Part shown: piece after piece, positions 1-58,780 of the stretch | How positions within the stretch are numbered: the first letter of the stretch is position 1 | Layout: each line of letters starts with the position of its first letter | IMG/VR virus record: IMGVR_UViG_3300016484_000424 | Location: 1 to 58,780 of that record | From: a virus | Lineage: Duplodnaviria > Caudoviricetes | Direction: 5' to 3' (one strand) | Length of the DNA stretch: 58,780 nt | Translations under genes and position numbers: made by a program | The notes under the pieces: generated by a model | Seen by the model: the letters and a program-made list of their open reading frames with translations, nothing else | The model's database searches: none | What the model was told of the DNA's origin: nothing

Positions 1-12
1 CACGGCCTTGGG

Positions 13-105
13 GCCTAACGTTCGAGGTGTGGCGCCCGCCGCGCAACCGACGTGCAAGTAAGGCGCGACCCGCTGCGGCGGGTCGCTACGACCGAGGGGT
101 TAGCC
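13..105 (-). mobile_element. attC-like site R3 (93 bp)
   Basis: Minus strand GGCTAAC-ccctc-GGT(C)GTAG...CCACACC-tcgaac-GTTAGGC: R''/L''/L'/R' boxes with the extra base at position 4 of L''. Confidence 0.85.
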
Positions 106-142
106 GGCGTGGTGAACGCAGGCACTGACGACGAAGGAAGAC

Positions 143-445
143 ATGAAGCGCATTTACATCAGCGGCCCGATGACCGGACTGCCAGAATTCAACTTCCCGG
201 CGTTCCACGCTGCCGCAGCCAAGCTGCGCGAGCGTGGGCACACTGCCGTGAACCCGGCCGAGATCAACACCGAGACGGGGGGCGACTGGCACTACTACCT
301 GAAGGCCGACATCAAGGCGCTCTGCGACTGTGATGCGCTGGCGCTGCTGCCAGGATGGCAGAACAGCAAGGGCGCCCATTTGGAGCTGCACATTGCGCAC
401 CGCTTGGGCTTGGAAATCGGAACGGTGGATGAGTTCGCCGGCTAA
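143..445 (+). CDS. DUF4406 / nucleoside 2-deoxyribosyltransferase-like protein (cassette-borne)
   Basis: RIYISGPMTG...N.PAF...NPA...LPGW..SKGA..E motif; stop codon falls in GGCTAAC. Confidence 0.85.
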   Translation: MKRIYISGPMTGLPEFNFPAFHAAAAKLRERGHTAVNPAEINTETGGDWHYYLKADIKALCDCDALALLPGWQNSKGAHLELHIAHRLGLEIGTVDEFAG

Positions 446-496
446 CGTTGCAATTGAGCCGCGCCGGTAGGCGTCGGCTCGAATTGCTTGTTCGGC
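440..496 (-). mobile_element. attC-like site R4 (57 bp)
   Basis: Minus strand GCCGAAC-aagca-ATT(C)GAGC...GCTCAAT-tgcaac-GTTAGCC; perfect L''/L' pairing. Confidence 0.9.
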
Positions 497-518
497 TTCT
501 TGGTGGAGTGAGGACTCT

Positions 519-1274
519 ATGAGCAGGATACTGTGTCAGTTTTCGTGCGGTGCGGCGAGCGCGGTTGCCACGAAGCTGGCGATTGCGCAGAACGCAGGCG
601 CGGTGCCGCTGCTGGTGCTGAACGCCTACCTTGAGAACGAGCACCCGGACAACCGCCGATTCGCGGCCGACTGCGAACGCTGGTTCGGCGTGCCACTGAC
701 CGTGCTGCGCGATGAGAAGTACGGCGCGAACATCATCACGGTGTTTCGGCGGCGCGGGTACATGAAAGGCCGGTATGGGGCGCCCTGCACGACGAACCTG
801 AAGCGCGAGCTGCTGAAGACCGTGGAGCAGCCCGGCGATGTGCTGGTGATGGGCTTCGACGCCAGCGAACAGGACCGCTTCGACGATTTCCAAGAGCGCA
901 ATCCAGACCGCCCAGCGCGTGCGCCGCTGATTGAGGCCGGGCTAGGCAAGGAAGACTGCAAGGCGATGGTGCAGCGCGCCGGGATTGAACTGCCAGCGAT
1001 GTACCGCATGGGCTACGACAACGCGAACTGCATAGGCTGCGTGAAGGGCGGAGAAGGCTACTTCCGCGCCATCCGCGAGGACTTCCCGGAGCAGTTTGAG
1101 GAACTGTGCAGGGTGCAGGACGAGCTGGGCGAAGGCTCCTTCCTGCACCGCGACCGCACGACGAATGTGCGGTTCAGCCTGCGCGACCTTGGCCCCGGCA
1201 CGGTGCGCAGAAACGAAGCCCTGCCCGCGTGTTCGTTCTTCTGCGAACTGGCGGAGCAGGAGTACGCGGCATGA
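519..1274 (+). CDS. PAPS-reductase-like adenine nucleotide alpha-hydrolase family protein (cassette-borne)
   Basis: FSCGAASAVA PP-loop-like start, EHPDN.RF, PCT..LKR, Y..G...ANCIGCVKGG, C-terminal CSFFC. Confidence 0.8.
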   Translation: MSRILCQFSCGAASAVATKLAIAQNAGAVPLLVLNAYLENEHPDNRRFAADCERWFGVPLTVLRDEKYGANIITVFRRRGYMKGRYGAPCTTNLKRELLKTVEQPGDVLVMGFDASEQDRFDDFQERNPDRPARAPLIEAGLGKEDCKAMVQRAGIELPAMYRMGYDNANCIGCVKGGEGYFRAIREDFPEQFEELCRVQDELGEGSFLHRDRTTNVRFSLRDLGPGTVRRNEALPACSFFCELAEQEYAA

Positions 1275-1375
1275 GCGATGGCGATTTGAGCGCGCTATTC
1301 ACCCTGCTGGCAATACCTGTTGGCGGGGCGATTGCGGCGCTTGTGTTGTGGCTGATCTTGCGAGAGCGAGATTGA
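1271..1375 (+). CDS. Small single-TM protein
   Basis: ATGA overlap with the upstream gene; hydrophobic stretch; stops just before the attC. Confidence 0.55.
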   Translation: MSDGDLSALFTLLAIPVGGAIAALVLWLILRERD

Positions 1376-1376
1376 A

Positions 1377-1429
1377 GCCGAACTCACCGCTGACCGGCTC
1401 GAAGAGTCCGGTCTAGCAAGACGTTGGAC
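1377..1429 (-). mobile_element. attC-like site R5 (53 bp)
   Basis: Minus strand GTCCAAC-gtctt-GCT(A)GACC...GGTCAGC-ggtga-GTTCGGC. Confidence 0.85.
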
Positions 1430-1486
1430 ACGGGTGAGCCGCATGCCCGACTCAGGCGGCAGAGAGAAAGCAAGGACACGAGCACC

Positions 1487-1732
1487 ATGAAGGAGCAGGC
1501 ACTTCTGGCAAAGATCAGGGCCAAGCCATCCCAAAGACTCCAAGACCTTTGGAACTACGAAAGCAGCGCCCCCAGGTGTTCGACATGCGTCCAGTTCCAA
1601 GAGCAGCGCGTTTCGCGCAAGGAGGGCCGCGTGGTCAGCCAGAAGTCAACCTGCCAGCTTGGCGGCTTCGTGATCAGGGCCACCGGCGTCTGCGACAAGT
1701 GGACCGGGATCAATGGGGATATTTTGGAGTGA
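1487..1732 (+). CDS. Hypothetical Cys-rich protein
   Basis: AAGGA RBS; CxxC...C...CxxW pattern. Confidence 0.6.
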   Translation: MKEQALLAKIRAKPSQRLQDLWNYESSAPRCSTCVQFQEQRVSRKEGRVVSQKSTCQLGGFVIRATGVCDKWTGINGDILE

Positions 1733-1754
1733 GTACGATCGGCAACGACACCCC

Positions 1755-1784
1755 TTGCGCCGAATAGACAAAATGGCGTAGTCT
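1755..1784 (+). promoter_or_regulatory. Candidate late promoter (pR'-like)
   Basis: TTGCGC-N18-TAGTCT in a non-coding gap before the late genes, followed by a hairpin; mostly positional inference. Confidence 0.3.
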
Positions 1785-1875
1785 CTCAGTAGCGACACAA
1801 AGGCCGGGAGTTCCGGTCCTAACAACAAGCTGCTGCCCGAGTCGGGCGTCAGCGTCGCCAGATCACCCACAAAGC

Positions 1876-1914
1876 AAGGCCCCTGAGCTTCATCGCCAGG
1901 GGCCTTCGTCATTT
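1876..1914 (+). terminator. Candidate tR'-like terminator
   Basis: AAGGCCCCTG...CAGGGGCCTT 10-bp stem with weak U tail. Confidence 0.45.
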
Positions 1915-2068
1915 CCGCCCCTCGCCGGGCACGTCAGCCGGCGGTGCGTCAACACCGGCAGCCGGCGACGTGGAACGTGCGCGAAGGACAAGTCTCCCGC
2001 CTGCGGGCGTCCAACGTAGCGGCGGGCGCCGGCAACCCCATCCCCAACCCAACCTGGAGACCAAGCCC

Positions 2069-2467
2069 ATGAACAAGGCCGTTGAATCCCTGATTGCCTC
2101 CCTGAATGGCTTCCGCGCCCAGTACGCGACCCATCAGAGCAACATCACCAACGCCAGCGCAACGATGCGCCGCAGCGAAGCCTGCATGGCTGAGATCAGC
2201 AAGCACATGACGGAGCTGGAGAAGGCCATCGTCGCCTTGGGCGGCCAAGTGCCTGCAGAGCCCACCAGCTACCGCCCGGATCAAGTGATCCCCCTGCCCC
2301 GCGGCACCGAGATACCGGGTGCAGCAGCGTACATGGCCAAGTCACCAGACCCTCGGAAACTGGCCGGCACCGACATGACCAGCGCCCTCCTGCGCGAAAC
2401 CGGCATGCATACCGAGCAGACCTTCCCCTTCCAGCCCGCCTGCGGCCTGAAGCCAGGCTGCCTGTGA
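2069..2467 (+). CDS. Hypothetical protein (coiled coil)
   Basis: GGAG RBS, phage-like codon use. Confidence 0.6.
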   Translation: MNKAVESLIASLNGFRAQYATHQSNITNASATMRRSEACMAEISKHMTELEKAIVALGGQVPAEPTSYRPDQVIPLPRGTEIPGAAAYMAKSPDPRKLAGTDMTSALLRETGMHTEQTFPFQPACGLKPGCL

Positions 2468-2676
2468 GCATGGACCTGAGCAAGCGCCCATCCTGCCGTG
2501 ACTGCACCTACCACTACGGCATGGGCCCCAACCTGTCCGCACAGTGCGGCCACCCAGGCGCCGCCGGCAACGCTGACCAAGGAAACCAGCGCGCCTCAGG
2601 CCGAGTGATGGCATTCATCCGTGGCACCTGTGGCCGTGAGGGCCGCCGCTTCGTGCCGCACGCCTCAAAGGGCTGA
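2464..2676 (+). CDS. Hypothetical Cys-rich protein
   Basis: CxxC, C.HP, CGREGRRF; overlaps the upstream stop. Confidence 0.6.
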   Translation: MSMDLSKRPSCRDCTYHYGMGPNLSAQCGHPGAAGNADQGNQRASGRVMAFIRGTCGREGRRFVPHASKG

Positions 2677-2678
2677 CC

Positions 2679-2903
2679 ATGGACTTCCAGCCCTACCGGC
2701 AGAGAGTCATCGAGGAGCGCATCGAGCTTGAGGGGCGCCTGAACAAGCTGGCCGCCTTCACCTTCAGCAACACCTACGCGGCCCTCCCCGAGGCCGAGCG
2801 CTCCCGCCTCCTGCGCCAGTACAACCTGATGGTTGAGCTCTCAGGAGTCCTGGAAGAGCGCATCAAGGCGTTCACGGCTGACGCTGAGACCGTGGGGGCT
2901 TGA
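2679..2903 (+). CDS. crAss001_48-like small phage protein
   Basis: YRQRVIEERIELE.RL.KL.AF...LL.RQ..LM......LEERI pattern. Confidence 0.65.
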   Translation: MDFQPYRQRVIEERIELEGRLNKLAAFTFSNTYAALPEAERSRLLRQYNLMVELSGVLEERIKAFTADAETVGA

Positions 2904-2913
2904 GGTGGCTGGC

Positions 2914-3552
2914 ATGAAAGCGAAGTCGGCCGACTGGGAGCGCATCGAGATTGACTACCGGGCTGGCGTCCGGTCACTGCGCGAGATCGCCTCTGAGCAC
3001 GAAATCACAGAAGGCGCCATCAGAAAGAAGGCCAAGCAGTACGGATGGGAGCGAGACCTTTCCGCAAAGGTCCGCGCCAAGGCTGACGCACTGGTACGCA
3101 AAGAGCAGGTACGCGCCGAAGTACGCGCTGGGGCTGACTACAAGGCCACAGAGAACGAAACGGTCGATGTTGAGGCAAAAGTCCTGGCCCGCGTCCAGAT
3201 CAGCCACCGAACCGACATTGCCAAGTCTCGAACAGTGTTCGGCAAGCTGATGAGCGAGCTTGAACACCAGACAGACAACTCAGACATCTACGAGCAGTTG
3301 GCCGAAATGGTCATTGCTGATGCAGAGCCAGAGGGTTCGGAGGCCAGTCGAGCCAGGGCGCAGAAGATGCGTCAGGCTTTCGACAAGGCGCTCTCGCTCT
3401 CGGGTCGATCTGGAACGCTGAAGAGTCTCGTCGAGTCGGCAAAGACGCTGATCGCTCTTGAGCGTGAAGCGTTCGGGTTGGACAAGGGAGCAAGCAATGA
3501 GGCTGGCTCCATCGAAGAGTTCATCGAAGCCCTGAGGAGCCCGACGACGTGA
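2914..3552 (+). CDS. terS: Terminase small subunit
   Basis: DWERIE.DYRAG..SLREIA..H...EGAIRK.AK..GW.R HTH; directly upstream of TerL. Confidence 0.8.
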   Translation: MKAKSADWERIEIDYRAGVRSLREIASEHEITEGAIRKKAKQYGWERDLSAKVRAKADALVRKEQVRAEVRAGADYKATENETVDVEAKVLARVQISHRTDIAKSRTVFGKLMSELEHQTDNSDIYEQLAEMVIADAEPEGSEASRARAQKMRQAFDKALSLSGRSGTLKSLVESAKTLIALEREAFGLDKGASNEAGSIEEFIEALRSPTT

Positions 3553-5060
3553 AAGCCATGACGCCAGAGCAGCGTCAGCGTCTGGCTTGGCTGCTGGGCA
3601 ACTTCGACGCCTACGCGAGCAACTGCCTGAAGATCCTGCCGAAGATGGGCGGCGATCTGGTGCCGCTGGTCTTCAACAGCGCGCAGTGGCACTTGCACAA
3701 GGCCATCGAGGTACAGCGGCAGTCGAACAATGGCAAGGTCCGCGCCCTGGCACTCAAGGGGCGGCAACAGGGCATCTCGACCTACACAGAGGCCCGGCTG
3801 ATGTGGCGCATGGCCACGATCAAGGGCCTGAAGGGCTATGTCCTGGCCCACGAGCAGAAGGCGTCGGACAACTTGTTCACGATGCTGGAGCGGTACTACC
3901 AGAACCTGCCGACGCATGTGAAGCCGCTCCTGGGCGCGAGCAACGCCAAGGAATTGGTGCTGGCGAAGATGGACAGCAAGGCCGAAGTGGCGACGGCAGG
4001 GACCAAGGGCACAGGGCGGTCAGGCACTGCGCAGTTCCTCCATGGGTCGGAAATTGCCTTCTGGCCCAACGCTGATGAGCACTTCGCCGGCATCGGGCAG
4101 ACGGTTCCTGATCTGCCTGGCACCGAGATCATCCTGGAGAGCACGGCCAACGGCACGGCCAACGTGTTCCACGAGTTGTGGCAACTGGCCGTGTCAGGCA
4201 AGAGCGACTACCTGCCGGTCTTCATCCCGTGGTTCTGGCAGCTTGAGTATTCGCGCGATGTCCCAGCGGACTTCGAGCTCACGCCAGACGAGGACGAATA
4301 CCGCGAGCTCTACGGCCTGACGATGGGCCAGATGGCATGGCGCCGCAACAAGATCGACACCGATTTCCGCGGCGACACGCAGCTATTCGACCAAGAGTAC
4401 CCGGCCAGCGCAGAACTGGCTTTCGCTTCGAGCAGCCCGAAGGCCCTGATCCCGGCCAGTCTGGTGATCGCAGCCCGCAAGGTGCGCGACGTCGAAGCGA
4501 TCGGCCGAAAAATCCTCGGGGTCGATCCGGCTGAATACGGGGACGACGAGACCTCATGCGTGCTGCGTCAGGGCCGCGTGGCCAAGAAGGTGGGCGGCTG
4601 GCAGGGCCTGGGTCCGATGGAGACCGTGGCCAAGGTCAGTTTGCTGGCCGACCGGCTCGGCGTGGACGTGATCAACGTGGACGCCACGAACAGCGCCGGC
4701 ATCACGGATCGGCTGATCGAGCTTGGCTACCCGGCTGTGCGCGTGCACTTCGGGTCAGCAGCGCGTCAGGACGACCTGTACGTGAACTGCCGCGACGAGA
4801 TGTGGGGCGAGATGCTGGAGTGGCTCCGAGACAAGCCGGCCAGCATCGACGACAGCGATTCCCTCGGTGCTCAGTTGACGAGCGTGGAGAAGACCTATGA
4901 CAGCAAGCGCCGCATGAAATTGGAGCCGAAGGAAAAGATGAAGGGCCGCGGCCTGCGTTCGCCTGACGATGCGGATGCGCTCGCCCTGACGTTCTATGGT
5001 GGCAAAGCGGCCGGCAAGGACGAAGCCGCCCGCTTCCGTCGCATGCGGGGCTACGCCTGA
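3549..5060 (+). CDS. terL: Terminase large subunit
   Basis: LKGRQQGIST Walker A, LHGSE Walker B, ESTANG, GVDPA..GDD and SPDDADALA nuclease motifs. Confidence 0.95.
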   Translation: MKAMTPEQRQRLAWLLGNFDAYASNCLKILPKMGGDLVPLVFNSAQWHLHKAIEVQRQSNNGKVRALALKGRQQGISTYTEARLMWRMATIKGLKGYVLAHEQKASDNLFTMLERYYQNLPTHVKPLLGASNAKELVLAKMDSKAEVATAGTKGTGRSGTAQFLHGSEIAFWPNADEHFAGIGQTVPDLPGTEIILESTANGTANVFHELWQLAVSGKSDYLPVFIPWFWQLEYSRDVPADFELTPDEDEYRELYGLTMGQMAWRRNKIDTDFRGDTQLFDQEYPASAELAFASSSPKALIPASLVIAARKVRDVEAIGRKILGVDPAEYGDDETSCVLRQGRVAKKVGGWQGLGPMETVAKVSLLADRLGVDVINVDATNSAGITDRLIELGYPAVRVHFGSAARQDDLYVNCRDEMWGEMLEWLRDKPASIDDSDSLGAQLTSVEKTYDSKRRMKLEPKEKMKGRGLRSPDDADALALTFYGGKAAGKDEAARFRRMRGYA

Positions 5061-7162
5061 TGATCGTCAAGCCGCGCGAGCCGTTGAACGCCGCGGACTC
5101 GATGGGCAGGCCGAGCCGCGACAGGGCCACTGGTGGCTACTCGCTCAATGCGCTTGAGCGCTTGCTGTACGACTGTGACATGCAGCCCGCATGGCGTGAG
5201 CGAGCCGACCGCGCCTGCGCCTACTACGACAACATCGACAACGAGCAACTATCGCCCCAGCAGAAGCAGGCAGCGATGGAGGCCGGCATTGATGCACGCT
5301 CGACGAACCTGATCGGCCGCGTGATCAACGGTGTGCTGGGCCAGGAGGCCAAGACTCGGCGCGACCCGGTGACAGAGCCCGACGACGACGACTTCGCCGA
5401 CGTGGCCGACGTGCTGAATGTCAAGCTGAAGGAGGCCAAGCGCGAGACGTTGGCCGACATGGAGTGCTCATCGGCCTACGCCAGCCAGGTCAAGGCCGGC
5501 GTGGGGTTCACGGAGGTCCGCCGCAATAGCGACCCGCTGCGCTACCAATACCACTGCGAGTACGTTCCGCGCGACCAGATGTGGTGGGACTGGCGCAGCC
5601 GCAAGATGGATTTCAGCGACGCGCGCTGGATGATGCGCCGTCAATGGAAGGATCTCGACGAGGTGATCGGCGCCATGCCTGAGCACCGCGAGGCCATTGA
5701 GCAGGCCATGTCAATGACGGCTCCGTGGGCTGGTGGTCCGGTTGACGAGAGCCCCATCCAGTACGGCCCATCGTCGGACGGCGTGCAGCGCTTCCGCACC
5801 CGCTCGTCAGAGTGGCGCGATGGCGCTCGCCAGCGGATCTGCATGTACCAGATCCAGTATCGCGTGCCAGCGACCGTGGTGGTCATGACCATCGGCCACC
5901 GCAAGATCATCGTGGACCCGCAAAACCCGTTGCACGCCGAGGCGCTGTCGCGCGGCATCGGCAAGGTAGAGCGCGTCAGCACGATGCAGATCCGCAATGC
6001 CGTGTTCGCCGGCCCTGTGCGTCTGCTGGACGAGGCAACGACGCAAAAGCGCTTCATCTGGACGCCATGGGTCGCATTCCGCCGCGACAGTGACGACACG
6101 CCCTATGGCCTGATCGACGGAATGATCTCGCCGCAGGATGACTACAACGAGTCGAGCCAGCGGATGCGGTGGCTGCTGAAGGCCCAGCAGTTGATCATCG
6201 ACTCGGATGCGTTGGACACCAGATTCAACACCATCGACGACATCACGCAGACGATGATGCGAGCGGACATGGTGGCGGTTATGGACCCCAATCGCCGCAA
6301 TGTCAATGCGCTGCAGTTCCGCAACGACTTCCAATTGCAGAAGGAACTGTTCGACCGCATGCAGGACTCCAAGCAGTTGGTGCAGGACGTTCCGGGCATC
6401 TACGGCACGCAGTTGGGCAACGCACCCACGGGCGTCACCTCAGGCATTGCCATGAACACCCTTGTCGAACAGGGCATCGTGGCAATGGGTGAGCTGAACG
6501 ACAACTACATGCTGTCGCGCCGCATCACGTTCGAGAACCTGATGGACTTGATCGTCGAGGACCACCTGGCGCCCGACATGCAGGTCAAGATCGGTGCCGG
6601 CGCGACCCGCCGCGTGGTGCTCTTGAACACGCGCAACCCGGAAACCGGCGAGCCGATGAACGTGGTCAAGGACGCGCCGATCAAGCTCGGATTGGGCGAG
6701 GCCCCGAGCTCACCGGCCTATCAGATGCAGACCGCAACTCTGGTGGGCAACATGATCACAGCGCTGGCCGGCACGCCTCAAGCCGCACTGCTGGTGCCGC
6801 ACTGGGTCGAAACCAACCCGATGCTGGGCGCTGGCCGCAAGCAACTGGCCGACGACATGCGCCGCACATCGGGTTTGCCGGTGTCTGGCGATCGCCAGCG
6901 CGCCGAGGCATGGCAGCAGCAGCAAGAGCAGGCCGCCGCGCAACAGCAGCAAATGGCAGCGCAGGCCGCCCAAACCGAGATGGCCAAGAAGGCAGCCGAG
7001 GCCGCTGCAGCGGAGGCCGCGGCTGATGAGGCGCACGCGCGCATCACCAAGATCGGCTCCGAGACCCTGAAGAACCTGGCTGATGTGACTGAGATCACAG
7101 CAGCCAACGAAGACCAACTCGTCAGCGATGCCATCGCGCATGCGCTGCAAAGAGTTGTTTGA
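5060..7162 (+). CDS. Portal protein (P22/933W-like)
   Basis: 700 aa after TerL; NLI...INGVLGQEAKTR, PYGLI..M...QD..N, SGIA; Q/A-rich C-terminal helix. Confidence 0.9.
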   Translation: MIVKPREPLNAADSMGRPSRDRATGGYSLNALERLLYDCDMQPAWRERADRACAYYDNIDNEQLSPQQKQAAMEAGIDARSTNLIGRVINGVLGQEAKTRRDPVTEPDDDDFADVADVLNVKLKEAKRETLADMECSSAYASQVKAGVGFTEVRRNSDPLRYQYHCEYVPRDQMWWDWRSRKMDFSDARWMMRRQWKDLDEVIGAMPEHREAIEQAMSMTAPWAGGPVDESPIQYGPSSDGVQRFRTRSSEWRDGARQRICMYQIQYRVPATVVVMTIGHRKIIVDPQNPLHAEALSRGIGKVERVSTMQIRNAVFAGPVRLLDEATTQKRFIWTPWVAFRRDSDDTPYGLIDGMISPQDDYNESSQRMRWLLKAQQLIIDSDALDTRFNTIDDITQTMMRADMVAVMDPNRRNVNALQFRNDFQLQKELFDRMQDSKQLVQDVPGIYGTQLGNAPTGVTSGIAMNTLVEQGIVAMGELNDNYMLSRRITFENLMDLIVEDHLAPDMQVKIGAGATRRVVLLNTRNPETGEPMNVVKDAPIKLGLGEAPSSPAYQMQTATLVGNMITALAGTPQAALLVPHWVETNPMLGAGRKQLADDMRRTSGLPVSGDRQRAEAWQQQQEQAAAQQQQMAAQAAQTEMAKKAAEAAAAEAAADEAHARITKIGSETLKNLADVTEITAANEDQLVSDAIAHALQRVV

Positions 7163-7307
7163 GCCATGAGCAAGCGCTTGTCCCACTTGCCCGTGTGTAC
7201 CGAGGGACCGCCTGCTGGCGCGCTCATCCCGAGCGCCGGCAGTGATCACGCCGGGATGTGTGCCTTCGGGCACTGCGGGGCCGCCCGTTGAACGGACAGA
7301 GGAAACC

Positions 7308-8276
7308 ATGCCACTAGGTATCTCCACGACGTTTTCAGACGAAGACATGGCTGCGATGGAAGCGCTGCGCGACCCCAACGAGGAACCCTTGCCGGGTGAC
7401 GACGATGGTGCGCCTGCCGCCAACACTGCGCCTCAGGAGACCCAGCCAAAGGCCGAAGGTCAGCCGGCAACGGACGACACCAAGCCGGCGGAAGCCGCTG
7501 CACCAGCAGACCAGCCGAAGGAAGCTGAAGCCGAGAAGCCCAAGGGCAACCGGAATCAGGCCTTGCGTGCTGCCCGCATTGGTGAGCAGCGCGAGCGTCA
7601 ACGGCGCGAGACCGCTGAAGCGGAGGTAGCCGAACTGCGCAAGCAGTTGGAAGCCAAGGCCAGCAAGCCAGCCGACGCATCTCCTGACCTGGAGGACATG
7701 ACGGACGAGGAAATCGAGGAATTGGCGATCGACATGCCTGTAGCCGCAAAGGCTGCGCGCATGGCCAAAGCCGCAAAAGTTGCTCTCGAAAAGTTCGCCG
7801 CAGCCCAGGCAGCAGCACCGGCCGCCCAGCCGCAAGCGCAAGCAGACCCGGATTTCGTGCCGGAAGTCCTGCCGCCCGCTCTGCAGGCCGTGGTGGACGA
7901 GAACGAGGAGCTGCTTGGCTGGCAGCACGACCCGGATCAGACCCGCTTCACGCTGGCCAAGGCCGCGGATGGGCTGCTGATCAATCACCCGAAGTGGAAG
8001 GACGTTTCCCCTGAAAAGAGACTCGCCGAGGTTGTTCGTCGCGTGAACGCCGAGCTTGCATCAGACCCCGCCGAACCAAAGGCAGGCCTGAATCAGCCGA
8101 CCGCGCAACAACGCCTCGACCCCAAGACCGTCATTGCCAACGCACCAGCTCGCACGCCCAAGGCGATCAGCGAGATCGGCGGCGGCAGTGGCAGCAACGA
8201 CCAAGGCCCCGACGTTGCCAGGTTCCGCTCCATGTCAGCAGATGACGTGGAAGCAGAACTGATGACGCGGGGTTGA
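7308..8276 (+). CDS. Scaffolding protein
   Basis: Acidic, P/A-rich, coiled coil; lies between portal and capsid. Confidence 0.7.
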   Translation: MPLGISTTFSDEDMAAMEALRDPNEEPLPGDDDGAPAANTAPQETQPKAEGQPATDDTKPAEAAAPADQPKEAEAEKPKGNRNQALRAARIGEQRERQRRETAEAEVAELRKQLEAKASKPADASPDLEDMTDEEIEELAIDMPVAAKAARMAKAAKVALEKFAAAQAAAPAAQPQAQADPDFVPEVLPPALQAVVDENEELLGWQHDPDQTRFTLAKAADGLLINHPKWKDVSPEKRLAEVVRRVNAELASDPAEPKAGLNQPTAQQRLDPKTVIANAPARTPKAISEIGGGSGSNDQGPDVARFRSMSADDVEAELMTRG

Positions 8277-8305
8277 ACGAAACCCACTCTCTATAGGAGC
8301 GCAAC

Positions 8306-9610
8306 ATGAGCGCAACTTCGATCCCCAGCGGTTCCGGCCTGGCCCCCAAGGGCTGGTCTGAGCACCTGTTCACCCAAGTCGGCAAGCAGCCGACGCCCAT
8401 TGACTCGCTTTCGGGTCCGGCCCCTGACATCTCCAAGATGGGCAAGGTTCTGCGTCGCCAATCGACGACCGACATGCCTTTCGTGCGAGTGCAAGACCTG
8501 GCCAATTCGGCTGGCGACACCGTGCGCGTTGACTGCGCGCATGTGGTGAAGCTGCGCCCGGTCATGGGCGACGAGAACGCCGAAGGCACTGGCGCCAAGC
8601 TGGACTACAGCTACAAGGATGTCAAGATCGATATGGCAACCCTGGCGGTTTCCGCCGGCGGCAAGATGACGCAGAAGCGCTTCCAGCACGATCTGCGCGT
8701 CACTGCCGTTGCCCAACTGAAGGGCTCCATCCCATCGTTCCTGTGGCAACGCGCGCTGACCCAAGCGGCCGGCGCCCGCGGTCAGCAGGACGGCGTGGAT
8801 TGGATTCTTCCGCTGCAGTCCGATGCCAAGTTCGACGCGATGATCGTGAACCCGGTCAAGGCCCCGACCTACAACCGCCACTTTGTCGTCAACGGCACCA
8901 CGTTGGACCAAGGCGGCGCGAAGTTGGCGACCGTGGCCACGACCGACGTGTTCAAGCTCTCGCACGTCGATGACCTCTCGGGCATCCTGAGCGAGCACAG
9001 CGTCCGCATGCTGCCGGTCTCCATCCCTGGTGACATGGCTGCCGGCGATTCCCCGATCAAGGGCATCCTGATGCTGGACCGCTTGGTGTGGATGAACCTG
9101 CTGCGCGAGTCCACCAGCAGCAACAACCTGCGCCAATGGCAAGCCGACGCGATGAAGCGTGCTGAGTACGGTCAACTCCGTGCACACCCGCTGTTCTCGC
9201 CCGGCGCGTTCATCTGGAACGACATCCTGGTTCGCCCGATGGGTGACTTCGGGATTCGATTCCTGGCCAGCACCACGACCAAGCACATCACGGAGGCCAA
9301 TCGCTACAGCGCGACTGAAACCGACGTGACGATCGCCTCAGGCCTGAGCACCACGCATCAGGTCTGTCGCAACGTGCTACTGGGCGCGCAGGCTGTGGCG
9401 ATGGTCGCTGGCGTGAACACCGGCTCGGGTGTCCCCTACTCGATGCTGGAAAACCGCACCAACTTCGGCCGCAATCTGGAGATCGCGGGCGAGTTGATCT
9501 GCGCCGAGGACAAGTTGCGCTTCTCGCTGCCGGATGGCCGGGGCAACCTGGAGCCGACCGACATCGGCGCAATGGTCATCGACAGCGTGGTCCCGCGCCT
9601 GACGGTGTAA
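8306..9610 (+). CDS. Major capsid protein (N4-gp56/DUF4043-like)
   Basis: VRVQDL...AGDTV, PVMGD..AEG, GGKMTQKR..HDLR, VNPVKAPT.NRH, LLGAQA. Confidence 0.9.
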   Translation: MSATSIPSGSGLAPKGWSEHLFTQVGKQPTPIDSLSGPAPDISKMGKVLRRQSTTDMPFVRVQDLANSAGDTVRVDCAHVVKLRPVMGDENAEGTGAKLDYSYKDVKIDMATLAVSAGGKMTQKRFQHDLRVTAVAQLKGSIPSFLWQRALTQAAGARGQQDGVDWILPLQSDAKFDAMIVNPVKAPTYNRHFVVNGTTLDQGGAKLATVATTDVFKLSHVDDLSGILSEHSVRMLPVSIPGDMAAGDSPIKGILMLDRLVWMNLLRESTSSNNLRQWQADAMKRAEYGQLRAHPLFSPGAFIWNDILVRPMGDFGIRFLASTTTKHITEANRYSATETDVTIASGLSTTHQVCRNVLLGAQAVAMVAGVNTGSGVPYSMLENRTNFGRNLEIAGELICAEDKLRFSLPDGRGNLEPTDIGAMVIDSVVPRLTV

Positions 9611-9621
9611 GCACCTGAAGT

Positions 9622-9652
9622 GATCCCTGGCGGCTTCGGCCGCTGGGGTCTT
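9622..9652 (+). terminator. Hairpin after the capsid gene
   Basis: CCCTGGCGGC-TTCG-GCCGCTGGGG; weak U tract. Confidence 0.45.
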
Positions 9653-9678
9653 CAACACGACACAAGGAACCAAACATC

Positions 9679-10119
9679 ATGGCATCCATCAAGAGCGCGG
9701 GCTACCTGAACCCGCAGACGACTCCGAACGACGGTTGCGCCGTGTTTCTCAACGACTCGGCCACCATTTCCGCCAACCCGACTGCTGCCGATACGGTTGA
9801 TTTCCTCCTGCCCGCAGGCCAGGAACTCTCCGTGCTGCGCTTCGTACTACCGGACATGGACACCGGCGGCAGCCCGGCCATGGCCGGCAAGATCGGCTAT
9901 GCGCCGGTGGCTTCTGACTCGACCCTGACCGGCGACGACGACTACTTCCGCGCCACGGCCGCCATCGGCCAAGCCGCAGGCTTGATCGACTGCGCGTTCG
10001 CCCCCGTCATGTTCCAAGAGGACGTGAAGATTCAGATCACCTGGACCACGGCTGCAGCGACCTTTGCCGCTGGCTCCGTCTACATGGTGGCTGGCGTCAA
10101 CAGCAAGGGCGCGCGCTGA
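9679..10119 (+). CDS. Virion structural (decoration-like) protein
   Basis: Position after MCP; beta-rich; DMDTG motif. Confidence 0.6.
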   Translation: MASIKSAGYLNPQTTPNDGCAVFLNDSATISANPTAADTVDFLLPAGQELSVLRFVLPDMDTGGSPAMAGKIGYAPVASDSTLTGDDDYFRATAAIGQAAGLIDCAFAPVMFQEDVKIQITWTTAAATFAAGSVYMVAGVNSKGAR

Positions 10120-10174
10120 TCAAGCGCTGACCTGAGCAAGCGGGCTGGCTGCGGCTGGCCCGCTCATCAAGGAG

Positions 10175-10660
10175 ATGAGCATGGACGAGAAGACTGAAGC
10201 GCAGATTGCGGTCGCCTACGTGGGCCTGAAGGCCAGCGAGACCGACCATCTGTACGGCACGGGCATCACCTGGGTCGGAAAGGACGACGTGCAACTGGTC
10301 CCGGCGAGCGCCTGGGACAAGATGAAGAAGCACGCCGACGTGTGGCGCGAAGTCACTGCCGCCGAGCAGGAGCAGGCCGTCGAGGAAGTCCCGGCCGACA
10401 TCGCCTATGCACTGAGCGACGCGCACAGCAAGGCCCTGCGCGCCGAAGAGGCCGTCACTGCGGAAATTCCGCAGTCAGAACCCAAGCAGGAGACGGCAGC
10501 ACCGACCGGCAAGACTGCCGCGGCGCTTGCCAAGCGGTTTTCACGCATGGATGACGACGAAGTTCGGGCCTACGTGAAGGCGGCCGGCAAGTCTCTCCAC
10601 CACAAGTTGACCGGCGACAACCTGCGCAGCAAGGCGCTGGAACTGCTGGCCGAGGACTGA
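10175..10660 (+). CDS. Hypothetical virion-associated protein
   Basis: AAGGAG RBS; D.LYGTG..W motif; synteny with 933W-like heads. Confidence 0.6.
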   Translation: MSMDEKTEAQIAVAYVGLKASETDHLYGTGITWVGKDDVQLVPASAWDKMKKHADVWREVTAAEQEQAVEEVPADIAYALSDAHSKALRAEEAVTAEIPQSEPKQETAAPTGKTAAALAKRFSRMDDDEVRAYVKAAGKSLHHKLTGDNLRSKALELLAED

Positions 10661-10663
10661 TCA

Positions 10664-11443
10664 ATGGCCGTCACCACCACCGTCAAGAGCTTCCTGAATG
10701 GCGTCAGCACGACGCTGATGGACATGCCGCAGTACAGCCGCTATCCCGAAGTGGAGATGGTGCGCTACGTGAACTTCGGCCAGCGCGCCATTGCGAAGTA
10801 CCTGCCACAAGCGGGCGCCCGCGTGGACGCGATCAAGCTGCAGGCCGGCACGCGGCAGGATCTGACCAAGGTGCTGGCGGCCAACATCCTGCCAGGCGAT
10901 GGATCCAGCGCGGCGGACACGGCGGGCATCGCGCTGATCGAAGTTCGCAAGAACATGGGCGCCAGCGGCACGACCGCAGGCCGCGTGATCCGCGTGGTGG
11001 ACCGCTACACCAAGGACTCCACCGACCCTGACTGGCACACCCGCACTGGTTCGGTGATCAAGGAGTTCGTCTTTGAGCGCAACACGCCGAAGCAGTTCGA
11101 GGTTTCGCCCGGCGTGACCGGCTCCGTGTGGGTCGAGGTGAGTTGGATGGCCGAGCCCAAGGCCGTGCCTGACGGCGGCAACCCCGGCTCAGAGCTCTAC
11201 GCCTACGACGGCTCATCGACCACGCTGCTGGGCATCCAGGACCAGTACGTCGAAGACCTTCACAACTACGTGGTTGCGATGTGCTTGCTCAAGGGCAGCA
11301 AGAACACCGAGAACATGCCCAAGGCGCAGTTGCATGCGTCGATGTTCATGAACTCGATCAACGCCCAGGCGGCCGTGGTGGCTGGCGTCAGCCCGAACCT
11401 GAAGCAGTTGCCCTTCGTCAACGAGATCCCGGCAGCCGCATGA
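10664..11443 (+). CDS. Head-tail adaptor (DUF6682-like)
   Basis: E..RYVN.GQR.I, L.AGTRQ, DPDWH motifs. Confidence 0.7.
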   Translation: MAVTTTVKSFLNGVSTTLMDMPQYSRYPEVEMVRYVNFGQRAIAKYLPQAGARVDAIKLQAGTRQDLTKVLAANILPGDGSSAADTAGIALIEVRKNMGASGTTAGRVIRVVDRYTKDSTDPDWHTRTGSVIKEFVFERNTPKQFEVSPGVTGSVWVEVSWMAEPKAVPDGGNPGSELYAYDGSSTTLLGIQDQYVEDLHNYVVAMCLLKGSKNTENMPKAQLHASMFMNSINAQAAVVAGVSPNLKQLPFVNEIPAAA

Positions 11444-12042
11444 ACTACGCCGACATGATGGACCGCATCCTGCCCTACGTGGCAGGCTGTCCCGAGGATC
11501 TGGCTGTCCAGAAACTCAGGGACTCGGCCATCGAGTTCTGCACCGAGACGCAGTGCCACATCACCGGCATGACCGTGCGCTTTGACGGCGCATCGGCAGC
11601 GCCGGCAGACATGACCATGCAAGTGGTGGACGTGGTGGACGCCAAGGTGGGCGGCGAGCAGATCCGAGTGCTGGCCTTGAATGACCCTGACATCGACGAA
11701 CTGGAAGACGGCGAGTACGCCCTGCGGTTCTCCGACCCGAACGCGCTCTACCTGATCCCCAGCGCAACGGCCGCCGCGCCCGTGACTGTGGACATCCTGG
11801 CCATCGTCGCACCCGGCCCTGACTCGACCAAGGTCCACGACGACCTATGGAGGCGGCACCACGAGGCCGTCATCAATGGCGCCCTGTCTCGGCTCTACGA
11901 GATCCCGGCCAGGGCCTGGAGCAACCCGCAACTCGCCGGCTACCACGGCGGGAAGTTTGAAGCAGCCAAGCGCAAGGCCATGGCTGACGCCCATCGCAAT
12001 CACCTGAAACCCGCGCGCAGGTTGCGCGTGAAACCTGCTTGA
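11440..12042 (+). CDS. Head-tail connector protein
   Basis: ILPYV.GCP......LRDSAIEFC..T...WSNP.LA. Confidence 0.7.
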   Translation: MNYADMMDRILPYVAGCPEDLAVQKLRDSAIEFCTETQCHITGMTVRFDGASAAPADMTMQVVDVVDAKVGGEQIRVLALNDPDIDELEDGEYALRFSDPNALYLIPSATAAAPVTVDILAIVAPGPDSTKVHDDLWRRHHEAVINGALSRLYEIPARAWSNPQLAGYHGGKFEAAKRKAMADAHRNHLKPARRLRVKPA

Positions 12043-12052
12043 AGGAAGAACC

Positions 12053-12559
12053 ATGGCTTTGATCACCGCTGACTTCGCTGTCCGCCTCTCTGGCGGATCG
12101 GCCAATACCGACGCCAATGCCGCTCTCGGCGGCGCCAAGAGTTCGACGGCCGCATCGACCTCTGTCGATTCGCTTTTCGACACCGTTGGCAGTTCCGAGG
12201 CGTCTGCCGGCGACACCGAGTACCGCTGCGTCTACCTGCACAACGCCAACGCATCCAGCACGATGCTGTCGGCCGTGGTGTGGGTCTCGGCGAACACCCC
12301 GAGCTCAGGCACGACCCTGGACATCGGCGTGGGCACCTCGGCCGTCAACGGCACCGAGCAGACCGTGGCCAACGAGAACACCGCGCCGTCTGGTGTGTCG
12401 TTCTCTGCGCCATCCTCGCAAGGCGCAGGCCTTTCGCTTGGGGACATCCCTGCCGGTCAAAGCAAGGCGATCTGGCTGCGCCGCACGGTCAATGCATCGA
12501 CCTCGGCCTCGGCCAGCGACACGTTCACCCTTGGCTTCGGTGCTGACTACACCTCCTGA
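12053..12559 (+). CDS. Virion structural protein
   Basis: LSGG..N.D....LGG, LFD.V...E...G..EYRC.Y, AIWLRRTV. Confidence 0.65.
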   Translation: MALITADFAVRLSGGSANTDANAALGGAKSSTAASTSVDSLFDTVGSSEASAGDTEYRCVYLHNANASSTMLSAVVWVSANTPSSGTTLDIGVGTSAVNGTEQTVANENTAPSGVSFSAPSSQGAGLSLGDIPAGQSKAIWLRRTVNASTSASASDTFTLGFGADYTS

Positions 12560-12569
12560 TCGCTGACCC

Positions 12570-13388
12570 ATGGCAAAGCTCGCTGACATCATCGGCTGCA
12601 CGACCACCACCACCGGCACAGGCACGCTGACGCTTGGCGCTGCGCTGACTGGGCTGCGCACGTTCGCTGCTGCGTCCGAGTTGGCCGATGGCGATGTGGT
12701 GCCCTACTCGATCAAGGCCAGCAACGGAAACCAAGAAACTGGCACTGGCACGCTTGGCAGCAGCAAGACCACGCTCACGCGCACTCTGGGCTCGTCGAGC
12801 ACGGGCTCGCTGCTGTCACTGACCGGCACGTCTGAAGTAAGGCTGTCAGTCGTTGCATCTCAAGTCGGCGACACATGGTGGGCCGCAAATGGCGCCGGCA
12901 ATGTGCGGTCCAGTGCGCTGACAGGTGTTGAAACTGAGATTACTGACTCGACCATTCTAAACGGCGATTCCGTCCTGACCGGCTTTCGCAAACTGATTGC
13001 CCGCGCAGCAGGAAAAGCCGCTCTTGCTGCAGCTCAGACATTCTCAGGGGCGCAGCGCGGATCTATTACGACGCTGACACCAAGCGGGACTATCACAATA
13101 AATGCCAATGACGGCAACTTCTTCACCCTAACACCGAATGCCAATTTTGGTATTGCAAACCCGACCAATTTGGCCGCTGGCCAATCTTTCGTAATTGAGA
13201 TTACACAGCCGGCCAGCGGCGGGCCACGGGTTATCAGCAGCTGGGGGTCTTACTTTCACTATGCCGGCGGTCTTTCCACGCTCCCGGCATTGAGCACGGC
13301 TGCAAATGCGGTTGACGTTATAAGCTGCATCGCCTGGACATCGACGCGCATTCAGATTATCGGCATTGCCAAGGATGTGAAGGCATGA
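12570..13388 (+). CDS. Tail fibre-like protein
   Basis: TTTTGTGTLTLG start; AQTFSGAQRG; NPTNL.AGQS...I.Q...G.R; LSTAANAVDVIS. Confidence 0.7.
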   Translation: MAKLADIIGCTTTTTGTGTLTLGAALTGLRTFAAASELADGDVVPYSIKASNGNQETGTGTLGSSKTTLTRTLGSSSTGSLLSLTGTSEVRLSVVASQVGDTWWAANGAGNVRSSALTGVETEITDSTILNGDSVLTGFRKLIARAAGKAALAAAQTFSGAQRGSITTLTPSGTITINANDGNFFTLTPNANFGIANPTNLAAGQSFVIEITQPASGGPRVISSWGSYFHYAGGLSTLPALSTAANAVDVISCIAWTSTRIQIIGIAKDVKA

Positions 13389-13909
13389 TTCCCGGGGCGC
13401 CACTCCCCTGGGTGCCGACCGCCGCAAGTACGTCATCTGTCAATGTTGCGCTCGCAGCTAATGGAGCATCAGCAGCAGCGTCCAGTCAGCTCAGCGCAAA
13501 TTTTCCGCCGTCGTCAGCTATTAACGGCTCGCGCACGGCGGCGGGCTGGGGTTCAGGGTCTGGTGGCTGGGCATGCGGTACGCCCAATACGTGGCCCGAT
13601 TGGTTGGAGGTGACGTTTGCAGAATCTAGCTCGATCCAAACAATCAACGTTATCGGCATACCGGATAATTTCGGAGACGCCCCAGAACCCACACTAAGCA
13701 TGGTGGCTACGGAATTCCCGCTAACAGATTTTGTCGTCGAGTATTGGGACGGGTCGGCATGGGCCACTGTTCCGGGCGGGAATGTGACCGGAAATGATAA
13801 AGTATGGCGGCAGTTCACATTTATCCCGATAACGACGACAAAGATACGGGTTTATATTACAGCCGGATATGCTTATTCAATCATTTGCGAACTTGAGGCG
13901 TGGACATGA
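13385..13909 (+). CDS. Discoidin/F5-8 type C (galactose-binding-like) domain protein
   Basis: NVALAANGASA.ASS, AING.R, PDWLEVTF, YWDGSAW, TTKIRV, ELEAW. Confidence 0.75.
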   Translation: MIPGAPLPWVPTAASTSSVNVALAANGASAAASSQLSANFPPSSAINGSRTAAGWGSGSGGWACGTPNTWPDWLEVTFAESSSIQTINVIGIPDNFGDAPEPTLSMVATEFPLTDFVVEYWDGSAWATVPGGNVTGNDKVWRQFTFIPITTTKIRVYITAGYAYSIICELEAWT

Positions 13910-14457
13910 GAACCGTCACAAAATACGTATCCGCTTCTGGGGCGCAAATATCTGCCGACTGGTGGGCGGCTGATGACGGCACGCACTACCTTGTGCGCGC
14001 TCTATCGGATGAGCAGCGGCAGGCGCTGGGCATCACAACCACGACTGAGCAGATACCGGAGCCGCCCGCGCCCAGCTTGGCGTCCCAAAAATCGATGGTG
14101 GTGGCCCAAATCGACGCTGAAGTCGATGCCATCTATCGATCTGTGATTGGCGAGCGCCAGCCAGAGTATGCAGAGGCGGAAAAAGAGGCTCAGGCGTACA
14201 AGGACGCTGGCTACACAGGTAGCGTCCCTGGCTATGTGGCTTCGTGGGTCACTGCCTCTGGCAAGACCGCGCAAGCTGCCGCTGATGACATCCTGAGCAC
14301 CGCTCAGGCATGGCGCGCTGCTGCGGGTGCGATGCGCGCAGCGCGCCTGGGGCACAAGGCACAAGCAGGCGCAGCGACGACTCAAGCGGCTCTTGATGCT
14401 GTGCGCGCATCCTGGGTCACGTCAATCGGTCAAATCCGGGCTGCGCTGGGGCTGTAA
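13906..14457 (+). CDS. Tail fibre assembly-like protein
   Basis: QID.EVD..Y, EY..AE.EA.AYK.AGY, AADDIL..A..W...R.ARL. Confidence 0.6.
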   Translation: MRTVTKYVSASGAQISADWWAADDGTHYLVRALSDEQRQALGITTTTEQIPEPPAPSLASQKSMVVAQIDAEVDAIYRSVIGERQPEYAEAEKEAQAYKDAGYTGSVPGYVASWVTASGKTAQAAADDILSTAQAWRAAAGAMRAARLGHKAQAGAATTQAALDAVRASWVTSIGQIRAALGL

Positions 14458-14460
14458 CCC

Positions 14461-15570
14461 ATGTCCCTCGGCGTCGCGGCACTTGGTGAACTGGCACTCG
14501 GCGAAGCGCCTGCCAGTGGCGGCTCTGCGACTGCAACGTTCTCGGCCTCATGGTCGATCCGCAATGGCGCCTCGGCCACTGTCGCAGGTTCGTGGTCCAT
14601 CAGGGCTGCGCAGACCGCGAGCATTGCCGGCGGCTGGTCGATCAGGAATGGGCAGACCGCCTCGCTTGCCGGCTCCTGGGCGATCAGGAATGCCACCACA
14701 GCAAGCCTTGGTGGGTCTTGGTCAATCAAGGGTGCGCAGACAGCCTCACTCAGCGGCAGTTGGTCGATCCGCAATGGCGCGACGGCGACGCTTGATGGCT
14801 CATGGGTCATCCGCGCAGCGCAGACTGGCTCGCTGACCGGCTCATGGTCGATCCGCAACCCGCAGACGGCATCGATCAGCGGCGCCTGGAGCATCAGGTC
14901 GGCGCAAACTGGCGCATTCAGCGGCGCTTGGTCGATCGTCAACAGCGCAACAGCTACCCTCGACGGATCTTGGACGATCCAGGGCGTCGGGACGGTCATC
15001 ACCTCGTTCTTGGGCGCGTGGTCGATCCGCAATGCGTCTGCGCCGGCGAGCATGGCCGGCAGTTGGACCATCCGCAACGCTGCGCAGGGCTCGAAGTCTG
15101 GCGCATGGTCGATCAGGAACAGCGCGACCAATACTCTCGACGGCGCCTGGAGCATCCGCAACACGGCCACCGGGTCCACATCCGGGGCATGGACCATCCG
15201 CGCAGCACAAACCGGATCGTTCTCGGGTGCGTGGTCCATCGTCAACCTGCTGTCGGCAACGGCAACGCTCACGGGTTCGTGGTCGATCAAGAACGTGGCC
15301 GTGGCGTCGGTCCCTGGCTCATGGTCCATCCGCAACGCGGCCACGGGCAGCGCATCGGGCGGTTGGTCCATCCGCGAGGCCATGGCCAGCACATTGCCGG
15401 GCTCATGGAGCATCCGCAACAGCCGCACGCGGACCTTCTCGGGTGCTTGGAGCATCGTGAGCGATGTCGTCATTGATCTGGAGCGCTCGACCATCGAACG
15501 CTTCTCACCGAGCCGATCGCGGCTCTTTGTCAGCAGCCGCTCAAACGGCCTGACCAGCCCGCGGAGGTAG
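14461..15570 (+). CDS. Repeat-rich virion protein with 22 GxWSIRN repeats
   Basis: Mostly 14-aa (42-nt) periodic G[SA]W[ST]IRN units. Confidence 0.75.
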   Translation: MSLGVAALGELALGEAPASGGSATATFSASWSIRNGASATVAGSWSIRAAQTASIAGGWSIRNGQTASLAGSWAIRNATTASLGGSWSIKGAQTASLSGSWSIRNGATATLDGSWVIRAAQTGSLTGSWSIRNPQTASISGAWSIRSAQTGAFSGAWSIVNSATATLDGSWTIQGVGTVITSFLGAWSIRNASAPASMAGSWTIRNAAQGSKSGAWSIRNSATNTLDGAWSIRNTATGSTSGAWTIRAAQTGSFSGAWSIVNLLSATATLTGSWSIKNVAVASVPGSWSIRNAATGSASGGWSIREAMASTLPGSWSIRNSRTRTFSGAWSIVSDVVIDLERSTIERFSPSRSRLFVSSRSNGLTSPRR

Positions 15571-15574
15571 GCGC

Positions 15575-15940
15575 ATGTTCCTAGGCACCATCACCAAGCA
15601 ACCGAGCGAGATCATCCCGATCGACATCGACTACTCGAAGGTCATCGGCGATCGCACAGCTTCGTCGATCTCGCTGACCGTGACCCCGCCAAGCGGCATG
15701 GCCATGGAGTCGGCCGAGGCTGACGCAACCGAGCGGTTCGGTCAGGTCTACGTGTCAGGCGGCACCGATGCGACGGCCTACAAGTGGACTGTGCAAGCCG
15801 ACATCGTGATCGCCGGCAAGACCACGCGAGTCGAGGACGAGTTCACGGTGCAAGTCGCCGAGATCACGGCGGACACGTCGGCCGCCTCGCAATCTGCAAC
15901 ACCTGTCGGCGCTAGCTCTGGCTGGCCGGCGATCTTCTGA
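15575..15940 (+). CDS. Virion structural protein
   Basis: KQPSE.....IDY, V.VSGGTD...YK, EDEF.V.V. Confidence 0.65.
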   Translation: MFLGTITKQPSEIIPIDIDYSKVIGDRTASSISLTVTPPSGMAMESAEADATERFGQVYVSGGTDATAYKWTVQADIVIAGKTTRVEDEFTVQVAEITADTSAASQSATPVGASSGWPAIF

Positions 15941-15949
15941 GGGGCCGTC

Positions 15950-16456
15950 ATGGGCGTATTGGTGGCATTCAGGCACAACGACTCGCGGCTCTATGCGCGC
16001 GTGGTGCGCTTCTTCCGCGGCGGCGACACGGCGCACAGCGAAGTCGGCATCCCTGACGCCGGCGGCAATCGCCTGGGGCTGTGCTTCAGCAGTAGCTACA
16101 CCGATGGCGGCGTGCGCGCCAAGGTGTTGGACCTGACCGACCCGCACAAGTGGCGCGTCTACTGGTGGGCGCACGACTTCATCGACCCGATGGAGTGGCT
16201 GCGCGTCAACTTCAACTGCGGCTACGACCTGCGCGGCTGCATCGGCATCGGCGCCCCGCGCGTCGGCGAGGACCGCGACAAGAAGTTCTGCAGCGAGGCC
16301 AGCGCCGAGATCCTGAAACTCATCGACCCCCACACCTATGACCCGGCCCGCCTGGAGAGCTTCGTGCGCCAGCGCGCGCCGCTGGTGGTGTGGTCTGGCG
16401 TCGAGTGGACACCTTTTCAACAGAACCAAGGAACGACCAGTGAAGCCGAGATCTGA
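15950..16456 (+). CDS. Permuted papain-like (NlpC/P60, YiiX-like) protein
   Basis: TAHSEV upstream of YD..G and KKFCSE. Confidence 0.65.
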   Translation: MGVLVAFRHNDSRLYARVVRFFRGGDTAHSEVGIPDAGGNRLGLCFSSSYTDGGVRAKVLDLTDPHKWRVYWWAHDFIDPMEWLRVNFNCGYDLRGCIGIGAPRVGEDRDKKFCSEASAEILKLIDPHTYDPARLESFVRQRAPLVVWSGVEWTPFQQNQGTTSEAEI

Positions 16457-16754
16457 AGACACCCTGCCGGGCGATGCCATCGGCCATGACTCCGAGGGCC
16501 ACGTCCGCATCAGCAGGACGATCCCGCTGAACTGGATTGTCGGCGGCCTGATCGTGGTCGCTGGACAAGCGATCGCCATGTACTACGGCGTGCAGCGCCT
16601 GAACGATGCCGTCAAGGACATCCAGATCGAGCTCAAGGCGATCAACCTGGCATTGGTCTCGGCAAACACCAAGGGCGTGGAGCACGGCCTGCGCCTGACC
16701 GACATCGAGCGCCGTATCGGCGTGCTCGAAGAGCTGAAAAGGAGCGGCAAGTGA
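16440..16754 (+). CDS. Membrane protein (holin/antiholin candidate)
   Basis: One TM segment plus coiled coil, upstream of lysis genes. Confidence 0.55.
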   Translation: MKPRSEDTLPGDAIGHDSEGHVRISRTIPLNWIVGGLIVVAGQAIAMYYGVQRLNDAVKDIQIELKAINLALVSANTKGVEHGLRLTDIERRIGVLEELKRSGK

Positions 16755-16972
16755 AACTGATCGACAACATCCGAAGCGCATGGCGCCTTGCCACGGTATG
16801 GGTTGGCAGTGCAGCCGTGGCGTTCGGCGTACTTCCAGCGAAGCAACAAGAGGCTGTTCTTGGCTTGCTGCACATCCCCATGTCTGATGTGCCAGCCTAC
16901 CTTGGCATCGCCTTCATCGTGTCGCGCGTGATCAAGCAGAACCTGCCTGGACGAGATGGCGGGTACGAGTGA
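16751..16972 (+). CDS. Holin
   Basis: MKLIDN.R.AW...TVW, two TM segments, R.IKQ; precedes the endolysin. Confidence 0.7.
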   Translation: MKLIDNIRSAWRLATVWVGSAAVAFGVLPAKQQEAVLGLLHIPMSDVPAYLGIAFIVSRVIKQNLPGRDGGYE

Positions 16973-17679
16973 TGCGCGCGATCACTGAAATAAATTTGCA
17001 CTGCGCTGCAACTAAGCCGCAGTGGCTCGCTGGCCGACCGGCACAGGAGAAGGTTGCCGAGATCAAGAAGTGGCACGTTGTTGACAACGGGTGGGACGAC
17101 ATTGCCTATCACTTCATCATTGACCGAGACGGCTCCGTGGTGCGTGGGCGCAAGCCTGAGAAGGCCGGGGCGTTCGAGCCGGCGTGCAATGCCAGGGCCA
17201 TCGGCGTTTGCTTGATCGGCGGCTACGGCTCGAACGCAACGGACCAATTCGAGCAGCACTACACGCCCGAGCAGGACGCATCTCTGCGCACGCTGCTGCG
17301 GGTGCTTCAGTACAAGTACCCGGACGCGAAGAAGATCACCGGGCACAACGACTACAGGCAGAAGGGCTGTCCCGGCTTCAAGGTTGACCGCTGGCTGGCG
17401 CGCAAACCTCCGCGCACGTTTGCCGAGAGCGGCACGGCGGCCGGTGGCGGCGCTGCTGTTGCGGCCGGGTCGAGTCTCGCGGCTGTTGAGGTGGTCAAGC
17501 AGTTCTCCGAGGCGACAACCGAAGTCAAGGCTGCTGTTGTCGAAGTCCAGGCGCAGCGCGCCGAAGTCAAGGCCGACCCGGCTGACCCGTTGAAGTGGGT
17601 TCTGCTTGGCGTGATCGTCGCTGGCGCAGCGTTCGCGCTGTACCGCCGCTGGGCCGACTGGAAGGCTGGCCGTCAATGA
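16969..17679 (+). CDS. Endolysin, N-acetylmuramoyl-L-alanine amidase (Amidase_2) with C-terminal TM tail
   Basis: LHCAAT, GWDDIAYHFII..DG...GR, IGVCLIGG, GHND...K.CPGF. Confidence 0.9.
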   Translation: MMRAITEINLHCAATKPQWLAGRPAQEKVAEIKKWHVVDNGWDDIAYHFIIDRDGSVVRGRKPEKAGAFEPACNARAIGVCLIGGYGSNATDQFEQHYTPEQDASLRTLLRVLQYKYPDAKKITGHNDYRQKGCPGFKVDRWLARKPPRTFAESGTAAGGGAAVAAGSSLAAVEVVKQFSEATTEVKAAVVEVQAQRAEVKADPADPLKWVLLGVIVAGAAFALYRRWADWKAGRQ

Positions 17680-18224
17680 TCCCCATCCCGGCATTCACCA
17701 TCAGCCCGCGCCTGCTGCTTGGCGCGGCCGTTGCCGTGAGCATCTTCTACGGGGGTTGGGCGGCGCGAGCGCATCTCGCAAAGGGCGAGATCGCATCACT
17801 GAAGTTGGCGCACGCCGAAGCCGTTGCGGCTGCCGGAAAGAAGCTGCGCGACGCACAGGACGAAGCGCGCAAGCGCGAGATCGCACTGACAGAGCAGGCA
17901 CAAGGAATCGTCAATGAAGCAAGATCCGTTCTACAAGGGCTTGAGCGTCAGATCGGCGCTTCTGACGCTGCTTCTCGTGGCTTGCTCGACTCCGCAGCAA
18001 GAGCCGCCGGTCGTTGCTCCGCGAGTGCGAATCCCGCCCCTACCGGGGGAGGCGCTGGCCCCACCATGTCCGGCGGCAGGACAGACGGCGACAGGCTCTT
18101 GCGAGTTCTTGGCGAACTTGACGGCTTTGCGGGAGCGGCTGCAGAGGATTCTGGACGGGCAAGAGCCGCCCGCGCAGCCTGCCAAGCAGCCTACGAAGCA
18201 GCCATGAAGGCGGTGAACCAGTGA
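17676..18224 (+). CDS. i-spanin (Rz-like)
   Basis: N-terminal TM, coiled coil, C-terminal AC..AY. Confidence 0.75.
   Translation: MIPIPAFTISPRLLLGAAVAVSIFYGGWAARAHLAKGEIASLKLAHAEAVAAAGKKLRDAQDEARKREIALTEQAQGIVNEARSVLQGLERQIGASDAASRGLLDSAARAAGRCSASANPAPTGGGAGPTMSGGRTDGDRLLRVLGELDGFAGAAAEDSGRARAARAACQAAYEAAMKAVNQ
17914..18207 (+). CDS. o-spanin (Rz1-like) embedded in Rz
   Basis: +1 frame within Rz; LLLVAC lipobox, Pro-rich; exact start uncertain. Confidence 0.7.
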   Translation: MKQDPFYKGLSVRSALLTLLLVACSTPQQEPPVVAPRVRIPPLPGEALAPPCPAAGQTATGSCEFLANLTALRERLQRILDGQEPPAQPAKQPTKQP

Positions 18225-18568
18225 AGATCAAGTCATGGCACTCACCGAAGGAGCAGATGTGCTCGCTCGGACGACATTCTTGGAGCGTTCCGAGGCTCTT
18301 CGAGTTGGCCAGAGAACTCCCAGTCATGGAAGTCCCGCTCGACCACTTGAGCCTGTACTACACCTACGAGAAGCTGACGCTCCGAGAGATGGTGATGCAC
18401 ATGAAGGCGGTGAACGAAGCCGACCTTGATAGGCCAATCATCTTGGACGAAGACGGCGAGTTGATGGACGGCAGGCACCGTCTCATGAAGGCCATGCTCA
18501 CTGGCGCCACGACGATCAAGGTGGTGCGCTTTGATGAGAACCCGATGCCAGACAGGGAGAGAGACTGA
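18221..18568 (+). CDS. ParB/Srx-like domain protein
   Basis: ADL..PIILD..G..MDGRHRL.KA. Confidence 0.75.
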   Translation: MKIKSWHSPKEQMCSLGRHSWSVPRLFELARELPVMEVPLDHLSLYYTYEKLTLREMVMHMKAVNEADLDRPIILDEDGELMDGRHRLMKAMLTGATTIKVVRFDENPMPDRERD

Positions 18569-18954
18569 TGCGGCGCCAAACCATCATGACCGCGATGCTT
18601 GCAATCCTGGCCTGGGCGGCGCTGCTGATTGCCATGTCGCCAGCCTTTGCGGCCGTGGTGATCGAGGACCCACGCTACTGCGGCGTCGAGAACATCAAGC
18701 GCAACCCGGACGGGACGATCAAGCGTTCTGACTCAGTGGCGCGGCGATTCCAGTACCTCTACGCCTGCCCAGCAACAGGCCTTCAGGTTGGGCCATGCCC
18801 TGGGTGGGCGAAAGACCACGTAGTGCCCCTCGCTGTTGGCGGCTGCGATGCGATCCACAACATGCAGTGGCTTCCGCTGACGATCAAGTCATGTTCAGGC
18901 GACCAGTGCAAGGACCGCTGGGAGCGCAAGGTCTACCAAAGGACCGCACCATGA
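18568..18954 (+). CDS. HNH nuclease with N-terminal signal peptide
   Basis: CP.TG...GPCPGW.KDHVVPLA.GGCD...NMQWL; hydrophobic N-terminus ending AFA. Confidence 0.8.
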   Translation: MRRQTIMTAMLAILAWAALLIAMSPAFAAVVIEDPRYCGVENIKRNPDGTIKRSDSVARRFQYLYACPATGLQVGPCPGWAKDHVVPLAVGGCDAIHNMQWLPLTIKSCSGDQCKDRWERKVYQRTAP

Positions 18955-19589
18955 GGCTCGTCCGCACCTTCAATCGCCGCGTCCACTTCGACGAGCGCAG
19001 CCGCGGCTACGGTGTCCGCGCCCTGGTGGGCGACAAGCCGCCGCGCAGCTACACATGGTCATGCTTGGCGTGGCTTGATCAGGGGGCAGAAGGGGCCTGC
19101 ACTGGATTTTCGATGGCTCACGGCATTGCCGCCCGCCCGCTGCCCAAGCGCGTGACCACTGATCTTGCGCAGGCCCTGTACCACCGCGCCCGCCAGCTCG
19201 ACGAATGGCCTGGTGATGACTACGAGGGCTCAAGTGTTCTCGGTGCCGTCAAAGCTGCCAAGGAGGCTGGCCACGTCAAGGAGTACCGCTGGGCCTTCGG
19301 TGTCGAAGACCTGAAGCTGACCCTTGGCTACGTCGGCCCTGCCGTGCTGGGCATCAACTGGTACGAGGGCATGCAAGACCCGGATGCGCGCGGCGTGATC
19401 CGCGTGTCGGGTGAGATCGCCGGCGGCCATGCCATCCTCTGCAACGGTTTCAACGTCAAGACCGGCATGTTCCGGCTGCACAACTCATGGGGCAGAGACT
19501 GGAGCGTCGGTGGCGAGTGCTTCATCAGCGAGGCTGACATGGCCCGCTTGCTGAAGGAAGACGGCGAAGCCTGCATCGTCCGAAAGTGA
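18951..19589 (+). CDS. Papain-family (C1) cysteine peptidase
   Basis: LDQG.EGACTGF, GGHAI, HNSWG..W catalytic motifs. Confidence 0.85.
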   Translation: MRLVRTFNRRVHFDERSRGYGVRALVGDKPPRSYTWSCLAWLDQGAEGACTGFSMAHGIAARPLPKRVTTDLAQALYHRARQLDEWPGDDYEGSSVLGAVKAAKEAGHVKEYRWAFGVEDLKLTLGYVGPAVLGINWYEGMQDPDARGVIRVSGEIAGGHAILCNGFNVKTGMFRLHNSWGRDWSVGGECFISEADMARLLKEDGEACIVRK

Positions 19590-19596
19590 GGGAACC

Positions 19597-19806
19597 ATGC
19601 TGACGCGCAAGCACGAGATTCTGATGGGCCTGCTGCTGGCCGTGATCCTGGCCGCTGCTGTTGGCGTGGCCACGGCCGCAGAACAGTTGCACCTGATCGT
19701 GCGAATGGACTGCGGCAACCTGGATGGCAGGGGTGTTGCCCATGTGGAAGTGAACGGCACCGCCTTCAAGCCCTTCGTAATCGAGTGCAAGCGGGAAGAG
19801 GCCTGA
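19597..19806 (+). CDS. Small secreted or membrane protein
   Basis: Signal-like hydrophobic N-terminus. Confidence 0.5.
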   Translation: MLTRKHEILMGLLLAVILAAAVGVATAAEQLHLIVRMDCGNLDGRGVAHVEVNGTAFKPFVIECKREEA

Positions 19807-21434
19807 TGCAGATTGTCCTGACCACCATCATCGGCCAGAACACCAAGATCAAGCCGCGCCTGTTGCCGCCCGGCGCTGGCGTGGTGTGCACCAACGTTCG
19901 GCCGCCCGAAGAGGGCGATGTCCGCCCGTGGCGCGAGCCGCTGACCGTGGTGAGTCCTGTTCCCACTGGCCGACAGACGCTGTACCGCATGGGCCGTGAC
20001 TCATCGGACGTGACGAACTACTGGCTGACGTGGTTCGGCCGAGTCAGCGTGATCCGCGGCTTTGACGCATCGGACACGACCGAGCGCACCTACTACACCG
20101 GCGACGGCGGCGTGCCTCGGTGGACCGACAACATCCAGGCCCTGGCCTCGACGCCCTACCCGACCGCCTCGCGCCTGCTGGCCGTGCCGCAGCCGACAGC
20201 GGCGCCGGGCGTTGCGCTGAACGTCAACGGCACCACGGGCGATGACCAGCGGGTGTACTACGTCTACACCTGGGTCAATGACATCGGATGGGAGAGCGCA
20301 CCATCACCGGCAACCCTGGCGGCGACCCACAAGCCGGGCGCGACATTCAACCTGACGCCGGGCGGCAGCGTGCCATCTGGCAGCTATGGCGTGAACCGGC
20401 TGCGCTGGTATCGCACGCAGGCCACCACCTCAGGCGATGTGGAGTTCTACTTCCTGCGCGAGTACGCCATTGGCGCCACCGGCATGCAGGACGACGCCCG
20501 AGCGCTGGGAACTGACATCGTGCCCACCGATGCCGCAACGCTGCGTCTGCCGCTGGCCGACGATGCACACAGCCTGACTCAGTGCTGGAACCAGTTCGCG
20601 GCTGCTTTGGTTGGCAAGTCGGTGCGCTTCTGCGAGCCACAGTTGATCTATTCCTGGCCGATGGGCAACGAGTACCTGCTCAACGACACGCCGGTTGCTC
20701 AGGCCGCCTTCGCCCAGCGCCTGCTGGTGCTGACCACCGCCGGCGCGCACCTGTTCACCGGTTCAGACCCTGAGGCGATGGACGGCAAGCCCGTGGCCGT
20801 GGCCCCGATCGTGTCGGCGCGCTCCCTGATGTCGGCTGACGGCTGGTGCGCCTGGGCCGCGGCGGACGGCCTCTACTACTACGGTGTGGACGGCTACAAG
20901 AACCTGACCGAGAGGTGCATGACGGCCGCGCAGTGGGCCGCCCTGGCGCCTGCGACGATGCACTGCCACCTGTACCAAGTCGGCACGAAGCCCTACATCA
21001 TGGTCTTCTACAACGACGGCGCATGGAAGGGCTTGGTGGTTGACCCAACGAACCCCGATGGCGTCTTCATGCTGTCCACCGGCTACTACTCGGCCTACTG
21101 GGACAAGCTGCTGCGCAAGCTGTTCGTGCTGGACGACGCAACGCTGCGCGAGTGGGACGCCGGCTCGACCTTCATGACGGCCAACTTCAAGAGCCAGGTG
21201 TTCCGCCAGCCCTACACCGATGACTCCGGCCAGTGGCTTGAGTTGATCTCCGAGGGATCGGTGAACGTCAAGGTCTACACCGAGAACCCGGCCACGCCCG
21301 AGGCAGCGCTGGTGCAGCGGGTCAACCGCGATCTGACGATCGGCCAGCACACCCTGCCCTACGCAGCCATCGGGCGCGACTGGCAGATCGAACTGACTTG
21401 GCAAGGCAGTTTCCAGGGTGTATCCATCACATGA
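19806..21434 (+). CDS. Tail tube/stabilisation protein
   Basis: PRLLP, YYTGD, YVYTWVN..GWESAPSP, FCEP....WP..Y; podovirus tail synteny. Confidence 0.75.
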   Translation: MQIVLTTIIGQNTKIKPRLLPPGAGVVCTNVRPPEEGDVRPWREPLTVVSPVPTGRQTLYRMGRDSSDVTNYWLTWFGRVSVIRGFDASDTTERTYYTGDGGVPRWTDNIQALASTPYPTASRLLAVPQPTAAPGVALNVNGTTGDDQRVYYVYTWVNDIGWESAPSPATLAATHKPGATFNLTPGGSVPSGSYGVNRLRWYRTQATTSGDVEFYFLREYAIGATGMQDDARALGTDIVPTDAATLRLPLADDAHSLTQCWNQFAAALVGKSVRFCEPQLIYSWPMGNEYLLNDTPVAQAAFAQRLLVLTTAGAHLFTGSDPEAMDGKPVAVAPIVSARSLMSADGWCAWAAADGLYYYGVDGYKNLTERCMTAAQWAALAPATMHCHLYQVGTKPYIMVFYNDGAWKGLVVDPTNPDGVFMLSTGYYSAYWDKLLRKLFVLDDATLREWDAGSTFMTANFKSQVFRQPYTDDSGQWLELISEGSVNVKVYTENPATPEAALVQRVNRDLTIGQHTLPYAAIGRDWQIELTWQGSFQGVSIT

Positions 21435-24094
21435 GCGCCAGAGACTTCGGCGTCGGCCCGGTTCCAGAGAGCGTTGACGAGCGCCTGTTCGACTTCCTGC
21501 AGCAGATGCGCCGGGCGGTTATCGCCGGCACCAAGACAGGCGCCTTCACGGGCGACTTCGTTGGCAACCTGCGCGGGTCGATCAACGGCATCGCGCTGAC
21601 CCCTGGGGATCTCGGGGCTACAGACCCAACACCCGACCTGACGCCACCGCCGACACCGAGCGGCGTGACCGTGGGCGCGGGCATCGATTTCGTCGGCATC
21701 ACGACCGACAACCCGGCCTTCACGATGGGCCACGGCTACGACCGCACCATCGTCTACGGCGTCACCCGCTCAGGATCGGACCCGCAGCCCACCTTCTCAA
21801 GCGCTGTGGTGGTGCATGAGTTCGTCGGCGCCGTTGGCAGTTTCCCAACGAACCCGGCCACCGAGTGGCACATCTGGTTGAAGTGGCGCACCAAGGACGG
21901 AGTGGAGTCGGTGTCCCCATCGGGCGGCACCAATGGCCATGTGGCCACCACCGGCCAGGACGTGACCAAGTTGATGGAGGCACTGACCGGCCAGATCACT
22001 TCGTCGCAACTCTACTCGGCGCTGAGTGCGCGCATCGACCTGATCGACGCAGCATCGAGCACGCCGGGCAGCGTCAACGCGCGGATTCAGTCGGCGCAGA
22101 CCACGCTGGAGAGTGCCGACGCAGCCATTGCGAGTTCGGTGACGACGCTTTCATCGACGGTCGCAAGCAAGAACAAGACATCCAGAGGCATTGCGCCGCC
22201 ATCTACCGGCGTTGTTGATGGCGACATCTGGTACGACTCGGCGAACAACAACAAGGTCTACCGCTACAGCGCAAGTGGCTCTGCCTGGATACCTACCGAT
22301 GACACGCGGATCGGAGAGAACATTGCCGCCATCCAAACCGAGGCCACGACTCGCGCATCGGTGGACGGCTACCTAGGGGCGCAGTACACCCTGAGGACGC
22401 AGGTATCAGCCAATGGCGCAACCGTGGTGGGCGGCTTCGGCGTCTCGGCCACGAGTGAGGCGGGAGCAACGCCAACGGTTGACTTCGGGGTGGCGGCCAG
22501 CAAGTTCTACGTGGCGCCGCCATACGGAACCGCCAACCTGCCGTCGATCATCCCTTTCATCGTCCAGACCACGCCAACCACGCTGAACGGCGCGCCGATT
22601 CCGGCTGGCGTCTACATGGACAGCGCCTACATCCGCGACCTGACGGCCGTGGTGGCGCGCATGGGCAGCGCCTGGATCACCAATGCGATGGTGGCCAGCC
22701 TGTCGGCCAGCAAGCTCACGGCCGGAACGATCGCTGTGGGTGAGTACATCCAGTCATCGGACTACGTGCCCAACACGCTTGGGTGGCGCCTGAGCGGCAA
22801 CACGGCTGAACTTCCGTTCACCAACATCCGCGGCCAACTGCAGGCTGGCCAGGTGAGCACCGGGTTTGTCAGCACAACGATGCTCGCAGCCAAAGCCGCG
22901 ACGATTGACAAGATCGACGCCCGAGGCCTGACCCTGCAGGACGCCAATGGGAATGACGTGTTCACCGTCAACACCCCGTTTGGCACCAACACCTCGGACC
23001 AGTTGGGGTACAACACCGGCTGGTCGAATTGGACAGGCACCTACCCCGCTGGGTGGTCGGGGTTGTCTGCTGCTGCACCGACACGCGACGCCGGCACGAC
23101 ATTCGGCTCCCCGTTCACCGCGCGCTGGGTGACAGCCGGGGCCGCTGACATTGGCATGCGCCGGTCCTACACCTTCACGCAACCAAGGCCCGCCGGCACG
23201 TACATCGAAGGCACGTTCGCCATGCGGACGGTCACCTACGTCAGCGGCGGCAGCCCTGGCTATCTGGTGCGCCTGTTCACCAATGCAGGCCTGACCACCT
23301 TCGTCGATACATGGTTCCCGATCACAGCCAAGGCCGCGGCCGACTGGCAGGTGATGAGCTTCACCGCCGGGGCGAACCAAGCTGCGATCTACGGCATCGA
23401 CATCTTCCAGTTGGCATCCTACTCAGGTGCCCCTGACGGCGGCATCTTGGCGGCCGGTTCTGACGTGATGTTCGGGCCGATGTCGTTCAGCATCAAAGAC
23501 CCGATCACGGCTTCGACGGCCTCGACCAAGATCGCCAATGCTGCCATCGGCTGGGCCCAGATCGGCGACCTGACCATCAGCACGGGCGGCGGCATTCGCA
23601 GCGGCAAGACGACCTACGCCTCCGGCACCGGCTGGTTGCTGGAGTACAACGGCGGCACGCCACGGCTCGACATCGGCACCACGGATGCCTATCTGCGCTG
23701 GACCGGAACGACGCTGGACGTGAAGGTCAAGGACGGAAACCTGTTGTTTGATGCGTTCAACTTGACTATCAGTGGCGGTGATGCCGCAATCACCATGCCG
23801 ACGAACACCGTTTCTCGATCAGTGACGGTTGCCGGCGGCAAGGGGCCGTATCGCTACTTCTGGCTATTCGATGGCCACTATGGACGCATCTACACGGGCC
23901 AGGGCACAGGGACGGTGACGGTCATGTTCCACGATCTAGGTGACGGCAAGACCTACACCAATTCGGTTGTGTGCCTCGTCAGGGACTCCAACGGCCGCGC
24001 GTCATACAACTCATTTGATGTGACGGTGACGATGGGCACAACGCCAGTGTCAGGCGCTGGCGACGCTGGAGGCGGCAGCGGAGACGGCGGCTGA
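21431..24094 (+). CDS. Host-specificity tail fibre (DUF1983-like)
   Basis: PDLTPPPTP, L.AQYT....NG..V.GFG, PFIVQTT...NG..IPAGVYMDSAYI. Confidence 0.8.
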   Translation: MSARDFGVGPVPESVDERLFDFLQQMRRAVIAGTKTGAFTGDFVGNLRGSINGIALTPGDLGATDPTPDLTPPPTPSGVTVGAGIDFVGITTDNPAFTMGHGYDRTIVYGVTRSGSDPQPTFSSAVVVHEFVGAVGSFPTNPATEWHIWLKWRTKDGVESVSPSGGTNGHVATTGQDVTKLMEALTGQITSSQLYSALSARIDLIDAASSTPGSVNARIQSAQTTLESADAAIASSVTTLSSTVASKNKTSRGIAPPSTGVVDGDIWYDSANNNKVYRYSASGSAWIPTDDTRIGENIAAIQTEATTRASVDGYLGAQYTLRTQVSANGATVVGGFGVSATSEAGATPTVDFGVAASKFYVAPPYGTANLPSIIPFIVQTTPTTLNGAPIPAGVYMDSAYIRDLTAVVARMGSAWITNAMVASLSASKLTAGTIAVGEYIQSSDYVPNTLGWRLSGNTAELPFTNIRGQLQAGQVSTGFVSTTMLAAKAATIDKIDARGLTLQDANGNDVFTVNTPFGTNTSDQLGYNTGWSNWTGTYPAGWSGLSAAAPTRDAGTTFGSPFTARWVTAGAADIGMRRSYTFTQPRPAGTYIEGTFAMRTVTYVSGGSPGYLVRLFTNAGLTTFVDTWFPITAKAAADWQVMSFTAGANQAAIYGIDIFQLASYSGAPDGGILAAGSDVMFGPMSFSIKDPITASTASTKIANAAIGWAQIGDLTISTGGGIRSGKTTYASGTGWLLEYNGGTPRLDIGTTDAYLRWTGTTLDVKVKDGNLLFDAFNLTISGGDAAITMPTNTVSRSVTVAGGKGPYRYFWLFDGHYGRIYTGQGTGTVTVMFHDLGDGKTYTNSVVCLVRDSNGRASYNSFDVTVTMGTTPVSGAGDAGGGSGDGG

Positions 24095-24140
24095 TGATCC
24101 ACTTGCCTCAAATAGACCAAATGGGGCATGGTGCCGGGTC

Positions 24141-24602
24141 ATGACTGACTTCAGCCCAATCCGCGACCGACTTCTGGCCCTGTGCAACGGCAATCAGCAG
24201 GCCGTGGCACTGATCGAAGGCATCCTGCATCTGGCCGAGGTCTACGACGATCTCATCGACAAGGATGGCCGGATCACCAATGACGACATCCACCAAGCGT
24301 TCAACTTCATGTTGTTCGGGCTGCCAGCGAATCAGGTCTACCGCGAGCAGCCAACGATCCAAGTGACGATCATGAATGCCATGACGACTTGGCGCGCGGC
24401 CAATGTCATGGAGAAGACCGGCGACACAGAGACGCTGCACGCCTCCTACGTGATGCGGATGAGCCCGTACAACGTGGCGACCCACATCGTGATGTGCGTG
24501 GCAGGGCAAGAGGCGGCCATCAAGGCAGCGATGCTGCTTTATTCGCGGGGCGATAAGGGCGCGTTCGCTTCATACCTAAATGAGCACGCGAGAAAAGAAT
24601 GA
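24141..24602 (+). CDS. Hypothetical protein with DDxxD motif
   Basis: YDDLIDKD...LP.N..Y. Confidence 0.65.
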   Translation: MTDFSPIRDRLLALCNGNQQAVALIEGILHLAEVYDDLIDKDGRITNDDIHQAFNFMLFGLPANQVYREQPTIQVTIMNAMTTWRAANVMEKTGDTETLHASYVMRMSPYNVATHIVMCVAGQEAAIKAAMLLYSRGDKGAFASYLNEHARKE

Positions 24603-25108
24603 CAACCAATCCTAAGAAGCCACTGCCAACAGTTGAGCGTCTGCGAGAACTATTGCGGTATGAGCCGGAGACAGGGAAATTCTTTTGGCTGGTTGACCGA
24701 ACTCAGAACGTCAAGGCCGGCAGTGAGGCCGGATCGATCTGCGGCAAGTACGTGCAAGTGGGGGTCGATAACGTATCGATCTATGCCCATCGCGCTGCCT
24801 GGGCACTACATCACGGGGCATGGCCAGCGAACGACGTTGACCACATCAACGGCGCGGGCCGCGACAACCGCATCACCAATCTGCGCGATGTCTCAAAAGA
24901 CATCAACCTTCAGAACCAGCGCCGTGCGCGTAGAGACAGCGGAACTGGGCTGTTGGGCGCGAGCTGGTATGAGAAGAAGGGCAAGTTCTTGGCGCAAATT
25001 CGTGTCAAGGGGCGCACTCGGCACCTAGGCTACTTTCAAACCGCCGAAGCTGCCCATGACGCCTACGTGAAAGCCAAACGCCAACTGCACGCTGGCTGCA
25101 CGATCTGA
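24599..25108 (+). CDS. HNH-AP2 homing endonuclease
   Basis: RLRELL.Y.PETG.F.W, AHR.AW, DHING...DNRI.NLR, AQIR..G...HLG.F.TAE.AH.AY. Confidence 0.9.
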   Translation: MTTNPKKPLPTVERLRELLRYEPETGKFFWLVDRTQNVKAGSEAGSICGKYVQVGVDNVSIYAHRAAWALHHGAWPANDVDHINGAGRDNRITNLRDVSKDINLQNQRRARRDSGTGLLGASWYEKKGKFLAQIRVKGRTRHLGYFQTAEAAHDAYVKAKRQLHAGCTI

Positions 25109-25120
25109 AAGGGATAAATC

Positions 25121-26242
25121 ATGGGTTGGAATCCGCTCGAAATAATTGGCGATGTCCTTGGCTTGAACGACAAGCCCGACACCACCAACCAAGAGGCTCT
25201 GGAAAAGACTCAGACCGACATTGCGCTTGAACAGGCGCAGGCGGCCAGGGAGCAAAGCGCATGGCAGCGCGAGCAGATGGCAAAGTTCATGCCACTGTAC
25301 GAACAACAGGTTCAGGCCAGCATTGAGAGTCAAAAGACCGCGGATCAGCGGTCGGCGGATCAGTGGGCGAATTTCCAGAAGTATTTTTCTCCTGCAGAAG
25401 CGCGACTCTCTGAAGCCTCCCTGAACTACGACACGGCAGGACGGCGCACGGCGGCGGCCAATGAGGCAGTTGCCGGAGTTGATGCGCAGTTCCAGCGCGC
25501 ACGTGAGGCGCAGACCCGAGACCTTGGCCGGGCTGGCATCAGCCTGGACTCTGGCCGGGCGCTGTCTCTGGACATGGCTGGCCGGTACGCCCAAGCCAAG
25601 GCGGCGGCAGGCGCAGACCGCGGCGCTCGGCAGCAGATCGAAAACACCGGCCTGAGCCTCTTGGACAACGTGGTCAAGACCGGGCGCGGCATCGCCAGTA
25701 CCAGCCTGCAGGCGCAAGGCTTGGGGTTGCAGGCCGGCACGGCGGCCACCGGGCAACTTGGTCAACAACAGGGCACCTACAACGCCAGCCTGCTACCAGC
25801 GAACAACCTCTACAACGGCGCGAGCGGTGCGCTTAGTAATGCCACGACCATGTACAACGGCATCAGCCGGCAGCAGGCGGACGCAGCCAGCGCGAACATG
25901 AACGGGCTGCTTGGGCTTGGCAAACTGGCGGCTACCTTCTACCCCAGCGACCCGAAGACCAAGAAGGTTCACGGCGAGGTCAGCGGCAAGAAGGCGTTGG
26001 CGAGTTTGGCTGACGCCAAGGTCATGAAGTGGACCTACAAGGACGGCCACGGCGACGGCGGAACGCACATCGGGCGAATGGCCGGCAAGAGCGACCCGAA
26101 AGTCGATGGCCTGCACCACGTTGACGTGATCAACGAGTTCGGCAAGCACCACGCGGCAATCAAGGAGCTCTCCAAGAAGGTCGCTTCGCTGGCCGATGCC
26201 GTGAGGAAGGACAAGCGCGAAGATCGAAAGGAAGCAGCATGA
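25121..26242 (+). CDS. Ejection/internal virion protein with C-terminal S74-like chaperone domain
   Basis: Q/A-rich helical body; SD..TKK...W.YK...HIG.MA. Confidence 0.65.
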   Translation: MGWNPLEIIGDVLGLNDKPDTTNQEALEKTQTDIALEQAQAAREQSAWQREQMAKFMPLYEQQVQASIESQKTADQRSADQWANFQKYFSPAEARLSEASLNYDTAGRRTAAANEAVAGVDAQFQRAREAQTRDLGRAGISLDSGRALSLDMAGRYAQAKAAAGADRGARQQIENTGLSLLDNVVKTGRGIASTSLQAQGLGLQAGTAATGQLGQQQGTYNASLLPANNLYNGASGALSNATTMYNGISRQQADAASANMNGLLGLGKLAATFYPSDPKTKKVHGEVSGKKALASLADAKVMKWTYKDGHGDGGTHIGRMAGKSDPKVDGLHHVDVINEFGKHHAAIKELSKKVASLADAVRKDKREDRKEAA

Positions 26243-27666
26243 GCCGCGGACTTGCAGCACTTGGATCTCTGGCCGATGGCATCGCTCAGGGCATGGTCCT
26301 CGGGCGCGACCTGAAGGCCCGCGACATGGCGCTTGAACAGCAGAAGCGCCAGATGGACGAGCAGGCCGCCCTTGCCGCCGACATGAAGGACGCCGATCAG
26401 GCCGCCCGTGAACTGGCCCTGAAGTACCGCGCCGAGCACGACCAGCAGTACAAGGGCTTGGGTGCCTACATGACCCGTGGCGGATCGGACGGCTCCCTTG
26501 CGGACGCACAGCAGGACGCTGTTTCGCAGCCTGTGCCAGAGTTCAAAGCTACGCCCCAACAGATGCTTAAGGTTGCTCAGGCCAGGACTGCCCGGCTATT
26601 CGAGAAGGGGCGCACCGATCAGGCATTCAAGTATTGGATGCAGGACGAGGGCCTGCGCCGAGAACTGCGCGGGCAAGCTGGCCAGGATGCCATGGCAGCC
26701 CTGTCGTCTGGTGGCGACGCGACCAAGGCTCTGAGCAGCTTCTACGACCTGTTCGACAACGGTCACGACATCACTTCGGCCGTTCCGCAGAAGAGCCTCG
26801 ATGGCGGCTCAGGCTACCTGATCACCCGACGCGGGCCGGACGGCAAGGAAGTCTCTGCCTTCATGACGCCGGATGAGATCGGAGCCGAGATCAACAAGCG
26901 CGTCACGAACTGGCAAGACGCAGCCAAGGAGTCGTTTCAGCACAACCTCAAGTTGGCTGCGATCAAGGCTCAGGGTGACAACCAAATCCGCGCGCAGAAC
27001 GCCATCACTGACCGGGTGCTGTCGAACACCGACGCCAAGGGTCAGAACGCGCTGACACTGCAGGACTCGAAGAATGCTGGCACTGCCAATGTCGCCAACA
27101 TCAACGCCAACTCGCGGGAGAAAGTTGCAGAAACCAACGCGCTGTCGCGTGAGAAGGTCGCTTCCATGAAGGAGGCCATGAAGAAGGCTGGCGTTGACGG
27201 AGAGGATCGCGTCCACTCAGTTGTCCCGAATGGGAACGGCACCAGCACCGTGTGGTTCCGCAGCGGGAAGAAGGTCATTGATTCCGACAATGAGACCTTG
27301 GCGTACACGAAGTTCATTGGGCAAACGGCCGGGCAAATCTCCAAGACTCTTGAAGGCTCCATGGCGCCATACGAGAAGACTCTCGGGGAGGCGCGCAGGT
27401 TGATCTCGAAGTCTGTGCCAGCAGGGAGCAATACCCCAACTTCTGGCGAGCGCGTCGATCCCGCCCGTCAGGCCGTGCTCGATGCAGACCGCGTGCGGAT
27501 CTTGAAGCAAGAGCTGGCGAAGACGACCGACCCGACGGACCGCGCGGCGCTTGAGCGCGAGCTGGGCCGCGCGACCGGAGCGCCGCAGCCATCCCTTGCC
27601 GACGCGAACAAGCCGAAGCCGGGCCCACGCATGCGCTTCGATGCCCAAGGCAACCTGATCAAGTGA
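26239..27666 (+). CDS. Ejection/internal virion protein
   Basis: Helical low-complexity sequence; lies before the giant protein. Confidence 0.6.
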   Translation: MSRGLAALGSLADGIAQGMVLGRDLKARDMALEQQKRQMDEQAALAADMKDADQAARELALKYRAEHDQQYKGLGAYMTRGGSDGSLADAQQDAVSQPVPEFKATPQQMLKVAQARTARLFEKGRTDQAFKYWMQDEGLRRELRGQAGQDAMAALSSGGDATKALSSFYDLFDNGHDITSAVPQKSLDGGSGYLITRRGPDGKEVSAFMTPDEIGAEINKRVTNWQDAAKESFQHNLKLAAIKAQGDNQIRAQNAITDRVLSNTDAKGQNALTLQDSKNAGTANVANINANSREKVAETNALSREKVASMKEAMKKAGVDGEDRVHSVVPNGNGTSTVWFRSGKKVIDSDNETLAYTKFIGQTAGQISKTLEGSMAPYEKTLGEARRLISKSVPAGSNTPTSGERVDPARQAVLDADRVRILKQELAKTTDPTDRAALERELGRATGAPQPSLADANKPKPGPRMRFDAQGNLIK

Positions 27667-27672
27667 GACCCC

Positions 27673-30600
27673 ATGGCTCGTGAAATTGAGTTGCACGATG
27701 GTACGGTCCTCGAATTTCCAGACAACACGCCGGATGACGTGCTGCTTCGCGTTGGCAAGCAGGAGACGCTGAAGCTCAACCAGTACAACACCGACGAAAC
27801 ATCGCGCCTTGCTGCGCGGGCCAATGCGGCGAAGGCTGATCCGGCGCCAGTTGCTGACGCGCCAGACAACTCGCCAGCGATGCCGATCGTGCCGTCATCG
27901 ACGCCATCGGTCTATGCCAACCCGGTGCAGCGCCTGCGGCGCATGGACAACCAGCAGCAGGCCGCGGCCACTGCGGCGACGCCACTGCTTGACCGGCCTG
28001 TTCCGGGCTATCAGCCATCGGGAGCCGACCTTGAGGCGATGTCCAATGCGCCGTCAGTGCTCCAGGCTGACGCGCGAGCCAAGCGGCCGTACCAAGAGGC
28101 CAAGCCGCTGACGTTTGCGCAAGAAGTCGCGGCCGACGTGGGCGACGTGGCGCGCAAGAACCCGCTGGCGGCTGGCGTAGTTGCTGGCTTCTCGGGTCTT
28201 GGCAAGGTTGGCGTGGGCGCCGTGCGCGCGGGAGCCGATCTGGTTGGTGCCGATGGCATCGCCAAATCAGCCGCTGGCGCGAGCCGCCTTGCCACCGACG
28301 TAGAGCAGCAGGCGACACGAGGCCTGGACGGCAATGCAAAGCTGGTGGCCGACGTTACCAGCTCGATCATCAACAGCGCGCCATCCCTGGCCATGGGCAT
28401 GATGGGCGGCCCCGCCCTGCGCACGCTGTTTGTCACTTCGGCGGCCAATGAGTACAACGCCGGCCGCGATGCTGGATTCAATGGCGCAGAGTCGGCGGCA
28501 CGCGCCGGCATCATGGGTGCGGCCGCGGCCATCGGCGAACGCTTTGGCTTTGCGCAGCAGATCGGCTTGCTCAAGGGCGCCATGAAGCGCATGCCGTCTG
28601 GCGACATGGCGAAGCTGCTGGGCCAGATGATCACCAACGAAGTGCCGGGCGAGCAGTTGACCACCGCCCTGCAGTTCCTGGCCGACAAGGCTGGCCCTGC
28701 GGCACTGAACCCGAATGCGACGGTTGAGGACTACCTCAAGGCCGCAGGCGAAACGTTGAAGGTCACGCTTGGCCAGTCGGCCGTCATGGGCGGCGGCCCG
28801 GTGGCAATCAACAAGGCGCGTGAAACACTGAAGCGGGTTGACTCTGGCTCGGGCGTGCGGGACATCCGCATTGCAGACGCCATCGACGCAGCCGAGCCCC
28901 CCAAGCGCCCGACCGAACTGCGCACCGAGCACATTGCCCGTGTTGACGACTTCGCGGCCACCCATGGCGTGCCGCCGACGGTGGTCAGCAAGATCAAGTC
29001 TGCACTGGACGGCGTGCCGCTGGCGCAACTGCCGCAGGCCACACGGGCGATTGTCTCGACCCTGGCCGAGCGCGGGATCATCCGGGCGCCGGTGGACGAG
29101 CAGACGCTGGCGAGCCTGGATGCGCCTGCACCGGTTCAGAGTGCGCCGAAGGATGCCATCCCGGCGGCCGACCTGATCGACCCGCAAGAGCCGAGCGCTC
29201 CACCGCCTGCCGACCCGCAGACCATTGCAGGCCCAGCCATCAACCGCAACTGGACGGCATTCAGCCCCGAGTCGGGCTCGCTGGGCATACCGCGCGACCA
29301 GATGCCGCAGATCCCGAACCGCGGCGCCCTGGCGAACTTCCTGGCCGCCAAGGGCATCGAGCGCCAGACCGGCATGGTGGACCCTTCGGAACTGAAGCCC
29401 ACGCAAGGCGAGTTCTCGCCTCAGAAGATCACGGAATCCGATTCCAGCCGATCGGTCATCGTTTCGAGCGACGGGTACATTCTGGATGGGCACCACCAAT
29501 GGCTGGCCCACTTGAACGACGGGGCGCCTGTCAGCGTCATCCGGTTCAACGCACCGATTCAGGATCTCCTGCGCTTGGCGCACCAGTTGCCGAGCAGCAC
29601 CACGGCCAAAGGGCCGACCATCAAGAAAGCCCAACCAGATGCAGGAACTGTTGACGGAAATGCTGGGCTTGGAGTTGATCAACCTGGAGCAGTTCAGCGA
29701 AGCGATGGCCTTCAGGATGTCCCCAGGGCTGATGCCGGAGCCGCTGCTGTTCCACCTGATGGGCGCCGAGAGCCTGATGGACCTGGACCCGGAAAGCGCG
29801 ACGATGCACTGACGCTGGACACGATCCAGCCGGGCGACATCACGCGGCCGGGTGGGGCGCCTTTCAGGACCATGGCAAATGCCATGTCGGCGCTGTCTCG
29901 CGCTGGCCAGGACACGCACGAGCTCGCAAGGGTCGAGGGCGGCTTGGTTGTCAGGGCGAAGAAGCAGGATCAGGGCGCTGCTGCGCCTGTAGGGGCCGGG
30001 AGTTCCCAGCCGTCGCCTGCTTCTTCGGCACCTGTTCGCGTCATCGCAGACGCTGGCCGCACGCGGGCTCAGGCGGTGCAGTTGGGCGTTGTTCCGAACG
30101 CTGACGGCTCCCTGACGCCCGTGATCGGCGGCGCACCGGTTCTGCAGAAGACCGGCGAGCCCGTGACCATCAAGCCTGATGCGACTGACCTTCAGATCAA
30201 GAAGGCTGTGCGCGAAGCAGGGACTGTGCCTGAGGCGGTGAAGTTCTACCCGCCTGCGGTGCAGGAGGAAGACGCGCCGCCAGCACCGAGGATCGACAAG
30301 GCGAAACTCGGCGCGATGACGGCTGACGAACTCGCCAGCGCTCATGAGACAGCGCGCGCCCACAACAAGGAAGTTGAGCGCATCGGCCTGAAGAAGTTCT
30401 TCGGCGCCGAGAAGGCCGACGAGTTGATGAAGCTGCCGCAACGCAGGCGCGACAAGTGGATGAGCGAGAACCTGACCGTCGAGCAAGACGACTGGATGCA
30501 GGCTCGCTATGCCAACGAGGACGATGTGCAGTCGTTCAAGACCACGGCGCATTCGTTCGACACGGAGAGCGCGGCCGCGCTTGGCCGATCCATCGCCGTG

Positions 30601-33600
30601 CCGTCACGCAAGGTCAACGATCCGGGGTTCTTCGATACCCCTGACGGCGCCATGGTGCGCAATGCCCTGAGGTACGCCAAGGCCCAGGGTTGGGACATGG
30701 ATGCGGTTGTCGGCGCGATGCGCGGCCGCGCTGCTGAGTGGGCCGGAGACGATGCGCCCGAGTTGTTCGGCCGTCTGTTCAAAGAGGCTGGAGTGAAGCT
30801 GCCGAGTGCAGCCATACCGAAGGCCATCGAAGCACCCACCACCAAGCCCGAGAGTGCGGTTCCAACTGGTGACCGCACCCAAGAACGCGCAGAGCACGCC
30901 GCCCTACTCGAAGAAGCAGGCATCACCAAGGAAGAGATCAATGCGCTCCATGGCACCGACATCACAGAAGCCCTCGCTGAATCTCCCGCCAAGGCTGAAG
31001 ACAAGCCCGCAGCGCGAAGCACTGAGGCAGGGGGCGCTGAGCAAGATCCGGGAGATGTCGCCGGAGAAGCGGCAGCGCCTGATGCTGCTGGAGGCCAAGA
31101 GGCGGGGCCTGACCGTGAAGGGCTGACCCTCACCACGCACACCACCGCCAAGGGCAAGACCCTTGAGGGCTACATCGTTGCTGTCAGCAAGGAGCGCGCG
31201 GCCGAGATCGACCCCTATACATTCCGCAAGGATGGGGGCTACTTCATCCGCAAGGCCCGTGCTGATGAACTGAGCAAGGAAGAACTTGCGGCCCTGGCTG
31301 ATGCGAAGCCTGTGGAGGCGGCAGCCAAGCCTGAAGCCGCGGAGCCGAAGGCAGAAGCCGAGCCCGAGAAGCCCAAGGCCAGCAAGACGGCCGCCATGCG
31401 TGCGGTGGCCCAGCGCGCCATCGAAGCCGCCCAGGCCGACCAGTCGCGCGACCGGAACACGAACACCGCGCGCCGTGCTGCAATGGCGAGTTCTGCGGAG
31501 TCTGACGCTCGCAAGCGCGAGGCAGTTGGCCGAACGATGCTGAACCTGGCTGACGCCATCGACAAGGGCGAAGCGCCTTTGCTGGAGGGCATCACTACGC
31601 GGGCACACGTTGAGGAACTGGACAGGGCGCTCACGGCGGCCATGTACGAGAGCGACCGAGGCTTGTCCTACGTGGAACAGCAGCGCCAGAAGGGCCGCGC
31701 GCCGGAAGAGCGCGACATCGCTAACGCCAAGATTGTGCAGCCGTCATGGAGCAATGGCGGTGCCAACAAGGAGAAACTGCGCGAAGCCATCAAGGGCAAG
31801 AAGGGTGTCCGCGAGGTCGAGAAGTTGCTGTTCGGCCCGCCGACTGCCGAGCTTCTGGCGGCCGTCAAGGCTATGGGCGTGTCCAAGAAGGACATTGACT
31901 ACGCTTTCGGCTGGTGGAACATCGAGGCGATTGCCCGCGTTCAGCGTCTTGCCAAGGTCGGCATCAAGACGAACGATGACTTGCGCGCTGCGCTGCGGCA
32001 GTACATTCAGTTCAAGGACGGCCCGAAGGCCGAAGACCCCATCAAGGCCCTGGAGCGCAAGTTGATCGGCTCCAAGGTGGGCTTTGACTTCTTCCCCACG
32101 CCCGCTGGCGTTGCCCAGCAGATGGTGCAACTGGCCGACATCAAGGCTGGCGACCGCGTGCTTGAGCCAAGCGCTGGCAACGGCAACATCGCTGACGCAG
32201 CCAAGGCCGCAGGCGCCAAGGTGGATGTCATCGAGATCAGCAGCCAATTGCGCGAGCTTCTGGAGGCCAAGGGCTACCCGGTTGTCGAGAACGACTTCAT
32301 GAAGTTCGAGCCCGCCGAGAAGTACGACGCGGTGCTGATGAACCCGCCCTTCAGCAACCGCCTGGACGCCGAGCACATCCGCCGCGCGTTTGGCATGGTG
32401 AAGCCCGGCGGCAAGGTCATCGCCATTGCTGGCGAAGGCGTCTTCAACGGCTCCGACGCGAAGGCCAAGGAGTTCCGCGACTGGCTGGACGAGGTTGGCG
32501 CAGTGGTCGAGAAGCTGCCCGAGAAGACCTTCACCGACTCCAAACTGCTGGCTCAGACTTCGACCAACGCACGGCTGATCACGATTGCGGCGCCTGCCGC
32601 ACAAGCCGCTGCCCCCAGTGCAACCACAGATGCACAGAAGGCTGCGAAGAGTGAGGAAGTTGCAGCAGAGCCAGCCAAGCCAGCAGCGCAGTCCAAGAAC
32701 TCCACAAATCTGTTTGAGGAGTTCATTGCGAGTTATGAGACTCCGCAAGAGGCTGGTGCCGCACGCAAAGCACTGGGCGCAACGGTGACTTGGAAAAACG
32801 GACTCACGGGGGCCTTGTCGGACCACATCCTTTCTGAGTATTCGGCTGGCGCCCGCGTTGTTCTGAGTGCCAGCGGGCCAGCGTTTGTCCACAAAGACAT
32901 GAAGGGATGGTCTAAGAGCAACATCGGCGCGTACGGCATGCAGTTTGCCAATTGGCTTTCGTCGCAAGACGATGTTGGAGCCAAGCCAGCAGCGCAGGCT
33001 GAGAAGGCCCTATTCAACACCAAGGATGATGGCTACACTGCGACCAATGAGTTCCAACCCGACTTCTCAGAGCCCGCAAGAGCAAACATCCGGCTGCTTA
33101 CTCGTGGAGTCGGAGGTCGGGCCAATACGGTTCATCCTTATGTCGGAAGAAGCGTATCAGCGGATGCGCCCATCAGCCTTGTGGCCCAGGCCATCGGAGC
33201 GCGAGTACAGTGGTTCGGAGTACGGAGCAGTCTGGACGCGCAAGACAAGCGTGACTTCGGATTCTTCAACGGCGCAACCATTGGCGACACCATCTTCCTT
33301 CGATCCGAAGGCGTTGACAGACCGCACCTGACGGTTCTGTTTCACGAGTTCGCGCACTACTTGCGGAAGACCGATCCGCAGGCTTACGCGGAACTGGTCG
33401 ATGCTGTTTCGCCATTCGTCAAGGTAGACAAGTACGAAGCGGAATTTCCGAATACGGCTGTGGCGCGCAACGTCAAGACGCCTGACGGAGTTCAAGAAGA
33501 GTTCATGGGCGAGGTGCTGTCTGACGCATCCATGAGCCCCAAGTTCTGGAGCGCCCTCGGCAAGAACAACCCCTCGCTGCTTCAGAAGGTGGCTGGCTTC

Positions 33601-36600
33601 ATCTTCGACATGATCAACAAGATCAAGGCGACGGTGGGCTACTCCAACAAGACCGAGAAGTACCTGAGCGACTTTGACCGGGTGATGGAGCTTGTGGGCG
33701 AAGTGCTGGCGAAGCACGACATCAAGCCCAGCAGTCTCAGGGGCATGGATGGCAAGCCGGTCTACAACCGCAAGGAAGACGAAACCCCTGTCACCTCGCA
33801 AGGCCGCCTGAAGTCCAAGGTCGGCGACATGATCAATTCCCACTTCGCTGGCACGATCAGCGGGTGGGACAAGACAGTGGGCACGCCGTACAACCTGGCG
33901 CAGCGCAGGCCTCAGTTCAAGCGGGTGTTTGATGGCCTGACGGACTTCATCAATGGGGTTTCGACCTTTGCGCATACCGCCGCTGACAAGGCGCCGACGT
34001 GGCTTCCAAGTCTGAACAGCGTCAGCGACTTCTTTGAGCGCCGCCCTGCGGACAGCAAATCATTGCTTCCATTCCGCATCAAGACCCCAGTGAAGCGCGA
34101 AGACAGCGATGCCGTGGCAAAGCCCATCTTCGAGGGCACCATCGCCTGGACCCGCGACGGCAAGGGCGAGCCCATCAAGATCGAAGAGGCCAAGGCCGCC
34201 GCCGAGAAGTTGAGCGTGGACGAGAAGGCCCGCGCGCTGCTGAAGGGCGGCCACGTCGCGCCGCGCGTGCTGAAGATGTGGCAGGGCCAGGAGCTCGACG
34301 CCTACGAGAAGATCATCGTCGGCAAGTACGAGCGCGACATGCTGGCTACCGGCATCGTCTTCACGCCCGACGAACTGAAGTCCATCTTCGGCCTGACGCC
34401 CAAGCAGATCGGGCTCTACAAGGAGTTCCACGCTGGTGTGGGCAAGAGCCTGGAGGACATGACGGTTTCGGCCATGCTGCGCGTTGGCGGCAAGGACACG
34501 GCAGACTTGCGCGAGCAGGCCCTGAAGATGTCCATGGACGATGCGGCCGAGTTGCTGCGCGACCGGATGTACGAACTGGCTGCCCAAGCATCTGGCAAGG
34601 CCAAGGAAGAGTTGGACGCCGCCGGCGACCAGATGATCGAACTGGCCGACAAGGTGAGCGCACTGAAGCGCCGCGGCTATGCCCCGCTGATGCGTTTTGG
34701 CGACCTGACCATCACGGCCTACGACAAGACCGGCGAGATGACCTACTTCGGCATGTACGAGGGCAAGGTCGAGCGCTTCACGGCCCTGCAGAAACTCAAG
34801 GCCGAGTTCCCTGAGGCAACCTTCAAGATGGGCTCAGTCTCCAAGGAAGAGTACAAGCAGTTCGCGGCCATCTCGCCCGAAACCCTTGAGCTCTTCGGCG
34901 ACATCATGGGCGACAAGCTGGGCTTCAACACCAGCGATCCGGTCTATCAGGAGTACCTGCGCAAGGCCAAGGCCAACAACTCGGGCATGAGGCGCCTGAT
35001 CCACCGCAAGGGCACGGCAGGCTACCGCGAAGAGCCGGCCCGCGTGCTGGCCTCGTTCATCTACTCCAATGCCCGGCAGACCTCGCGCAACCTGCACTCA
35101 GGCGACATCGCCCAGGCCATCGCCGACATTGACCGCGAAGAAGGTCAACTGAAGGACTACGCGATCAAGCTGGACGAGTACGTGCGCAACCCGCAGGAAG
35201 AGGCGCAAGCCATCCGTGGGCTGATGTTCGTCAACTTCATCGGCGGCTCGCTGGCCAGCGCTGCTGTCAACCTGACCCAGCCGTTTGCCGTCACCCTGCC
35301 CTACCTGCACGCCTTCGACGCCAAGGCCAGCCTCAGGATGAGCAACGCCCTGCGCGTGATGTGGTCCAAGAAGACCGGCAACACCAAACTGGACGCAGCC
35401 ATCGCAGAAGCCGAGCGCATCGGCATTCTGGATCCGCAGGAGATCCACCACCTACAGGCCCAGGCGCGCGGCGCCGAGCAACTGAAGTCTGGCAGGGGTG
35501 TGATCGGCAAGACCGCGGCCAAGGCCAGCAATTCACTTTCGCGCCTGATGGTCCTATGGGGCACGCCGTTCAGTCTGGCCGAGGCCTTCAACCGCCGCCT
35601 GACCTTCGTGTCGGCCGCGATGATCGCCATTCACAAGGGCATGGACCCAGTGGAGTTCGGCAAGAAGGCGATTGCGGAAACGCAGTTCGTGTATTCAAAG
35701 CACAACAACCCGGTATGGGCACGCGGCGCAGTCGGCGCAACCCTGTTCACCTTCAAGAAGTTCGGCGTCTCATGGATCGAAACCATGGTTCGCTTGGCCA
35801 ACTCCGGCCCGCAAGGTAAGGCCGCTGCGCTGGTCATGCTGGCCGCGCTGGTCATGCTGGCTGGTGTTGATGGCCTGCCCTTCCGCGAAGACCTTGAAGA
35901 CCTGATCGACGGCTTTGCCAACCGGGTGCTGGATCGCAACTTCCAGACGAAGGCATGGCGACACAAGCTGACCAAGCAAGTCTTCGGTGAGGGCTGGTCC
36001 AACTTCGTGAACAACGGGCTGTCGGGGCTGCCGGGATCGCCGATCGACGTGTCGGGTCGCTTGGGTATGCACAACCTGATTCCGATGACCGGCCTGATGG
36101 TAAAGAAGACGGACTACACCCGCGACGTGATGGAGATCACTGGCGCGGCCGGCGGCATCCTGAAGCAGTATGCTGAGGCAGCCGCTCTTCTTGCCGAAGG
36201 CGAAGTCTTGCGTACCGCGGCAAAGGCGTTGCCGATCGCAGGACAGAACATCCTCAAGGCGGCAGACATGGCGAACACTGGCGCCTACCGCGATGCTCGC
36301 GGGTACATCGTGACGAAGACGACGCCGGCCGAGGCCGCAGCCAAGGCGATTGGCTTCCAGCCGAAGTCGGTGGCCGATGAGCAGGAAGACAACTTCGGCC
36401 AGCAGCGCCGGATTGCCTTCGTCAAGATGGTTGAATCCGAGCTGGTCGAACGCATGGCGGCCGGCAAGTTCTTGAAGGATGAGGACATGTTCAAGGCAGC
36501 CAATGATCGCTTGGCCACATGGAACAAGGACAACCCGGACTCAGTGATCAAGATCGACGCCCGACAGATCATCGAGCGCGTGAAGAAGATGAACACGCCG

Positions 36601-36672
36601 AAGAACCAACGCATCATCCAATCCGCTCCGCGCGAAATGCGGGGCTCCGTTCAGGAGGCATTCCAGCGATGA
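27673..36672 (+). CDS. Giant polyvalent virion protein (PLxRFG family) with ParB-like, N6-MTase-like and zincin domains
   Basis: ILDGHHQW; FFPTP, VLEPSAGNG, NPPF; LFHEFAH; YAPLMRFG. Confidence 0.85.
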   Translation: MAREIELHDGTVLEFPDNTPDDVLLRVGKQETLKLNQYNTDETSRLAARANAAKADPAPVADAPDNSPAMPIVPSSTPSVYANPVQRLRRMDNQQQAAATAATPLLDRPVPGYQPSGADLEAMSNAPSVLQADARAKRPYQEAKPLTFAQEVAADVGDVARKNPLAAGVVAGFSGLGKVGVGAVRAGADLVGADGIAKSAAGASRLATDVEQQATRGLDGNAKLVADVTSSIINSAPSLAMGMMGGPALRTLFVTSAANEYNAGRDAGFNGAESAARAGIMGAAAAIGERFGFAQQIGLLKGAMKRMPSGDMAKLLGQMITNEVPGEQLTTALQFLADKAGPAALNPNATVEDYLKAAGETLKVTLGQSAVMGGGPVAINKARETLKRVDSGSGVRDIRIADAIDAAEPPKRPTELRTEHIARVDDFAATHGVPPTVVSKIKSALDGVPLAQLPQATRAIVSTLAERGIIRAPVDEQTLASLDAPAPVQSAPKDAIPAADLIDPQEPSAPPPADPQTIAGPAINRNWTAFSPESGSLGIPRDQMPQIPNRGALANFLAAKGIERQTGMVDPSELKPTQGEFSPQKITESDSSRSVIVSSDGYILDGHHQWLAHLNDGAPVSVIRFNAPIQDLLRLAHQLPSSTTAKGPTIKKAQPDAGTVDGNAGLGVDQPGAVQRSDGLQDVPRADAGAAAVPPDGRREPDGPGPGKRDDALTLDTIQPGDITRPGGAPFRTMANAMSALSRAGQDTHELARVEGGLVVRAKKQDQGAAAPVGAGSSQPSPASSAPVRVIADAGRTRAQAVQLGVVPNADGSLTPVIGGAPVLQKTGEPVTIKPDATDLQIKKAVREAGTVPEAVKFYPPAVQEEDAPPAPRIDKAKLGAMTADELASAHETARAHNKEVERIGLKKFFGAEKADELMKLPQRRRDKWMSENLTVEQDDWMQARYANEDDVQSFKTTAHSFDTESAAALGRSIAVPSRKVNDPGFFDTPDGAMVRNALRYAKAQGWDMDAVVGAMRGRAAEWAGDDAPELFGRLFKEAGVKLPSAAIPKAIEAPTTKPESAVPTGDRTQERAEHAALLEEAGITKEEINALHGTDITEALAESPAKAEDKPAARSTEAGGAEQDPGDVAGEAAAPDAAGGQEAGPDREGLTLTTHTTAKGKTLEGYIVAVSKERAAEIDPYTFRKDGGYFIRKARADELSKEELAALADAKPVEAAAKPEAAEPKAEAEPEKPKASKTAAMRAVAQRAIEAAQADQSRDRNTNTARRAAMASSAESDARKREAVGRTMLNLADAIDKGEAPLLEGITTRAHVEELDRALTAAMYESDRGLSYVEQQRQKGRAPEERDIANAKIVQPSWSNGGANKEKLREAIKGKKGVREVEKLLFGPPTAELLAAVKAMGVSKKDIDYAFGWWNIEAIARVQRLAKVGIKTNDDLRAALRQYIQFKDGPKAEDPIKALERKLIGSKVGFDFFPTPAGVAQQMVQLADIKAGDRVLEPSAGNGNIADAAKAAGAKVDVIEISSQLRELLEAKGYPVVENDFMKFEPAEKYDAVLMNPPFSNRLDAEHIRRAFGMVKPGGKVIAIAGEGVFNGSDAKAKEFRDWLDEVGAVVEKLPEKTFTDSKLLAQTSTNARLITIAAPAAQAAAPSATTDAQKAAKSEEVAAEPAKPAAQSKNSTNLFEEFIASYETPQEAGAARKALGATVTWKNGLTGALSDHILSEYSAGARVVLSASGPAFVHKDMKGWSKSNIGAYGMQFANWLSSQDDVGAKPAAQAEKALFNTKDDGYTATNEFQPDFSEPARANIRLLTRGVGGRANTVHPYVGRSVSADAPISLVAQAIGARVQWFGVRSSLDAQDKRDFGFFNGATIGDTIFLRSEGVDRPHLTVLFHEFAHYLRKTDPQAYAELVDAVSPFVKVDKYEAEFPNTAVARNVKTPDGVQEEFMGEVLSDASMSPKFWSALGKNNPSLLQKVAGFIFDMINKIKATVGYSNKTEKYLSDFDRVMELVGEVLAKHDIKPSSLRGMDGKPVYNRKEDETPVTSQGRLKSKVGDMINSHFAGTISGWDKTVGTPYNLAQRRPQFKRVFDGLTDFINGVSTFAHTAADKAPTWLPSLNSVSDFFERRPADSKSLLPFRIKTPVKREDSDAVAKPIFEGTIAWTRDGKGEPIKIEEAKAAAEKLSVDEKARALLKGGHVAPRVLKMWQGQELDAYEKIIVGKYERDMLATGIVFTPDELKSIFGLTPKQIGLYKEFHAGVGKSLEDMTVSAMLRVGGKDTADLREQALKMSMDDAAELLRDRMYELAAQASGKAKEELDAAGDQMIELADKVSALKRRGYAPLMRFGDLTITAYDKTGEMTYFGMYEGKVERFTALQKLKAEFPEATFKMGSVSKEEYKQFAAISPETLELFGDIMGDKLGFNTSDPVYQEYLRKAKANNSGMRRLIHRKGTAGYREEPARVLASFIYSNARQTSRNLHSGDIAQAIADIDREEGQLKDYAIKLDEYVRNPQEEAQAIRGLMFVNFIGGSLASAAVNLTQPFAVTLPYLHAFDAKASLRMSNALRVMWSKKTGNTKLDAAIAEAERIGILDPQEIHHLQAQARGAEQLKSGRGVIGKTAAKASNSLSRLMVLWGTPFSLAEAFNRRLTFVSAAMIAIHKGMDPVEFGKKAIAETQFVYSKHNNPVWARGAVGATLFTFKKFGVSWIETMVRLANSGPQGKAAALVMLAALVMLAGVDGLPFREDLEDLIDGFANRVLDRNFQTKAWRHKLTKQVFGEGWSNFVNNGLSGLPGSPIDVSGRLGMHNLIPMTGLMVKKTDYTRDVMEITGAAGGILKQYAEAAALLAEGEVLRTAAKALPIAGQNILKAADMANTGAYRDARGYIVTKTTPAEAAAKAIGFQPKSVADEQEDNFGQQRRIAFVKMVESELVERMAAGKFLKDEDMFKAANDRLATWNKDNPDSVIKIDARQIIERVKKMNTPKNQRIIQSAPREMRGSVQEAFQR

Positions 36673-36866
36673 CCCTTGCAAAACTGGCCGTAGGGTGTGG
36701 CACATTGGGAATCATTGTCGCCACCATGCCCTGGGGGCTGCTGATCCTCGTTCCGCTGGCCGTCTTTTCCATCAATGACCTTTGGGGCGACGAATTGAGC
36801 GAGGCATGGCAGACAACTCGCTCGCGTGTCATGCGCGCCATCAACGACATCCGCGGCCGAGCCTGA
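36669..36866 (+). CDS. Small membrane protein
   Basis: ATGA overlap, hydrophobic. Confidence 0.5.
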   Translation: MTLAKLAVGCGTLGIIVATMPWGLLILVPLAVFSINDLWGDELSEAWQTTRSRVMRAINDIRGRA

Positions 36867-36869
36867 GCC

Positions 36870-37064
36870 ATGGCTTGGGTAGCAGTCAAGTCGCGCGCCA
36901 TCCGCGCCATCGACTACGACAAGGAGAGCCTTGAGCTCGAAATCATGTTCGCTCAGGGGAATTCCTACACCTACTACAACGTCCCGCCGCAGGTTGTGGC
37001 TGGCCTCTTGGGTGCGAACTCAAAAGGCCAGTTCTACAACAACTTCATCAAGGACCGGTACTGA
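36870..37064 (+). CDS. KTSC domain protein
   Basis: V.S..I.AIDYD....LEI.F..G..Y.Y..VP.....L..A.SKG.FYN..IK..Y. Confidence 0.9.
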   Translation: MAWVAVKSRAIRAIDYDKESLELEIMFAQGNSYTYYNVPPQVVAGLLGANSKGQFYNNFIKDRY

Positions 37065-37818
37065 ACAAATCCTTCGGCGTCTTCACCGAGAAGATTCCGG
37101 CCAGCTTGGTCAGCCCCTTGGGCAGGATGTGGCAGTACGGCGCGTGCACCTTCTGACCAGTCTTCTGGTCGGTGTAGCTGCATTCCTTGTACTGCAGGTT
37201 TCCGTTCTTGATGTGCGGCTGGTAGGCCACCCATCTGCCATTGAGGCGATAGACCCAGCCGTTGGCATGCAGCCAGTTGGTCAGTTCTTCTTGCTTGACG
37301 CTCAGGATCTTGCTGGCTTCTCGGAAGGTGATCGAGCCTTCTTCGGCTGAGATCAGGTCCAGCGCATCAGCCTTGGGCGCAGCGATGGCCAGGGCGGTTT
37401 CTGCCTTGTCGGCGCGCTCTGACTCGTCAGCGGCAAGGCGAAGCGCTTCGGGCAGGCTCTTGGGGATCTTGCCGTAGAAGCCCGAGGCTGCCAAGTTCAC
37501 CTGCTGCATGCAGACCATGGCGTCATAGGCCCGGATGACCTTCAGGTGGAAGGCTGCATTGATCCACATGGCGTAGGCGTAGACCAGCTCCTTGGCGACG
37601 TAGGTGCCCTGTTCGTTTGGAATCCCGCCCTTTTGGGCCGATGCGGAAATTCCCGCATCGCCAAGTTCGGCGATCAGTGCCTGGGTCTGCTTGTTACGAA
37701 GCCACTCGCCCGGCCTGTGGTTGGGATTCCCGCCGCTGGCCTTGTGCAGATCGTTCAGGCAGTACCGCCCTTCCCGGTCAATGCGGATCTCGATGTTGGC
37801 GATGATGAGTTCGCTCAT
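37048..37818 (-). CDS. ant: Antirepressor (KilA-N plus KilAC/ANT)
   Basis: GRYCLNDLHKASG, GTYVAKELVYAYAMWI..AFHLKVIR; P.SLPEALRLAAD, APKA, PKGL.KLA. Confidence 0.9.
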   Translation of the reverse strand: MSELIIANIEIRIDREGRYCLNDLHKASGGNPNHRPGEWLRNKQTQALIAELGDAGISASAQKGGIPNEQGTYVAKELVYAYAMWINAAFHLKVIRAYDAMVCMQQVNLAASGFYGKIPKSLPEALRLAADESERADKAETALAIAAPKADALDLISAEEGSITFREASKILSVKQEELTNWLHANGWVYRLNGRWVAYQPHIKNGNLQYKECSYTDQKTGQKVHAPYCHILPKGLTKLAGIFSVKTPKDLFSTGP

Positions 37819-38231
37819 TGCTTCACTCCCTTCGGAGCCGGGCAGCGGCGCAGGTTCACGTCCTGAATCGAGGTCTCCCAGAACTCGCGGCGGTCCACGG
37901 CGTTGTCATCCACGTTGCGGACCTTCAGGCCACGCGAGACAGACTGGATCAGCCACATGTTGGGCAACTCGTGGTTGTTGTCCGGGCCGATGATCTTGAC
38001 CACCGCGCCCCGGTTGGCCGGCAGGCATCCGCCCCAGAGGTAAGCGTAGTGGCCGGGCCAGATCCGGTGGCGCTGGCTGAGGGCGCTGACACCCTTTGGC
38101 AGACTGCGCTTTGTGCACGGCGGGTTGGCCACGGCCGGGCGGTCTTCCGGCCAGAGGGCGATGACGTTGGGCGCGATCAGGCGCCGTTGGGGGATGAGGT
38201 CTTGCGCTTGGATGCGCTGGGCGTTTGCCAT
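37815..38231 (-). CDS. Hypothetical protein of the antirepressor operon
   Basis: GGAG RBS; overlaps the ant start. Confidence 0.55.
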   Translation of the reverse strand: MANAQRIQAQDLIPQRRLIAPNVIALWPEDRPAVANPPCTKRSLPKGVSALSQRHRIWPGHYAYLWGGCLPANRGAVVKIIGPDNNHELPNMWLIQSVSRGLKVRNVDDNAVDRREFWETSIQDVNLRRCPAPKGVKQ

Positions 38232-38275
38232 GGTGGGCTCCGAGTGCTCGTTTGCATCGGCTGCACGCCCATCTG

Positions 38276-38461
38276 TCACAAAAGGCGGCAGCCCTGGCGG
38301 GTTGACAGACAGGGAGCACCGCGGAGCGGAAACCTGCGAGCCTTTCGGCTCCCCGCCAGGACCACCATTGAAAGTGTCCAGGCAACAAAAAAGCCGCAGA
38401 AGAACTCGATGCGGCTTTGGCCGCGGTACTCTCGGGCTGTCAAACCCGACTGCTTTCTCAA
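38276..38461 (-). CDS. Ash/Icd-like leader ORF
   Basis: CGFF......MV..AG..K.R pattern; overlies the antisense RNA. Confidence 0.4.
   Translation of the reverse strand: MRKQSGLTAREYRGQSRIEFFCGFFVAWTLSMVVLAGSRKARRFPLRGAPCLSTRQGCRLL
38285..38368 (-). ncRNA. C4/CI-type antisense RNA
   Basis: CCTGGCGGG/CCCGCCAGG closing stem, GAGCC-GAAA-GGCTC hairpin; CCGCGGTGCTC and CTGTCAA are complementary to upstream TTGACAG..GAGTACCGCGG (38421-38446). Confidence 0.7.
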
Positions 38462-38472
38462 GCAGCGAACGA

Positions 38473-38502
38473 ATCCTACGGCAGGGTGCTGACGCTTGTC
38501 AA
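38473..38502 (-). promoter_or_regulatory. Sigma70 promoter of the c4-ant operon
   Basis: TTGACA-N18-TAGGAT. Confidence 0.6.
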
Positions 38503-38519
38503 CACCCTTTGCGTGCAGC

Positions 38520-39176
38520 CTACCGCTTCAGCAGCACCGTAGCCACGCCAATGTTCCCGATCACCGCCCCGCCGATCAAAAGCTTGTCGGACTGTATCAA
38601 GACGCCGGACCCAGTTGAGTTTGGTGCGCCGCATGGCGCCGGCCCGAGATTGAGTGTCAGGCGGTAGAAGTTCTTGCCGGAGGGGTCAGGAGCCACGGAG
38701 CCAGTGGCAGTACAGCCAGCATTTACGCCAACGAGAGCGCCGGAACTCGAAATCGTCACAGTGCCACCTCCATCCGGCGTGTAGGTGCCAGCAATATTGG
38801 CGAGGCTTGCGGCCGTGTCGTAACCCGGAAAGTAGGTCAACGTCAGCGGTCCTGTGACGCCGAGGGCGGAAACGGTGCCGGCGATTTTTGACTTCTCGGT
38901 GATCGTCCCGGTCAGAGTTCCGGGGATGGCGAGAGGTGGGGCGTACGCATTGAATTGTCCGCTGAGGGAGGACCCAGAAACAGAGATGTTCCCGGCCAGC
39001 AAGTACGGGCTGTTTCCCGAGACGCCAACAGCCCAGAACTCGCCAGTGTTGGCAATCAACACACCGAGATTATCAGAATCCCAGAACCCTTCGGCAGAAG
39101 CCGCAGCGTCTCCACCGCCACCGCCGCCGCACCCGGCCAACGCCACGGCAAGCGCTGCAATCACTCGTTTGATCAT
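38520..39176 (-). CDS. Lipoprotein (moron)
   Basis: MIKR..ALAVALAG-C-GGGGGG lipobox; beta-rich. Confidence 0.8.
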   Translation of the reverse strand: MIKRVIAALAVALAGCGGGGGGDAAASAEGFWDSDNLGVLIANTGEFWAVGVSGNSPYLLAGNISVSGSSLSGQFNAYAPPLAIPGTLTGTITEKSKIAGTVSALGVTGPLTLTYFPGYDTAASLANIAGTYTPDGGGTVTISSSGALVGVNAGCTATGSVAPDPSGKNFYRLTLNLGPAPCGAPNSTGSGVLIQSDKLLIGGAVIGNIGVATVLLKR

Positions 39177-39384
39177 GTTCTCTCCCGTTGTTTCGGCAGG
39201 GCTTTGAACAGCGCCGCCCCACCACAAGGCGCAAAGCATTATGTGGCCTGCTAGGCCGTGTTTGCCTTCAGGGACTGGCGGGGTTGAGCTTCACGAGCAA
39301 TTCCCCGGCGCCATCACGCGCGGCATACCGGCATTAGGCTTGCTTCTGCGATTGTTGTTATCCGTCATTTTTGCTGTGTCATGG

Positions 39385-39424
39385 GTGTTAGCGGCGCAAT
39401 TTGTCGCCCTAAATCAAGTTAGGC
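39385..39424 (+). mobile_element. attI-like site heading cassette array L
   Basis: TGTTAGCGGCGCAATTTGTCGCCCTAAATCAAG/TTAGGC vs attI1 TGTTACGCAGCAGGGCAGTCGCCCTAAAACAAAG/TT (recalled); no attC hairpin here. Confidence 0.75.
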
Positions 39425-39706
39425 CCGCTCATACGCAGCACGCAAGCGGGCCAAGTGCTCTTGGTTCATGTGGCCGTCGTCGAGGATGTCGGCAACCGCG
39501 GCCAGCAGTTCGGAGCCTGTGCGCTTGTCTGGCAGCACTTCCACACCCGCCACCTCGCGGTAGTCATAGGCGCCGTTCCGGTCCAGGCCGCCACCACGAA
39601 GCACGCTCTCCAACTCCTGGCACTCAGCATCTACGGTTTCCAGGCTCTCGGTAGCCAGCCCGGTTCCGCGATCAAGCTCGCGGCGGCGTATCACAAATCG
39701 AAGCAT
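39419..39706 (-). CDS. Hypothetical protein, cassette L1
   Basis: AGGAG RBS; stop falls in the core site. Confidence 0.75.
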   Translation of the reverse strand: MLRFVIRRRELDRGTGLATESLETVDAECQELESVLRGGGLDRNGAYDYREVAGVEVLPDKRTGSELLAAVADILDDGHMNQEHLARLRAAYERA

Positions 39707-39733
39707 GTTGATCTCCTAGGTTGTTGCGTGCCG

Positions 39734-39794
39734 GCCTAACAGGGCAATAGATCAGACCGGGCCGCGCCCGGCTCGCTCATCGCCAGCGTTAGGC
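39734..39794 (+). mobile_element. attC-like site L1 (61 bp)
   Basis: GCCTAAC-agggc-AATAGATC...GCTCATC-gccagc-GTTAGGC; L boxes imperfect. Confidence 0.8.
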
Positions 39795-40168
39795 CGCAGG
39801 GCCAGCATCGCTGCGCGGTACTGTTCGGTCTGCAGACGTTTCAGCGGTTCCTCGTTGCGCTTCAGCGCGCACCAAGCCACAGCGCCCGCCCACCCCCATT
39901 GCTCAACCGCTGCGCGCACTTCCTTCGCCTCGTGCGGCTCAAGCGCGCAGGCATCGGCGCTGGCGTAGTAAAAGGTGTCGTTGCAGTTCACGGCCGCGTG
40001 CCATCCATCATCCCAATCGCATATGCCCGAGTTGTAAGTGCCGAAGAAAACGTAGTTCCGCGCAGCTAGCCAAAACAGGTGCTCGCAGTCCTCCAGCGTC
40101 AGCGGCCTAACAGGTCGCTCAAGCGGGACCGCGTCGGCGCGGCTGCGTTGGTTTGCTTCGTCACTCAT
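39752..40168 (-). CDS. Hypothetical protein, cassette L2
   Basis: AAGGAGG RBS and start lie inside attC L2; NCNDTF.YA.ADA motif; ends inside attC L1. Confidence 0.8.
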   Translation of the reverse strand: MSDEANQRSRADAVPLERPVRPLTLEDCEHLFWLAARNYVFFGTYNSGICDWDDGWHAAVNCNDTFYYASADACALEPHEAKEVRAAVEQWGWAGAVAWCALKRNEEPLKRLQTEQYRAAMLALRPNAGDERAGRGPV

Positions 40169-40206
40169 GGCTCGCGCCTCCTTGTCCGGTTAGCTTTGCG
40201 TTATGC
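40105..40206 (+). mobile_element. attC-like site L2 (102 bp)
   Basis: GCCTAAC-aggtc-GCT(C)AAGC...GGTTAGC-tttgc-GTTATGC. Confidence 0.85.
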
Positions 40207-40470
40207 ATGCTCGAAGACATGGAACACCAGAGCGCCACCATGCGTTTGGTATGTGCCGATGAATCGCCCGATGATGTCTGGCAGATCAGGCATTGGCTTG
40301 ACCGTGCCATAGGTGGAAAACGCGCGCGATTCTGTCGGCGCCGTTTCATCAACAAGCGCCCACAGTTGCGGATCGCCGCCTTGCATCTGCACGCTCAGAA
40401 CTTCGGCGCCGCGCGGCATCAGCAATTCCTGATAGTCGGTTACCTGAAGGGTCCATTTCCAAATCCTCAC
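40201..40470 (-). CDS. Conserved small phage protein, cassette L3
   Basis: IWK..L.....Q...MP.GA.VLSVQ.Q....LWALVD...FIGT.Q...G.LVFHVFE. Confidence 0.8.
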   Translation of the reverse strand: MRIWKWTLQVTDYQELLMPRGAEVLSVQMQGGDPQLWALVDETAPTESRAFSTYGTVKPMPDLPDIIGRFIGTYQTHGGALVFHVFEHA

Positions 40471-40491
40471 GGCTCACTCCTTGCCATCAAT

Positions 40492-40578
40492 GCATAACAT
40501 CTAGCTGCAACAGACGCGCTGCAGCATTTGGGTTAATCGGTGCGTCCAGCGGGCGCGCTGTTGAGCATGGCGTTAGGC
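40492..40578 (+). mobile_element. attC-like site L3 (87 bp)
   Basis: GCATAAC-atcta-GCT(G)CAAC...GTTGAGC-atggc-GTTAGGC. Confidence 0.9.
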
Positions 40579-40865
40579 GGCTCGTGGCGCGCGGGCGGCC
40601 ATGCAGCGCGCGGGCTTTCGGCGTTGTCGGCCTCCATTGCCACCATCAGCGCAATCAGGGCTTCGCGGGTTCGCATCGAACGGCCGCCGCCAGCGCCGCC
40701 AGCGCAAAACTCCACCGTGCTGGTGTGAACTTGGCTGCCCATGCCCGTGCCGGTAACGGCCAGCACTACATCGCCGTCGTCCTGCAAATGCAGGACCATC
40801 TGGTGGTCGCCTGCAGGCCCCATATCGCCGCATCGTCCTACCGTCCGTTTCTTCGGCCATTCCAT
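40533..40865 (-). CDS. Hypothetical protein, cassette L4
   Basis: VEFC..G.GGGRS..TR.AL..L..AM..DN motif; C-terminus runs into attC L3. Confidence 0.75.
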   Translation of the reverse strand: MEWPKKRTVGRCGDMGPAGDHQMVLHLQDDGDVVLAVTGTGMGSQVHTSTVEFCAGGAGGGRSMRTREALIALMVAMEADNAESPRAAWPPARHEPPNAMLNSAPAGRTD

Positions 40866-40899
40866 CGCTCTCGCCCTTTCGTGCCTTCGTTCACCAGCC

Positions 40900-40997
40900 G
40901 CATAACACGTCGCTCAACACGAGCGCCAACGGGTCACGGCCTTTGCTCCTGTCCAGTCCTTCCCGCCGCTGGCTCCGTGTTAGCTCCAACGTTAGGC
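40900..40997 (+). mobile_element. attC-like site L4 (98 bp)
   Basis: GCATAAC-acgtc-GCT(C)AACA...TGTTAGC-tccaac-GTTAGGC. Confidence 0.9.
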
Positions 40998-41348
40998 CTT
41001 ACCGGGCCGCGCACGGGCAAAAGCTCCCACGCAGCTCGTGTCGCTCTTGGCCTGCTGCCTGAGTTCGGCCGCCGTGGTCACGCGCGGCTTGCTTCGGTGC
41101 TTGGCCGCTACCGCTTCAAGTTCTCGCGGCGTCACCGGCGCATTCATGTAGCCGCCCGCGTAGTCAGCGAGCGCCATGCGCAGTATCTGGTGCGCCTCGC
41201 GCCCTTCCGCGATCCGCACAACTTCCGGGGAGCGGTTTAGCAGCGCCACGGCTTGGCACACTGCAGCGTGCAGCGCTTCGGCGGCAGCAGGCCTAACCCC
41301 TCGGTCAACGGCGACACCTGCCGGCTGGTCACTCTTGCTCATCTTCAA
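40992..41348 (-). CDS. Hypothetical protein, cassette L5
   Basis: AGGAG RBS and start lie inside attC L5; stop falls in the core. Confidence 0.7.
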   Translation of the reverse strand: MKMSKSDQPAGVAVDRGVRPAAAEALHAAVCQAVALLNRSPEVVRIAEGREAHQILRMALADYAGGYMNAPVTPRELEAVAAKHRSKPRVTTAAELRQQAKSDTSCVGAFARARPGKA

Positions 41349-41391
41349 TCTCCTGTAGCGCCGCCGTCAGCGGCTCAACTCTGCGTTAGAA
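41291..41391 (+). mobile_element. attC-like site L5 (101 bp)
   Basis: GCCTAAC-ccctc-GGTCAACG...GCTCAAC-tctgc-GTTAGAA; L boxes pair poorly (possible hybrid). Confidence 0.7.
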
Positions 41392-41853
41392 CTCACCCTC
41401 CGCCACCTGGAAGCATGGCACGCCGGCAGCGCGCCACATCTTCACCATCCGGTCGCGGTCCTCAAACACTGCCACCAGCCGCGCCTTGTCGCTGACCAGC
41501 ATGTCGTCAAGCCAGCGCTTCTTGAGCACGTCGTCTGGTGTGTAGTCGCCGGCCTTGCGCATGGTCAACATCGGGCCTTCCAACTCCCAAGACATGAAGG
41601 TCGTCTTGTCGGCCAGCCACTTGACCGTCTGCGTCCGCACCTCATCGCTGCGCCCGCTGAAAATCCAGATGTCGGCCCCCGCATGGCGCAGCCGTTCCAT
41701 CGTGTCGATAACAGGGTCGTTCGGGAGGTCGTCCGCGCACGCGGCGTAAAACGCTTTCCAATCTTGTTCGCCGCGCGGGCGCTCCACGTACTTGCGGCGG
41801 TGCTCAATCAGCGCCAGGGTGCCGTCAAGATCAAAGATGTACAGAGGTCTCAT
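41386..41853 (-). CDS. HAD-family phosphatase (PNKP 3'-phosphatase-like)
   Basis: IFDLDGTL, SGR, MR..GD..PD..LK, FEDR..V.MWR..G.PCFQVA. Confidence 0.85.
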   Translation of the reverse strand: MRPLYIFDLDGTLALIEHRRKYVERPRGEQDWKAFYAACADDLPNDPVIDTMERLRHAGADIWIFSGRSDEVRTQTVKWLADKTTFMSWELEGPMLTMRKAGDYTPDDVLKKRWLDDMLVSDKARLVAVFEDRDRMVKMWRAAGVPCFQVAEGEF

Positions 41854-42797
41854 TTCGCGCCCCTCCGCTGCCAAGCCACCCAGCCCAGCCCCAGCAGCAT
41901 CAATGCCCACTCGGCAGGCTCTGGCACTGGCGCCACCGGCACAGCCGAGTCAGGCAGTTTCACCGGCTCTGGAACTGGTGCAACCGGCGCCCCAGGCGCA
42001 GGCGACATCACTGCATCACCGATGATCGGCGTCACCTTCTTCGCATCGATCACCATCGGCGCCACGCCCGGAACCGGCGCGAACGTCAGCACTGAAGGCG
42101 TGGCAGCAAACGCCACCGGCTGCACCCACAGCGGACCCAGGAGCGGCGCGGGCAGGGTCGGCCAGTAGATCGGTACAGCAGGCGGCAAGAGAGGTCGCCA
42201 AGTGTCTTCCGGCGTGTCCAACTCTTGGTTGCCATCGGGGATCGGCTCAGGCGCAGACAGCCGCGCGAATGATTGCCTCGGCACGGCATCGGCAACCGGT
42301 CCCGGCGTCACATCAGGCACGCTCACCGGCACGGCCACTGGCAGCGGCGGGACCAGCGCGGGCGGGGCTTCTGTCGTCAGGCTGGGCGGCGGTGAGATGC
42401 GATTGCCTCGGGTGATGAGGCTTACATTCCGGCAGACACTCGGGACCGCAATCGACCACTCGCCTACCGTGTAGATGAGCGCCCGCTCGCCGGTGTCCTT
42501 GGGCGCCCACATGCTGGTGTTGACAATGCCGCACAGCTTCGAGCCGTTCCCGAAGTGCATCATTCGCAGCGGGCCATATTCCCACGTTGCAGACGCGATC
42601 CCGGCGCTGGTGATGTGCGCTGTGTCGTCGTACTGGCGTGCGCGCATCTTGGCTTTCAGCGCCTCGCGGGTGGGCTTCGGAATCTGCGTGTAGGTGTCCA
42701 CAGCCGAAGGCAGATCGCCCATGTAGGGATCTAGGCCGCGGTCGGACCAATTGCACGTTGCAGTGATTGCCGCAGCGGCGGCTAGGGTGAGGATCAT
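41850..42797 (-). CDS. MHFG-family PEP-CTERM protein
   Basis: C.W...G.DPYMG, MHFG, VPSVCRNVS; C-terminal VPEP.EWALMLLGLGWVAWQRR. Confidence 0.85.
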   Translation of the reverse strand: MILTLAAAAAITATCNWSDRGLDPYMGDLPSAVDTYTQIPKPTREALKAKMRARQYDDTAHITSAGIASATWEYGPLRMMHFGNGSKLCGIVNTSMWAPKDTGERALIYTVGEWSIAVPSVCRNVSLITRGNRISPPPSLTTEAPPALVPPLPVAVPVSVPDVTPGPVADAVPRQSFARLSAPEPIPDGNQELDTPEDTWRPLLPPAVPIYWPTLPAPLLGPLWVQPVAFAATPSVLTFAPVPGVAPMVIDAKKVTPIIGDAVMSPAPGAPVAPVPEPVKLPDSAVPVAPVPEPAEWALMLLGLGWVAWQRRGAK

Positions 42798-43177
42798 GTC
42801 GGTTCCTTCGGTTGATCTTGCGGCGCGTGCCCGTCAATCTTTGCCCGCCATTCTTCGGCCCAAAGCACCACCGGCATTGGCACGATGTCGCCATCGGGCA
42901 GCATCCCGGTTGCCTCAATAGCGCGGATGTCGGTCGCCAGATCACGCCACCGCTCGCGCTCTGCGGCCACGGCCGCGTCAAGCGCCGCTTGGTCGTACAG
43001 CGGCACCAGCCTGTCGCCGTCCAGCTCCGCAAACTCGCGCTCTTCCTGGCTGGGCTCTCCCGCACTTACTCCGCGCACAAGGTGGCGGCCGGGAATGCGC
43101 TGCACTTTTGGTTCACGAAGCCAAGCGCGCGGCCTGGATTTAGTCAACGCGAAGATTTCCGCCAAAGGGTCCATCAC
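42794..43177 (-). CDS. Hypothetical protein
   Basis: Operon-coupled; VPLYDQAALDAAVAAERER. Confidence 0.65.
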   Translation of the reverse strand: MMDPLAEIFALTKSRPRAWLREPKVQRIPGRHLVRGVSAGEPSQEEREFAELDGDRLVPLYDQAALDAAVAAERERWRDLATDIRAIEATGMLPDGDIVPMPVVLWAEEWRAKIDGHAPQDQPKEPT

Positions 43178-43192
43178 ATCACCTCGGTAGCG

Positions 43193-43435
43193 TTATGCCT
43201 TTTGCTTCTTCGGCTGCGCCAGTTCAGCGAGTGCCGCAAGTCGCCCAAGCCTGTCTGCGGCTACGGCAGCCGAGTACAGCGCGTCTGCCGCGTGCTTTTC
43301 CTGCTCATCCAGCATCACGGAGAGGACCGGCCACGCATCCCCATTTCGCGGCAGCGCGTCAATCTTTGCCCTGGCATCGTCTCGAACGCGCATGAAAAAC
43401 ACCATCTTGTCGGCAAGACTTTTGTAATCGCTCAT
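43193..43435 (-). CDS. Hypothetical protein
   Basis: TGATG coupling; stop falls in GCATAAC. Confidence 0.6.
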   Translation of the reverse strand: MSDYKSLADKMVFFMRVRDDARAKIDALPRNGDAWPVLSVMLDEQEKHAADALYSAAVAADRLGRLAALAELAQPKKQKA

Positions 43436-43647
43436 CAATGCACCCCAGAGCCGCACTCGGCGGCAAACTGTCGAATCACTTGGCGCGAGGCCTCATGGCC
43501 GATGGAGACTTCGCAGAAGCTGGCGATGTGGGAGAACAGCAACAGCCAATAGCCCGCTGGGTTCTCTTTGCTTTCCCAGTGCCCATCTGCGATGAACTGC
43601 GCCGCATTGCAAGCGGCGCGGGTGGCCGCCCTTTCTGGCGTACTCAT
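43435..43647 (-). CDS. Hypothetical protein
   Basis: Overlap-coupled ORF. Confidence 0.55.
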   Translation of the reverse strand: MSTPERAATRAACNAAQFIADGHWESKENPAGYWLLLFSHIASFCEVSIGHEASRQVIRQFAAECGSGVH

Positions 43648-44330
43648 GCCAACATCTCCTTCGGCAGCCGCGTCGGGATCTCTACCCCCTGACGGCGTGC
43701 CATGTAGTCATTGGTGATCGCGCGCTCGAAGTCTGGCTTCGCCGCAAACCTGTCAGGCACCGATGGGCCGTACTGGATCTTCAAACCTTCGGGGATCTTG
43801 GCTTCAATGCCTGCCCACTTGGGCTGTGACGTTGTGACTGTGCGCGTGGTCTTCTGCTGCGCTGCCGCTCGGTCGCGGATCGCCTGCTTGGCGGCAAGTT
43901 CCTTGGCCCGCTGTTCGCGCTTCTCGCGCCGTGCGTCGGCTCTGGCTTGGCGCTCCTTGGCTTCGCGCTCCCGCTGGGCTGCTGCGGCTGCCTTCTCGGC
44001 CTGACGCCGGTAGAAGCCATTGCGAAGCCTGCGAGCCCGCTGGTTCTGCGCTTCCGCCGCGGCCTTGACTGCCGCAACCTGCGCTGCGCGCGTCTCTGCC
44101 CAGCATGCCTGAGCGGCTTCAGCAGCGGTGCGGTCGGTGTGATAGTTGCATCCGCGCTCGCCCCGCGCGCCGACACGGAACAGTTCCTCGGCATCCATGA
44201 GCCTGTGGATAGCGGACTTCAGGCTGTTTGACGGGCATCCGAGCGCATTGAGGATCTGCGTGATCGTGCTGCCTGGGTTCGCGGCCACGAAGTCGAGAAC
44301 GGCGTTCTGCAGGGGTGTTCGCTCGGTCAT
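43644..44330 (-). CDS. Winged-HTH protein
   Basis: VLDFV..NPGST..QI..ALG.....K..I.RL; coiled coil. Confidence 0.6.
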   Translation of the reverse strand: MTERTPLQNAVLDFVAANPGSTITQILNALGCPSNSLKSAIHRLMDAEELFRVGARGERGCNYHTDRTAAEAAQACWAETRAAQVAAVKAAAEAQNQRARRLRNGFYRRQAEKAAAAAQREREAKERQARADARREKREQRAKELAAKQAIRDRAAAQQKTTRTVTTSQPKWAGIEAKIPEGLKIQYGPSVPDRFAAKPDFERAITNDYMARRQGVEIPTRLPKEMLA

Positions 44331-45007
44331 GCCGCCTCCAGTTCCGGTTGCTGGAATCGCGCCGTGCGGCCGTCCTGCGGCTTGCCGGTGGCCAGCCCGC
44401 GCATCAGCTTGGTGAAGGCGCGGCGCTGGCTCTTGATAGCGTTGTGGCGCGAGTAGAGTTCGCTCTTGGTCTTGGGCTTCGGCTTGCGCTTGTCCGCCTT
44501 GCCTGGGCCCCAGGCATAGAGTGGGAAGCCAGTGCCGCCGTTCTCGCGGAGTTCGTACTCGGCGATGTAGACCAGCCCGTGAGACTTCAGCGCGGCTATC
44601 GTCTCGCGGGCTCGGCGCGGAGAGCAGCCCACTTCCTCGGCCAGCGTTGTGCCAAGGTGCGATTCGATCATCAGGGCCTTGATCGTGTTGGCAAAGGTCA
44701 GCAACTCAATCGGCGTGCGGTTGCGTGTCTGCTTGCGACCGCCTCCTGGCCACTGAACATCATCCCCAGTGCCGAAGGCATAGATCGGCGTGCGGGCGCG
44801 GGCGTTCCCGTTCACCACATGCCACCCGACAATGTGCGTCAGGCCGGTGCGGTGGAATGCGTTGCAGATCCGCTGCGCCGTCATGCGCTCGGTCTGCATG
44901 GCAGCGGCAACCGTGTGCCAGGTGGCGCCACCGGCAACGCTGACGGCCAGCGCATGTGCGTAGCCGGTGGCAGTGAATCGCTGGCCGGGCTTGAGGATGG
45001 TCATCAC
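44327..45007 (-). CDS. Tandem HTH-like protein
   Basis: Two repeats of HTH...HI..W...P.YA.G.G.D. Confidence 0.6.
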   Translation of the reverse strand: MMTILKPGQRFTATGYAHALAVSVAGGATWHTVAAAMQTERMTAQRICNAFHRTGLTHIVGWHVVNGNARARTPIYAFGTGDDVQWPGGGRKQTRNRTPIELLTFANTIKALMIESHLGTTLAEEVGCSPRRARETIAALKSHGLVYIAEYELRENGGTGFPLYAWGPGKADKRKPKPKTKSELYSRHNAIKSQRRAFTKLMRGLATGKPQDGRTARFQQPELEAA

Positions 45008-45927
45008 GCGGCCTCCAGCAGATCGCCATCTGCACGCTTCGGTGCGCCAGCGGTCATGTCGGCCATGCGCTCGCGCTCCAGGGCCGCGTGCTCGGCAATG
45101 TCGGCCGCAGTCGGCTCGCCGTCGCCAATCAGGTCTTCCTTCTTGGCCCCAGCCAGCAGGCGCACCCGGTAGGACTCGACCAGTTCATCCAGGGCCAGGA
45201 GGTCGGCCTCCAGTTGCTCGACCTCGTCCTCGACACCTTCGTCCTTGCGGTCGATGGTGCAGACGGTCAGATCGCGGCCGATGACTTCGAGGGAGGGGAC
45301 GTAGAGCGTGGCGTGCCAAACCCTCCGGCCCGTCAACCACAGGCCCATCAGGCACTGGTCACGGATGCTGCTGAAGTCGTTGTCCAGCAGCATGGGCATG
45401 ATCTTTGATGGATCGACGAAGGCTTTGCACTCCCAGCCTGCGTCATCGCCAATGAAGCCATCGGCGCTGGCAGCAAACTTCCCATCACTCGTGCAGGCGG
45501 CGCCTACTTCCTCGATGATGCAGTCGTGTCGGAGCTCGTAGAGCATCCTGGCTTCGCTCTCAAGCCTGATGCCGCGCTTCGAGAAGAACGATCCTTTAAA
45601 GTTCTCGTCAAGCGGGTAGCAGGTGATGCGCTCAACGGCCAGCCGGAACGCGAACTTCTTTGACTCTTCGCCCCACTCGCCAACCGGCATTCCGGCCAGG
45701 GCCTTGTCGATCGCTTCGGCGCGTGGCTTTGCGCGGTAGCCAGCGGCCAGCATTGCGGACTTCTCGTCTGCGCCCGACTTGATGGCGGCGACGTATGTGG
45801 CTTGCTGCGCTGTCAGTCGTCCGACCTTGCGGGACAAGTACGCTTTGCTGGCAGTGATCCGGCCCGCACGAACGACACGCCACTCTGGCGAGCCTTGTGG
45901 GCTTGTGTCGATGAAGATGTCGGTCAT
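45004..45927 (-). CDS. YqaJ/lambda-exonuclease family protein
   Basis: QGS.EW...R.G.ITAS, RG..LE.EAR..YE, ASADG, ECK. Confidence 0.85.
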   Translation of the reverse strand: MTDIFIDTSPQGSPEWRVVRAGRITASKAYLSRKVGRLTAQQATYVAAIKSGADEKSAMLAAGYRAKPRAEAIDKALAGMPVGEWGEESKKFAFRLAVERITCYPLDENFKGSFFSKRGIRLESEARMLYELRHDCIIEEVGAACTSDGKFAASADGFIGDDAGWECKAFVDPSKIMPMLLDNDFSSIRDQCLMGLWLTGRRVWHATLYVPSLEVIGRDLTVCTIDRKDEGVEDEVEQLEADLLALDELVESYRVRLLAGAKKEDLIGDGEPTAADIAEHAALERERMADMTAGAPKRADGDLLEAA

Positions 45928-46697
45928 GCCGCAGCCCCTTCGGCCTTCTCCGCGGCCTTCGCGGCCAGGGTCTTGCGATGATCGGCGGTGGCTTCCTTGA
46001 ATGCCTCGTAGGCCTTCTTGTCCGATGCCAACTGAGCGCGCTGCCCCTTGAAGTAGGTCAGAGCCTCGTCGTCGGTGGTGGTCTTCTTCATCTCGAAGAT
46101 CAGCTCGTTCAGCAGATCATTGGCAGCAACGCCAGCGGCACCAGAAGATGCGCCATCGTCGTCCTCGTCCGTGGCCGCCATGCCCGTGATCGCCATGAAC
46201 GTGTACCGGCGAAGGTAGCTGTGCGCTGATGCGCGGGCCTGGATCGCGTTCTTGGCGCCGCCCGAGTCAGGCGGGCCGCCCATGGTCACGGTTTCGGAGT
46301 GGCCCTGCTTGTGAGCCAGCACGCAGGCGACTTCGATCCAGTCCTTCTCGTCCTTGGTCACGCGCCAGCTTGCCGACAGGCCGTGCCGCGACAGGGCCGG
46401 GGTGAGCGAATCAACCACGGCGAACAAATCAGCGTAGGACTTGCCTTTGAGTGGGCCGTCCTTCACGTCAGTGTTCTTGACGATCCGCACGCCTTCGGAC
46501 TTAAATGCTGCGAAGGCATCGTTGTAGGCCTTGCGAGCCTCGCCTGCCTCGAATCGGTCCTGCAGCGTCATCAGGCGCTCCAGCACATCCAGGCTCGCGC
46601 CCCTCTCGATGGCTGTTTGCAGCAGCAGTGCTGGGGCCATCGGCTGGACGGTTGCCACAGGCTGCTGGGTTGCTTCAATGATTTCGGTGGTTGTCAC
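45924..46697 (-). CDS. erf: ERF-family ssDNA annealing protein
   Basis: YADL..V...L..HGLS..W, L.H..GHSE, N.IQA..S..SY.RRY, DDDG. Confidence 0.9.
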   Translation of the reverse strand: MTTTEIIEATQQPVATVQPMAPALLLQTAIERGASLDVLERLMTLQDRFEAGEARKAYNDAFAAFKSEGVRIVKNTDVKDGPLKGKSYADLFAVVDSLTPALSRHGLSASWRVTKDEKDWIEVACVLAHKQGHSETVTMGGPPDSGGAKNAIQARASAHSYLRRYTFMAITGMAATDEDDDGASSGAAGVAANDLLNELIFEMKKTTTDDEALTYFKGQRAQLASDKKAYEAFKEATADHRKTLAAKAAEKAEGAAA

Positions 46698-46969
46698 ATC
46701 AATCTCCAGAACGTTGTAGAGAGCCGGTGCCTTTCGGCGCGCAATGGGAATCGGGAGGAGGAGGGAGGAGGAACCCCACTGCCCGGCTGAAAATCAAATG
46801 CAGGCCCGCGGGCAGATCGGCTGCTTCGCGGGTCGCTCCAAGTCTTCGCCGCCCCCGCATCCGACGAAGGGCGCGAGAAGGAGGCACAGGGTGATCAAGG
46901 CCAAGTAGCGCGGCCAGCGCGGAGACTTCGGCTGCGGCGGGCGGTGCGATGGGAGGGGAGGTAGAGGCT

Positions 46970-47293
46970 TCATGACTGGCCCTCCGCTTTCGCGATGGCG
47001 GCGCGGGCCTGCCTGATGCTCGACTTGATGCCTGGATTTGTTGACGGACTATCAAGATCGAATCTGTCTGCATAGTCCGCAGTGATTTCTTTCAGCGCCT
47101 CCAAAAGCTCAGGAGCGGCAGCGATCAGGCGGCAGTTCGCTGCCGACTCGTTACCGCTGCGGCGGCCACCAAGACCGTATGCGCCCTTCAGATTCATCAT
47201 CATTGCCACGCGGCCAAGGTCGGGGCCTGTCACGTAGTACGCCTCTTCAAAGTGCGCCTTCCACGGACCAGGCGTGTGCTTTGCGCTGCTCAT
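46970..47293 (-). CDS. Hypothetical phage protein
   Basis: KHTPGPW...AN.RLIAAAPELLEAL family motif. Confidence 0.8.
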   Translation of the reverse strand: MSSAKHTPGPWKAHFEEAYYVTGPDLGRVAMMMNLKGAYGLGGRRSGNESAANCRLIAAAPELLEALKEITADYADRFDLDSPSTNPGIKSSIRQARAAIAKAEGQS

Positions 47294-47688
47294 GACTTCA
47301 CCCACTCGGCAACCCGCACGCCTACATGCCAGCAGGTGGCCACGGCCAGCATCGCCAGCAGCAGCCCCGCAGTGATGCGAGCGAACAAGCCCGGCTGCGG
47401 CTTGACTTCTCGGGCAAACGCGGCAACCTCAATCGCCGCAATCTGCGCCTCGTAGGCATCGGCCTGCTGTTGGTACTCGCGGATCGAAGGAGAGTCCAGA
47501 ACTCCGAACGCCCTCGCCTCGCGGATCTCGTCGCGTGCGCAGTCAGCACGCCATTGAAGCCATGCGCAGCGGATGGTTTCGAGCACGGTCAGGCGCGGGT
47601 CGGAGAGGTCCGCCACGGCCCCTGGCAGCGGCTGGACGTAGCTGAAGTCGCCTTCTCCAAGTTCGGCGATGAAGCGGTTGCCTTTCAT
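47290..47688 (-). CDS. Hypothetical membrane protein
   Basis: Overlap-coupled; C-terminal TM. Confidence 0.55.
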   Translation of the reverse strand: MKGNRFIAELGEGDFSYVQPLPGAVADLSDPRLTVLETIRCAWLQWRADCARDEIREARAFGVLDSPSIREYQQQADAYEAQIAAIEVAAFAREVKPQPGLFARITAGLLLAMLAVATCWHVGVRVAEWVKS

Positions 47689-47903
47689 TCGGTCCTCCAC
47701 ACGCGAACGTTGTCGCCTTCCCTGCGCTGGCAGAAGCGGAAGCCAGGGCAGATCTTTTTGGCCGACTGGATGACGCCACCGACTCCGGGGCTAGAGACTC
47801 CGACGATCAAGATCGAGTCGCCGACTTCCATTTCCTTCCATGGGTACTTCGCATTCGCGCCCTTCTTAGGCGGAATGGGGATGCCCTTGTCGATCTGAAT
47901 CAT
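47685..47903 (-). CDS. Small DNA-binding-like protein
   Basis: IDKGIPIP.....KYPW..MEVGDS...VRVWR. Confidence 0.75.
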   Translation of the reverse strand: MIQIDKGIPIPPKKGANAKYPWKEMEVGDSILIVGVSSPGVGGVIQSAKKICPGFRFCQRREGDNVRVWRTE

Positions 47904-48163
47904 TGGCAGGCCTCCACAAGCTGCTGGTCGAAGGTCTTGCGGGCCTTTACCTCGGCGCTGCGCCGCGCCAAGAACTCGGCGAATGAAATCGGGCGCATGT
48001 CCTCTGTCGCGTCCGACACGCCGAGTTGGTAAAACGGGCTGGTGAACTGCGCAGGCTGGGCAACGTGAAGTTGCTGGGCGCTGTAGCCCGCGTCATACTC
48101 GGCTACCTCGCGGATCGTCAGGAACGTGCGGGTCTTGCGGCCGATCAGTGGGGCGTGATTCAT
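47900..48163 (-). CDS. Hypothetical protein
   Basis: GGAG RBS, overlap-coupled. Confidence 0.5.
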   Translation of the reverse strand: MNHAPLIGRKTRTFLTIREVAEYDAGYSAQQLHVAQPAQFTSPFYQLGVSDATEDMRPISFAEFLARRSAEVKARKTFDQQLVEACQ

Positions 48164-48318
48164 GCTGCACTCCCAAGGTAGTGGCGAACCGCCAGGGCCA
48201 CGAACAGGCCCCACGCAGGCCACCACGGCAGGCGGCGGCAGTTGGTTGCTGGAGCCAGCAGCGCGACAGCCTCTTCGGCTGCGCGGTCACTGGCGCGGCG
48301 GCGGAGGTTGGCGCTCAT
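48160..48318 (-). CDS. Small membrane protein
   Basis: Overlap-coupled, hydrophobic C-terminus. Confidence 0.45.
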   Translation of the reverse strand: MSANLRRRASDRAAEEAVALLAPATNCRRLPWWPAWGLFVALAVRHYLGSAA

Positions 48319-48716
48319 GCGGCCACCCGCTTCGCCGCACGCGACTCGATGCCCGGCTGCATGCGCTCGCGCAGAGCGTGCAGGCACTTGATGGCAACGG
48401 CGTTCTCACTGGAGAACATCGCCACGAACAGCGCCGCGCTCGGGGCTTCGGAGTTGAAGTCGCCTTCCGCGTCGATCACGTCGTCGCGGGTCCACTCCTG
48501 GCCGAACTTGCGTGTTGAGCCGTCCGGCTGGCGCACGATGCGCTGGTTCTTGTCGAGGTACGCGCCGATGTCGTACAGCACGTCGCCGATGACCTCGGCG
48601 TCACCGGCAATGCGGTTGACTTCAAACTCGAAGAGCTCGGCCTCTGCTTCGCGCTCGTCTTCTTGCGCCAGGTAGACAGCCAGGTCGGCGTCAACTGGAT
48701 CGAGAACTTCTGACAC
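48315..48716 (-). CDS. Acidic hypothetical protein, first gene of the PL operon
   Basis: GGGAG RBS, D/E-rich. Confidence 0.65.
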   Translation of the reverse strand: MSEVLDPVDADLAVYLAQEDEREAEAELFEFEVNRIAGDAEVIGDVLYDIGAYLDKNQRIVRQPDGSTRKFGQEWTRDDVIDAEGDFNSEAPSAALFVAMFSSENAVAIKCLHALRERMQPGIESRAAKRVAA

Positions 48717-48760
48717 TGCTTACTCCCGGTTGTGCAGCGCTTGGTGGCTGCGATGGGAGT

Positions 48761-48790
48761 AACTCTAGCGCGACGCTAGGCTAGCGTCAA
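48761..48790 (-). promoter_or_regulatory. PL promoter with operator
   Basis: TTGACG-N17-TAGAGT containing CTAGCGTCGCGCTAGA. Confidence 0.75.
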
Positions 48791-48832
48791 GCTAGTCACA
48801 TGTAAAATTTCGCAACGCTGGTCGGTGACCGG

Positions 48833-48860
48833 CAAAAAGAAAGCCCGCACTGGGCGGGCT
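48833..48860 (-). terminator. Intrinsic terminator of the cI transcript
   Basis: AGCCCGC-ccagt-GCGGGCT-TTCTTTTT. Confidence 0.75.
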
Positions 48861-48972
48861 GATGCTGCGAGGCAAAGGAGAAGTTAAATGAATGACCGCT
48901 GCTACTACACCCAAGAAGGCAAAGTTGTTTGGTCAGCCACGGTTGACGCCGTGCGCGACGAACCAGTTGACG

Positions 48973-49269
48973 CTACTGGCCGAGTGCCCGCTTCAGAAAC
49001 TGGGCCGCAAGATCATCAAACGCCTCCAGCGCCTCCTGGTTCCACATGTCCGACTCCACCGGATTCATGTCCGGGAATTGCAGCGCTGCAAACTCGGCTC
49101 TTATCCGCGATATCTCAGACTCCATCGCCTTCACGGTTTGAGATCGCTGAAGACTTTCGCCGAGAGATGGCAAGAACCGAGACAAAATTCCCGCAGAAAG
49201 AAGCATCAGGGCTTTCGCGGCTGTGGCTTGCGCTGCGGACGAAACTCGACGGTTGGCTTCTGGGGTCAT
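48973..49269 (-). CDS. Hypothetical protein in the immunity region
   Basis: Downstream of cI; competing + ORF 48888..49271, so the strand is uncertain. Confidence 0.4.
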   Translation of the reverse strand: MTPEANRRVSSAAQATAAKALMLLSAGILSRFLPSLGESLQRSQTVKAMESEISRIRAEFAALQFPDMNPVESDMWNQEALEAFDDLAAQFLKRALGQ

Positions 49270-49580
49270 GAGGCATCAACTTAGGAAGTTAGAGGCATGC
49301 GGCAGATCGCCGACAGCAGGGATAGACGCGAAGAGAAACGGTGGTCGACAAGCTCCCTCGCTACCAACGTCAAAGTGTGCGTAAGTTGTTGATCTAAAAA
49401 CACATTACATAGTCGACAACAACGACAAAGCGCCCCAGGTCAGTGCGCCTTGCAACTCGCTGTAAACGGCATGTTTCAGCCGCGTTTCAAGACCACACCC
49501 GTTGCGGGGTGGCCCCTAGATTTCAGGGTTTGCGGGCTGCCTATGGTGCGGGAACGTGTAAACGCGGCACGTCCGAGGGT

Positions 49581-50039
49581 CTAGGCGGACGCTTTCCGAG
49601 ACATTGCGCCAGCAGATGCGCTCAATGCCGCCATGGCGCGAATCTGCGCAGACTCACTGGCAGGCTCGCTGAACAGGTTGCGCATTGCCTCGGCGGCCTC
49701 GCGCCTGCTGGCCTGGTCAAGTCCACCAGCAAGCCCGGCAAGCGCCTGAACGGTCGCCATGATTGAAAGCTGGCCGCCTTGGTCGCCTCCCTTGGGCGGC
49801 TCTTGCTTGTTCGACACAGTGTGATCCTCCGTTTGCCAATTTGGATAGTGGGCGTCGAGTGCCGCCCGCAGCTTTCTCCCAACGCCTCTCGGCTGGCCTG
49901 ACTTGAGCTTGATGCCACGAGCAATCTGGTAGAGGGTTTGCTCGTTGACGCCAATGGTGTCGGCTACTTCTATGCGTCTCTTGGCATCCGGGCCGAGAAA
50001 CCGGATGAGCGCTTCAGTCAAAGGGTCCATGAAAAACAT
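49581..50039 (-). CDS. cI: CI-like repressor (HTH, no S24 peptidase domain)
   Basis: EVADTIGVNEQTLYQI..G HTH; divergent from cro. Confidence 0.7.
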   Translation of the reverse strand: MFFMDPLTEALIRFLGPDAKRRIEVADTIGVNEQTLYQIARGIKLKSGQPRGVGRKLRAALDAHYPNWQTEDHTVSNKQEPPKGGDQGGQLSIMATVQALAGLAGGLDQASRREAAEAMRNLFSEPASESAQIRAMAALSASAGAMSRKASA

Positions 50040-50078
50040 GGTGCCGACCGCGTGATGTAACAGGCAAGTGCACGGCGC

Positions 50079-50106
50079 TTGACTTCGACTAGCGTCGCGC
50101 TAGAAT
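50079..50106 (+). promoter_or_regulatory. PR promoter with operator
   Basis: TTGACT-N16-TAGAAT containing the same 16-mer CTAGCGTCGCGCTAGA (50089-50104). Confidence 0.75.
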
Positions 50107-50114
50107 CATCAAGC

Positions 50115-50465
50115 ATGACGCTAGACGAATACCTCAATGAGCCCGGAACGCGCGGTCGGGCTGAAGAGTTGGCAGCGGCGCTCGGCATTGTGTCGGAGAT
50201 GGTTTCCATCTGGAAACGCGGTGCACGCAGGGTTCCGGCCGAGTGGTGCCCGCACATCGAGAAGCTGACGCAGGGCTCGGTTCGTTGCGAAGACCTTCGG
50301 CCCGACATCCCATGGGGCGTCTTGCGAAACGGAGGCCGCGCGGCACGCCCAATCAAGCCGAGCGCTTCTTCTCTTCGGAAGAAGTCTCCTTCCCCGCCCG
50401 CTCGCGCAACTCGCAAGCCTGCCGCGCCAGTTCCTGCGCGACGCGCAGCACGCAAAGCCGCGTGA
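50115..50465 (+). CDS. cro: Cro/YdaS-like regulator
   Basis: ELA.ALGI....VS.W..G.R.VP...C..IE..T.G.V..EDLRPD..W; basic tail. Confidence 0.85.
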   Translation: MTLDEYLNEPGTRGRAEELAAALGIVSEMVSIWKRGARRVPAEWCPHIEKLTQGSVRCEDLRPDIPWGVLRNGGRAARPIKPSASSLRKKSPSPPARATRKPAAPVPARRAARKAA

Positions 50466-50510
50466 AGGCGCGGACTCTCTTCAACTCGATTTCCTCTACG
50501 GAGACTTGCT

Positions 50511-50786
50511 TTGGCTGACTCTTCATTGACTGGCCCCGATGACATGGTGGAACTGCGCGTCTTGGTCAAGCGCAAGTACATCGACGTGATCGACGCCGTT
50601 GCGATTGCTCAGAAGCCCGGTGAAAAACCCAACCGCGGCCCAGTCACCAATCAAATTCTTGCTGAATGGTCTGCGCGGGTTCGTCATACCGCCATGTTGG
50701 TCACTCGCATGGAAAGGCGCAACGGAACCGAGATGGAAGAGCCGTGGAAGAACTCGGCTTGGCATTCCACTGAGATCGGCGGCTGA
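50511..50786 (+). CDS. CII-position regulator (RHH-like)
   Basis: Position after cro; ELR.......IDAVA. Confidence 0.5.
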   Translation: MADSSLTGPDDMVELRVLVKRKYIDVIDAVAIAQKPGEKPNRGPVTNQILAEWSARVRHTAMLVTRMERRNGTEMEEPWKNSAWHSTEIGG

Positions 50787-51149
50787 TTGATGCGCGTTGT
50801 GATGCAAAGCGATGCCCTGACAGCGAAAGAGATCGGCCGAGTGGTCCTGCGCGCAGCGATGTTCAAGCGCCGTGGCCTGCAAGAGGAAGAGGCCGCCTCC
50901 CTGGCCTACGGCCTGACATTCCGCGACCGCGACCGCGACGACAGGCGGGTTTGCATCGAGTGCGCAGCTTGGCAGAGCCCGCAGCGCGGCAACCCCGCCG
51001 GCTGCTTCGAGTTGCAGAAGCTGCGTCAGGCCGAGCAGGACGCCCGCGAGTTGGGCGAGAAGCCCGCGCCGCGGCATGCGCTGTCCCCCATTCAACCCAT
51101 CCCGACGCTGCTTCAGAGGTGCGCCGGGTTCTCGTTTGCCAAGCCATGA
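50787..51149 (+). CDS. Hypothetical Cys-containing protein
   Basis: RDR..DDRR.C.EC...LQRC.GF. Confidence 0.65.
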   Translation: MMRVVMQSDALTAKEIGRVVLRAAMFKRRGLQEEEAASLAYGLTFRDRDRDDRRVCIECAAWQSPQRGNPAGCFELQKLRQAEQDARELGEKPAPRHALSPIQPIPTLLQRCAGFSFAKP

Positions 51150-52102
51150 CCTACGAATTACATCCACTGTGCACCCTGTTCCCGCGGCTTGCTGATGGCG
51201 AGTTTTCGGCACTTGTTGCCGACATCAAGGCCAACGGTCTACGTGAGCCGATCACAACACATGACGGGATGATCCTCGATGGTGGAAACCGCTATCGCGC
51301 ATGCGTTGAGGCAGGCGTCGAACCGGCGTTCCGCGAGTTCGACGGAGACAATATCGTCTCCTACGTGCTGTCGGCCAATCTGCATCGGCGCCACCTGTCT
51401 GCTGGTCAGCAAGCCGCAATAGTTGCAAGCGCGCAAGACTGGTCAAAGGCGCACACGCAAGGCAGGCCTGATAAAGGTGCAACGTTGCACCTTTCTTCAG
51501 TCGGCGGACGCGCGGCCGAATCTGGCGCCAGTCTTCGCACACAGAAGATGGCCGACAAGGTTGCCAAAGTTGACCCAGAACTTGCAAAGAAAGTCGCTCA
51601 CGGAGAAGTAAGCCTTCCGAAGGCCGTCGAGCGAATCACTGGCAAGGCGCGCACCAAGCCCGAGCCCACCCTCAAGCAGGAACTGGAGAGCAAGACCCGC
51701 TCAAGCCTGCCCGCCGCCGAGCCGCCGAGCATCGTTGCCCAGCGTGAGCCTGGGCCGGTCACAACCCCTGAAGGCGCAGAGCCGACAGAGGACGACCTCA
51801 TGCTCAGCACTGATGAGCTTATTGAAGACATCGAGCAGCAACTTCGCGCGGCCCAGGCCCAAGTCAAGGCACTGTCGGCCGAAGACGGCAAGGCCCAGCT
51901 TCACACGGCACTGCTGCGCGCAGAGCACGCCGAACGCAGGCGCGACGAGGCCATGGCGGACTCTGCCCGCGCCAAGGGGCGCGCTGACCGCTACGAGAAG
52001 CTGCTGGCGCGCATCGGCCGCGCTGTCGGTGAGCGCGATCTCGACAAGGTGGCTCCGGTTGTCGAGGCCATGGCGCGCAAGGCGAAGGCGGTGACGCAAT
52101 GA
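51146..52102 (+). CDS. ParB/Srx-like N-terminal domain protein
   Basis: HP...FP......L..DI..NGLREPI....G.ILDG.NRYRAC, SANL.RRHL...Q. Confidence 0.8.
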   Translation: MTYELHPLCTLFPRLADGEFSALVADIKANGLREPITTHDGMILDGGNRYRACVEAGVEPAFREFDGDNIVSYVLSANLHRRHLSAGQQAAIVASAQDWSKAHTQGRPDKGATLHLSSVGGRAAESGASLRTQKMADKVAKVDPELAKKVAHGEVSLPKAVERITGKARTKPEPTLKQELESKTRSSLPAAEPPSIVAQREPGPVTTPEGAEPTEDDLMLSTDELIEDIEQQLRAAQAQVKALSAEDGKAQLHTALLRAEHAERRRDEAMADSARAKGRADRYEKLLARIGRAVGERDLDKVAPVVEAMARKAKAVTQ

Positions 52103-52650
52103 TCCGGGTTGGTCTTTTCTATGGCGAAGAGATCCGCCCGATACCTTCTCTTGAAGGGCGCTATTCAGTCACCTCGTTCGGGCGCGTTTTTTCGCACGTC
52201 TACCGTCATCGTCAATTCACGCAAGAGCTTGCTCAATCCATTCACCCTGAAGGTTATCGCAAAGTCAAGCTGTCGGCCATTGATCCAAATAGCCCGATCT
52301 CGGTTCACAGACTCGTTGCGCGTGCATTCCATCCAAACCCGCTGAACTTGCCACAGGTCAACCACATTGATGGCCACAAGGGAAACAACCAAGCAAGCAA
52401 CCTTGAATGGGTAGACAACTCTGGTAATCAGCGCCATGCCTTCGCGCACGGGCTTCAACCAAGGCGGGCAGGAGAGAAGCATCCCGGTGCAATCTTGACT
52501 GAGGATCAGGTCCGTCAGATCAAGGTCGAGCTTCAGCGCATCCCGCCGTTTAAGGGCCAGCAGACTGACTTGGCTGCGCGGTATGGCGTGACGAACTATT
52601 GCATCCACGATATTGCGCGTGGCCGCTCTTGGGGGCACGTCAATGTCTGA
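52099..52650 (+). CDS. NUMOD4-HNH homing endonuclease
   Basis: EG.Y.V.S.GRV.S, VHRLVA.AF.PNP..LPQVNHIDG.K.NN..SNLEW. Confidence 0.9.
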   Translation: MIRVGLFYGEEIRPIPSLEGRYSVTSFGRVFSHVYRHRQFTQELAQSIHPEGYRKVKLSAIDPNSPISVHRLVARAFHPNPLNLPQVNHIDGHKGNNQASNLEWVDNSGNQRHAFAHGLQPRRAGEKHPGAILTEDQVRQIKVELQRIPPFKGQQTDLAARYGVTNYCIHDIARGRSWGHVNV

Positions 52651-54154
52651 TCTTGTTCTGCGCGCAGCGCAGCAGCAGGTAATTGATGACGTGGCTGCGG
52701 CTTTCCGTGTCGGTCACAAGCGAGTGCTCGTGTCTGCTTTCTGCGGATTTGGGAAGACGGAGCTTGCAACAGCAATGCTCTTGGCCACGCACAAAAACGG
52801 GAAGCGCGGCGCGTTTGTGGCAGACCGCCGAGCGCTGGTTGAGCAGACGAGCGAGCGATTTGATAGGTACGGTCTCGCGCACGGAATCATGATGGCCGAC
52901 CATCCGCGCTTCCAACCGAGCCAACTGATTCAGGTTGTCTCTGCCCAGACAGTTCAGCGGCGCAAATGGCCTGCTGCGAACTTGATCATGGTGGATGAAT
53001 GCCATGTCTTGCTTGAGACGGTCAAGGCGAAGTTGTTGGCTCGTGACTGCTACGCAGTCGGGCTCTCGGCGACGGCGATAACCAAGGGTCTTGCCAACTA
53101 TTTTGACGTGGTGGTGAATGCGCCGCCAGCCAATCGAATGATTGAGCAGGGCTTGCTTGTCCCGCTTGAGATATACGAGTGCCAAGCGCCGGACATGGAG
53201 GGTGCGCCTGTCAAAGCTGGCGAGTGGGATTCGGGCGAGACTGAGAAGCGCGCCCTGCAAGTTGTTGGTGATGTCGTCAGCGACTACTTGGAGAGCGGCG
53301 GCGGAGAGCAGTTCATTTGCTTTGCGACATCCATTGCGCACGCCGAGGAACTTGCTAGGCAGTTTCTCGCGGCTGGTGTCAATGTCGCCACATACACGGC
53401 AAATGACCAGCCAGAGGACCGCTCTGACATTGTTCAAGAGTTCAAGAAGGCTGACAGTTCGTTGCGCGGGCTCATCAGTGTCTCTGCGTTAACCAGGGGG
53501 TTTGACGCACCGCAAGTCTCACTTCTCATCATGGCCCGCCCATTGCGGAAAGCCTGCCATGAGTTCATCCAGATGCTGGGCCGCGTGATGCGTACATCCC
53601 AGGCAACCGGCAAGGTGCGGGCTCGTGTGCATGACCACTCGGGGAACGTCCGCCGTTTCTGGAAACAGATGCAGGATCTGTTCGAGAACGGCGTCACCGA
53701 GCTTGACGACGGCAAACCAAAGCCCAAGGACGAGTCTTCCGAGAAAGCGGAAGCCGAACCTGTGAAGTGCCCGAGTTGCAAGGCAATCCACAAACCTGCG
53801 CAGTTCTGCCCGAATTGCGGCCACGAGTACCCGAAGCGCCTCTCGGTTCAGCATGTGCCCGGAACCCTGAAGGAGTTGATCGCCGGCGGATTCACGAAGC
53901 AGCTTGACCGCGACATCTTCCCGCAGGTTGCTGCCTATGCGCTTTCCAGGCGCGAGGGCGATGCCGCAAGACGCATGGCCCAGGGGATCTACAAGGACAT
54001 GACGGGTGACTGGGCCAAGGTCAAGTGGGAGAACGTGACGCCGGTACAGCCGACACCCGAGGTCATTCAGAAGATCCGCGCCATGCAGTTGCGCTTTGCG
54101 AAGCGCCGCGAGGCGGCAGCACGTCACGAGGCAGCAAGGGCGGTGGCCGCATGA
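52643..54154 (+). CDS. SF2 (DExH) helicase
   Basis: GFGKT, DECH, LSAT, GFD.P, QMLGRVMR, C-terminal Zn ribbon. Confidence 0.9.
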   Translation: MSDLVLRAAQQQVIDDVAAAFRVGHKRVLVSAFCGFGKTELATAMLLATHKNGKRGAFVADRRALVEQTSERFDRYGLAHGIMMADHPRFQPSQLIQVVSAQTVQRRKWPAANLIMVDECHVLLETVKAKLLARDCYAVGLSATAITKGLANYFDVVVNAPPANRMIEQGLLVPLEIYECQAPDMEGAPVKAGEWDSGETEKRALQVVGDVVSDYLESGGGEQFICFATSIAHAEELARQFLAAGVNVATYTANDQPEDRSDIVQEFKKADSSLRGLISVSALTRGFDAPQVSLLIMARPLRKACHEFIQMLGRVMRTSQATGKVRARVHDHSGNVRRFWKQMQDLFENGVTELDDGKPKPKDESSEKAEAEPVKCPSCKAIHKPAQFCPNCGHEYPKRLSVQHVPGTLKELIAGGFTKQLDRDIFPQVAAYALSRREGDAARRMAQGIYKDMTGDWAKVKWENVTPVQPTPEVIQKIRAMQLRFAKRREAAARHEAARAVAA

Positions 54155-55119
54155 ACTTTGAGACCGCACTGCGCCTTGCCGGCCTGCAGCCGCCCGCTCA
54201 GATCATTGACGACGGGAAGTGGCGTCGCTGCAAGACTGAGGGACACAAGAGCAAGAAAAACGGGGCCTACAAACTCGACATCGGTGGCCAGCGCGGCTGG
54301 TATCGGGATTGGTCCGATGGTCTTGGCGTTCGTTTCTGGTCGAGTGACGAAGCGCCGCGCGCACCAACAGCAGCCGATCTGGAGCGCCAGCGCAAACAGC
54401 GCGACGAAGCACGAGCACGGCGCGTTGAAGGTGTGCGCCGGGCTCGCCAACTGTGGGCCGATGGTGCCAGCTATCGACCGCACCCCTACCTGATCGACAA
54501 AGGCCTGTCGGCGCTTGGCTGCCAAGTCCTGCGCCTTTGGATTGGTTCGGTGTGGCAAGACATCGACGACACGTTACCCAAGCAGGTCAAGGACACATGG
54601 CTGCTTGTCCCGCTGTACTGGCGCGACAAGTTGGTCAACGTGCAGCGGATCAGCAGCAAGGGGCTGAAGGTGCAGATGCCTGGTGCGCCGCAGAAAGCGT
54701 GCAGCCTGATCCTTGGCCAGTCGTCGGCCGCAGTCACGGTGATCTGCGAAGGATTGGCCACTGGCCTTGCTGTGTATCAGTCCATGCGGAACGTGCGCGT
54801 GGTGATCGCTTTCAACGCTGAGAACCTGCAGCCCGTGGCGCAAGAGTTGAAGCCAACCGGAAGCGTGGTGTTCGCAGCCGACAACGACTGGAAGACGGCA
54901 CTGAAGCCGCACATGCACGGCGTCAATCCGGGGATCTCGAAGGCTCAGAACGCAGCCGAGTTGATCGGCGCTGGCGTGGCGTGGCCAGAGGGCATTGAAG
55001 GCACCGACTACGCCGATCTCCTGAAGGAAGTCGGCCCAGGTGCCGCCAAGCAACTGGAACGCCAGATTCTTGCCAAGGCCAGATACATCCATCGCACACC
55101 CGAGGTGAGCACCACATGA
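54151..55119 (+). CDS. Toprim primase
   Basis: HPYL..KG, ICEGLATG, AFNA.NL, AADND, TDY.D. Confidence 0.85.
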   Translation: MNFETALRLAGLQPPAQIIDDGKWRRCKTEGHKSKKNGAYKLDIGGQRGWYRDWSDGLGVRFWSSDEAPRAPTAADLERQRKQRDEARARRVEGVRRARQLWADGASYRPHPYLIDKGLSALGCQVLRLWIGSVWQDIDDTLPKQVKDTWLLVPLYWRDKLVNVQRISSKGLKVQMPGAPQKACSLILGQSSAAVTVICEGLATGLAVYQSMRNVRVVIAFNAENLQPVAQELKPTGSVVFAADNDWKTALKPHMHGVNPGISKAQNAAELIGAGVAWPEGIEGTDYADLLKEVGPGAAKQLERQILAKARYIHRTPEVSTT

Positions 55120-55499
55120 CCAAGAGCGAAGCACTGAAGGCCAAGCGCCAAGCCATCCACGCAAAGCGGTGGGCCGCCATGCTGGCCATGGTGCGCGAAC
55201 GAGAGGACGGCGCAACGCGCGAGCAGGCTGCGCAGGCGATGCGCTGCACGACGAAGCAGACCGTCTACGAGTTGGCCTTGATGGTCAAGGCTGGGCTCTT
55301 GGTGATGGTTGGCAAGAACGTCCGCACGCGGTACTGCGAACCAGAGCGCAAGGACGCTGTTGCCGATGCCGTTGATGACCTGTTGACAGGATCGGTGGTC
55401 GAGGTGAGGCAATCGATCGTGCCCGCGGCGGATGTGAAGTCCGGGAAGCCAGCGCGTGCGGTGCGCAGCGTGTTTGAACTGGCTGGGGTGCTGGGATGA
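55116..55499 (+). CDS. HTH-like hypothetical protein
   Basis: Overlap-coupled; C-terminal RSVFEL. Confidence 0.6.
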   Translation: MTKSEALKAKRQAIHAKRWAAMLAMVREREDGATREQAAQAMRCTTKQTVYELALMVKAGLLVMVGKNVRTRYCEPERKDAVADAVDDLLTGSVVEVRQSIVPAADVKSGKPARAVRSVFELAGVLG

Positions 55500-55981
55500 A
55501 GAAGACCTTCGGCGTCGAGTGCCAGTTGCTGCGCTGGACGGAATCGTCCAATGGTGGATGTACGGTTGTTCTGCAACTTGCTGGGCCTGATGACCTGGCT
55601 CACTTCAAGGCGTTGCAGCGCAAGGACGGGAAAACAGCCGGGACGATCTTGATGGCGGCTTTCTCTGCCGTTGAGGAATCCGAGACGCAGGAACAAGAGC
55701 GACCTGCCGCCAAGAACGTTGGCTTCAACTGCGGTCCGTTGTGCAAGTTGGCGATCCAACTTTGTGAATCCGATGAGTTCCACGCATGGCTGGCTCACAG
55801 GTTCCCTGATGCATGGGAGCGGTCCAAGAGCGATGTGCCGAGTGAGCGAGCAAAGCAACTCATCCTAAACGAGTGCGGTATTGACTCACGGAAAAAACTG
55901 GACACCGACAAGTCCGCGGCCGACTGGTTTCACAGGTACATCCGACTCCCGTTTATCAATGCAGTGGAGCCAGCGGTATGA
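55496..55981 (+). CDS. Hypothetical protein
   Basis: CGI.SRK.LD motif; overlap-coupled. Confidence 0.65.
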   Translation: MKKTFGVECQLLRWTESSNGGCTVVLQLAGPDDLAHFKALQRKDGKTAGTILMAAFSAVEESETQEQERPAAKNVGFNCGPLCKLAIQLCESDEFHAWLAHRFPDAWERSKSDVPSERAKQLILNECGIDSRKKLDTDKSAADWFHRYIRLPFINAVEPAV

Positions 55982-56391
55982 GGCTGATCGCAGGCATCGA
56001 CCCCGGTGTGAACACCGGCCTTGCCTTGTGGGACACACAGACTCGCAAGCTGGTCGATGTCGAAACGACCAACATCATCGAAGCGATGGAGCGGCTTCGC
56101 AACTGCAAGGCGGCCGGGTCGCTGCAGCGCATCGTGATCGAGGACGCGCGCCTGCGCACTGGCTGGTTTGGCCCGCGCGCCAAGTTCAGCCAGCAAGGCG
56201 CCGGTAGCGTCAAGCGTGATGCATCAATCTGGACTGAGTTTGCCGAGTTCTTGGGCGTGCCGCTGAAGTCAGTGAGCCCGAAGGACAAGGGCGCCAAGGT
56301 CAACGCCGAGCAGTTCGCAAAGCTGACCGGCTGGGCTGGGCGGACCAGCGAGCACGGGCGTGATGCAGCGATGTTGATAGTGGGGATGTGA
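55978..56391 (+). CDS. RuvC-like Holliday junction resolvase
   Basis: GIDPG.NTG, IED, H.RDA. Confidence 0.8.
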   Translation: MRLIAGIDPGVNTGLALWDTQTRKLVDVETTNIIEAMERLRNCKAAGSLQRIVIEDARLRTGWFGPRAKFSQQGAGSVKRDASIWTEFAEFLGVPLKSVSPKDKGAKVNAEQFAKLTGWAGRTSEHGRDAAMLIVGM

Positions 56392-56443
56392 TGCAAATCA
56401 TCGAGCCGGCCCAGCAGGCCAAGCAATTCACGCAACTGTCGTT

Positions 56444-56734
56444 TTGGGTGAGGCTGCGATTGATGCCGACGCGCAAGAGCTAACCAAAGCCGAGCCCAAA
56501 AGGAGAAAGTCAGTGCAAGACGAAAAAGATCGACTCATCGCAGAAATCAAGTTGTTGGCAGAAAGACCTCCGGCTTGGATCGGGTCGGCCGGCATCCGGG
56601 CCACAAGAACGTGGGTGGAGGCAAGCAGGGCGGCTCTGAAGGTTGTTGCAAATTCAAGAGCCAGTGTTCCGGCGCTTAAAGAGGCGAGAAACGTCATTCG
56701 GTCGGCAATTTTCCGCGTCGTTGTTGAGCAGTAG
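56444..56734 (+). CDS. Hypothetical protein (start uncertain)
   Basis: ORF fills the gap in the operon. Confidence 0.4.
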   Translation: MGEAAIDADAQELTKAEPKRRKSVQDEKDRLIAEIKLLAERPPAWIGSAGIRATRTWVEASRAALKVVANSRASVPALKEARNVIRSAIFRVVVEQ

Positions 56735-56745
56735 CCGGTCGCCAG

Positions 56746-57243
56746 ATGCTTCGTCGAACCCCCTTCAAACGCAAGGCCCCGACATGGCCTGCCAAGCCCG
56801 ATCGGTCAGCCGAGTTCGCAAGTTGGACGCCTCGGCCGCGCCCTGTGGCCGCACTGCTGAAGCCCAGCGACGCGCCGGTCAAGGCTGCGCCGAAGGAGCG
56901 CGAACCGGTGCGCGACGAGGGGTATCGGCGGCTGGTGGCTGCCATGCCATGCGCCCACTGCCGCATCGGCGGTGCGAGCCAGTGTGCTCACCCGAATGCG
57001 GGCAAGGCCAAAAGCAAGAAGGCTTGCGATCTGTTGACGTTCCCACTTTGCCACGAGGGCGCGAACGGCTGCCACCGCGCCTGGGACGAATACCGACTCG
57101 GCGGCCGTGACGCCCAAGCCGAATTGGAGCCCATCTACGCAGCCAGGACGCGCCTGCGCCTGATCGTGGACGCCCAAGACGACCCCAAGACCCGCCGCGT
57201 GCTGGAGCGCGTTGGCATTCTCAAGGAGCCACAGCCAGCATGA
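56746..57243 (+). CDS. DUF968/Ref-like Zn-HNH-type protein
   Basis: R...Y...VA..PC..C......AH....D....PLC....GCH..D. Confidence 0.75.
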   Translation: MLRRTPFKRKAPTWPAKPDRSAEFASWTPRPRPVAALLKPSDAPVKAAPKEREPVRDEGYRRLVAAMPCAHCRIGGASQCAHPNAGKAKSKKACDLLTFPLCHEGANGCHRAWDEYRLGGRDAQAELEPIYAARTRLRLIVDAQDDPKTRRVLERVGILKEPQPA

Positions 57244-57776
57244 CCGAAGCCGCAGAACGCTACGCCAGAGCCACGCATTCCAGCAACCTCGCGCCGAATC
57301 CGTTGCGGCTGACCGATGCGGACACCCTGACCGCGGCAGGCATAGCCGCTAGCAAAGACCCCCGCAAGGCCCTGGCCCTGACGGTCTACCGCTGCGGAGT
57401 GACTGGCGATCGCGCTGGTGTGGCCGCGATCTCCGAGTCCCTGGCCGGCTGGCTCAACGCCCACCTGTCCCGAGGCGGCCGGAAGCCAATGCAGCGCATC
57501 CAGCGCGTTGATCTGGCGCGTCAGGTGCTGACCTTCTGGTTCGACCAAGGCTGTAAGGTGTGCGACGGCCTGTGCTACAAGAAAGTGCCCGGCACGCCCG
57601 CCCTGTCGGCGAATGAATGCCCGCAGTGCCACGGCACCGGCAAGCGCCCGATTGCATCTGTCATTCACCCCGCCGAGCTGGAGGCTGGCCGCTGGCTGGC
57701 CGCCGAGCTCGACTCACTCGTAGCCAGCATTCACGCCGACATGGCGCGGCTGCTGTCGGAAAGGATTGCACTGTGA
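57240..57776 (+). CDS. Q-like late antiterminator
   Basis: C..C.G...C..C.GTG Zn ribbon; end of the early right operon. Confidence 0.6.
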   Translation: MTEAAERYARATHSSNLAPNPLRLTDADTLTAAGIAASKDPRKALALTVYRCGVTGDRAGVAAISESLAGWLNAHLSRGGRKPMQRIQRVDLARQVLTFWFDQGCKVCDGLCYKKVPGTPALSANECPQCHGTGKRPIASVIHPAELEAGRWLAAELDSLVASIHADMARLLSERIAL

Positions 57777-57868
57777 CGCAAGGCAAACTCATCTGCACCC
57801 GTTGCGGCCGAGAGGGGCATTCAGCCTCTTCGTGCAAGCAGCCGATCCCCAACGGGGCCAAGCCATGA
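57773..57868 (+). CDS. 31-aa zinc-knuckle peptide
   Basis: CTRCGREGHSASSC matches CX2CX4HX4C; 4-nt overlaps on both sides. Confidence 0.6.
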   Translation: MTQGKLICTRCGREGHSASSCKQPIPNGAKP

Positions 57869-58122
57869 CCGGCGAGCGCCCCACCGGATCAATCCCCGGA
57901 GTCGTCATCAGCGCCGTCATCACCGAAGGCCTGCGCATCAGCGTGGATGGCCGCCCTGCCCGGCTGGCGATCATCAGCGACGACGGGCAGATCGTGGACG
58001 ACAGCCCGCGCGTGGCCCAAGAAGTCGAGTCGGCTGCGATCAACAGCTACCGGAGCTTCCAGCGTGGGGCTGGGCATCTGGTGGTGAGGGCGGGTAACGC
58101 CCGAGTTCAGCCGCTGCCGTAG
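57865..58122 (+). CDS. Hypothetical protein ending inside attC R1
   Basis: ATGA overlap; reads through GGTAAC. Confidence 0.6.
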   Translation: MTGERPTGSIPGVVISAVITEGLRISVDGRPARLAIISDDGQIVDDSPRVAQEVESAAINSYRSFQRGAGHLVVRAGNARVQPLP

Positions 58123-58149
58123 GCAGTCGGCTGGAACGAAGTGTTAGGC
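58092..58149 (-). mobile_element. attC-like site R1 (58 bp)
   Basis: Minus strand GCCTAAC-acttc-GTT(C)CAGC...GCTGAAC-tcgggc-GTTACCC. Confidence 0.9.
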
Positions 58150-58175
58150 CACCCGTAACCGAAGCGAGGAAGACG

Positions 58176-58622
58176 ATGATTGAACTGATGGAAGAAACCG
58201 CAAACATGATGCGCGGCATGTGCATGGACCCACGCATTCCAAAGGACACCAAGGAAGCGCTTTGGTCGCGCATCAGCAAGCTGGACGCGGCCACCGAAGC
58301 GGCGGCGGACGACAAGGCTGGAGAACCTGTAAGCAGCGCTTACGAGTTGAAGCCGGCCGCCTGGATCGACAACAGCGGCCACCCGCACCACCTGAACCAC
58401 ATTCAGGGCGTGCGTGAGCGACAGTTGTACGGCCCGCTGCGGCCCCTGTACGACGAGCAGGCGATGTGGAACGCCTGCGCGCGGGCCGAAGGCATAGGGC
58501 GCGACCAGATCAAGGCGCGACTGCTGGAATTGCACGAGGCGCACAAGCACCAGCACAACTACTTTGCGTGGGCTGTGCAGGAGTTGTTTGTGGCGCGCCG
58601 CTTTAGCGGACGAGTGGCCTAA
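58176..58622 (+). CDS. Hypothetical protein, cassette-borne
   Basis: GAGG RBS; stop falls in GCCTAAC. Confidence 0.75.
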   Translation: MIELMEETANMMRGMCMDPRIPKDTKEALWSRISKLDAATEAAADDKAGEPVSSAYELKPAAWIDNSGHPHHLNHIQGVRERQLYGPLRPLYDEQAMWNACARAEGIGRDQIKARLLELHEAHKHQHNYFAWAVQELFVARRFSGRVA

Positions 58623-58704
58623 CGCCAGGTTAAGCGGCGCCCCGCGCTGACAGGGGCAAGACGCGCGGACGCCCCTGGGCGTCCGCTTGAACCGACAGTT
58701 CGGC
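58617..58704 (-). mobile_element. attC-like site R2 (88 bp)
   Basis: Minus strand GCCGAAC-tgtcg-GTT(C)AAGC...GCTTAAC-ctggc-GTTAGGC; L boxes match those I recall for the aadA1 attC. Confidence 0.92.
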
Positions 58705-58780
58705 CTCACGGCCGTGGAGAAGCGAACGATGGAACAGCAAGCACTCAATCTGCCAGGGCCGCGGATCAGCCGCATTACGC

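Follow-up and report, generated by a model that had tools for sequence, protein, structure and literature searches.

Integron-type attC arrays of reversed polarity in an uncultured Caudoviricetes genome

Introduction

Integron attC sites consist of inverse boxes, RYYYAAC and GTTRRRY, in which AAC and GTT are conserved. The bottom strand of the site carries extrahelical bases at positions 16 and 23, which lie 6 bp apart on the arm opposite AAC, and a spacer of 5–6 nt (Nivina 2016). An attC hairpin is expected to have two or three such bases, with G near L″ and T 6 bp further in. The mechanism by which genes become joined to attC sites is unknown (Cury 2016, PMC4889954). Arrays of attC without intI (CALINs) are already known from phage genomes, and Qi 2023 (PMC9892861) reports 17 of them among 10,705 isolate-phage genomes. 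In the same study, IntI1 recombined 5 of 6 tested phage sites, and typical phage arrays are co-oriented like bacterial ones.

Burkholderiales (Ideonella, Rubrivivax, a Vitreoscilla genome bin and others) harbor sedentary chromosomal integrons with the same attC type and architecture as the locus described here, except that in these integrons IntI adjoins the array. Chromosomal integrons also contain reverse-oriented cassettes, such as toxin-antitoxin cassettes that bring their own promoters, in which the gene runs antisense to the top strand of attC. Such cassettes form a minority inside otherwise canonical arrays, whereas in the case reported below whole arrays, and a whole phage cassette pool, are reversed.

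Here, we analyze a 58,780-nt viral record (Duplodnaviria; Caudoviricetes; IMG/VR IMGVR_UViG_3300016484_000424), referred to in its entirety as the window. Like the CALINs of Qi 2023, it contains attC arrays in the absence of intI, and its relatives share with those CALINs a cargo of methyltransferase and other accessory genes. It differs in that its sites are of the Burkholderiales type and belong to a family that is frequent in uncultured viral contigs. The accessible text of Qi 2023 does not mention site polarity relative to the genes, whereas the family of the window is reversed throughout. Our search of the literature outside subscription journals and supplements found no description of reversed-polarity phage cassettes.

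Results

Two attC arrays in the window

The plus-strand array occupies both ends of the window (58092–58780 and 1–1429). Read on the + strand, each of its sites consists of a 7-nt box ending in AAC, 5–6 unpaired nt, 3 bp, a bulged G (T in 1377–1429), 6 bp, a bulged T, a stem, a short loop (GTA, GGTA or GAA), and a box starting with GTT. Both boxes and the bulged hairpin are found in 5/5 sites, with some box positions deviating from RYYYAAC/GTTRRRY (GGCTAAC, GGGTAAC, GTTAGCC). The spacer and the extrahelical bases opposite AAC are those expected of an attC hairpin, the bulges being T and G in four sites and T and T in 1377–1429. Because the two bulged bases sit on the arm opposite AAC, the mark given by Nivina 2016, it is the bottom strand that lies on +.

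We scored the sites with two covariance models: R1, built from 15 viral-contig sites and the five sites of this array, and R2, built from 150 sites of bacterial arrays only, which serves as an independent test. The array begins with site 58092–58149 (+; R1 65.5 bits, R2 52.5 bits, fold z −4.6), which has its bottom strand on +, T and G bulges 6 bp apart, and a 5′ arm that doubles as the final codons of ORF 57865–58122. The cassette gene that follows (58176–58622, +; 148 aa; phrog_13384 over residues 2–38) has its stop codon, TAA, inside the 5′ box of the next site; a cassette in viral contig L002 shares 80% identity with its first third and leader. Site 58617–58704 (+; 88 nt; R1 39.2 bits, R2 23.1 bits, z −2.2) precedes the 5′ part of another cassette gene (58705–58780, +, ATG at 58729), which is truncated by the contig end. 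At the other end of the window, positions 1–12 (+) represent the tail of an unseen cassette and lead into the 5′ box of site 13–105 (+; 93 nt; R1 60.1 bits, R2 61.1 bits, z −0.7), which has a long variable loop. Next comes a gene resembling DUF4406 / nucleoside 2-deoxyribosyltransferase (143–445, +; Pfam PF14359, E 1e-27; phrog_355, E 1.7e-38), the TAA of which falls in the 5′ box of the 57-nt site 440–496 (+; R1 50.9 bits, R2 27.5 bits, z −5.2). The cargo at 519–1375 (+) comprises a PAPS-reductase-like gene (519–1274; phrog_424, E 2.1e-47, with a Pfam PF01507 match below that family's cut-off) and a 34-aa hydrophobic ORF (1271–1375). Site 1377–1429 (+), with T/T bulges and a GAA loop, is the last and weakest (R1 28.7 bits, this site being in the R1 training set; no R2 match at E≤1; z −2.0). 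These are the five attC sites named in the preliminary description, and their positions are confirmed.

A sister array of five sites (39734–41391, −) is likewise reversed with respect to its minus-strand genes. Its sites, none of which were used in training R1, lie at 39734–39794, 40105–40206, 40492–40578, 40900–40997 and, weakly, 41291–41391. In coordinate order, they score 31.9, 18.0, 25.6, 44.6 and 11.2 bits with R1 and 27.2, 13.3, 19.7, 44.0 and 17.0 bits with R2, which finds 5/5. AAC and GTT are present in the four stronger sites, two sites of the array have a ribosome-binding site and ATG within the loop, and the cassette gene 40201–40470 (−) matches phrog_3848.

The sites are integron attC

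R1 finds all five plus-strand sites on the + strand at 28.7–65.5 bits, the best match outside both arrays scoring 12.4 bits, and R2 recognizes 4/5 of them at 23–61 bits. When R1 was run on 50 kb of plasmid R46 (NC_003292), its top four matches were the four class 1 attC sites of that plasmid (49.8, 46.7, 17.9 and 15.2 bits), and the next match scored 10.7 bits. Each of these four matches is antisense to the genes oxa2, aadA1 and orfD. The box, spacer, bulge and stem layout of the class 1 cassettes is identical, position by position, to that of the phage sites, with orfD and aadA1 giving the 49.8 and 46.7 bits. In a set of 96 distinct viral sites, paired cells make up 91.9%, compared with 25–47% in slid controls, and changes on both sides occur in 291 cells versus 80.7 ± 7.6 in shuffled data (0/500 shuffles reach 291). 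Folding energy alone is weaker evidence: z ranges from −5.2 (440–496) and −4.6 (58092–58149) through −2.2 (58617–58704) and −2.0 (1377–1429) to −0.7 for 13–105, which folds no better than its shuffles, and in an energy-only scan of the whole window for AAC...GTT hairpins the sites could not be told apart from long GC-rich stretches. We conclude that the five elements are true integron-type attC sites. Their identity, proposed earlier from the letters, is borne out by the boxes, the bulged hairpin, the four R2 matches and the cross-match of R1 to R46.

Neighboring sites pair with each other

The cassette ends quoted in the preliminary description were rechecked letter by letter: 99–109 pairs with 436–446 at 11/11 positions, 490–499 with 1374–1383 (including the 5′ box of site 1377–1429) at 10/10, and 58143–58156 with 58609–58622 at 13/14. 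Scored over 10 variable positions, neighboring ends reach 8, 7 and 9 in the plus-strand array and 8, 6 and 8 in the sister array (mean 7.67/10), as against 5, 3, 3, 4, 7, 3, 3, 3 and 6 within sites (mean 4.11/10; one-sided Mann-Whitney p=0.0016). The contention that R″ and R′ mismatch within an attC and pair with the neighbor is supported. In related viral arrays, the average is 7.76 for 62 neighbor pairs; the two ends of one and the same site average 5.10 (88 sites), and all remaining pairs 5.11 (p=2.7e-18). This complementarity is the footprint of cassette circles, that is, of a circular intermediate.

Variation is bounded at the AAC triplet

Metagenome contig L143 carries the same cassette as the 3′ end of the window. 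The two sequences are unrelated up to AAC 58621–58623 and nearly identical from there to the window end. Three viral contigs, L017, L020 and L023, share the same sequence as far as a 5′ box, beyond which each has a different hairpin; there is also a difference of one whole cassette among them. One contig of sequencing run X1 passes directly from 443 into 1381 and omits 937 b (446–1382). The joint is ambiguous by three shared letters, AAC, and falls between the AAC triplets of sites 440–496 (444–446) and 1377–1429 (1381–1383); Logan contigs end at AAC 1381–1383 as well. Depth in X1 is ~11 over the cassette and 18.7 in the backbone from 1381 on. The joint is represented by a single contig of depth 4.5, whose shorter side, at 27 letters, is under the caution line of 30, and X1 is probably the source sample, hence not independent of the window. 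Runs X2–X14 contained only small shares of the stretch and were left out of any reasoning on habitat or host. Breakpoints thus lie at AAC, and a cassette-precise deletion is present in the sample. In having an R box completed by the neighbor and variation bounded at AAC/GTT, these units are gene cassettes, the deletion coming from one contig only.

The hairpin precedes its gene

In both arrays of the window, the attC bottom strand coincides with the coding strand. R′, the crossover site, is the box next to the stop codon of the upstream gene, and R″ is the far box, so that the hairpin belongs to the downstream gene. A cassette of the window therefore reads "hairpin, then gene", in contrast to the "gene, then hairpin" of bacterial integrons; the canonical arrangement, with the gene on the top strand and attC 3′ of it, is not the one found in the window.

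All four family-supported cassette genes of the window lie on the R1 strand, as do 23/23 PHROG-supported cassette ORFs in 24 related viral records (150 ORFs, the longest per strand of 75 distinct viral intervals). For bacterial arrays with the same site type the count is 0/9, all Pfam-supported ORFs being on the top strand (141 ORFs from about 71 intervals). The difference is significant (Fisher p=3.6e-8), the two sets having been searched with different libraries, PHROG and Pfam, and family support being confined to a minority of cassettes (23/75 viral and 9/~71 bacterial intervals). Reversed polarity is general in the related viral records. Codon-usage log-odds likewise assign coding to the R1 strand in 6/6 cases in the window and 85/91 in viral arrays; the same test on bacterial arrays (42 same, 26 opposite, 18 ambiguous) was dropped, as it is contradicted by the Pfam result of 9/9 opposite. 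A stop codon in the 5′ box was also tried as an indicator of strand and proved non-discriminating at this G+C (50/87 versus 56/87 on the other strand). A ribosome-binding site and start codon lie in the loop of 18/39 long viral sites, and start codons inside bacterial sites are rare (2/122).

Genomic position, integrase and relatives

Joining the contig ends was considered and rejected. The frame of ATG 58729 would then stop after 22 codons, at the TAA in box 13–19, whereas in L143 it runs for 150 codons and stops at a box complementary to 58698–58709. In addition, a contig of the probable source sample has 8 letters ahead of window base 1 that differ from the window's end. Both ends of the window lie inside an array, and sequence is missing between them. 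The proposal of an array at 13–1429 continuing from 58092–58780 thus holds as to its array nature, while the direct continuity of the ends is contradicted by L143 and the source-sample contig.

The array is flanked by a RusA-like resolvase / HNH gene on one side and by the small terminase on the other. It had been placed at a lambdoid position after "Q"; the location ahead of the small terminase stands, while the protein called Q (57240–57776) has no match in Pfam, PHROGs, NCBIfam or PDB sequences. The position is just upstream of the large terminase in 3/7 related records with a phrog_2 terminase match, a match made by only 7/24 of those records, the viral status of which is IMG/VR's call.

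No integrase match was obtained in the window (58.8 kb of a record about 89% complete) with the TIGR02249 and PF00589 profiles. With three sites in a stretch of 1.4 kb, two in one of 0.7 kb and the same strand for all five, the array is of the CALIN type as defined by Cury 2016 (PMC4889954), in agreement with its first description as CALIN-like. Lacking intI, the window does not contain a complete integron, which would have intI, attI and a cassette promoter beside the array. The exact site pattern was found in 102 bacterial stretches, mostly of Burkholderiales, whose chromosomal integrons supplied the sites for R2, and 25 uncultured viral stretches have one exact site pattern. IntI scored above the TIGR02249 cut-off in 5/5 tested bacterial genomes with the site pattern, and a complete IntI is encoded in 1/24 related viral records. 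In two Burkholderiales genomes, IntI is on the strand with the R1 matches, as in R46. Burkholderiales such as Ideonella and Rubrivivax, which have chromosomal integrons with this site type, are the likely hosts.

A locus search with 57240–57776 found no close relatives, and blastn of 57700–58780 against isolate phages gave no match. When the window cassettes were compared by blastn with all fetched loci, only the first third of 58150–58616 was matched, in L002. In cultured Pseudomonas and Acidovorax phages, the surroundings of distant DUF4406 and PAPS-reductase homologues (three loci, 10.1 kb) gave 0 attC matches at E<0.1. This shows that both genes also exist outside cassettes; with these cultured-phage homologues at 67–73% nucleotide identity, the absence of attC does not refute the cassette boundaries.

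Discussion

We consider it quite probable that the elements described here are true attC sites which divide the phage accessory region into mobile cassettes, with reversed polarity and with an integrase provided by the host. We infer that the enzyme is IntI and that the host supplies it. The host integron integrase would fold the bottom strand of two sites and cleave both AAC triplets after the second A and before the C; the DNA between the two cut sites would be excised or exchanged. Because the bottom strand is here the coding strand, crossover would take place at the stop codon of the upstream gene.

It is conceivable, but unlikely, that the sites descend from attC and are now inactive, serving as intercistronic RNA or DNA hairpins, with the differences between cassettes being old. 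Their roles would be those of weak terminators, mRNA stabilizers or loops that display start codons. Such a role would suit a window without integrase, and the 18/39 long viral sites with translation signals in the loop would make the hairpin part of gene expression; the idea that attC may contain weak terminators is cited in Qi 2023 (PMC9892861). Against loss of activity, contigs that are otherwise identical differ by whole cassettes, and the cassette-precise deletion co-exists with the intact form in one sample. Complementarity between neighboring boxes is still high, and bulged bases have been kept even though RNA hairpin roles need none.

Less likely again is gain and loss of cassettes by ordinary homologous or slipped recombination between similar repeats. 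Integrase-independent loss of short cassettes between similar sites has been described (Loot 2017). The two sites that flank the one-cassette indel of L017 and L023 are identical over about 52 nt, and homologous recombination could therefore also have made this indel. However, the sites joined in X1, 440–496 and 1377–1429, share little beyond AAC, and the joint is on AAC. Breakpoints between the window and L143, and among L017, L020 and L023, are at the 5′ box and have different hairpins behind them, and exchange driven by homology would not give complementary boxes in neighbors.

The canonical polarity assumed in the preliminary description, with + as the top strand and each hairpin going with the gene upstream, is compatible with the neighbor complementarity (as is either polarity) and with upstream stop codons in an RYYYAAC-like box, as in many classical cassettes, but is very improbable and is contradicted by the bulges on the arm opposite AAC, by R1 matching true attC only on the strand opposite their genes, as in R46, by breakpoints and a deletion joint at the 5′ box rather than the 3′ GTT, and by loop start codons that tie the hairpin to the downstream gene.

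Given mobile cassettes of reversed polarity, what might the reversal do? With it, the strand that recombines would be the non-template strand, and for replication forks that travel in the direction of transcription this is at the same time the template of lagging-strand synthesis. Such a placement may favor shuffling. Cassette excision is far higher on the lagging-strand template (Loot 2017, Richard 2024). Reversal might also prevent the expression of phage cassettes that a bacterial integron has captured, and that of bacterial cassettes in the phage. We tentatively suggest, as a possibility somewhat short of an even chance, that Burkholderiales phages keep their own mirror-image cassette pool, often with the ribosome-binding site and start codon in the hairpin loop and shuffled by the host integron integrase, and that the reversal is adaptive. 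If this is true, attC would delimit modules by design and underlie phage mosaicism, and cassette genesis would have a second, independent site in phages.

A large, coherent, reversed phage cassette pool offers a second natural case in which to study cassette origin, with the same site type as the hosts' integrons. For annotation, a pipeline that assigns each attC to the gene before it will attribute the wrong cargo in reversed arrays, where the site goes with the gene after it. For phage mosaicism, the arrays, with their cargo of methyltransferases, nucleotide-metabolism genes and PAPS-reductase-like genes, provide a concrete and testable mechanism by which accessory genes could be swapped, with exact boundaries, just before the packaging genes, and they connect phage gene flow with the activity of host integron integrases.

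Genomic setting of the arrays

The window comprises a whole IMG/VR virus record of 58,780 bases, listed as linear and, by the CheckV estimate, 89% complete. Around 48.8 kb, a control region separates divergent operons. The leftward operon carries genes for an Erf-like annealing protein, an exonuclease and a polynucleotide kinase; the rightward one encodes a ParB-like protein, an HNH endonuclease, a helicase, a primase, a RusA-like resolvase and a DUF968/HNH protein, crosses the contig ends, and leads through the small and large terminase to the structural genes. Between the two operons, positions 48757-48889 hold a strong palindrome of CTAGCG/CGCTAG-like repeats, then a GC-rich hairpin and a purine-rich stretch resembling a ribosome-binding site, and look like an operator or control region. 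Three further features stand apart from the arrays. The HNH endonuclease gene (52099-52650, + strand; phrog_59, E 5.5e-45), flanked by the ParB-like gene and the helicase, lies where G+C is lower (0.57-0.59 at 52-54 kb). G+C also falls locally to 0.553 at 13001-14000 in the structural-gene block, the surroundings being at about 0.63-0.65. An ORF of 2,999 aa (27673-36672, + strand) resembles a DNA methyltransferase in its center (phrog_15406, residues 1223-1674) and, over a large C-terminal part, matches phrog_11358 and phrog_21376, families of unknown function.

The first array occupies both contig ends, with the resolvase/HNH genes on one side and the terminase on the other. A second attC array, of four to five sites, lies on the − strand at 39734-41391, in the leftward early operon downstream of the polynucleotide-kinase gene (41386-41910). 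The preliminary description took the first array to be continuous across the contig ends, and this is contradicted. In L143, a metagenome contig that shares a cassette with the window, the gene starting at 58729 runs 150 codons and ends at a box complementary to 58698-58709, which the window's first 19 bases fit less well (7/10 by our count); moreover, in a contig from X1, the sequencing run of the probable source sample, 8 other letters precede window base 1. The window therefore lacks the remainder of one cassette at a minimum, and probably more, the assembly having stopped within the array.

Identity of the sites as attC

The five sites described for the first array (58092-58149, 58617-58704, 13-105, 440-496 and 1377-1429, + strand) and the three complementarities noted with them are present in the sequence. 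Each site has a box ending in AAC, an imperfect hairpin and a box that begins with GTT. Free folding clearly outperforms that of shuffled sequences for 440-496 (z -5.2) and 58092-58149 (z -4.6), does so modestly for 58617-58704 (z -2.2) and 1377-1429 (z -2.0), and is no better for the GC-rich 13-105 (z -0.7). Being so uneven, folding energy alone is insufficient to identify the sites as attC.

One viral contig (L002) has a homologous cassette with three very similar elements. An exact two-part pattern drawn from these occurs in 25 IMG/VR stretches; in bacterial genomes it recurs in 102, most of them from Burkholderiales (Ideonella, Rubrivivax, Methylibium, Hydrogenophaga, Vitreoscilla) and usually forming dense arrays. 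A covariance model (R1) was trained on 15 viral sites together with the five from the window, and it gives those five, as members of its training set, 65.5 (58092-58149), 60.1 (13-105), 50.9 (440-496), 39.2 (58617-58704) and 28.7 bits (1377-1429). In the − strand array, which contributed no site to the training, four sites at 39.7-41.0 kb score 44.6, 31.9, 25.6 and 18.0 bits; the strongest match beyond both arrays, in the whole window, reaches 12.4 bits. When applied to 50 kb of plasmid R46, R1 returns as its top four matches exactly the four attC sites of the class 1 integron (49.8, 46.7, 17.9 and 15.2 bits; next match, 10.7 bits). A second model (R2), trained on 150 sites from bacterial arrays only, detects 13-105 (61.1 bits), 58092-58149 (52.5), 440-496 (27.5), 58617-58704 (23.1) and 5/5 sites of the 39734-41391 array; 1377-1429 is not detected by R2. 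Among 96 distinct viral sites, standard pairs fill 91.9% of pair cells and double-sided changes number 291 versus 80.7 +/- 7.6 in shuffles (0/500 reach 291), in an alignment fitted to the model and hence biased in favor of pairing; in slid registers of the same sites, pairing is 25-47%.

Each site of an integron array takes one of its end boxes from the neighboring cassette, so that better pairing is expected between neighbors than within a site. Scored over 10 variable positions, neighboring ends in the window pair at 8, 7, 9 and 8, 6, 8, versus 5, 3, 3, 4, 7, 3, 3, 3, 6 within sites (p=0.0016), bearing out the earlier observation that cassette ends pair with their neighbors and that R'' and R' mismatch within a site. 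Across viral arrays, the mean is 7.76 in 62 neighbor pairs, compared with 5.10 within 88 sites and 5.11 in all remaining pairs (p=2.7e-18), with scores of at least 9 in 29%, 2% and 1.3%, respectively. In bacterial arrays the values are 6.78 for neighbors versus 5.62.

Cassette genes lie on the attC bottom strand

Nivina 2016 describes the recombined bottom strand as having its extrahelical bases opposite the AAC arm (in the top strand, they are on that same arm), namely G at position 16 and T at 23/24 with a 6-bp stem between. The bottom strand is also described there as rich in purines, with GAA as a frequent loop. Read along the + strand of the window, a site consists of a 7-nt box, a 5-6-nt spacer, 3 bp, G, 6 bp, T, a stem, and a GTA, GGTA or GAA loop. 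Counting from the 3′ end, this layout places the bulges at 16 and 23, as in that description, and the + strand is therefore the bottom strand. Derived from the phage coding strand, R1 aligns with the R46 sites solely on the strand opposite the cassette genes, which confirms this assignment. The array at 39734-41391, with its genes on the − strand, has the same reversed polarity relative to them.

This polarity is uniform in our survey of the longest ORF per strand in every interval between sites. Family-supported ORFs lie on the R1 strand in 23/23 viral cases (150 ORFs, 75 distinct intervals, 24 records) and opposite it in 9/9 bacterial cases (141 ORFs), a difference (Fisher p=3.6e-8) obtained with unlike libraries, PHROGs for viral and Pfam for bacterial ORFs, each applied equally to both strands. 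Codon usage agrees with the R1 strand in 85/91 tests of viral arrays; for bacterial arrays this test gives a mixed outcome and is unreliable.

The hairpin forms a unit with the downstream gene

Four observations show the hairpin to belong with the gene downstream of it. First, the window and L143 are unrelated upstream of the AAC at 58621-58623 and nearly identical thence to the window end (4 differences). Second, three otherwise identical viral contigs (L017, L020, L023) match as far as a 5′ box, beyond which each has a hairpin and cassettes of its own; a difference of exactly one cassette also separates them, the survivor retaining the 3′ part of the second site. (Separately, L023 has a 32-base deletion in a cassette ORF that is otherwise identical across the three.) Third, a ribosome-binding site and start codon, counted only if the frame stays open at least 40 codons past the site, lie in the loop of 18/39 long (at least 80 nt) viral sites, 1/39 on the opposite strand, and 2/122 bacterial sites. 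Such sites, with ATG in the variable loop, include 40105-40206 and 41291-41391 (− strand) in the window, and 657-759, 1016-1114 and 2064-2181 in L143. In these cases the site's 3′ arm and box thus supply the first 15-20 codons of the cassette protein.

Fourth, a single X1 contig (depth 4.5, shorter side 27 letters, non-independent sample) joins 443 to 1381, skipping 937 bases. The joint is ambiguous by 3 shared letters, which are both AAC triplets, and is the product that crossing over between the second A and the C in each 5′ box should yield; the weak site 1377-1429 gains support from it as well. Logan contigs from X1 break at 446 and 1381, and depth is about 11 over the cassettes versus 18.7 from 1381 onward.

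Probable source of the integrase

The window has no match to a tyrosine recombinase anywhere along its length. Among 24 related viral records, one (G022, classed as viral in IMG/VR; contig positions 26719-29962) encodes a complete integron integrase (IntI; 426.8 bits, above cut-off) that adjoins five attC sites and shares its strand with them and with the cassette genes, the cassettes being transcribed towards intI. Two to four further records contain fragments, including N-terminal ones beside attC arrays in L025 (record G027; 134.5 bits, opposite strand to the R1 matches) and L015 (record G018; 63.7 bits). All five host-type bacterial genomes tested encode IntI above the curated cut-off, and in two of them, as in R46, it adjoins the array and lies on the R1 strand. 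In Qi 2023, IntI1 recombined 5/6 phage attC sites tested. Taken together, the lack of a recombinase in the window, the host-type IntI and the IntI1 result make it likely that the integrase is supplied in trans by the host.

Novelty and a possible reason for the reversal

The array corresponds to the CALIN definition of Cury 2016, an attC cluster without integrase, as the preliminary description had proposed. CALINs, and even complete integrons, have already been published for phages (Qi 2023). In the openly accessible main-text literature searched, including parts of Qi 2023, we found no description of uniform mirror-image cassette polarity, of loop-embedded translation starts, or of how abundant this Burkholderiales-type family is among uncultured viral contigs.

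As for why the polarity is reversed, if the genes are co-oriented with transcription and forks start from an origin within the replication module, then in each array the bottom strand would be the non-template strand and also the template for the lagging strand. A bottom strand placed in this way greatly raises cassette excision, according to Loot 2017 and Richard 2024. The reversed polarity further implies that any phage cassette taken up at a bacterial attI would lie antisense to the integron promoter.

Follow-up and report, generated by a model that had tools for sequence, protein, structure and literature searches.

A probable integrase-less integron cassette array in the leftward early operon of a P22-like phage

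Phage mosaicism is usually put down to homologous or illegitimate recombination. In the mosaic regions of lambdoid phages (morons, nin region), small variable accessory genes occupy the distal parts of both early operons. Integron elements have also been described in phages. For 10,705 phage genomes, the main text of Qi et al. (2023; Front Microbiol 14:1091391; PMC9892861) reports three complete integrons, an In0 and 17 clusters of attC sites, and it demonstrates attC x attI1 recombination. With attC clusters in phages on record since 2023, the arrays described here are not a new category, and the statement in the preliminary description of this DNA that integrons are rare or absent in phages is outdated by what that paper reports. 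A literature search for earlier reports of inverted phage cassettes or of a phage-borne attI gave only the same paper.

The window analysed here is the full 58,780-nt virus record IMGVR_UViG_3300016484_000424. Its phage is P22-like, comes from freshwater and has relatives in Burkholderiales genomes; Burkholderiales are the likely host clade. In common with the phage CALINs and integrons of Qi et al. (2023), as their main text describes them, it has attC arrays without a neighbouring intI and a cargo of small genes, mostly of unknown function, the attCs being presumed to be served by bacterial IntI. It differs from that main-text description in having an attI1-like site, arrays in both early operons, uniformly inverted ORFs and one cassette that was traced between two phage contigs. 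As in the lambdoid mosaic regions, the accessory genes sit distally in both early operons; unlike those of morons and the nin region, the module borders are site-specific recombinase sites, not short homologies or promoter-terminator units. We consider it probable that the leftward early operon contains an integrase-less integron cassette array, in which an attI1-like site is followed by five cassettes, the attC being intact in four and decayed in the last, and that a second array lies in the rightward operon. The features of the left array are as follows.

38520..39239, - strand: 239-aa ORF with a lipoprotein-like N-terminus, in the place and orientation of intI in a canonical integron
39357..39363, + strand: DR2-like GTTATCC, 23 nt 5' of the DR1-like repeat (12 nt in attI1); a weak likeness, in position only
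39387..39424, + strand: attI1-like site, GTTAGCG (DR1-like), 9 nt, GTCGCCCTAAATCAA (L-like), GTTAGGC (R); crossover after G39418
39419..39788, + strand: cassette 1, own attC L1 at 39734-39794 (model 26.8 bits, E 1.2e-4)
39419-39706, - strand: ORF c1, 95 aa, in cassette 1; its stop codon TAA coincides with the cassette's first three bases
39789..40200, + strand: cassette 2, own attC L2 at 40105-40206 (model 24.0 bits, E 6.9e-4)
39752-40168, - strand: ORF c2, 138 aa, in cassette 2; final 12 codons and stop inside L1
40201..40572, + strand: cassette 3, own attC L3 at 40492-40578 (model 27.3 bits)
40201-40470, - strand: ORF c3, 89 aa, DUF7352 / phrog_3848 (Pfam E 5.9e-25; PHROG E 1.1e-19)
40573..40991, + strand: cassette 4, own attC L4 at 40900-40997 (model 41.7 bits); unit present in two contexts
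40533-40865, - strand: ORF c4, 110 aa, in cassette 4
40992..41385, + strand: cassette 5, degenerate attC L5 at 41291-41391 (model 12.8 bits, E 0.79)
40992-41348, - strand: ORF c5, 118 aa, in cassette 5
41386..41910, - strand: polynucleotide kinase-phosphatase (HAD_PNKP), backbone gene adjoining the array (Pfam E 1.3e-30; PHROG E 1.1e-42)

The five sites are 61, 102, 87, 98 and 101 nt long. Their R'' cores start at 39734, 40105, 40492, 40900 and 41291, and R' cores start at 39418, 39788, 40200, 40572, 40991 and 41385. The R' of L5 (GTTAGAA) shares bases with the stop codon of the PNKP-phosphatase gene, and the loop of L2 contains the ribosome-binding site and start codon of c2. Both c2 and c4 run through an R' core and terminate inside the attC of the neighbouring cassette; these two ORFs are therefore not fully self-contained. 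At Rfam gathering thresholds the only match in the whole window is a C4 antisense RNA, with no attC family among the matches listed.

The site at 39387-39424, where the preliminary description had placed attI, closely resembles attI1 and is by this likeness a putative attI. For comparison, attI1 in locus L014 reads GTTACGC, 9 nt, GTCGCCCTAAAACAAA, GTTAGCC. The 20-nt attI-like core, located where the array begins on its top strand, occurs once in the window and in 0 of 100 shuffles. It is near-identical to that of a class 1 integron (GTCGCCCTAAA, then CAA, then GTTAG, with a GTTA repeat 9 nt upstream); attC architecture is also shared, with a similar L'' sequence at some sites. Unlike a class 1 integron, the window is without intI, its ORFs are antisense to the attC top strand, its cargo consists of phage genes instead of resistance genes, and expression would use phage early promoters instead of Pc.

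The 58.8-kb record, linear and 89% complete, contains no TIGR02249 candidate for intI. The array could belong to a complete integron, with intI in the missing ∼ 11% of the genome and acting in cis instead of from the host. The incompleteness of the record fits this, as do two of nine related virus records (G010 and G012, both at least 92% complete) that encode an IntI, 54% identical to IntI1, beside their arrays. We nevertheless regard a complete integron as unlikely. In these relatives, as in class 1 integrons, intI directly adjoins attI, whereas in the window the place beside attI is taken by the unrelated 239-aa ORF, which gave no match in family profile searches. A tblastn search with three IntI proteins produced chance-level matches only and no IntI remnant to the left of attI, and the ends of the record are situated in the right-operon array, a long way from attI. 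A comparison of the window with G012 showed no attI homology; the c1-like homology there ends before the junction.

A covariance-model search, suggested in the preliminary description, was carried out with a model (R1) built only from 15 bona fide attC sites of class 1 integrons. It matches eight sites in the window at E <= 7e-4, among 14 matches listed at E <= 10. All eight are intergenic sites of the two arrays, four of them in the left array (39.7-41.0 kb). L1-L4 are matched on the + strand, in agreement with the initial assignment of this strand as the cassette top strand with the genes inverted; sites are matched in one orientation only, and the sole reverse-strand match scores 12.5 bits. 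Five attC sites had been proposed: L1-L4 are borne out by the model, L1 being weak in the inner stem, but L5 scores at background level and its two arms are not complementary. R1 found nothing significant on a 50-kb P1 backbone used as control (peak 12.5 bits) and no match on the GC-matched control loci L002, L004-L006, L008, L022, L024-L026 and L039-L044. In a positive control it gave 8 matches beside the chromosomal IntI of a Rubrivivax MAG.

A rule-based scan for the pattern R''-5-L''(extra base)-stem...stem-L'-5/6-R', scored out of 20, yielded 7 window sites of at least 17 versus 0.005 per shuffled window (200 shuffles); the window sites score 16-19, compared with 13-19 for 16 known attCs. 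The cores RYYYAAC (R'') and GTTRRRY (R') are present, with spacers of 5 nt and 5-6 nt. The L box is asymmetric, L'' having an extra base relative to L' and a second extra base lying 6 nt further in; extra bases and spacers agree with those of bona fide attC sites. GTTAGGC occurs 10 times in the window (2.23 expected; 10 reached in 0 of 100 shuffles), with seven copies within 39418-41297 and the other three (13, 58143, 58617) in the second array. GTTRRRY, the loose form of the consensus, shows no enrichment in the window (71 versus 64.9 expected). Covariation was assessed over 33 phage-associated sites, in an alignment that had been fitted to the structure of the model and therefore leans towards pairing: paired cells make up 89.0%, versus 69.8% in shuffles, and there are 128 double-change cells versus 43.3 (reached by 0 of 500 shuffles). 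Two-sided changes are seen in 13 of 14 inner-helix pairs, and pairing is 24-42% when the partners are slid.

The complementarity of each cassette start to its own R'' flank, noted at the outset for the left array, was reproduced with the same counts (10/11, 10/10, 9/9, 13/15 and 9/9). Across the eight cassettes of both arrays the 8 positions past the core give 35 matching cells out of 64, against an average of 2.23 of 8 for non-own pairs (permutation p = 0.0005 for own pairs). The R'' of L1 pairs equally well with the start of the next cassette.

Cassette 4 supports the placing of cassette borders at the G|TT cores. It is 98.2% identical to positions 3717-4166 of L038, an otherwise unrelated viral contig with unrelated flanks, and the shared stretch (40570-40999) ends within a few bases of two R' cores. 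Both contexts were found in one freshwater sample, at depths of 14.9 and 9.0. A 430-nt Logan contig spans 40570-40999 at depth 24.4, with neighbouring contigs at 14.9 and 13.7. The sample, run X1, may be that of the window's own assembly and is not independent for the phage itself; runs X2 and X3 give almost no cover. A single water sample thus shows one cassette in two phage backbones, and its presence in a second phage contig suggests that phages trade genes as integron cassettes. Packaging of accessory genes in this form suggests a site-specific route to phage mosaicism.

We infer ongoing cassette shuffling by an integrase in this phage. The array could instead be an inert relic of a single capture, from an IntI-encoding phage or a bacterial integron, that has since ceased to recombine, a view with which the lack of intI in the record, the decay of L5 and the two ORFs that cross cassette borders would agree. 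We think this quite improbable, given the two contexts of cassette 4 in one sample, the full attC architecture kept at four of the five left-array sites and at four right-array sites, and the location of the arrays in two separate operons.

The feature extends beyond 39385-41391, the stretch first described. The second attC array, with four model-matched sites, belongs to the rightward early operon; it spans the ends of the record and lies immediately upstream of the terminase gene.

58092..58149, - strand: attC (model 41.2 bits)
58176-58622, + strand: 148-aa ORF, between the attCs at 58092..58149 and 58617..58704
58617..58704, - strand: attC (model 31.0 bits)
13..105, - strand: attC, own site of the DUF4406 cassette (model 35.3 bits)
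143-445, + strand: DUF4406 ORF (E 1e-27)
440..497, - strand: attC, own site of the PAPS-reductase-like cassette (model 31.4 bits)
519-1274, + strand: PAPS-reductase-like ORF, 251 aa (phrog_424, E 2.1e-47)
1377..1429, - strand: candidate short attC, 53 nt (rule-based score 17/20; not listed by the model at E <= 10)

In the DUF4406 cassette GTTAGCCGGC at 98-107 is complementary to GCCGGCTAAC at 438-447 (10/10). The position of this array also bears on the idea that host chromosomal integron DNA was joined to the phage by misassembly or by a wrong provirus border. The record stems from a metagenome and the contig graph branches at cassette 4, both in favour of such an artefact, but we judge it very improbable: the left array has phage genes to either side, with PNKP, ERF and YqaJ on one flank and C4 RNA, antirepressor and tail genes on the opposite one, two Logan contigs of comparable depth (18.9 and 17.7 kb) join at the array, the cargo genes are members of phage families, and the second array lies just upstream of a terminase gene. 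That the genes are no cassettes at all, and the sites ordinary intergenic hairpins (terminators, REP-like repeats) resembling attC, is hardly credible, for although the sites lie between genes and attC sites are said in the main text of Qi et al. (PMC9892861) to be weak terminators, the class 1 attC model matches in one orientation only, extra bases and spacers are as in bona fide sites, an attI1-like site is present and cassette 4 has its borders at G|TT.

In both arrays the genes run, without exception, antisense to the attC top strand. This departs from the canonical cassette layout, in which the ORF is on the top strand, is read from Pc and has its 3' end beside its own attC. With the + strand as cassette top strand of the left array, its genes are inverted. 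It follows that the recombinogenic bottom strand is the mRNA-sense strand and that the 5' end of each gene abuts its own attC. In arrays as GC-rich as these, GC3 gives an ambiguous strand call, since the antisense frame in register has a like pattern. Orientation was therefore taken from protein homology, namely the matches to DUF7352, DUF4406 and phrog_424 and protein-level homologues of c4, c5 and c1; the scoring of ORF orientation leaves out the IntI-bearing loci L053-L091. The - strand was considered as attC top strand of the left array, which would give the canonical gene orientation, and was ruled out by the extra bases, which would lie in the wrong arm. The + strand model matches also speak against it, as does the fact that cassette 4 travels with the attC at the 5' side of its gene.

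For the integrase-less array that we favour, an IntI1-like integrase supplied in trans would fold and cut the bottom strands. Its source could be a host chromosomal integron, a co-resident IntI-encoding phage or the unsequenced 11% of the genome. It would excise cassettes as circles and re-insert them at attI or another attC, and we propose that phages of one host pool exchange accessory genes by this means. The cassette genes would be expressed by read-through from phage early promoters, which would account for ORFs that run opposite to the usual cassette layout.

Gillings and colleagues reportedly suggested in 2008 that class 1 integrons arose in a Burkholderiales clade, and the present case ties integrons to phage genome evolution in a clade of presumed class 1 integron origin. 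We tentatively raise the possibility that a phage group of GC-rich freshwater Burkholderiales uses the integron as a built-in device for accessory-gene exchange, the phage of the window being an intI-less member that has kept attI and borrows an integrase in trans. In the full members G010 and G012, IntI would be the last gene of the leftward early operon and the accessory genes upstream of it would be cassettes, with ORFs inverted for the early transcript. IntI is the only tyrosine recombinase candidate found in these two records and may therefore also serve as lysogeny integrase. The recombinogenic bottom strand would be the mRNA-sense strand in both divergent operons and, if replication starts between them, also the lagging-strand template, an orientation that one source describes as raising cassette excision in Vibrio cholerae (PMC13108822). 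Inverted cassettes with the bottom strand on the sense strand are thus predicted to be highly recombinogenic during phage replication.

The sedentary chromosomal integron of the Rubrivivax MAG G003, which shares the likely host clade, has an IntI 61% identical to IntI1 and an attC array beside intI. Its attCs are uniform 132-nt sites, unlike the diverse phage sites of 53-102 nt, and its clearest ORFs lie on the attC top strand (a call that is only partly clear), whereas the phage genes lie on the opposite strand.

With the region as blastn query, the sole match among 50,697 phage records was to the PNKP gene (4% of the query). No relative was found for the DUF7352 alignment in the genome contig set or for c2 in the viral contig set. 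Inverted cassettes are shared by related virus records; the layout recurs in L003, L007, L038 and L045-L048. L2 and L003 4094-4194 share 80% identity and part right after GTTAGGCC. In L007 the DUF7352 gene is accompanied by another attC, and its cassette contains an additional gene; the pairing of gene and attC is therefore not always constant. The c5 homologue in L045 (72% amino acid identity) has an intact 102-nt attC of 39 bits at the same place.

The window, an entire IMG/VR virus record (58,780 bp, linear, 62.7% G+C) with a CheckV completeness estimate of 89%, codes for a P22-type portal, a capsid protein, a 2999-aa virion protein, an ERF recombinase and a YqaJ-like exonuclease. The − strand genes of the leftward early operon run from ∼ 46.9 kb down to 37.0 kb, and + strand genes follow from ∼ 47.3 kb onward. 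Portal relatives (46–57% identity) are found in MAGs named Rubrivivax, Aquabacterium and Burkholderiales, with one in a Verrucomicrobiota MAG; the host is therefore probably a freshwater Burkholderiales. The sole public run containing the window stretch is a freshwater metagenome. The 2999-aa ORF (27673-36672, +) lies among tail genes and has only a weak methyltransferase-domain match. A C4 antisense RNA (RF01695, 60.6 bits; 38281-38372, −) precedes a 154-aa ORF and a KilA-N/ANT antirepressor (37048-38279, −), a P1/P7-type immI-like module within a P22-like phage. A 315-aa proline-rich ORF (41850-42797, −) has a weak C-terminal PEP-CTERM match (E 0.0059, below cut-off) and overlaps the annotated start of the polynucleotide kinase-phosphatase (PNKP) gene by 61 nt.

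An Rfam search of the window gave no attC-family match and we therefore built our own covariance model, trained on 15 bona fide class 1 integron attC sites (from a P1 record and seven plasmid loci) that were placed by gene ends, then aligned; the model was given the textbook attC structure. With filters off it returned 14 window matches at E ≤ 10, eight of them at E ≤ 7e-4:

attC matches at E ≤ 7e-4 (covariance model)
39734-39794, +, left array (L1)
40105-40206, +, left array (L2)
40492-40578, +, left array (L3)
40900-40997, +, left array (L4)
58092-58149, −, right array
58617-58704, −, right array
13-105, −, right array
440-497, −, right array

A fifth left-array site claimed by the preliminary description (L5, 41291-41391) does not rise above background: it is the ninth-best match, at 12.8 bits (E 0.79), the level of the 50 kb P1 backbone used as a control (best match 12.5 bits). 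GC-rich control loci (L002, L004-L006, L008) gave no match at E ≤ 1, and further controls (L022, L024-L026) none; L039-L044 were likewise clean at E ≤ 0.1. In a Rubrivivax MAG, used as an independent positive control, the model recovered eight 132-nt sites adjoining a chromosomal IntI (434 bits). A rule-based scan for R''-5 nt-L''(3 nt + extra base)-6 bp-extra base-stem ... stem-L'-5/6 nt-R' found seven window sites scoring at least 17 of 20, whereas Markov shuffles (n = 200) averaged 0.005 such sites each and the P1 backbone had none; known attCs score 13–19 on this scale. Thirty-three phage-associated sites show strong covariation in an alignment fitted to the model's structure, which favours pairing.

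In the left array, sites of 61–102 nt lie between five small − strand ORFs:

Small ORFs of the left array
39419-39706, −, c1
39752-40168, −, c2
40201-40470, −, c3, a DUF7352/phrog_3848 protein
40533-40865, −, c4
40992-41348, −, c5

Protein-family searches gave no family match for c1, c2, c4 or c5. GTTAGGC occurs 10 times in the window (2.23 expected), seven copies falling within 39418-41297. The looser GTTRRRY consensus shows no enrichment (71 versus 64.9 expected), and the signal is therefore the specific core GTTAGGC. Complementarity between each cassette's start and its own R'' flank, as previously proposed, was recovered (10/11, 10/10, 9/9, 13/15 and 9/9), but it is not exclusive, since L1 pairs as well with the start of the next cassette. 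Two of three added right-array cassettes carry private core variants (GTTAGCC/GGCTAAC and GTTCGGC/GCCGAAC). For all eight cassettes (five left, three right), own pairs match in 35/64 cells over the eight positions beyond the core, and non-own pairs in a mean of 2.23 of 8 (permutation p = 0.0005).

The array begins with a candidate attI:

39387-39424, +, attI1-like site (GTTAGCG, 9 nt, GTCGCCCTAAATCAA, GTTAGGC)

This closely resembles attI1 of locus L014 (GTTACGC, 9 nt, GTCGCCCTAAAACAAA, GTTAGCC). Its 20-nt core is present once in the window and in 0/100 shuffles, and it sits exactly at the start of the first cassette, where an attI was suggested before. The attI regions of two related virus records, G010 and G012, adjoin intI and follow the same plan (GTTA repeat, GTC-headed block, GTTAGGC) but are less attI1-like than the window's site. 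The place expected for intI holds an unrelated 239-aa ORF (38520-39239, −) with no IntI remnant by tblastn, and no IntI gene was found anywhere in the window (89% complete record). An attI1-type core (GTCGCCCTAAA, 3–5 nt, GTTAG) also occurs in five other IMG/VR contigs (L103-L107); four of the five matches are 21 nt long, like attI1 itself.

The arm bearing the extra bases places the attC top strand on + in the left array and − in the right, and model matches are confined to these strands, bar one reverse-strand match at 12.5 bits. The genes of both arrays lie on the opposite strand, and each cassette has its own attC directly at the 5' end of the gene, a layout opposite to that of the usual integron cassette. 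The bottom strand, described as the one that folds and is cut (PMC13108822), is thus the mRNA-sense strand in both arrays. The two long sites, L2 and L5, each house the ribosome-binding site and start codon in the attC loop. An attC in contig L003 that heads another gene shares 80% identity with L2, the two diverging directly after GTTAGGCC; class 1 arrays likewise have near-identical attCs with unrelated genes.

Cassette 4 is found in a second context. L038, a contig from a separate IMG/VR data set in whose record no IntI was found, has one block in common with the window (L038 3717-4166 = window 40999-40549, 98.2% identity); tblastx (E < 1e-8) over its 8.2 kb gave no further match. The near-identity spans 40570 to 40999 with unrelated flanks on both sides, and reads GC-G|TTAGGCGG, antisense c4, attC L4, AAC-G|TTAGGCCT, where G|TT is the crossover point. 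The predicted cassette is 40573-40991, the surplus common bases being those of the conserved core; c4 continues past R', and its C-terminal tail there is not the same in the two contexts. As read from this alignment, the mobile unit is the c4 gene plus the attC at its 5' side, which settles the polarity: extra-base position, one-strand model matches and the travelling unit all agree with the inverted orientation noted in the preliminary description. The Logan contig graph of X1, a freshwater metagenome run, breaks at the cassette 4 borders, in the same places as the L038/window alignment:

X1 Logan contigs at cassette 4
18.9-kb contig, ends at 40599, depth 14.9
430-nt contig, 40570-40999, depth 24.4
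17.7-kb contig, starts at 40970, depth 13.7
two more contigs, entering the unit from flanks lettered as those of L038, depths 9.0 and 8.1

The depths are additive (14.9 + 9.0 approximates 24.4). X1 is perhaps the window's own source, and so provides independent evidence for the second context only. We regard cassette 4 in two contigs as direct evidence, from sequence comparison, of cassette mobility.

In related viral loci every model match lies on the strand opposite the homologous gene:

attC model matches in related loci
L003, six, upstream of a PNKP homologue
L007, two, flanking a DUF7352 homologue
L038, three
L045, two
L046, seven
L047, one
L048, three
L023 (Burkholderiales MAG contig), two, ∼ 9 kb upstream of a portal gene

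In L007 the DUF7352 cassette has a different attC and carries a second gene, so the pairing of gene with attC is not fixed over longer evolutionary distance. Homologues of c4 (45–55% identity; L039-L044) have no attC nearby by the model (no match at E ≤ 0.1), so this gene family also exists outside cassettes.

IntI scored above the TIGR02249 cut-off in two of nine related virus records, G010 (provirus, 95% complete; 390 bits) and G012 (92% complete; 427 bits). Each IntI is 54% identical to IntI1 and is the sole integrase candidate found in its record. The arrays of G010 and G012 begin at the intI 5' end, and array ORFs with GC3 > GC1 lie on the intI strand; on this base-composition basis we tentatively suggest that they would be transcribed toward intI, in the manner of an early-left operon with int as its last gene. 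A scan with the G010 IntI returned 50 viral loci, of which 39 (L053-L091, 42–100% identity) were run through the attC model and 11 with partial or weak matches omitted. Nineteen of the 39, some of which are short contigs and possibly not phages, with provirus borders possibly set at the integrase, gave 60 attC matches at E ≤ 1e-3. All but three of these (57/60) are located upstream of intI and on the strand opposite to it; the three are all in L081, where the attCs share the intI strand. Several of the 39 are ∼ 40 kb contigs with IntI at one end. In a Burkholderiales MAG holding a portal relative, the IntI matches on one contig (G001:C291, locus L037) fall into three separate pieces, suggestive of a disrupted intI, and a weak attC match lies nearby.

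Most likely, an IntI1-like integrase, supplied in trans, works on folded attC bottom strands, cutting cassettes out and putting them in at attI or other attCs; accessory genes would thereby be exchanged among phages with common hosts. Integrase-driven insertion outside att sites, for which there is a report (10.1101/2022.09.11.507474), could account for the first cassette reaching the right operon. The inverted ORFs are consistent with expression by read-through from early phage promoters. On either side of the control region near 47 kb, the arrays point in opposite absolute directions. Were replication to begin at that region, the bottom strands of both arrays would lie on the lagging-strand template, an orientation reported to promote both folding and excision (PMC13108822).

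Phages with integrons or attC clusters have been described before, as has IntI1-mediated recombination of phage attCs (Qi et al., 2023; PMC9892861). Our literature search, with the supplements of that paper outside the comparison, gave no report of an attI1-like site in a phage array that lacks intI, of uniformly inverted phage cassettes, of paired arrays in both early operons or of a cassette traced between phage backbones.

The record ends (58705-58780, 1-12) fall inside the right-array attC cluster and truncate an ORF from 58730; a variable cassette array may have interrupted the assembly there. TCCTAAC (1816-1822, +), 3' of the last small gene, could mark where the right array begins on its top strand, and is followed by a terminator-like G+C-rich hairpin and T-rich run (1877-1907, +); no attI1-like sequence was found near 1816-1907. 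A 35-aa ORF with a hydrophobic core (1271-1378, +) overlaps the stop of a 251-aa gene (ATGA) and ends just ahead of a candidate attC (1377-1429).

Follow-up and report, generated by a model that had tools for sequence, protein, structure and literature searches.

Can a phage that lacks an integrase gene possess a dedicated site for the capture of gene cassettes? Among gene-capture platforms, integrons contribute most to multidrug resistance, and a phage contig raises this question at position 39418, where a GTTAGGC core adjoins an array of cassettes. The window, by which we mean the whole 58,780-nt stretch analysed here, is an IMG/VR record of 58,780 bp that is classed as linear with a completeness estimate of 89%. 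The habitat of the phage that it encodes is probably freshwater.

The original prediction read the start of the array as an attI1-like site, composed of TGTTA (39386-39390), GTCGCCCTAAATCAA (39403-39417) and GTTAGGC (39418-39424). We observed all three elements at these coordinates. The core at 39418 belongs to no attC hairpin, as had been claimed: there was no complementary xxxxAAC partner 47-157 nt upstream, and the segment 39340-39428 folded no better than shuffled sequences on either strand (z +0.58 and +0.40). The imperfect inverted repeat RYYYAAC...GTTRRRY, the hairpin and the extrahelical bases that define an attC site are thus missing from the site at 39418. The attI1 letters used in the prediction agreed with attI1 of plasmid R100 (L001:14330-14400, minus strand). 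The 11-mer GTCGCCCTAAA is common to the window site and attI1, and the gap between TGTTA and GTCGCCC is 12 bases in both (16 when counted from the G of GTTA). Before TT, the window site is one base shorter (CAAG versus CAAAG in attI1).

The site extends to the left of its earlier coordinates, beginning at 39356 with a DR2-like box. This box, TGTTATCCGTCATT (39356-39369, plus strand), is identical at 13 of 14 positions to the DR2 box of a site on another phage contig, L032, and its TGTTAT is invariant when the window, attI1 and L032 are aligned. The DR1-like box, TGTTAGCGG (39386-39394, plus strand), lies at the same distance from GTCGCCC as in attI1, and its GTTAGCGG is identical to DR1 of two integrase-linked sites, L071 and L072. 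The L-side box and spacer, TGTCGCCCTAAATCAA (39402-39417, plus strand), contain GTCGCCCTAAA, which is the same in attI1 and L032; TGTCG of this box is nearly invariant among 22 aligned sites. The R box, G/TTAGGC (39418-39424, plus strand), has its crossover between 39418 and 39419. Its GTT is invariant in the 22-site alignment, and the GTTAGGC core also forms the R' box of the attC sites E1, E3 and E4. Overall, the three-way alignment contained 30 invariant columns, and TGTTAT, TGTTA, GTCGCCCTAAA, CAA and GTTA were in register with attI1 of R100. Over the 12 nt that separate DR1 from the L box, the site was identical to attI1 at 0 of 12 positions, showing that the boxes have been kept and the spacers have not.

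The window site therefore resembles attI1 (In2/Tn21 on R100, NC_002134) in its four-box layout, with two GTTA direct repeats, an L box of GTCG type that precedes G/TTRRRY by 10-13 nt, and an R core. It is also like attI1 in the identical GTCGCCCTAAA, in the distance from DR1 to the L box and in its position ahead of co-oriented attC sites, the first cassette following directly after G/TT. The two differ in the L box (AAC in attI1, ATC in the window), in the gap between DR2 and DR1 (~11 nt longer in the window) and in the L-R spacing, shortened in the window by the base noted above. attI1 adjoins intI1, whereas no divergently placed integron-integrase gene lies beside the window site. Cassette genes lead away from attI1 and face the site in the window. 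The site is thus not attI1 proper, which would be nearly identical to the 65-bp attI1 and stand beside intI1; only the boxes are common.

We asked whether this likeness could be due to chance. Upon local alignment of a 70-nt attI1 stretch to both strands of the whole window, the site at 39418 scored best (28, with the second match at 24). The runner-up is an unrelated exact 12-mer of attI1 elsewhere in the window, so the 11-mer alone is not significant. When scoring against attI1 was anchored on the crossover, 39418 on the plus strand ranked first among 1439 GTT sites on both strands (12 versus 9, z 6.8); with attI1 and L032 together as references it scored 26, and the next site 14. Of the five TGTTA occurrences on the plus strand of the 58,780 nt, two are at 39356 and 39386, 62 and 32 nt to the left of the crossover. 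A regular expression for the family architecture had a single match in the window, at 39387. Judged by these comparisons, the attI1 likeness at 39418 is beyond chance, with position and register being decisive. The exact site was not found elsewhere: an 18-mer search of viral contigs and a 22-mer pattern ending in RRRY in metagenome contigs each gave 0 matches, and nothing among GenBank phages resembled the window site. The 22-mer also matched one genome contig, from a Terriglobia MAG, inside an 866-aa ORF; we dismissed this match as chance. In both the genome and the metagenome contigs, the RRRY ending would let empty sites ending in TTAGAA escape.

The minus-strand genes of the array point at the site, which would make 39418 the tail if gene direction were the guide, but polarity is set by the attC sites. 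Extrahelical bases of integrons are reported to sit on the AAC arm of the attC top strand (Nivina 2016, PMC5027507). In constrained folds, E1-E4 had single-base bulges on the 5' arm of the plus strand; E3 and E4 had two bulges 7 nt apart, as the aadA1 attC of R100 does on its coding strand. All ten attC sites of the window, so oriented, aligned with the aadA1 attC. We checked the rule on 31 attC-like elements upstream of intI, and 30 of them bulged on the 3' arm of intI's strand, the remaining one having conflicting overlapping calls. The bulge asymmetry therefore identifies the plus strand as the top strand and 39418 as the true head of the array. As predicted, the site is of attI type, homologous to attI1, correctly oriented at the array head, with its crossover at 39418/39419. 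With five attC sites in 39734-41391, five more in a second array and no integron integrase nearby, the arrays correspond to CALINs (at least two attC sites, no integron integrase nearby). The hairpin detector gave false positives at window 1242-1325, 52453-52554 and 52919-53041, and missed E2, E5 and F1. Calling gene strands by GC at codon positions was dropped, having miscalled E1 and F2 relative to Pfam/PHROG matches and ribosome-binding sites.

The first array consists of five plus-strand cassettes with minus-strand genes. Cassette 1 (39419-39788) carries ORF1 (39419-39706), which has its TAA stop in the opening three bases of the cassette and a ribosome-binding site ahead of its ATG, and attC E1 (39734-39794), with a 5'-arm bulge on the plus strand. 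Cassette 2 (39789-40200) carries ORF2 (39752-40168) and attC E2 (40105-40206), whose 5'-arm bulge on the plus strand is a C. Cassette 3 (40201-40572) carries ORF3 (40201-40470), which matches DUF7352 (Pfam E 5.9e-25) and phrog_3848 (PHROG E 1.1e-19), and attC E3 (40492-40578), with its two 5'-arm bulges. Cassette 4 (40573-40991), with ORF4 (40533-40865) and attC E4 (40900-40997), is a mobile unit that is also present in phage contig L008. Cassette 5 (40992-41385) carries ORF5 (40992-41348) and attC E5 (41291-41391), whose 3' half is irregular. ORF2 and ORF5 start within the loops of their own attC sites, an arrangement that is only sensible if attC precedes the gene inside a cassette. At these two starts (40105-40168 and 41291-41348), the core GTTAGGCC is read in one frame as Val-Arg-Pro. 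The tail junction G/TTAGAA (41385-41391, plus strand) overlaps the TAA stop of a PNKP-phosphatase gene (41386-41910, minus strand), the tail-side neighbour of the array. A search with this gene found five distant loci (34-58% aa identity), and the two inspected had no adjacent array. In the distant relative L003 (58% aa), the gene ends in the same ...TTCTAAC with no array.

In both window arrays, all genes are encoded by the attC bottom strand, and three of them have family support (DUF7352/phrog_3848, DUF4406/phrog_355 and PAPS reductase/phrog_424). The attC orientation of the first array is classical; its genes are reversed and transcribed toward attI. We observed the same reversed arrangement in L008, L015, L017, L038 and L039. 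Upstream of intI, PHROG matches were found for 16 of 65 ORFs on intI's strand and for 1 of 73 on the opposite strand; this test covered all 138 ORFs of at least 60 aa in seven of nine prepared integrase loci (the 32 ORFs of L045 and L065 were omitted), and part of the ORFs lie outside cassettes. The controls aadA1 of R100, the aadA cassette of L031, the L032 cassette and the attC of phage TJE1 (1016-1075) all had the classical orientation. With the operon read toward attI and its genes on the bottom strand, a classical cassette inserted at the site would be antisense.

The second array spans the ends of the contig (58092-58780 and 1-1429), its top strand is the minus strand, and both contig ends fall inside it. 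Its left part (58092-58704) contains attC F0 (58092-58149) and F1 (58617-58704), with 3'-arm G/T bulges on the plus strand. Its right part (13-1429) contains F2 (13-105), F3 (440-496) and F4 (1377-1429) with plus-strand cassette genes, a DUF4406 gene (phrog_355, 143-445) and a PAPS-reductase-like gene (phrog_424, 519-1274). The head of this array (~1823, minus strand) ranked 319 of 1439 GTT sites and was rejected as attI-like. PAPS-reductase-like (phrog_424) cassettes recur in three phage arrays (window 519-1274, L046:2087-2857 and L058:1070-1822).

We then looked for relatives of the site. The pattern TGTTA-N12-GTCGCCCTAAA-N-CAA occurred on three viral contigs, two of which carry the clinical attI1 of class 1 integrons; the third is phage contig L032. 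There, a diverged attI1-like site is followed by a classical cassette, no integron integrase is present within the 21-kb record, and the matches to the window are collinear in two separate boxes. Elsewhere on L032 (9784-12939), a LAGLIDADG/homing-endonuclease (intein-like) segment splits the GpA terminase large subunit. Searching with ORF1 brought up L039, which is record G005, a 41.9-kb phage with a completeness estimate of 92%. Its genes include those for terminase, head, tape measure, endolysin, primase and its own phage integrase. This temperate phage carries a complete integron beside the phage integrase (L041:4015-9900), with IntI, attI and at least three attC sites, flanked by the endolysin gene on one side and by HNH, primase and terminase genes on the other. 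Its IntI scored 427 bits on TIGR02249 (cut-off 265) and is identical to IntI1 at 170 of 315 positions (54%). Relatives of this IntI (54-100% identity) were found at 30 viral loci (L044-L073), one of which is L039's own contig.

Most of these 30 loci have a recognisable attI of one common architecture directly upstream of intI: two GTTA...GACA repeats, GG-TGTCG and then ~11 nt ending in AAG/TT. Eighteen integrase-adjacent sites align with the window site, attI1, L032 and the L008 array head, giving the 22-site alignment, so that the same box architecture stands directly beside a genuine integron integrase on at least 18 viral contigs. L059 and L061 are identical or near-identical to L060 on the integrase/attI side and differ from it right after G/TT, which marks the family's working crossover and reflects cassette turnover there. 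The phage-borne complete integrons (L039/G005 and 29 more viral loci) are like the window in attI architecture, in reversed cassettes, in their slot at the end of the early operon and in cassette families such as PAPS reductase. They differ in that intI adjoins attI and in the L-side box, which reads xxGAATTxAAG and in the window is the attI1-like CCCTAAATCAAG. The proposed kinship with the class 1 lineage holds as far as attI1 homology goes; the closest integrase-bearing relatives of the site are on phage contigs and not in clinical class 1 integrons. Just upstream of one phage integron array (L047:8-1076), we observed Avd-like and reverse-transcriptase ORFs, which are parts of a diversity-generating retroelement.

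The head of the L008 array (4719, minus strand) was tried as a further attI1-like site and rejected: it ranked 87 of 239 GTT sites, and its local alignment score of 18 against the window intergenic region was equalled in 203 of 500 shuffles. It has an 11-mer and a 9-mer in common with the attI of L039 and fits the 22-site alignment. Non-coding sequence beside this head (L008:4760-4860, minus strand) contains repeats of GGTGTCGTGATAA, which also occur in the first intI codons of L063, L071 and L072. These repeats may be the vestige of a lost integrase gene.

We observed that cassette 4 is 99.3% identical (416/419) to its counterpart in L008, an unrelated phage, from crossover to crossover, while its flanks are identical at 31 of 50 and 26 of 49 positions (about 55-62%). 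In the freshwater metagenome run X1, which may be the source and is the only run containing the phage (X2 and X3 contain next to nothing), a 430-nt unitig covering 40570-40999 had a depth of 24.4, compared with 14.9 and 13.7 on its two sides, and was joined at both ends by other contigs in the graph. An apparent joint in X1 from 40703 to 39107 was rejected as cross-matching of GC-rich sequence, given its low depth and the unrelated sequence between its two sides. We observed no branch at 39418 in X1, where it lies within a single unbranched contig. By this sequence evidence, at least one cassette of the window array has moved recently between phages. Such near-identity (99.3%) of a cassette in two unrelated phages directly attests site-specific cassette traffic between phages. 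The original prediction had proposed access to a class 1-like cassette pool. Its attI-type site stands; the wider proposal has to be qualified, since there is no integrase, classical cassettes would be antisense, and the pool seen consists of phage-type genes common to other phages.

We assessed whether the phage encodes an integrase. The window has virion genes (P22-type portal, capsid and terminase), replication and recombination genes (an Erf/exonuclease pair, primase, helicase and Holliday-junction resolvase), a ParB-like protein and an antirepressor. A 2999-aa virion-type ORF (27673-36672) is DNA-methyltransferase-like in its middle domain and matches giant phage proteins (phrog_11358) in its C-terminal part. 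Pfam and PHROG scans detected no integrase of any kind in the 58.8-kb contig, and the integron integrase profile TIGR02249 had no match. A tblastn search with IntI1 of R100 for a remnant gave a best E of 9, and comparison of 23 phage IntI proteins with the window gave no meaningful match, blastn returning nothing at E<=1. The non-coding stretch 39177-39355, the slot occupied by intI in the complete relatives, holds no integrase remnant; it is adjoined by a lipoprotein-like gene (38520-39176, minus strand), a search with which found no phage relatives. Because the contig ends fall within the second array, about a tenth of the genome, possibly with an integrase, is unseen. A betaproteobacterial link had also been proposed; as to a betaproteobacterial host, the sole hint is that the nearest cultured relative of the capsid belongs to an Achromobacter phage (46% aa identity), a weak hint of a Burkholderiales host.

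Overall, our data suggest, with a probability of roughly 65%, that 39356-39424 is an orphan attI, the double-stranded site at which an integron primarily recombines; it would be a diverged member of the attI1 family, used by an IntI1-like integrase in trans. Against this stand the lack of an integrase in the contig, the altered L box and spacings, the irregular E5, the unbranched contig across 39418 in X1 and the absence of the exact site from any other record. Much the same features speak for the main rival, a relic, which would be a true attI by descent that became inactive after intI was lost or replaced, or that was copied in with cassettes, leaving the array frozen. Neither intI nor a remnant is present, the L box has changed from AAC to ATC, the L-R spacer is shortened and the DR2-DR1 gap lengthened, the tail attC E5 is irregular, and the sole run containing the phage has no variant at 39418. 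We consider such a relic rather unlikely. With its intact binding boxes and randomised spacers (0/12), the site looks like one that selection has maintained; recent movement between phages is seen for at least one of the array's cassettes; and attI sites are, according to Qi 2023 (PMC9892861), routinely used in trans in assays.

Chance would account for the attI1 likeness if the array had entered an ordinary GTT, one overlapping the PNKP stop, through attC x genome recombination. Integrase-mediated cassette insertion is reported to occur at GWT sites throughout genomes (Loot et al. preprint 10.1101/2022.09.11.507474), L003 shows the right half TTAGAAC to be native, having it with no array, and the 11-mer is not significant on its own in the window. 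Such an attG-type secondary site is nevertheless very improbable, given the first rank among 1439 GTT sites with a wide margin, two of five TGTTA boxes at the site, collinear L032 matches in two boxes and the fit to the 22-site family alignment. The GTT at the cut is present together with a full set of attI boxes, where attG sites are described in that preprint as needing only GWT and weak flanking motifs; insertion at G/TT outside a classical integron with no nearby integrase is common to both. On sequence alone, the first insertion may have taken the attG route. Still harder to credit is that the TGTTA boxes are operator or promoter elements of the downstream lipoprotein-like gene and unrelated to recombination. 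The site does lie in a 242-nt intergenic region upstream of that gene on the same transcribed strand, yet 39177-39424 contains no promoter-like or terminator-like site, and the homologous sites directly adjoin integrase genes.

To return to the orphan attI, the data establish sequence homology, position, orientation, family membership and the mobility of one cassette, and from these we infer that an integrase may bind the site, that catalysis may occur in trans and that 39418 may be active today. The junction at 39418/39419 with the first of five plus-top-strand cassettes is the product expected of integrase-catalysed attI x attC exchange. Since the phage has no integrase, any activity of the site requires such an enzyme to act in trans. 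An IntI1-like integrase, encoded by the host or a co-resident phage, would bind the four boxes, including the TGTCGCCCTAAAT box, and pair the attI site with a folded attC bottom strand. Single-strand exchange would then take place at G/TT (39418/39419), and replication would resolve the junction. The early-left operon runs from the PNKP gene toward attI, so that new cassettes would enter at its promoter-distal end and only those in the reversed orientation would be expressed. Such an orientation lock-in would explain a phage-specific cassette pool. It counts against the orphan reading that attI sites are reportedly recognised only by their cognate integrase (PMC2095811).

Comparable elements have been described. 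The CALIN of Shewanella prophage M16-3, as reported by Qi et al. 2023 (PMC9892861), is likewise an integrase-less, attI-headed attC array in a phage-derived element. It differs in having a Shewanella-type attI within an inactive prophage that also has a complete integron, while the window has an attI1-family attI on a free phage contig with no integrase. Tetrasphaera phage TJE1 and other virulent phages with CALINs in the same report have attC arrays within their genomes, like the window. The one attC detected in TJE1 bulges on the 5' arm of the coding strand and is thus classical, whereas the window is reversed and has an attI. We found no description in the literature of such reversed phage arrays or of orphan attI1-like sites; the supplements of Qi 2023 may add cases.

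The window site, L032 and the integrase-linked sites place attI1 within a wider attI family on phage genomes, which bears on where the class 1 platform and attI1 came from. They also expose arrays in which all genes lie on the attC bottom strand, and the window phage is a concrete example of how cassettes could be loaded with a borrowed integrase. As a tentative proposal, which we hold to be possible though short of probable, environmental phages may own an integron lineage, with an integrase ~54% identical to IntI1, an attI homologous to attI1 and cassettes reversed so that early transcription reads toward attI/intI. The window phage would then be an integrase-less client that keeps a working attI at which the integrases of co-resident phages or hosts load phage cassettes, and the clinical class 1 platform may be a branch of this phage-borne family or may have exchanged attI with it.

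Follow-up and report, generated by a model that had tools for sequence, protein, structure and literature searches.

The two attC arrays of this lambdoid-type phage record carry their cassettes in reverse: in both arrays every gene is encoded opposite to the attC top strand, and the mobile unit, followed in the gene-sense direction, is an attC and then its gene. The arrays occupy positions 39418-41391 and positions 58092-58780 plus 1-1429 of the window (the whole 58,780-nt stretch analyzed here), and the element that hosts both of them is a temperate phage. The record is 89% complete, its break falling within the right array. We consider it very probable that these are genuine integron attC cassettes, arranged as two CALINs of a temperate phage, with their coding polarity reversed; this reading builds on what is observed of site anatomy, gene polarity and unit boundaries here, and of the same polarity across other phage contigs.

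Each array holds five full attC sites (L2-L6 and R1-R5, ten in all), and the left array also includes a lone core, G/TTAGGC, at 39418 (Table 1; slashes mark the cut). Both arrays contain at least two attC on one strand within 4 kb with no intI nearby, which is how the text of Cury 2016 (PMC4889954) defines a CALIN. The ten sites are probably those of the initial annotation, whose weakest sites, L1 and L5, would be L2 and L6 in our numbering. AAC...GTT boxes are present in all ten full sites and are complementary at 5-7 of their 7 positions, the core boxes (RYYYAAC ... GTTRRRY) departing from consensus at up to three positions (R1, R5 and the R' box of L6). The general pattern is an xxxxAAC box, 5 nt, an 8-nt box that includes an extra base, then six pairs and a second extra base, the unpaired spacers measuring 5-6 nt. 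As set out in the text of Nivina 2016 (PMC5027507), the extra bases of an attC top strand sit in the same arm as the AAC with a 6-bp spacing. Arm-against-arm alignment of the sites, complemented by inspection by eye, revealed two extra bases 6 bp apart in the AAC-bearing arm of 9 of the 10 full sites, on the + strand in L2, L3, L4 and L5 and on the - strand in R1 to R5; by the rule of that text, the attC top strand is thus + in the left array and - in the right one. L2 has an additional single bulge on the opposite arm, and the second extra base of L3 is a G instead of an A. The arms of L6 could not be aligned to each other, and this site showed neither the extra-base pattern nor an attC fold, so that the earlier claim of one pattern at all ten sites stands for nine of them and fails for L6. 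L6, not attC-like in its fold, and position 39418, only a core, count against reading these arrays as integron cassettes.

A covariance model (CM) of 19 short bacterial attCs in top-strand orientation, independent of the phage sites, picked the same strands as the extra bases at R1, R4, L2, R2 and R5 (Table 1), and the top-strand assignments of the initial annotation (+ on the left, - on the right) are therefore backed by both approaches. The long-looped L3, L5, L6 and R3 lie outside the full-length reach of this short-attC model, and were assessed by arm alignment instead; CM matches to L3 and R3 were fragmentary and weak (7.5-7.8 bits). R5 first turned up in the covariance-model search. Rfam holds no attC family, and its sole match in the window was C4 antisense RNA. 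Similar sites were found elsewhere: 55 nt of R1 are 100% identical to sites in two other contigs (L059 and L099), R4 is ~82% identical to sites in Pelomonas contigs, and the L3 attC type is also present in contigs L002, L008 and L074. A small hairpin lies at ~39385-39410, directly upstream of the 39418 core.

Table 1. Sites, genes and cassettes of the two arrays (positions in the window; CM, covariance model).
Feature	Positions	Strand	Remarks
Lone core G/TTAGGC	39418-39424	+	No R'' partner; transcription-distal end of left array
attC L2 (61 nt)	39734-39794	top strand +	Part of cassette c1; CM 27.2 bits on + vs. 9.8 on -; arm alignment
attC L3 (102 nt)	40105-40206	top strand +	Arm alignment
attC L4 (87 nt)	40492-40578	top strand +	Arm alignment; CM partial, weak, 7.4 bits on +
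attC L5 (98 nt)	40900-40997	top strand +	Arm alignment; moves together with c4
attC L6 (101 nt), degenerate	41291-41391	+	One arm resembles L015-type attC, other unpaired; R' = GTTAGAA
attC R1 (58 nt)	58092-58149	top strand -	CM 59.0 bits on - vs. 13.1 on +; arm alignment
attC R2 (88 nt)	58617-58704	top strand -	CM 21.5 bits on - (partial); arm alignment
attC R3 (93 nt)	13-105	top strand -	Arm alignment
attC R4 (57 nt)	440-496	top strand -	CM 52.6 bits on - vs. 6.1 on +; arm alignment
attC R5 (53 nt)	1377-1429	top strand -	CM 17.3 bits, E 0.002 in 2.2 kb; arm alignment
c1 (95 aa, no family)	39419-39706	-	Cassette c1 = 39419-39788
c2 (138 aa)	39752-40168	-	17 homologues; cassette c2 = 39789-40200
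c3 (DUF7352, phrog_3848)	40201-40470	-	Family matches; cassette c3 = 40201-40572
c4 (110 aa)	40533-40865	-	GC by codon position; 28 homologues; cassette c4 = 40573-40991
c5 (116 aa from ATG at 41342)	40992-41342	-	Cassette c5 = 40992-41385
Polynucleotide-kinase-type (PNK) phosphatase, backbone gene	41386-41910	-	Family match; stop = TTA of L6 core
Rc (148 aa, phrog_13384)	58176-58622	+	Stop = TAA of R2 core; cassette = 58098-58622
ORF running off record end	from 58730		Right array, after R2
Ra (DUF4406, nucleoside 2-deoxyribosyltransferase-like)	143-445	+	Stop = TAA of R4 core; cassette = 19-445
Two-gene cassette 446-1382	519-1375	+	PAPS-reductase-like 519-1274; 34-aa ORF 1271-1375
81-aa ORF after R5	1487-1732	+

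The strands of the called genes, likewise asserted beforehand to oppose the attC top strand, are backed by family matches for c3, the PNK phosphatase and the DUF4406, PAPS-reductase-like and phrog_13384 genes, and by homologues for c2 and c4. The coding strand of c1 is ambiguous from base composition alone; over its last 29 aa it shares 72% identity with an ORF on the minus strand of another contig (L043). In the record's own annotation c4 is 96 aa long. Several genes end exactly on a core, the TTA of the L3, L5 and 39418 cores providing the stop codons of c3, c5 and c1 (read on -), respectively, and others begin within a site: the bottom strand of the L3 loop carries AAGGAGG and the ATG of c2, which thus starts inside an attC, and AGGAG and the ATG of c5 both lie within L6. 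c2 and c4 run past the L2 and L4 crossovers by 37 and 40 nt, respectively.

The extent of the mobile unit can be read from blocks shared with other contigs. Positions 40549-40999 are 98.2% identical over 451 nt (blastn) to another phage contig, L265; from ..AGGCCTAA/C to ..GCCGCCTAA/C the two differ at 3 positions, and their flanks are unrelated on both sides. Both ends of this shared block (~430 nt, ~99% identity) fall at AA/C of the gene-sense strand, and it takes in the whole upstream attC, L5, and leaves out the downstream L4. The same was seen in X1, a freshwater metagenome run examined as assembled contigs, which may be the source sample: positions 40570-40999 form a separate 430-nt unitig at a depth of 24.4, its neighbors standing at 14.9 and 13.7, and other contigs join at 40556/40570 and exit after 40999 into the sequence that flanks the block in L265. 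c4 has a second context in X1 besides that of the window, and the 3 differences in ~430 bases between its copies in the window and in L265, two different contexts, suggest that it moved recently. The X1 assembly graph branches at L4, L5 and R2 (within R2 at 58638). In the right array, similarity to contig L008 is absent ahead of R1, begins at its TAAC and extends over the attC and leader into ~55 codons of the gene that follows. Protein tails point to the same boundary: close homologues share ..(R/L)PN in c2 and ..PPN in c4, beyond which their C-terminal tails diverge, the divergence point being the codon that spans the cut. An N-terminal ..ERPVRP, translated through L'' and R'', is common to close homologues. 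Since the ends of c4 lie at AA/C of the gene-sense strand, the mobile unit is an attC followed by a gene, with ends at AA/C. The shared-block ends and protein tails suggest recombination by an integron integrase at G/TT (AA/C on the bottom strand).

These boundaries bear directly on the canonical layout, in which the gene-sense strand would be the attC top strand, each attC would go with the gene that precedes it, and the extra-base call would be wrong. The 3' ends of c2 and c4, which cross the crossover and finish inside the following attC as in many ordinary cassettes, would by themselves be compatible with such a layout, and the xxxTAAC box holds stop codons under both readings. However, the bacterial-attC CM scores far higher on the opposite strand at R1, R4 and L2 (Table 1), the block shared with L265 (and again in X1) has the whole of L5 and none of L4, the L008 similarity ties R1 to its downstream gene, the tails encoded in the downstream attC vary between close homologues, and the starts of c2 and c5 would fall outside their own cassettes. 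An ORF on the top strand with a 3' attC is thus contradicted by CM, arms, L265, X1 and L008 alike, and we regard it as scarcely tenable. The proposal that each attC sits at the 5' end of its gene is upheld by the L265, X1 and L008 block ends, and by the starts and ribosome-binding sites of c2 and c5 inside L3 and L6.

Two arrays of one genome represent only two independent cases, and the excess over chance comes from a survey of other contigs, comparing ORF and attC orientation as the initial annotation had proposed. On the viral side, 150 of 179 candidate ORFs beside 55 site clusters were submitted to PHROGs (E-value ≤ 1e-5); on the bacterial side, 130 ORFs beside 42 clusters were compared to Pfam, with an aadA cassette as positive control, the aadA-type attC falling in the same pattern family as the phage sites. 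Among viral flanking ORFs with a PHROGs match (n = 23), 22 lay opposite the top strand of their attC and 1 shared it, and among bacterial flanking ORFs with a Pfam match (n = 18), 17 shared it and 1 lay opposite (Fisher p = 2e-9), for one attC sequence family defined by a 15-base pattern, with a crude ORF choice, different libraries on the two sides (PHROGs for viral, Pfam for bacterial ORFs) and viral contigs that may be related phages. Among long attCs, 10 of 21 viral vs. 2 of 48 bacterial sites contained a Shine-Dalgarno motif plus a start codon on their bottom strand. Stop codons in the core were set aside as a polarity test, being a weak discriminator only: top-strand ORFs ended at the R'' TAA in 18/61 viral and 39/107 bacterial cases, and bottom-strand ORFs at the R' TAA in 23/50 and 10/96. 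Reversed polarity is thus the majority state in viral contigs, yet the suggested "phage-specific class" holds as a tendency only, because one viral contig (G020) carries a canonical phage-borne integron; in phages, reversal is a strong tendency and not a law.

These arrays share several traits with known systems. Their anatomy is that of classical cassettes, be they of class 1 mobile or sedentary chromosomal integrons (R''/L''/L'/R', extra bases 6 bp apart, a crossover box), with attC lengths of 53-102 nt. In bacteria, however, the gene is on the top strand with its attC 3' and is expressed from Pc at the attI end (an orientation seen for 17 of 18 informative ORFs in our control), whereas in this phage the bottom strand carries the gene and the attC precedes it, at the 5' end. 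The closest parallel in phages are the 17 CALINs reported from 10,705 phage genomes in the text of Qi et al. 2023 (PMC9892861), where IntI1 recombined 5 of 6 phage attCs tested. These likewise combine attC arrays and small ORFs without a nearby intI; the abstract and main-text passages of that paper call two arrays "most typical" of bacterial arrays and are silent on gene vs. attC strand and on starts within attC. What differs here from these CALINs, as that text presents them, is the demonstrated reversal, which is the common state in IMG/VR contigs. More broadly, the text passages of the literature consulted, including PMC9892861, PMC5027507, PMC4889954, PMC13108822, PMC9668308, 10.1101/2022.09.11.507474 and 10.64898/2026.03.17.712381, describe neither systematically reversed phage cassettes nor start codons within attC. 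Spirochaetota "reverse-orientation" integrons (PMC9668308, main text) also have a non-standard relative orientation of their parts, but there intI is flipped relative to attI and cassettes. In G010, a related provirus, the intI-attC relation is standard and the cargo genes are what is flipped: it combines intI, an attI-like G/TTAGGC junction and no fewer than 5 attCs whose top strand is +, and all its ORFs are on -. The full-length IntI beside such related reversed arrays scores 390 bits (cut-off, 265).

No integrase of any kind was detected in the record itself: TIGR02249 and PF00589 gave no match, and tblastn with two phage IntI proteins returned nothing below E 0.15 in the record and no IntI remnant left of 39418. 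Nor was an attI found in the record, which therefore lacks the intI and attI beside an array that make a complete integron. To the left of 39418, the search for an attI remnant yielded just three collinear stretches of 7-9 nt matching the intI-cassette junction region of G010, which are not significant and were rejected. The notion that cassettes are read towards attI is literally true in provirus G010, but the end of the array in the record has only the lone G/TTAGGC junction.

With Erf and an exonuclease encoded by the phage (family matches) and no integrase in the record, the polarity could be as described and the sites serve as short linkers for homologous or single-strand-annealing recombination by Erf/exonuclease rather than as integrase substrates. 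Mosaic joints lying within conserved boxes of 7-9 nt would suit such linkers, as would a joint away from a core site in c5, whose last 31 aa are 100% identical to the cassette ORF adjoining intI in G010, the two ORFs having only these last 31 codons in common. However, every joint seen at a site falls in the R' box (at either end of c4, at the left-hand edge of the R1 block, and in the tails of c2 and of c4) and none in R'', which is just as well conserved. In 9 of 10 sites the extra bases retain the placement and spacing that an integrase needs in order to bind, and related reversed arrays adjoin a full-length IntI. Annealing at linkers is thus quite unlikely in our view. Alternatively, the cassettes could be real and reversed but immobile relics, their attCs now acting only as leaders and translation starts, as might be suggested by the missing integrase, the degenerate L6, the bare core at 39418 and two ORFs grown across the crossover. 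This we judge very unlikely, given the recent move of c4, the branching of one sample's assembly graph at three sites, boxes and extra bases that are intact at most sites, and a record that is incomplete and broken within the right array.

Each array lies at the far end of one of two divergent gene blocks. Gaps from stop through attC to the next start are short, and all genes are co-directional with the surrounding operon. A simple sigma-70 consensus scan of 39200-41950 found 0 promoter-like sites (0.3 expected), a simple scan of the same interval found no intrinsic terminators, and family searches matched no cassette gene to a toxin-antitoxin (TA) family. Many promoter-bearing TA cassettes of chromosomal integrons are themselves reversed. 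Cassettes with their own promoters do occur in such integrons, as the text of PMC13108822 describes for TA cassettes, and the phage cassettes could in principle be self-expressed in the same way, independently of Pc, rather than by operon read-through. In chromosomal integrons, however, such TA cassettes form a minority and bring along their own promoters and TA genes, whereas here all cassettes are reversed, with no promoter-like site or TA match by these scans, and with short gaps and genes aligned along the operon; self-expression is highly improbable on these grounds.

We thus favor reversed integron cassettes. The gene lies on the attC bottom strand, i.e., the strand folded and cut by integron integrases. 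In the sense direction, a unit starts just past the AA/C cut and runs through the attC and a ribosome-binding site into the ORF, usually closing with a TAA that is the complement of the next G/TTA core. Because the unit has this makeup, each cassette brings its own 5' leader (at L3 and L6 even the Shine-Dalgarno and start) and often its own stop, and ORFs missing the TAA extend about a dozen codons into the neighboring attC, acquiring a context-dependent tail. Cassettes without a promoter would be expressed by read-through from the two divergent phage gene blocks, with an integron integrase probably supplied in trans by the host, a co-resident element or possibly the missing 11% of the record. 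An array may have started with an insertion at a GTT closing a backbone gene; since the stop of the PNK phosphatase is the TTA of the L6 core, the left array was probably seeded at the GTT ending that gene, in line with the GWT target rule for insertion (text of bioRxiv 10.1101/2022.09.11.507474). In a bacterial integron, reversed cassettes would face Pc and be silent, which would leave a largely separate phage pool. A possible benefit arises from genes that are co-directional with transcription and replication and reversed in polarity: the recombinogenic strand would then be the non-template and lagging-template strand, which may favor folding.

It is tempting to extend this to a mirror-image integron economy in phages, although we would put its chances at no better than even. 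A large pool of bottom-strand cassettes would exist in which the attC acts as a 5' leader and often provides a ribosome-binding site, a start codon and a short peptide at the N-terminus. Exchange between phages would be carried out by integron integrases, some of them encoded by phages, downstream of the cassettes and in the same direction, as in G010. The phage and bacterial pools would share machinery and be insulated in expression, as cassettes would face Pc, and exposure of the recombinogenic strand on the non-template/lagging-template strand of phage operons could speed up exchange enough for it to count during a single infection cycle.

In integrons, the strand choice of the integrase orients promoterless genes correctly behind Pc. 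Here the sites and the cut point are the same but the cargo is turned round, as is usual in phage contigs. If the proposed reading is true, pipelines that expect an ORF and then an attC mis-assign the genes of phage cassettes, and accessory regions of temperate phages (the replication-packaging interval, the end of the recombination operon) would be partly built by integron-type exchange, which would give part of phage mosaicism a concrete mechanism. Likewise, expression polarity would filter gene flow between phage and bacterial cassette pools, an attC could double as a translation-initiation region (a sequence constraint not considered so far), and whether strand exposure in transcription or replication sets cassette polarity becomes testable.

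Finally, a near-identity search of GenBank phages with 41400-58780 gave no match and hence no annotated close relative, and in a distant-mode search with the left array the matches (16 records) were confined to the PNK-phosphatase gene, 4% of the query. The exact 40-base pattern 58741-58780 had 0 matches in metagenome contigs, and among sequencing runs one, a freshwater metagenome, carries this phage, with no RNA run listed. In the PNK-phosphatase relatives L001-L005, there is no array downstream of the gene and thus no "empty site" to compare; in L002, attCs lie upstream of the PNK phosphatase instead.

The 58,780-bp record, a virus contig from IMG/VR classed as 'linear', carries two gene blocks that diverge from a point near 48.7-48.9 kb. 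Each block has an attC array at its distal end: the left array closes the leftward block, and the right array closes the rightward one, directly before the packaging genes, where it is split by the record ends. The record starts and finishes within the right array (58705-58780 and 1-12), and an ORF from 58730 runs off its end. Where a backbone phosphatase gene stops, the left array terminates in the hybrid core GTTAGAA; a preprint describes cassette insertion by IntI1 at 5'-GWT-3' genomic sites (bioRxiv 10.1101/2022.09.11.507474), and the hybrid core fits a left array seeded at a GTT.

Gene blocks, attC sites and cassettes of the phage record
Feature	Position	Strand	Array	Remarks
Terminase, portal, structural genes	about 2.8-36.7 kb	+		
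Leftward block		-		KilA-N/Ant gene, C4 antisense RNA, polynucleotide-kinase-type phosphatase, exonuclease, Erf
Rightward block		+		ParB-like, HNH, helicase, primase, Holliday-junction-resolvase genes
Lone core G|TTAGGC	39418	+	left	
L2 attC	39734-39794	top strand +	left	extra bases in AAC arm; one further bulge in other arm
L3 attC	40105-40206	top strand +	left	second extra base is G
L4 attC	40492-40578	top strand +	left	extra-base pattern in AAC arm
L5 attC	40900-40997	top strand +	left	extra-base pattern in AAC arm
L6 attC	41291-41391	read on +, as rest of array	left	arms do not align at all
R1 attC	58092-58149	top strand -	right	arm alignment; covariance model
R2 attC	58617-58704	top strand -	right	arm alignment; model (partial)
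R3 attC	13-105	top strand -	right	arm alignment
R4 attC	440-496	top strand -	right	arm alignment; covariance model
R5 attC	1377-1429	top strand -	right	arm alignment; covariance model, 17.3 bits
Cassette c1	39419-39788		left	
Cassette c2	39789-40200		left	
Cassette c3	40201-40572		left	
Cassette c4	40573-40991		left	
Cassette c5	40992-41385		left	
Cassette Rc	58098-58622		right	
Cassette cut by record ends	58623 to ... to 18		right	
Cassette Ra	19-445		right	
Cassette with PAPS-reductase-like gene	446-1382		right	also a 34-aa ORF
Cassette headed by R5	from 1383		right	

Nivina et al. 2016 (PMC5027507) give a strand-discriminating rule for attC sites: the top strand is the one whose AAC-bearing arm contains the extra bases, spaced 6 bp apart. 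When each 5' arm was aligned to the reverse complement of its own 3' arm, a box, one extra base, six pairs and a second extra base were found in the AAC arm on the + strand for L2-L5 and on the - strand for R1-R5, so that the strand pattern initially annotated at all 10 sites stands at nine of the 10 full ones, the exception being L6. A covariance model of 19 aligned short bacterial attCs (aadA-type included, sites found with the top-strand pattern) scored R1 at 59.0 bits on the - strand vs. 13.1 on the +, R4 at 52.6 (-) vs. 6.1 (+) and L2 at 27.2 (+) vs. 9.8 (-). R2 reached 21.5 bits (-, partial), its other strand having no comparable match, R5 scored on the - strand with no full-length match on the other, and L4 gave 7.4 bits (+, partial) with none listed for the other strand; the long-looped L3, L5, L6 and R3 fell outside full-length scoring. 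The gene-sense 5' arm and loop of L6 match an attC type from another viral locus (L015), the remaining arm is R3-like and the two arms are unpaired, and it looks like a chimeric site. Contigs of Pelomonas sp. KK5 and related Burkholderiales (L127, L158, L181, L195, L197) carry attCs about 81-84% identical to R4, with flanking ORFs assigned to the top strand; the likeness hints at Burkholderiales as the host group, and suggests attC types common to phage and host. R5 is followed by an 81-aa ORF (1487-1732, +), then by a TCCTAAC at about 1807-1814, a candidate for the bare junction ending the array, and by a strong GC hairpin and T-rich sequence (about 1868-1900) that looks like a terminator before the late genes.

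The cassette genes are real and coded on the strand opposite the attC top strand. Family matches identify c3 (DUF7352, phrog_3848), a PNK phosphatase gene after L6, Ra (DUF4406) and a PAPS-reductase-like gene after R4; Rc matches phrog_13384, c2 and c4 have 17 and 28 homologues (E <= 1e-3), and other viral loci partially match c1 and c5. When GC was split by codon position, the 110-aa frame of c4 (40533-40865) was favoured over a 95-aa frame stopping in the core. The complement of the core TTA is the stop of the gene ending there at 6 of 11 sites (c1, c3, c5, PNK phosphatase, Rc and Ra).

ORF ends are not decisive for attC ownership, as two ORFs cross a crossover under either reading: c2 and c4 extend 37-40 nt into the next attC at their 3' ends, and L3 and L6 contain the respective starts of c2 and c5, along with good Shine-Dalgarno sequences. 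At the sequence level, ownership is instead decided by natural variants. A c4 protein 95% identical to that of the window is encoded on the viral contig L265, which matches window positions 40549-40999 at 98.2% over 451 nt of DNA, with 3 mismatches from ..AGGCCTAA|C through all of L5 and the c4 ORF to ..GCCGCCTAA|C, and unrelated flanks on both sides. The shared block therefore includes the gene's upstream attC and stops at the start of the downstream one, both ends falling at AA|C of the gene-sense strand. In contigs of X1, a freshwater metagenome that is possibly the source sample, 40570-40999 forms a separate 430-nt unitig (depth 24.4, neighbours 14.9 and 13.7), which other contigs join at 40556/40570 and leave after 40999 into the L265 flank sequence. 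X1 contigs also branch within R2, at 58638, and a low-depth contig (3.4) jumps from 40703 back to 39107 through 20 intervening bases of other sequence, and may originate in another genome of the sample.

Similarity to the locus L008 begins at the R1 TAAC, extends across the attC and leader into Rc for about 55 codons, and is absent left of R1. Among proteins, close c2 homologues share ..(R/L)PN followed by four different tails in five proteins, and c4 and its 88% identical homologue P0020 share ..PPN and diverge beyond; the ..PN codons are the core in frame, cut inside the N codon, and the N-terminal ..ERPVRP common to several c2 homologues is L'', spacer and R'' in frame. The L265 block, the X1 unitig, the L008 similarity and the c2 and c4 tails agree with the initial annotation in placing each attC at the 5' end of its own gene. 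The joints found are all located at R' boxes, never at R'', which argues for site-specific rather than homology-driven exchange.

To survey orientation, IMG/VR was scanned with a strand-specific pattern (TAAC, 5 nt, 8-nt L'' with extra base, CGAC with second extra base), which returned 101 stretches and 93 distinct matches, 61 of them with matching L' and R' arms. By crude ORF-strand calls, left flanks were same-strand in 14 cases, opposite in 37 and ambiguous in 7, and right flanks in 8, 38 and 9. The same pattern hit at least 142 stretches in bacterial genome contigs (112 of the 164 distinct matches listed are full sites), with 68 same, 15 opposite and 18 ambiguous left flanks, and 38 same and 25 opposite right flanks, among the matches listed and by the same crude calls. 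For a homology test, the best ORF per strand per flank was taken from 55 viral site clusters (179 ORFs), and the first 150, comprising 72 on the same and 78 on the opposite strand, were compared to PHROGs: 23 matched at E <= 1e-5, 22 opposite and one same. From bacteria, 130 ORFs (75 same, 55 opposite) of the 42 clusters with 2-kb flanks, among 82 listed, were compared to Pfam, and 18 matched, 17 same and one opposite among the matches listed, with an aadA gene and its classical attC as internal positive control. The reversed polarity first annotated here thus extends to other phages (Fisher's exact p = 2e-9, among the matches listed), within one attC sequence family, from few informative ORFs on possibly related viral contigs, and with PHROGs for one set vs. 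Pfam for the other. The covariance model also detects reversed arrays in the loci L006, L008, L002 and L265. In the viral contigs L015, L035, L054, L036 and L039, reversed attCs are repeatedly flanked by genes for DNA methyltransferases and PAPS-reductase-like proteins, the former resembling the methyltransferase cassettes described by Qi 2023.

The window record had no match to TIGR02249 or PF00589, and tblastn of two phage IntI proteins against it returned nothing below E 0.15. Because the record is an estimated 89% complete, ends inside the right array and lacks any tyrosine recombinase, further cassettes or an integrase could lie in the missing part. Of the records underlying 45 viral loci, two carry an IntI over the curated cut-off: G020, a complete phage with terminal repeats and a canonical integron (ORFs on the top strand), and G010, classed as a provirus, with intI (-), a G|TTAGGC junction and at least 5 attCs with top strand +. 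The complete integron of the G010 provirus (L263, G010:C1:1-9000) has all its cassette ORFs on the - strand, running towards intI and co-directional with it, which would make intI the last gene of a cassette operon, an architecture unlike that of either standard integrons or the flipped-intI type. Transcription towards attI, as initially proposed, is thus a layout realised in this relative, the window itself having the bare junction only. The last 31 residues of the second G010 cassette ORF (L021 1492-1584) are 100% identical to those of c5 (40992-41087; 92.6% in DNA) and the upstream sequence differs, a mosaic joint within the cassette gene and away from core sites.

The 100-nt attC types of L3 and L6 recur in other viral contigs at about 80% identity. 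Shine-Dalgarno-preceded starts of ORFs that exit the site and span at least 50 aa were counted in long attCs (80-170 nt): 10 of 21 viral sites had one on the bottom strand and none on the top, vs. 2 and 1 of 48 bacterial sites among the matches listed.

The cassette unit is an attC followed by its gene, in reversed polarity, and at least one such cassette has moved recently. Expression would come from transcription reading into the arrays out of the two divergent phage blocks (a sequence scan of the left array found no promoter-like or terminator-like site), and movement from an integron integrase acting in trans. Since LexA controls intI, the integrase gene would be induced at the same time as the prophage. 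By geometry, reversed cassettes would be silent inside a bacterial integron. Folding and excision are favoured with the bottom strand on the lagging-strand template, according to PMC13108822; for genes that run in the direction of both replication and transcription, reversed polarity alone places the bottom strand there, and strand exposure is a possible advantage of that polarity. Integrons and CALINs (attC clusters without integrase) in phages are already published (Qi 2023), and neither systematic cassette reversal in phages nor start codons within attC were found in the papers searched.

Just past the left array, a C4 antisense RNA (38281-38372, -, 60.6 bits) adjoins the KilA-N/Ant antirepressor gene (37048-37818, -) in an immI-like module, and the structural block ends in a single 2,999-aa ORF (27673-36672, +).
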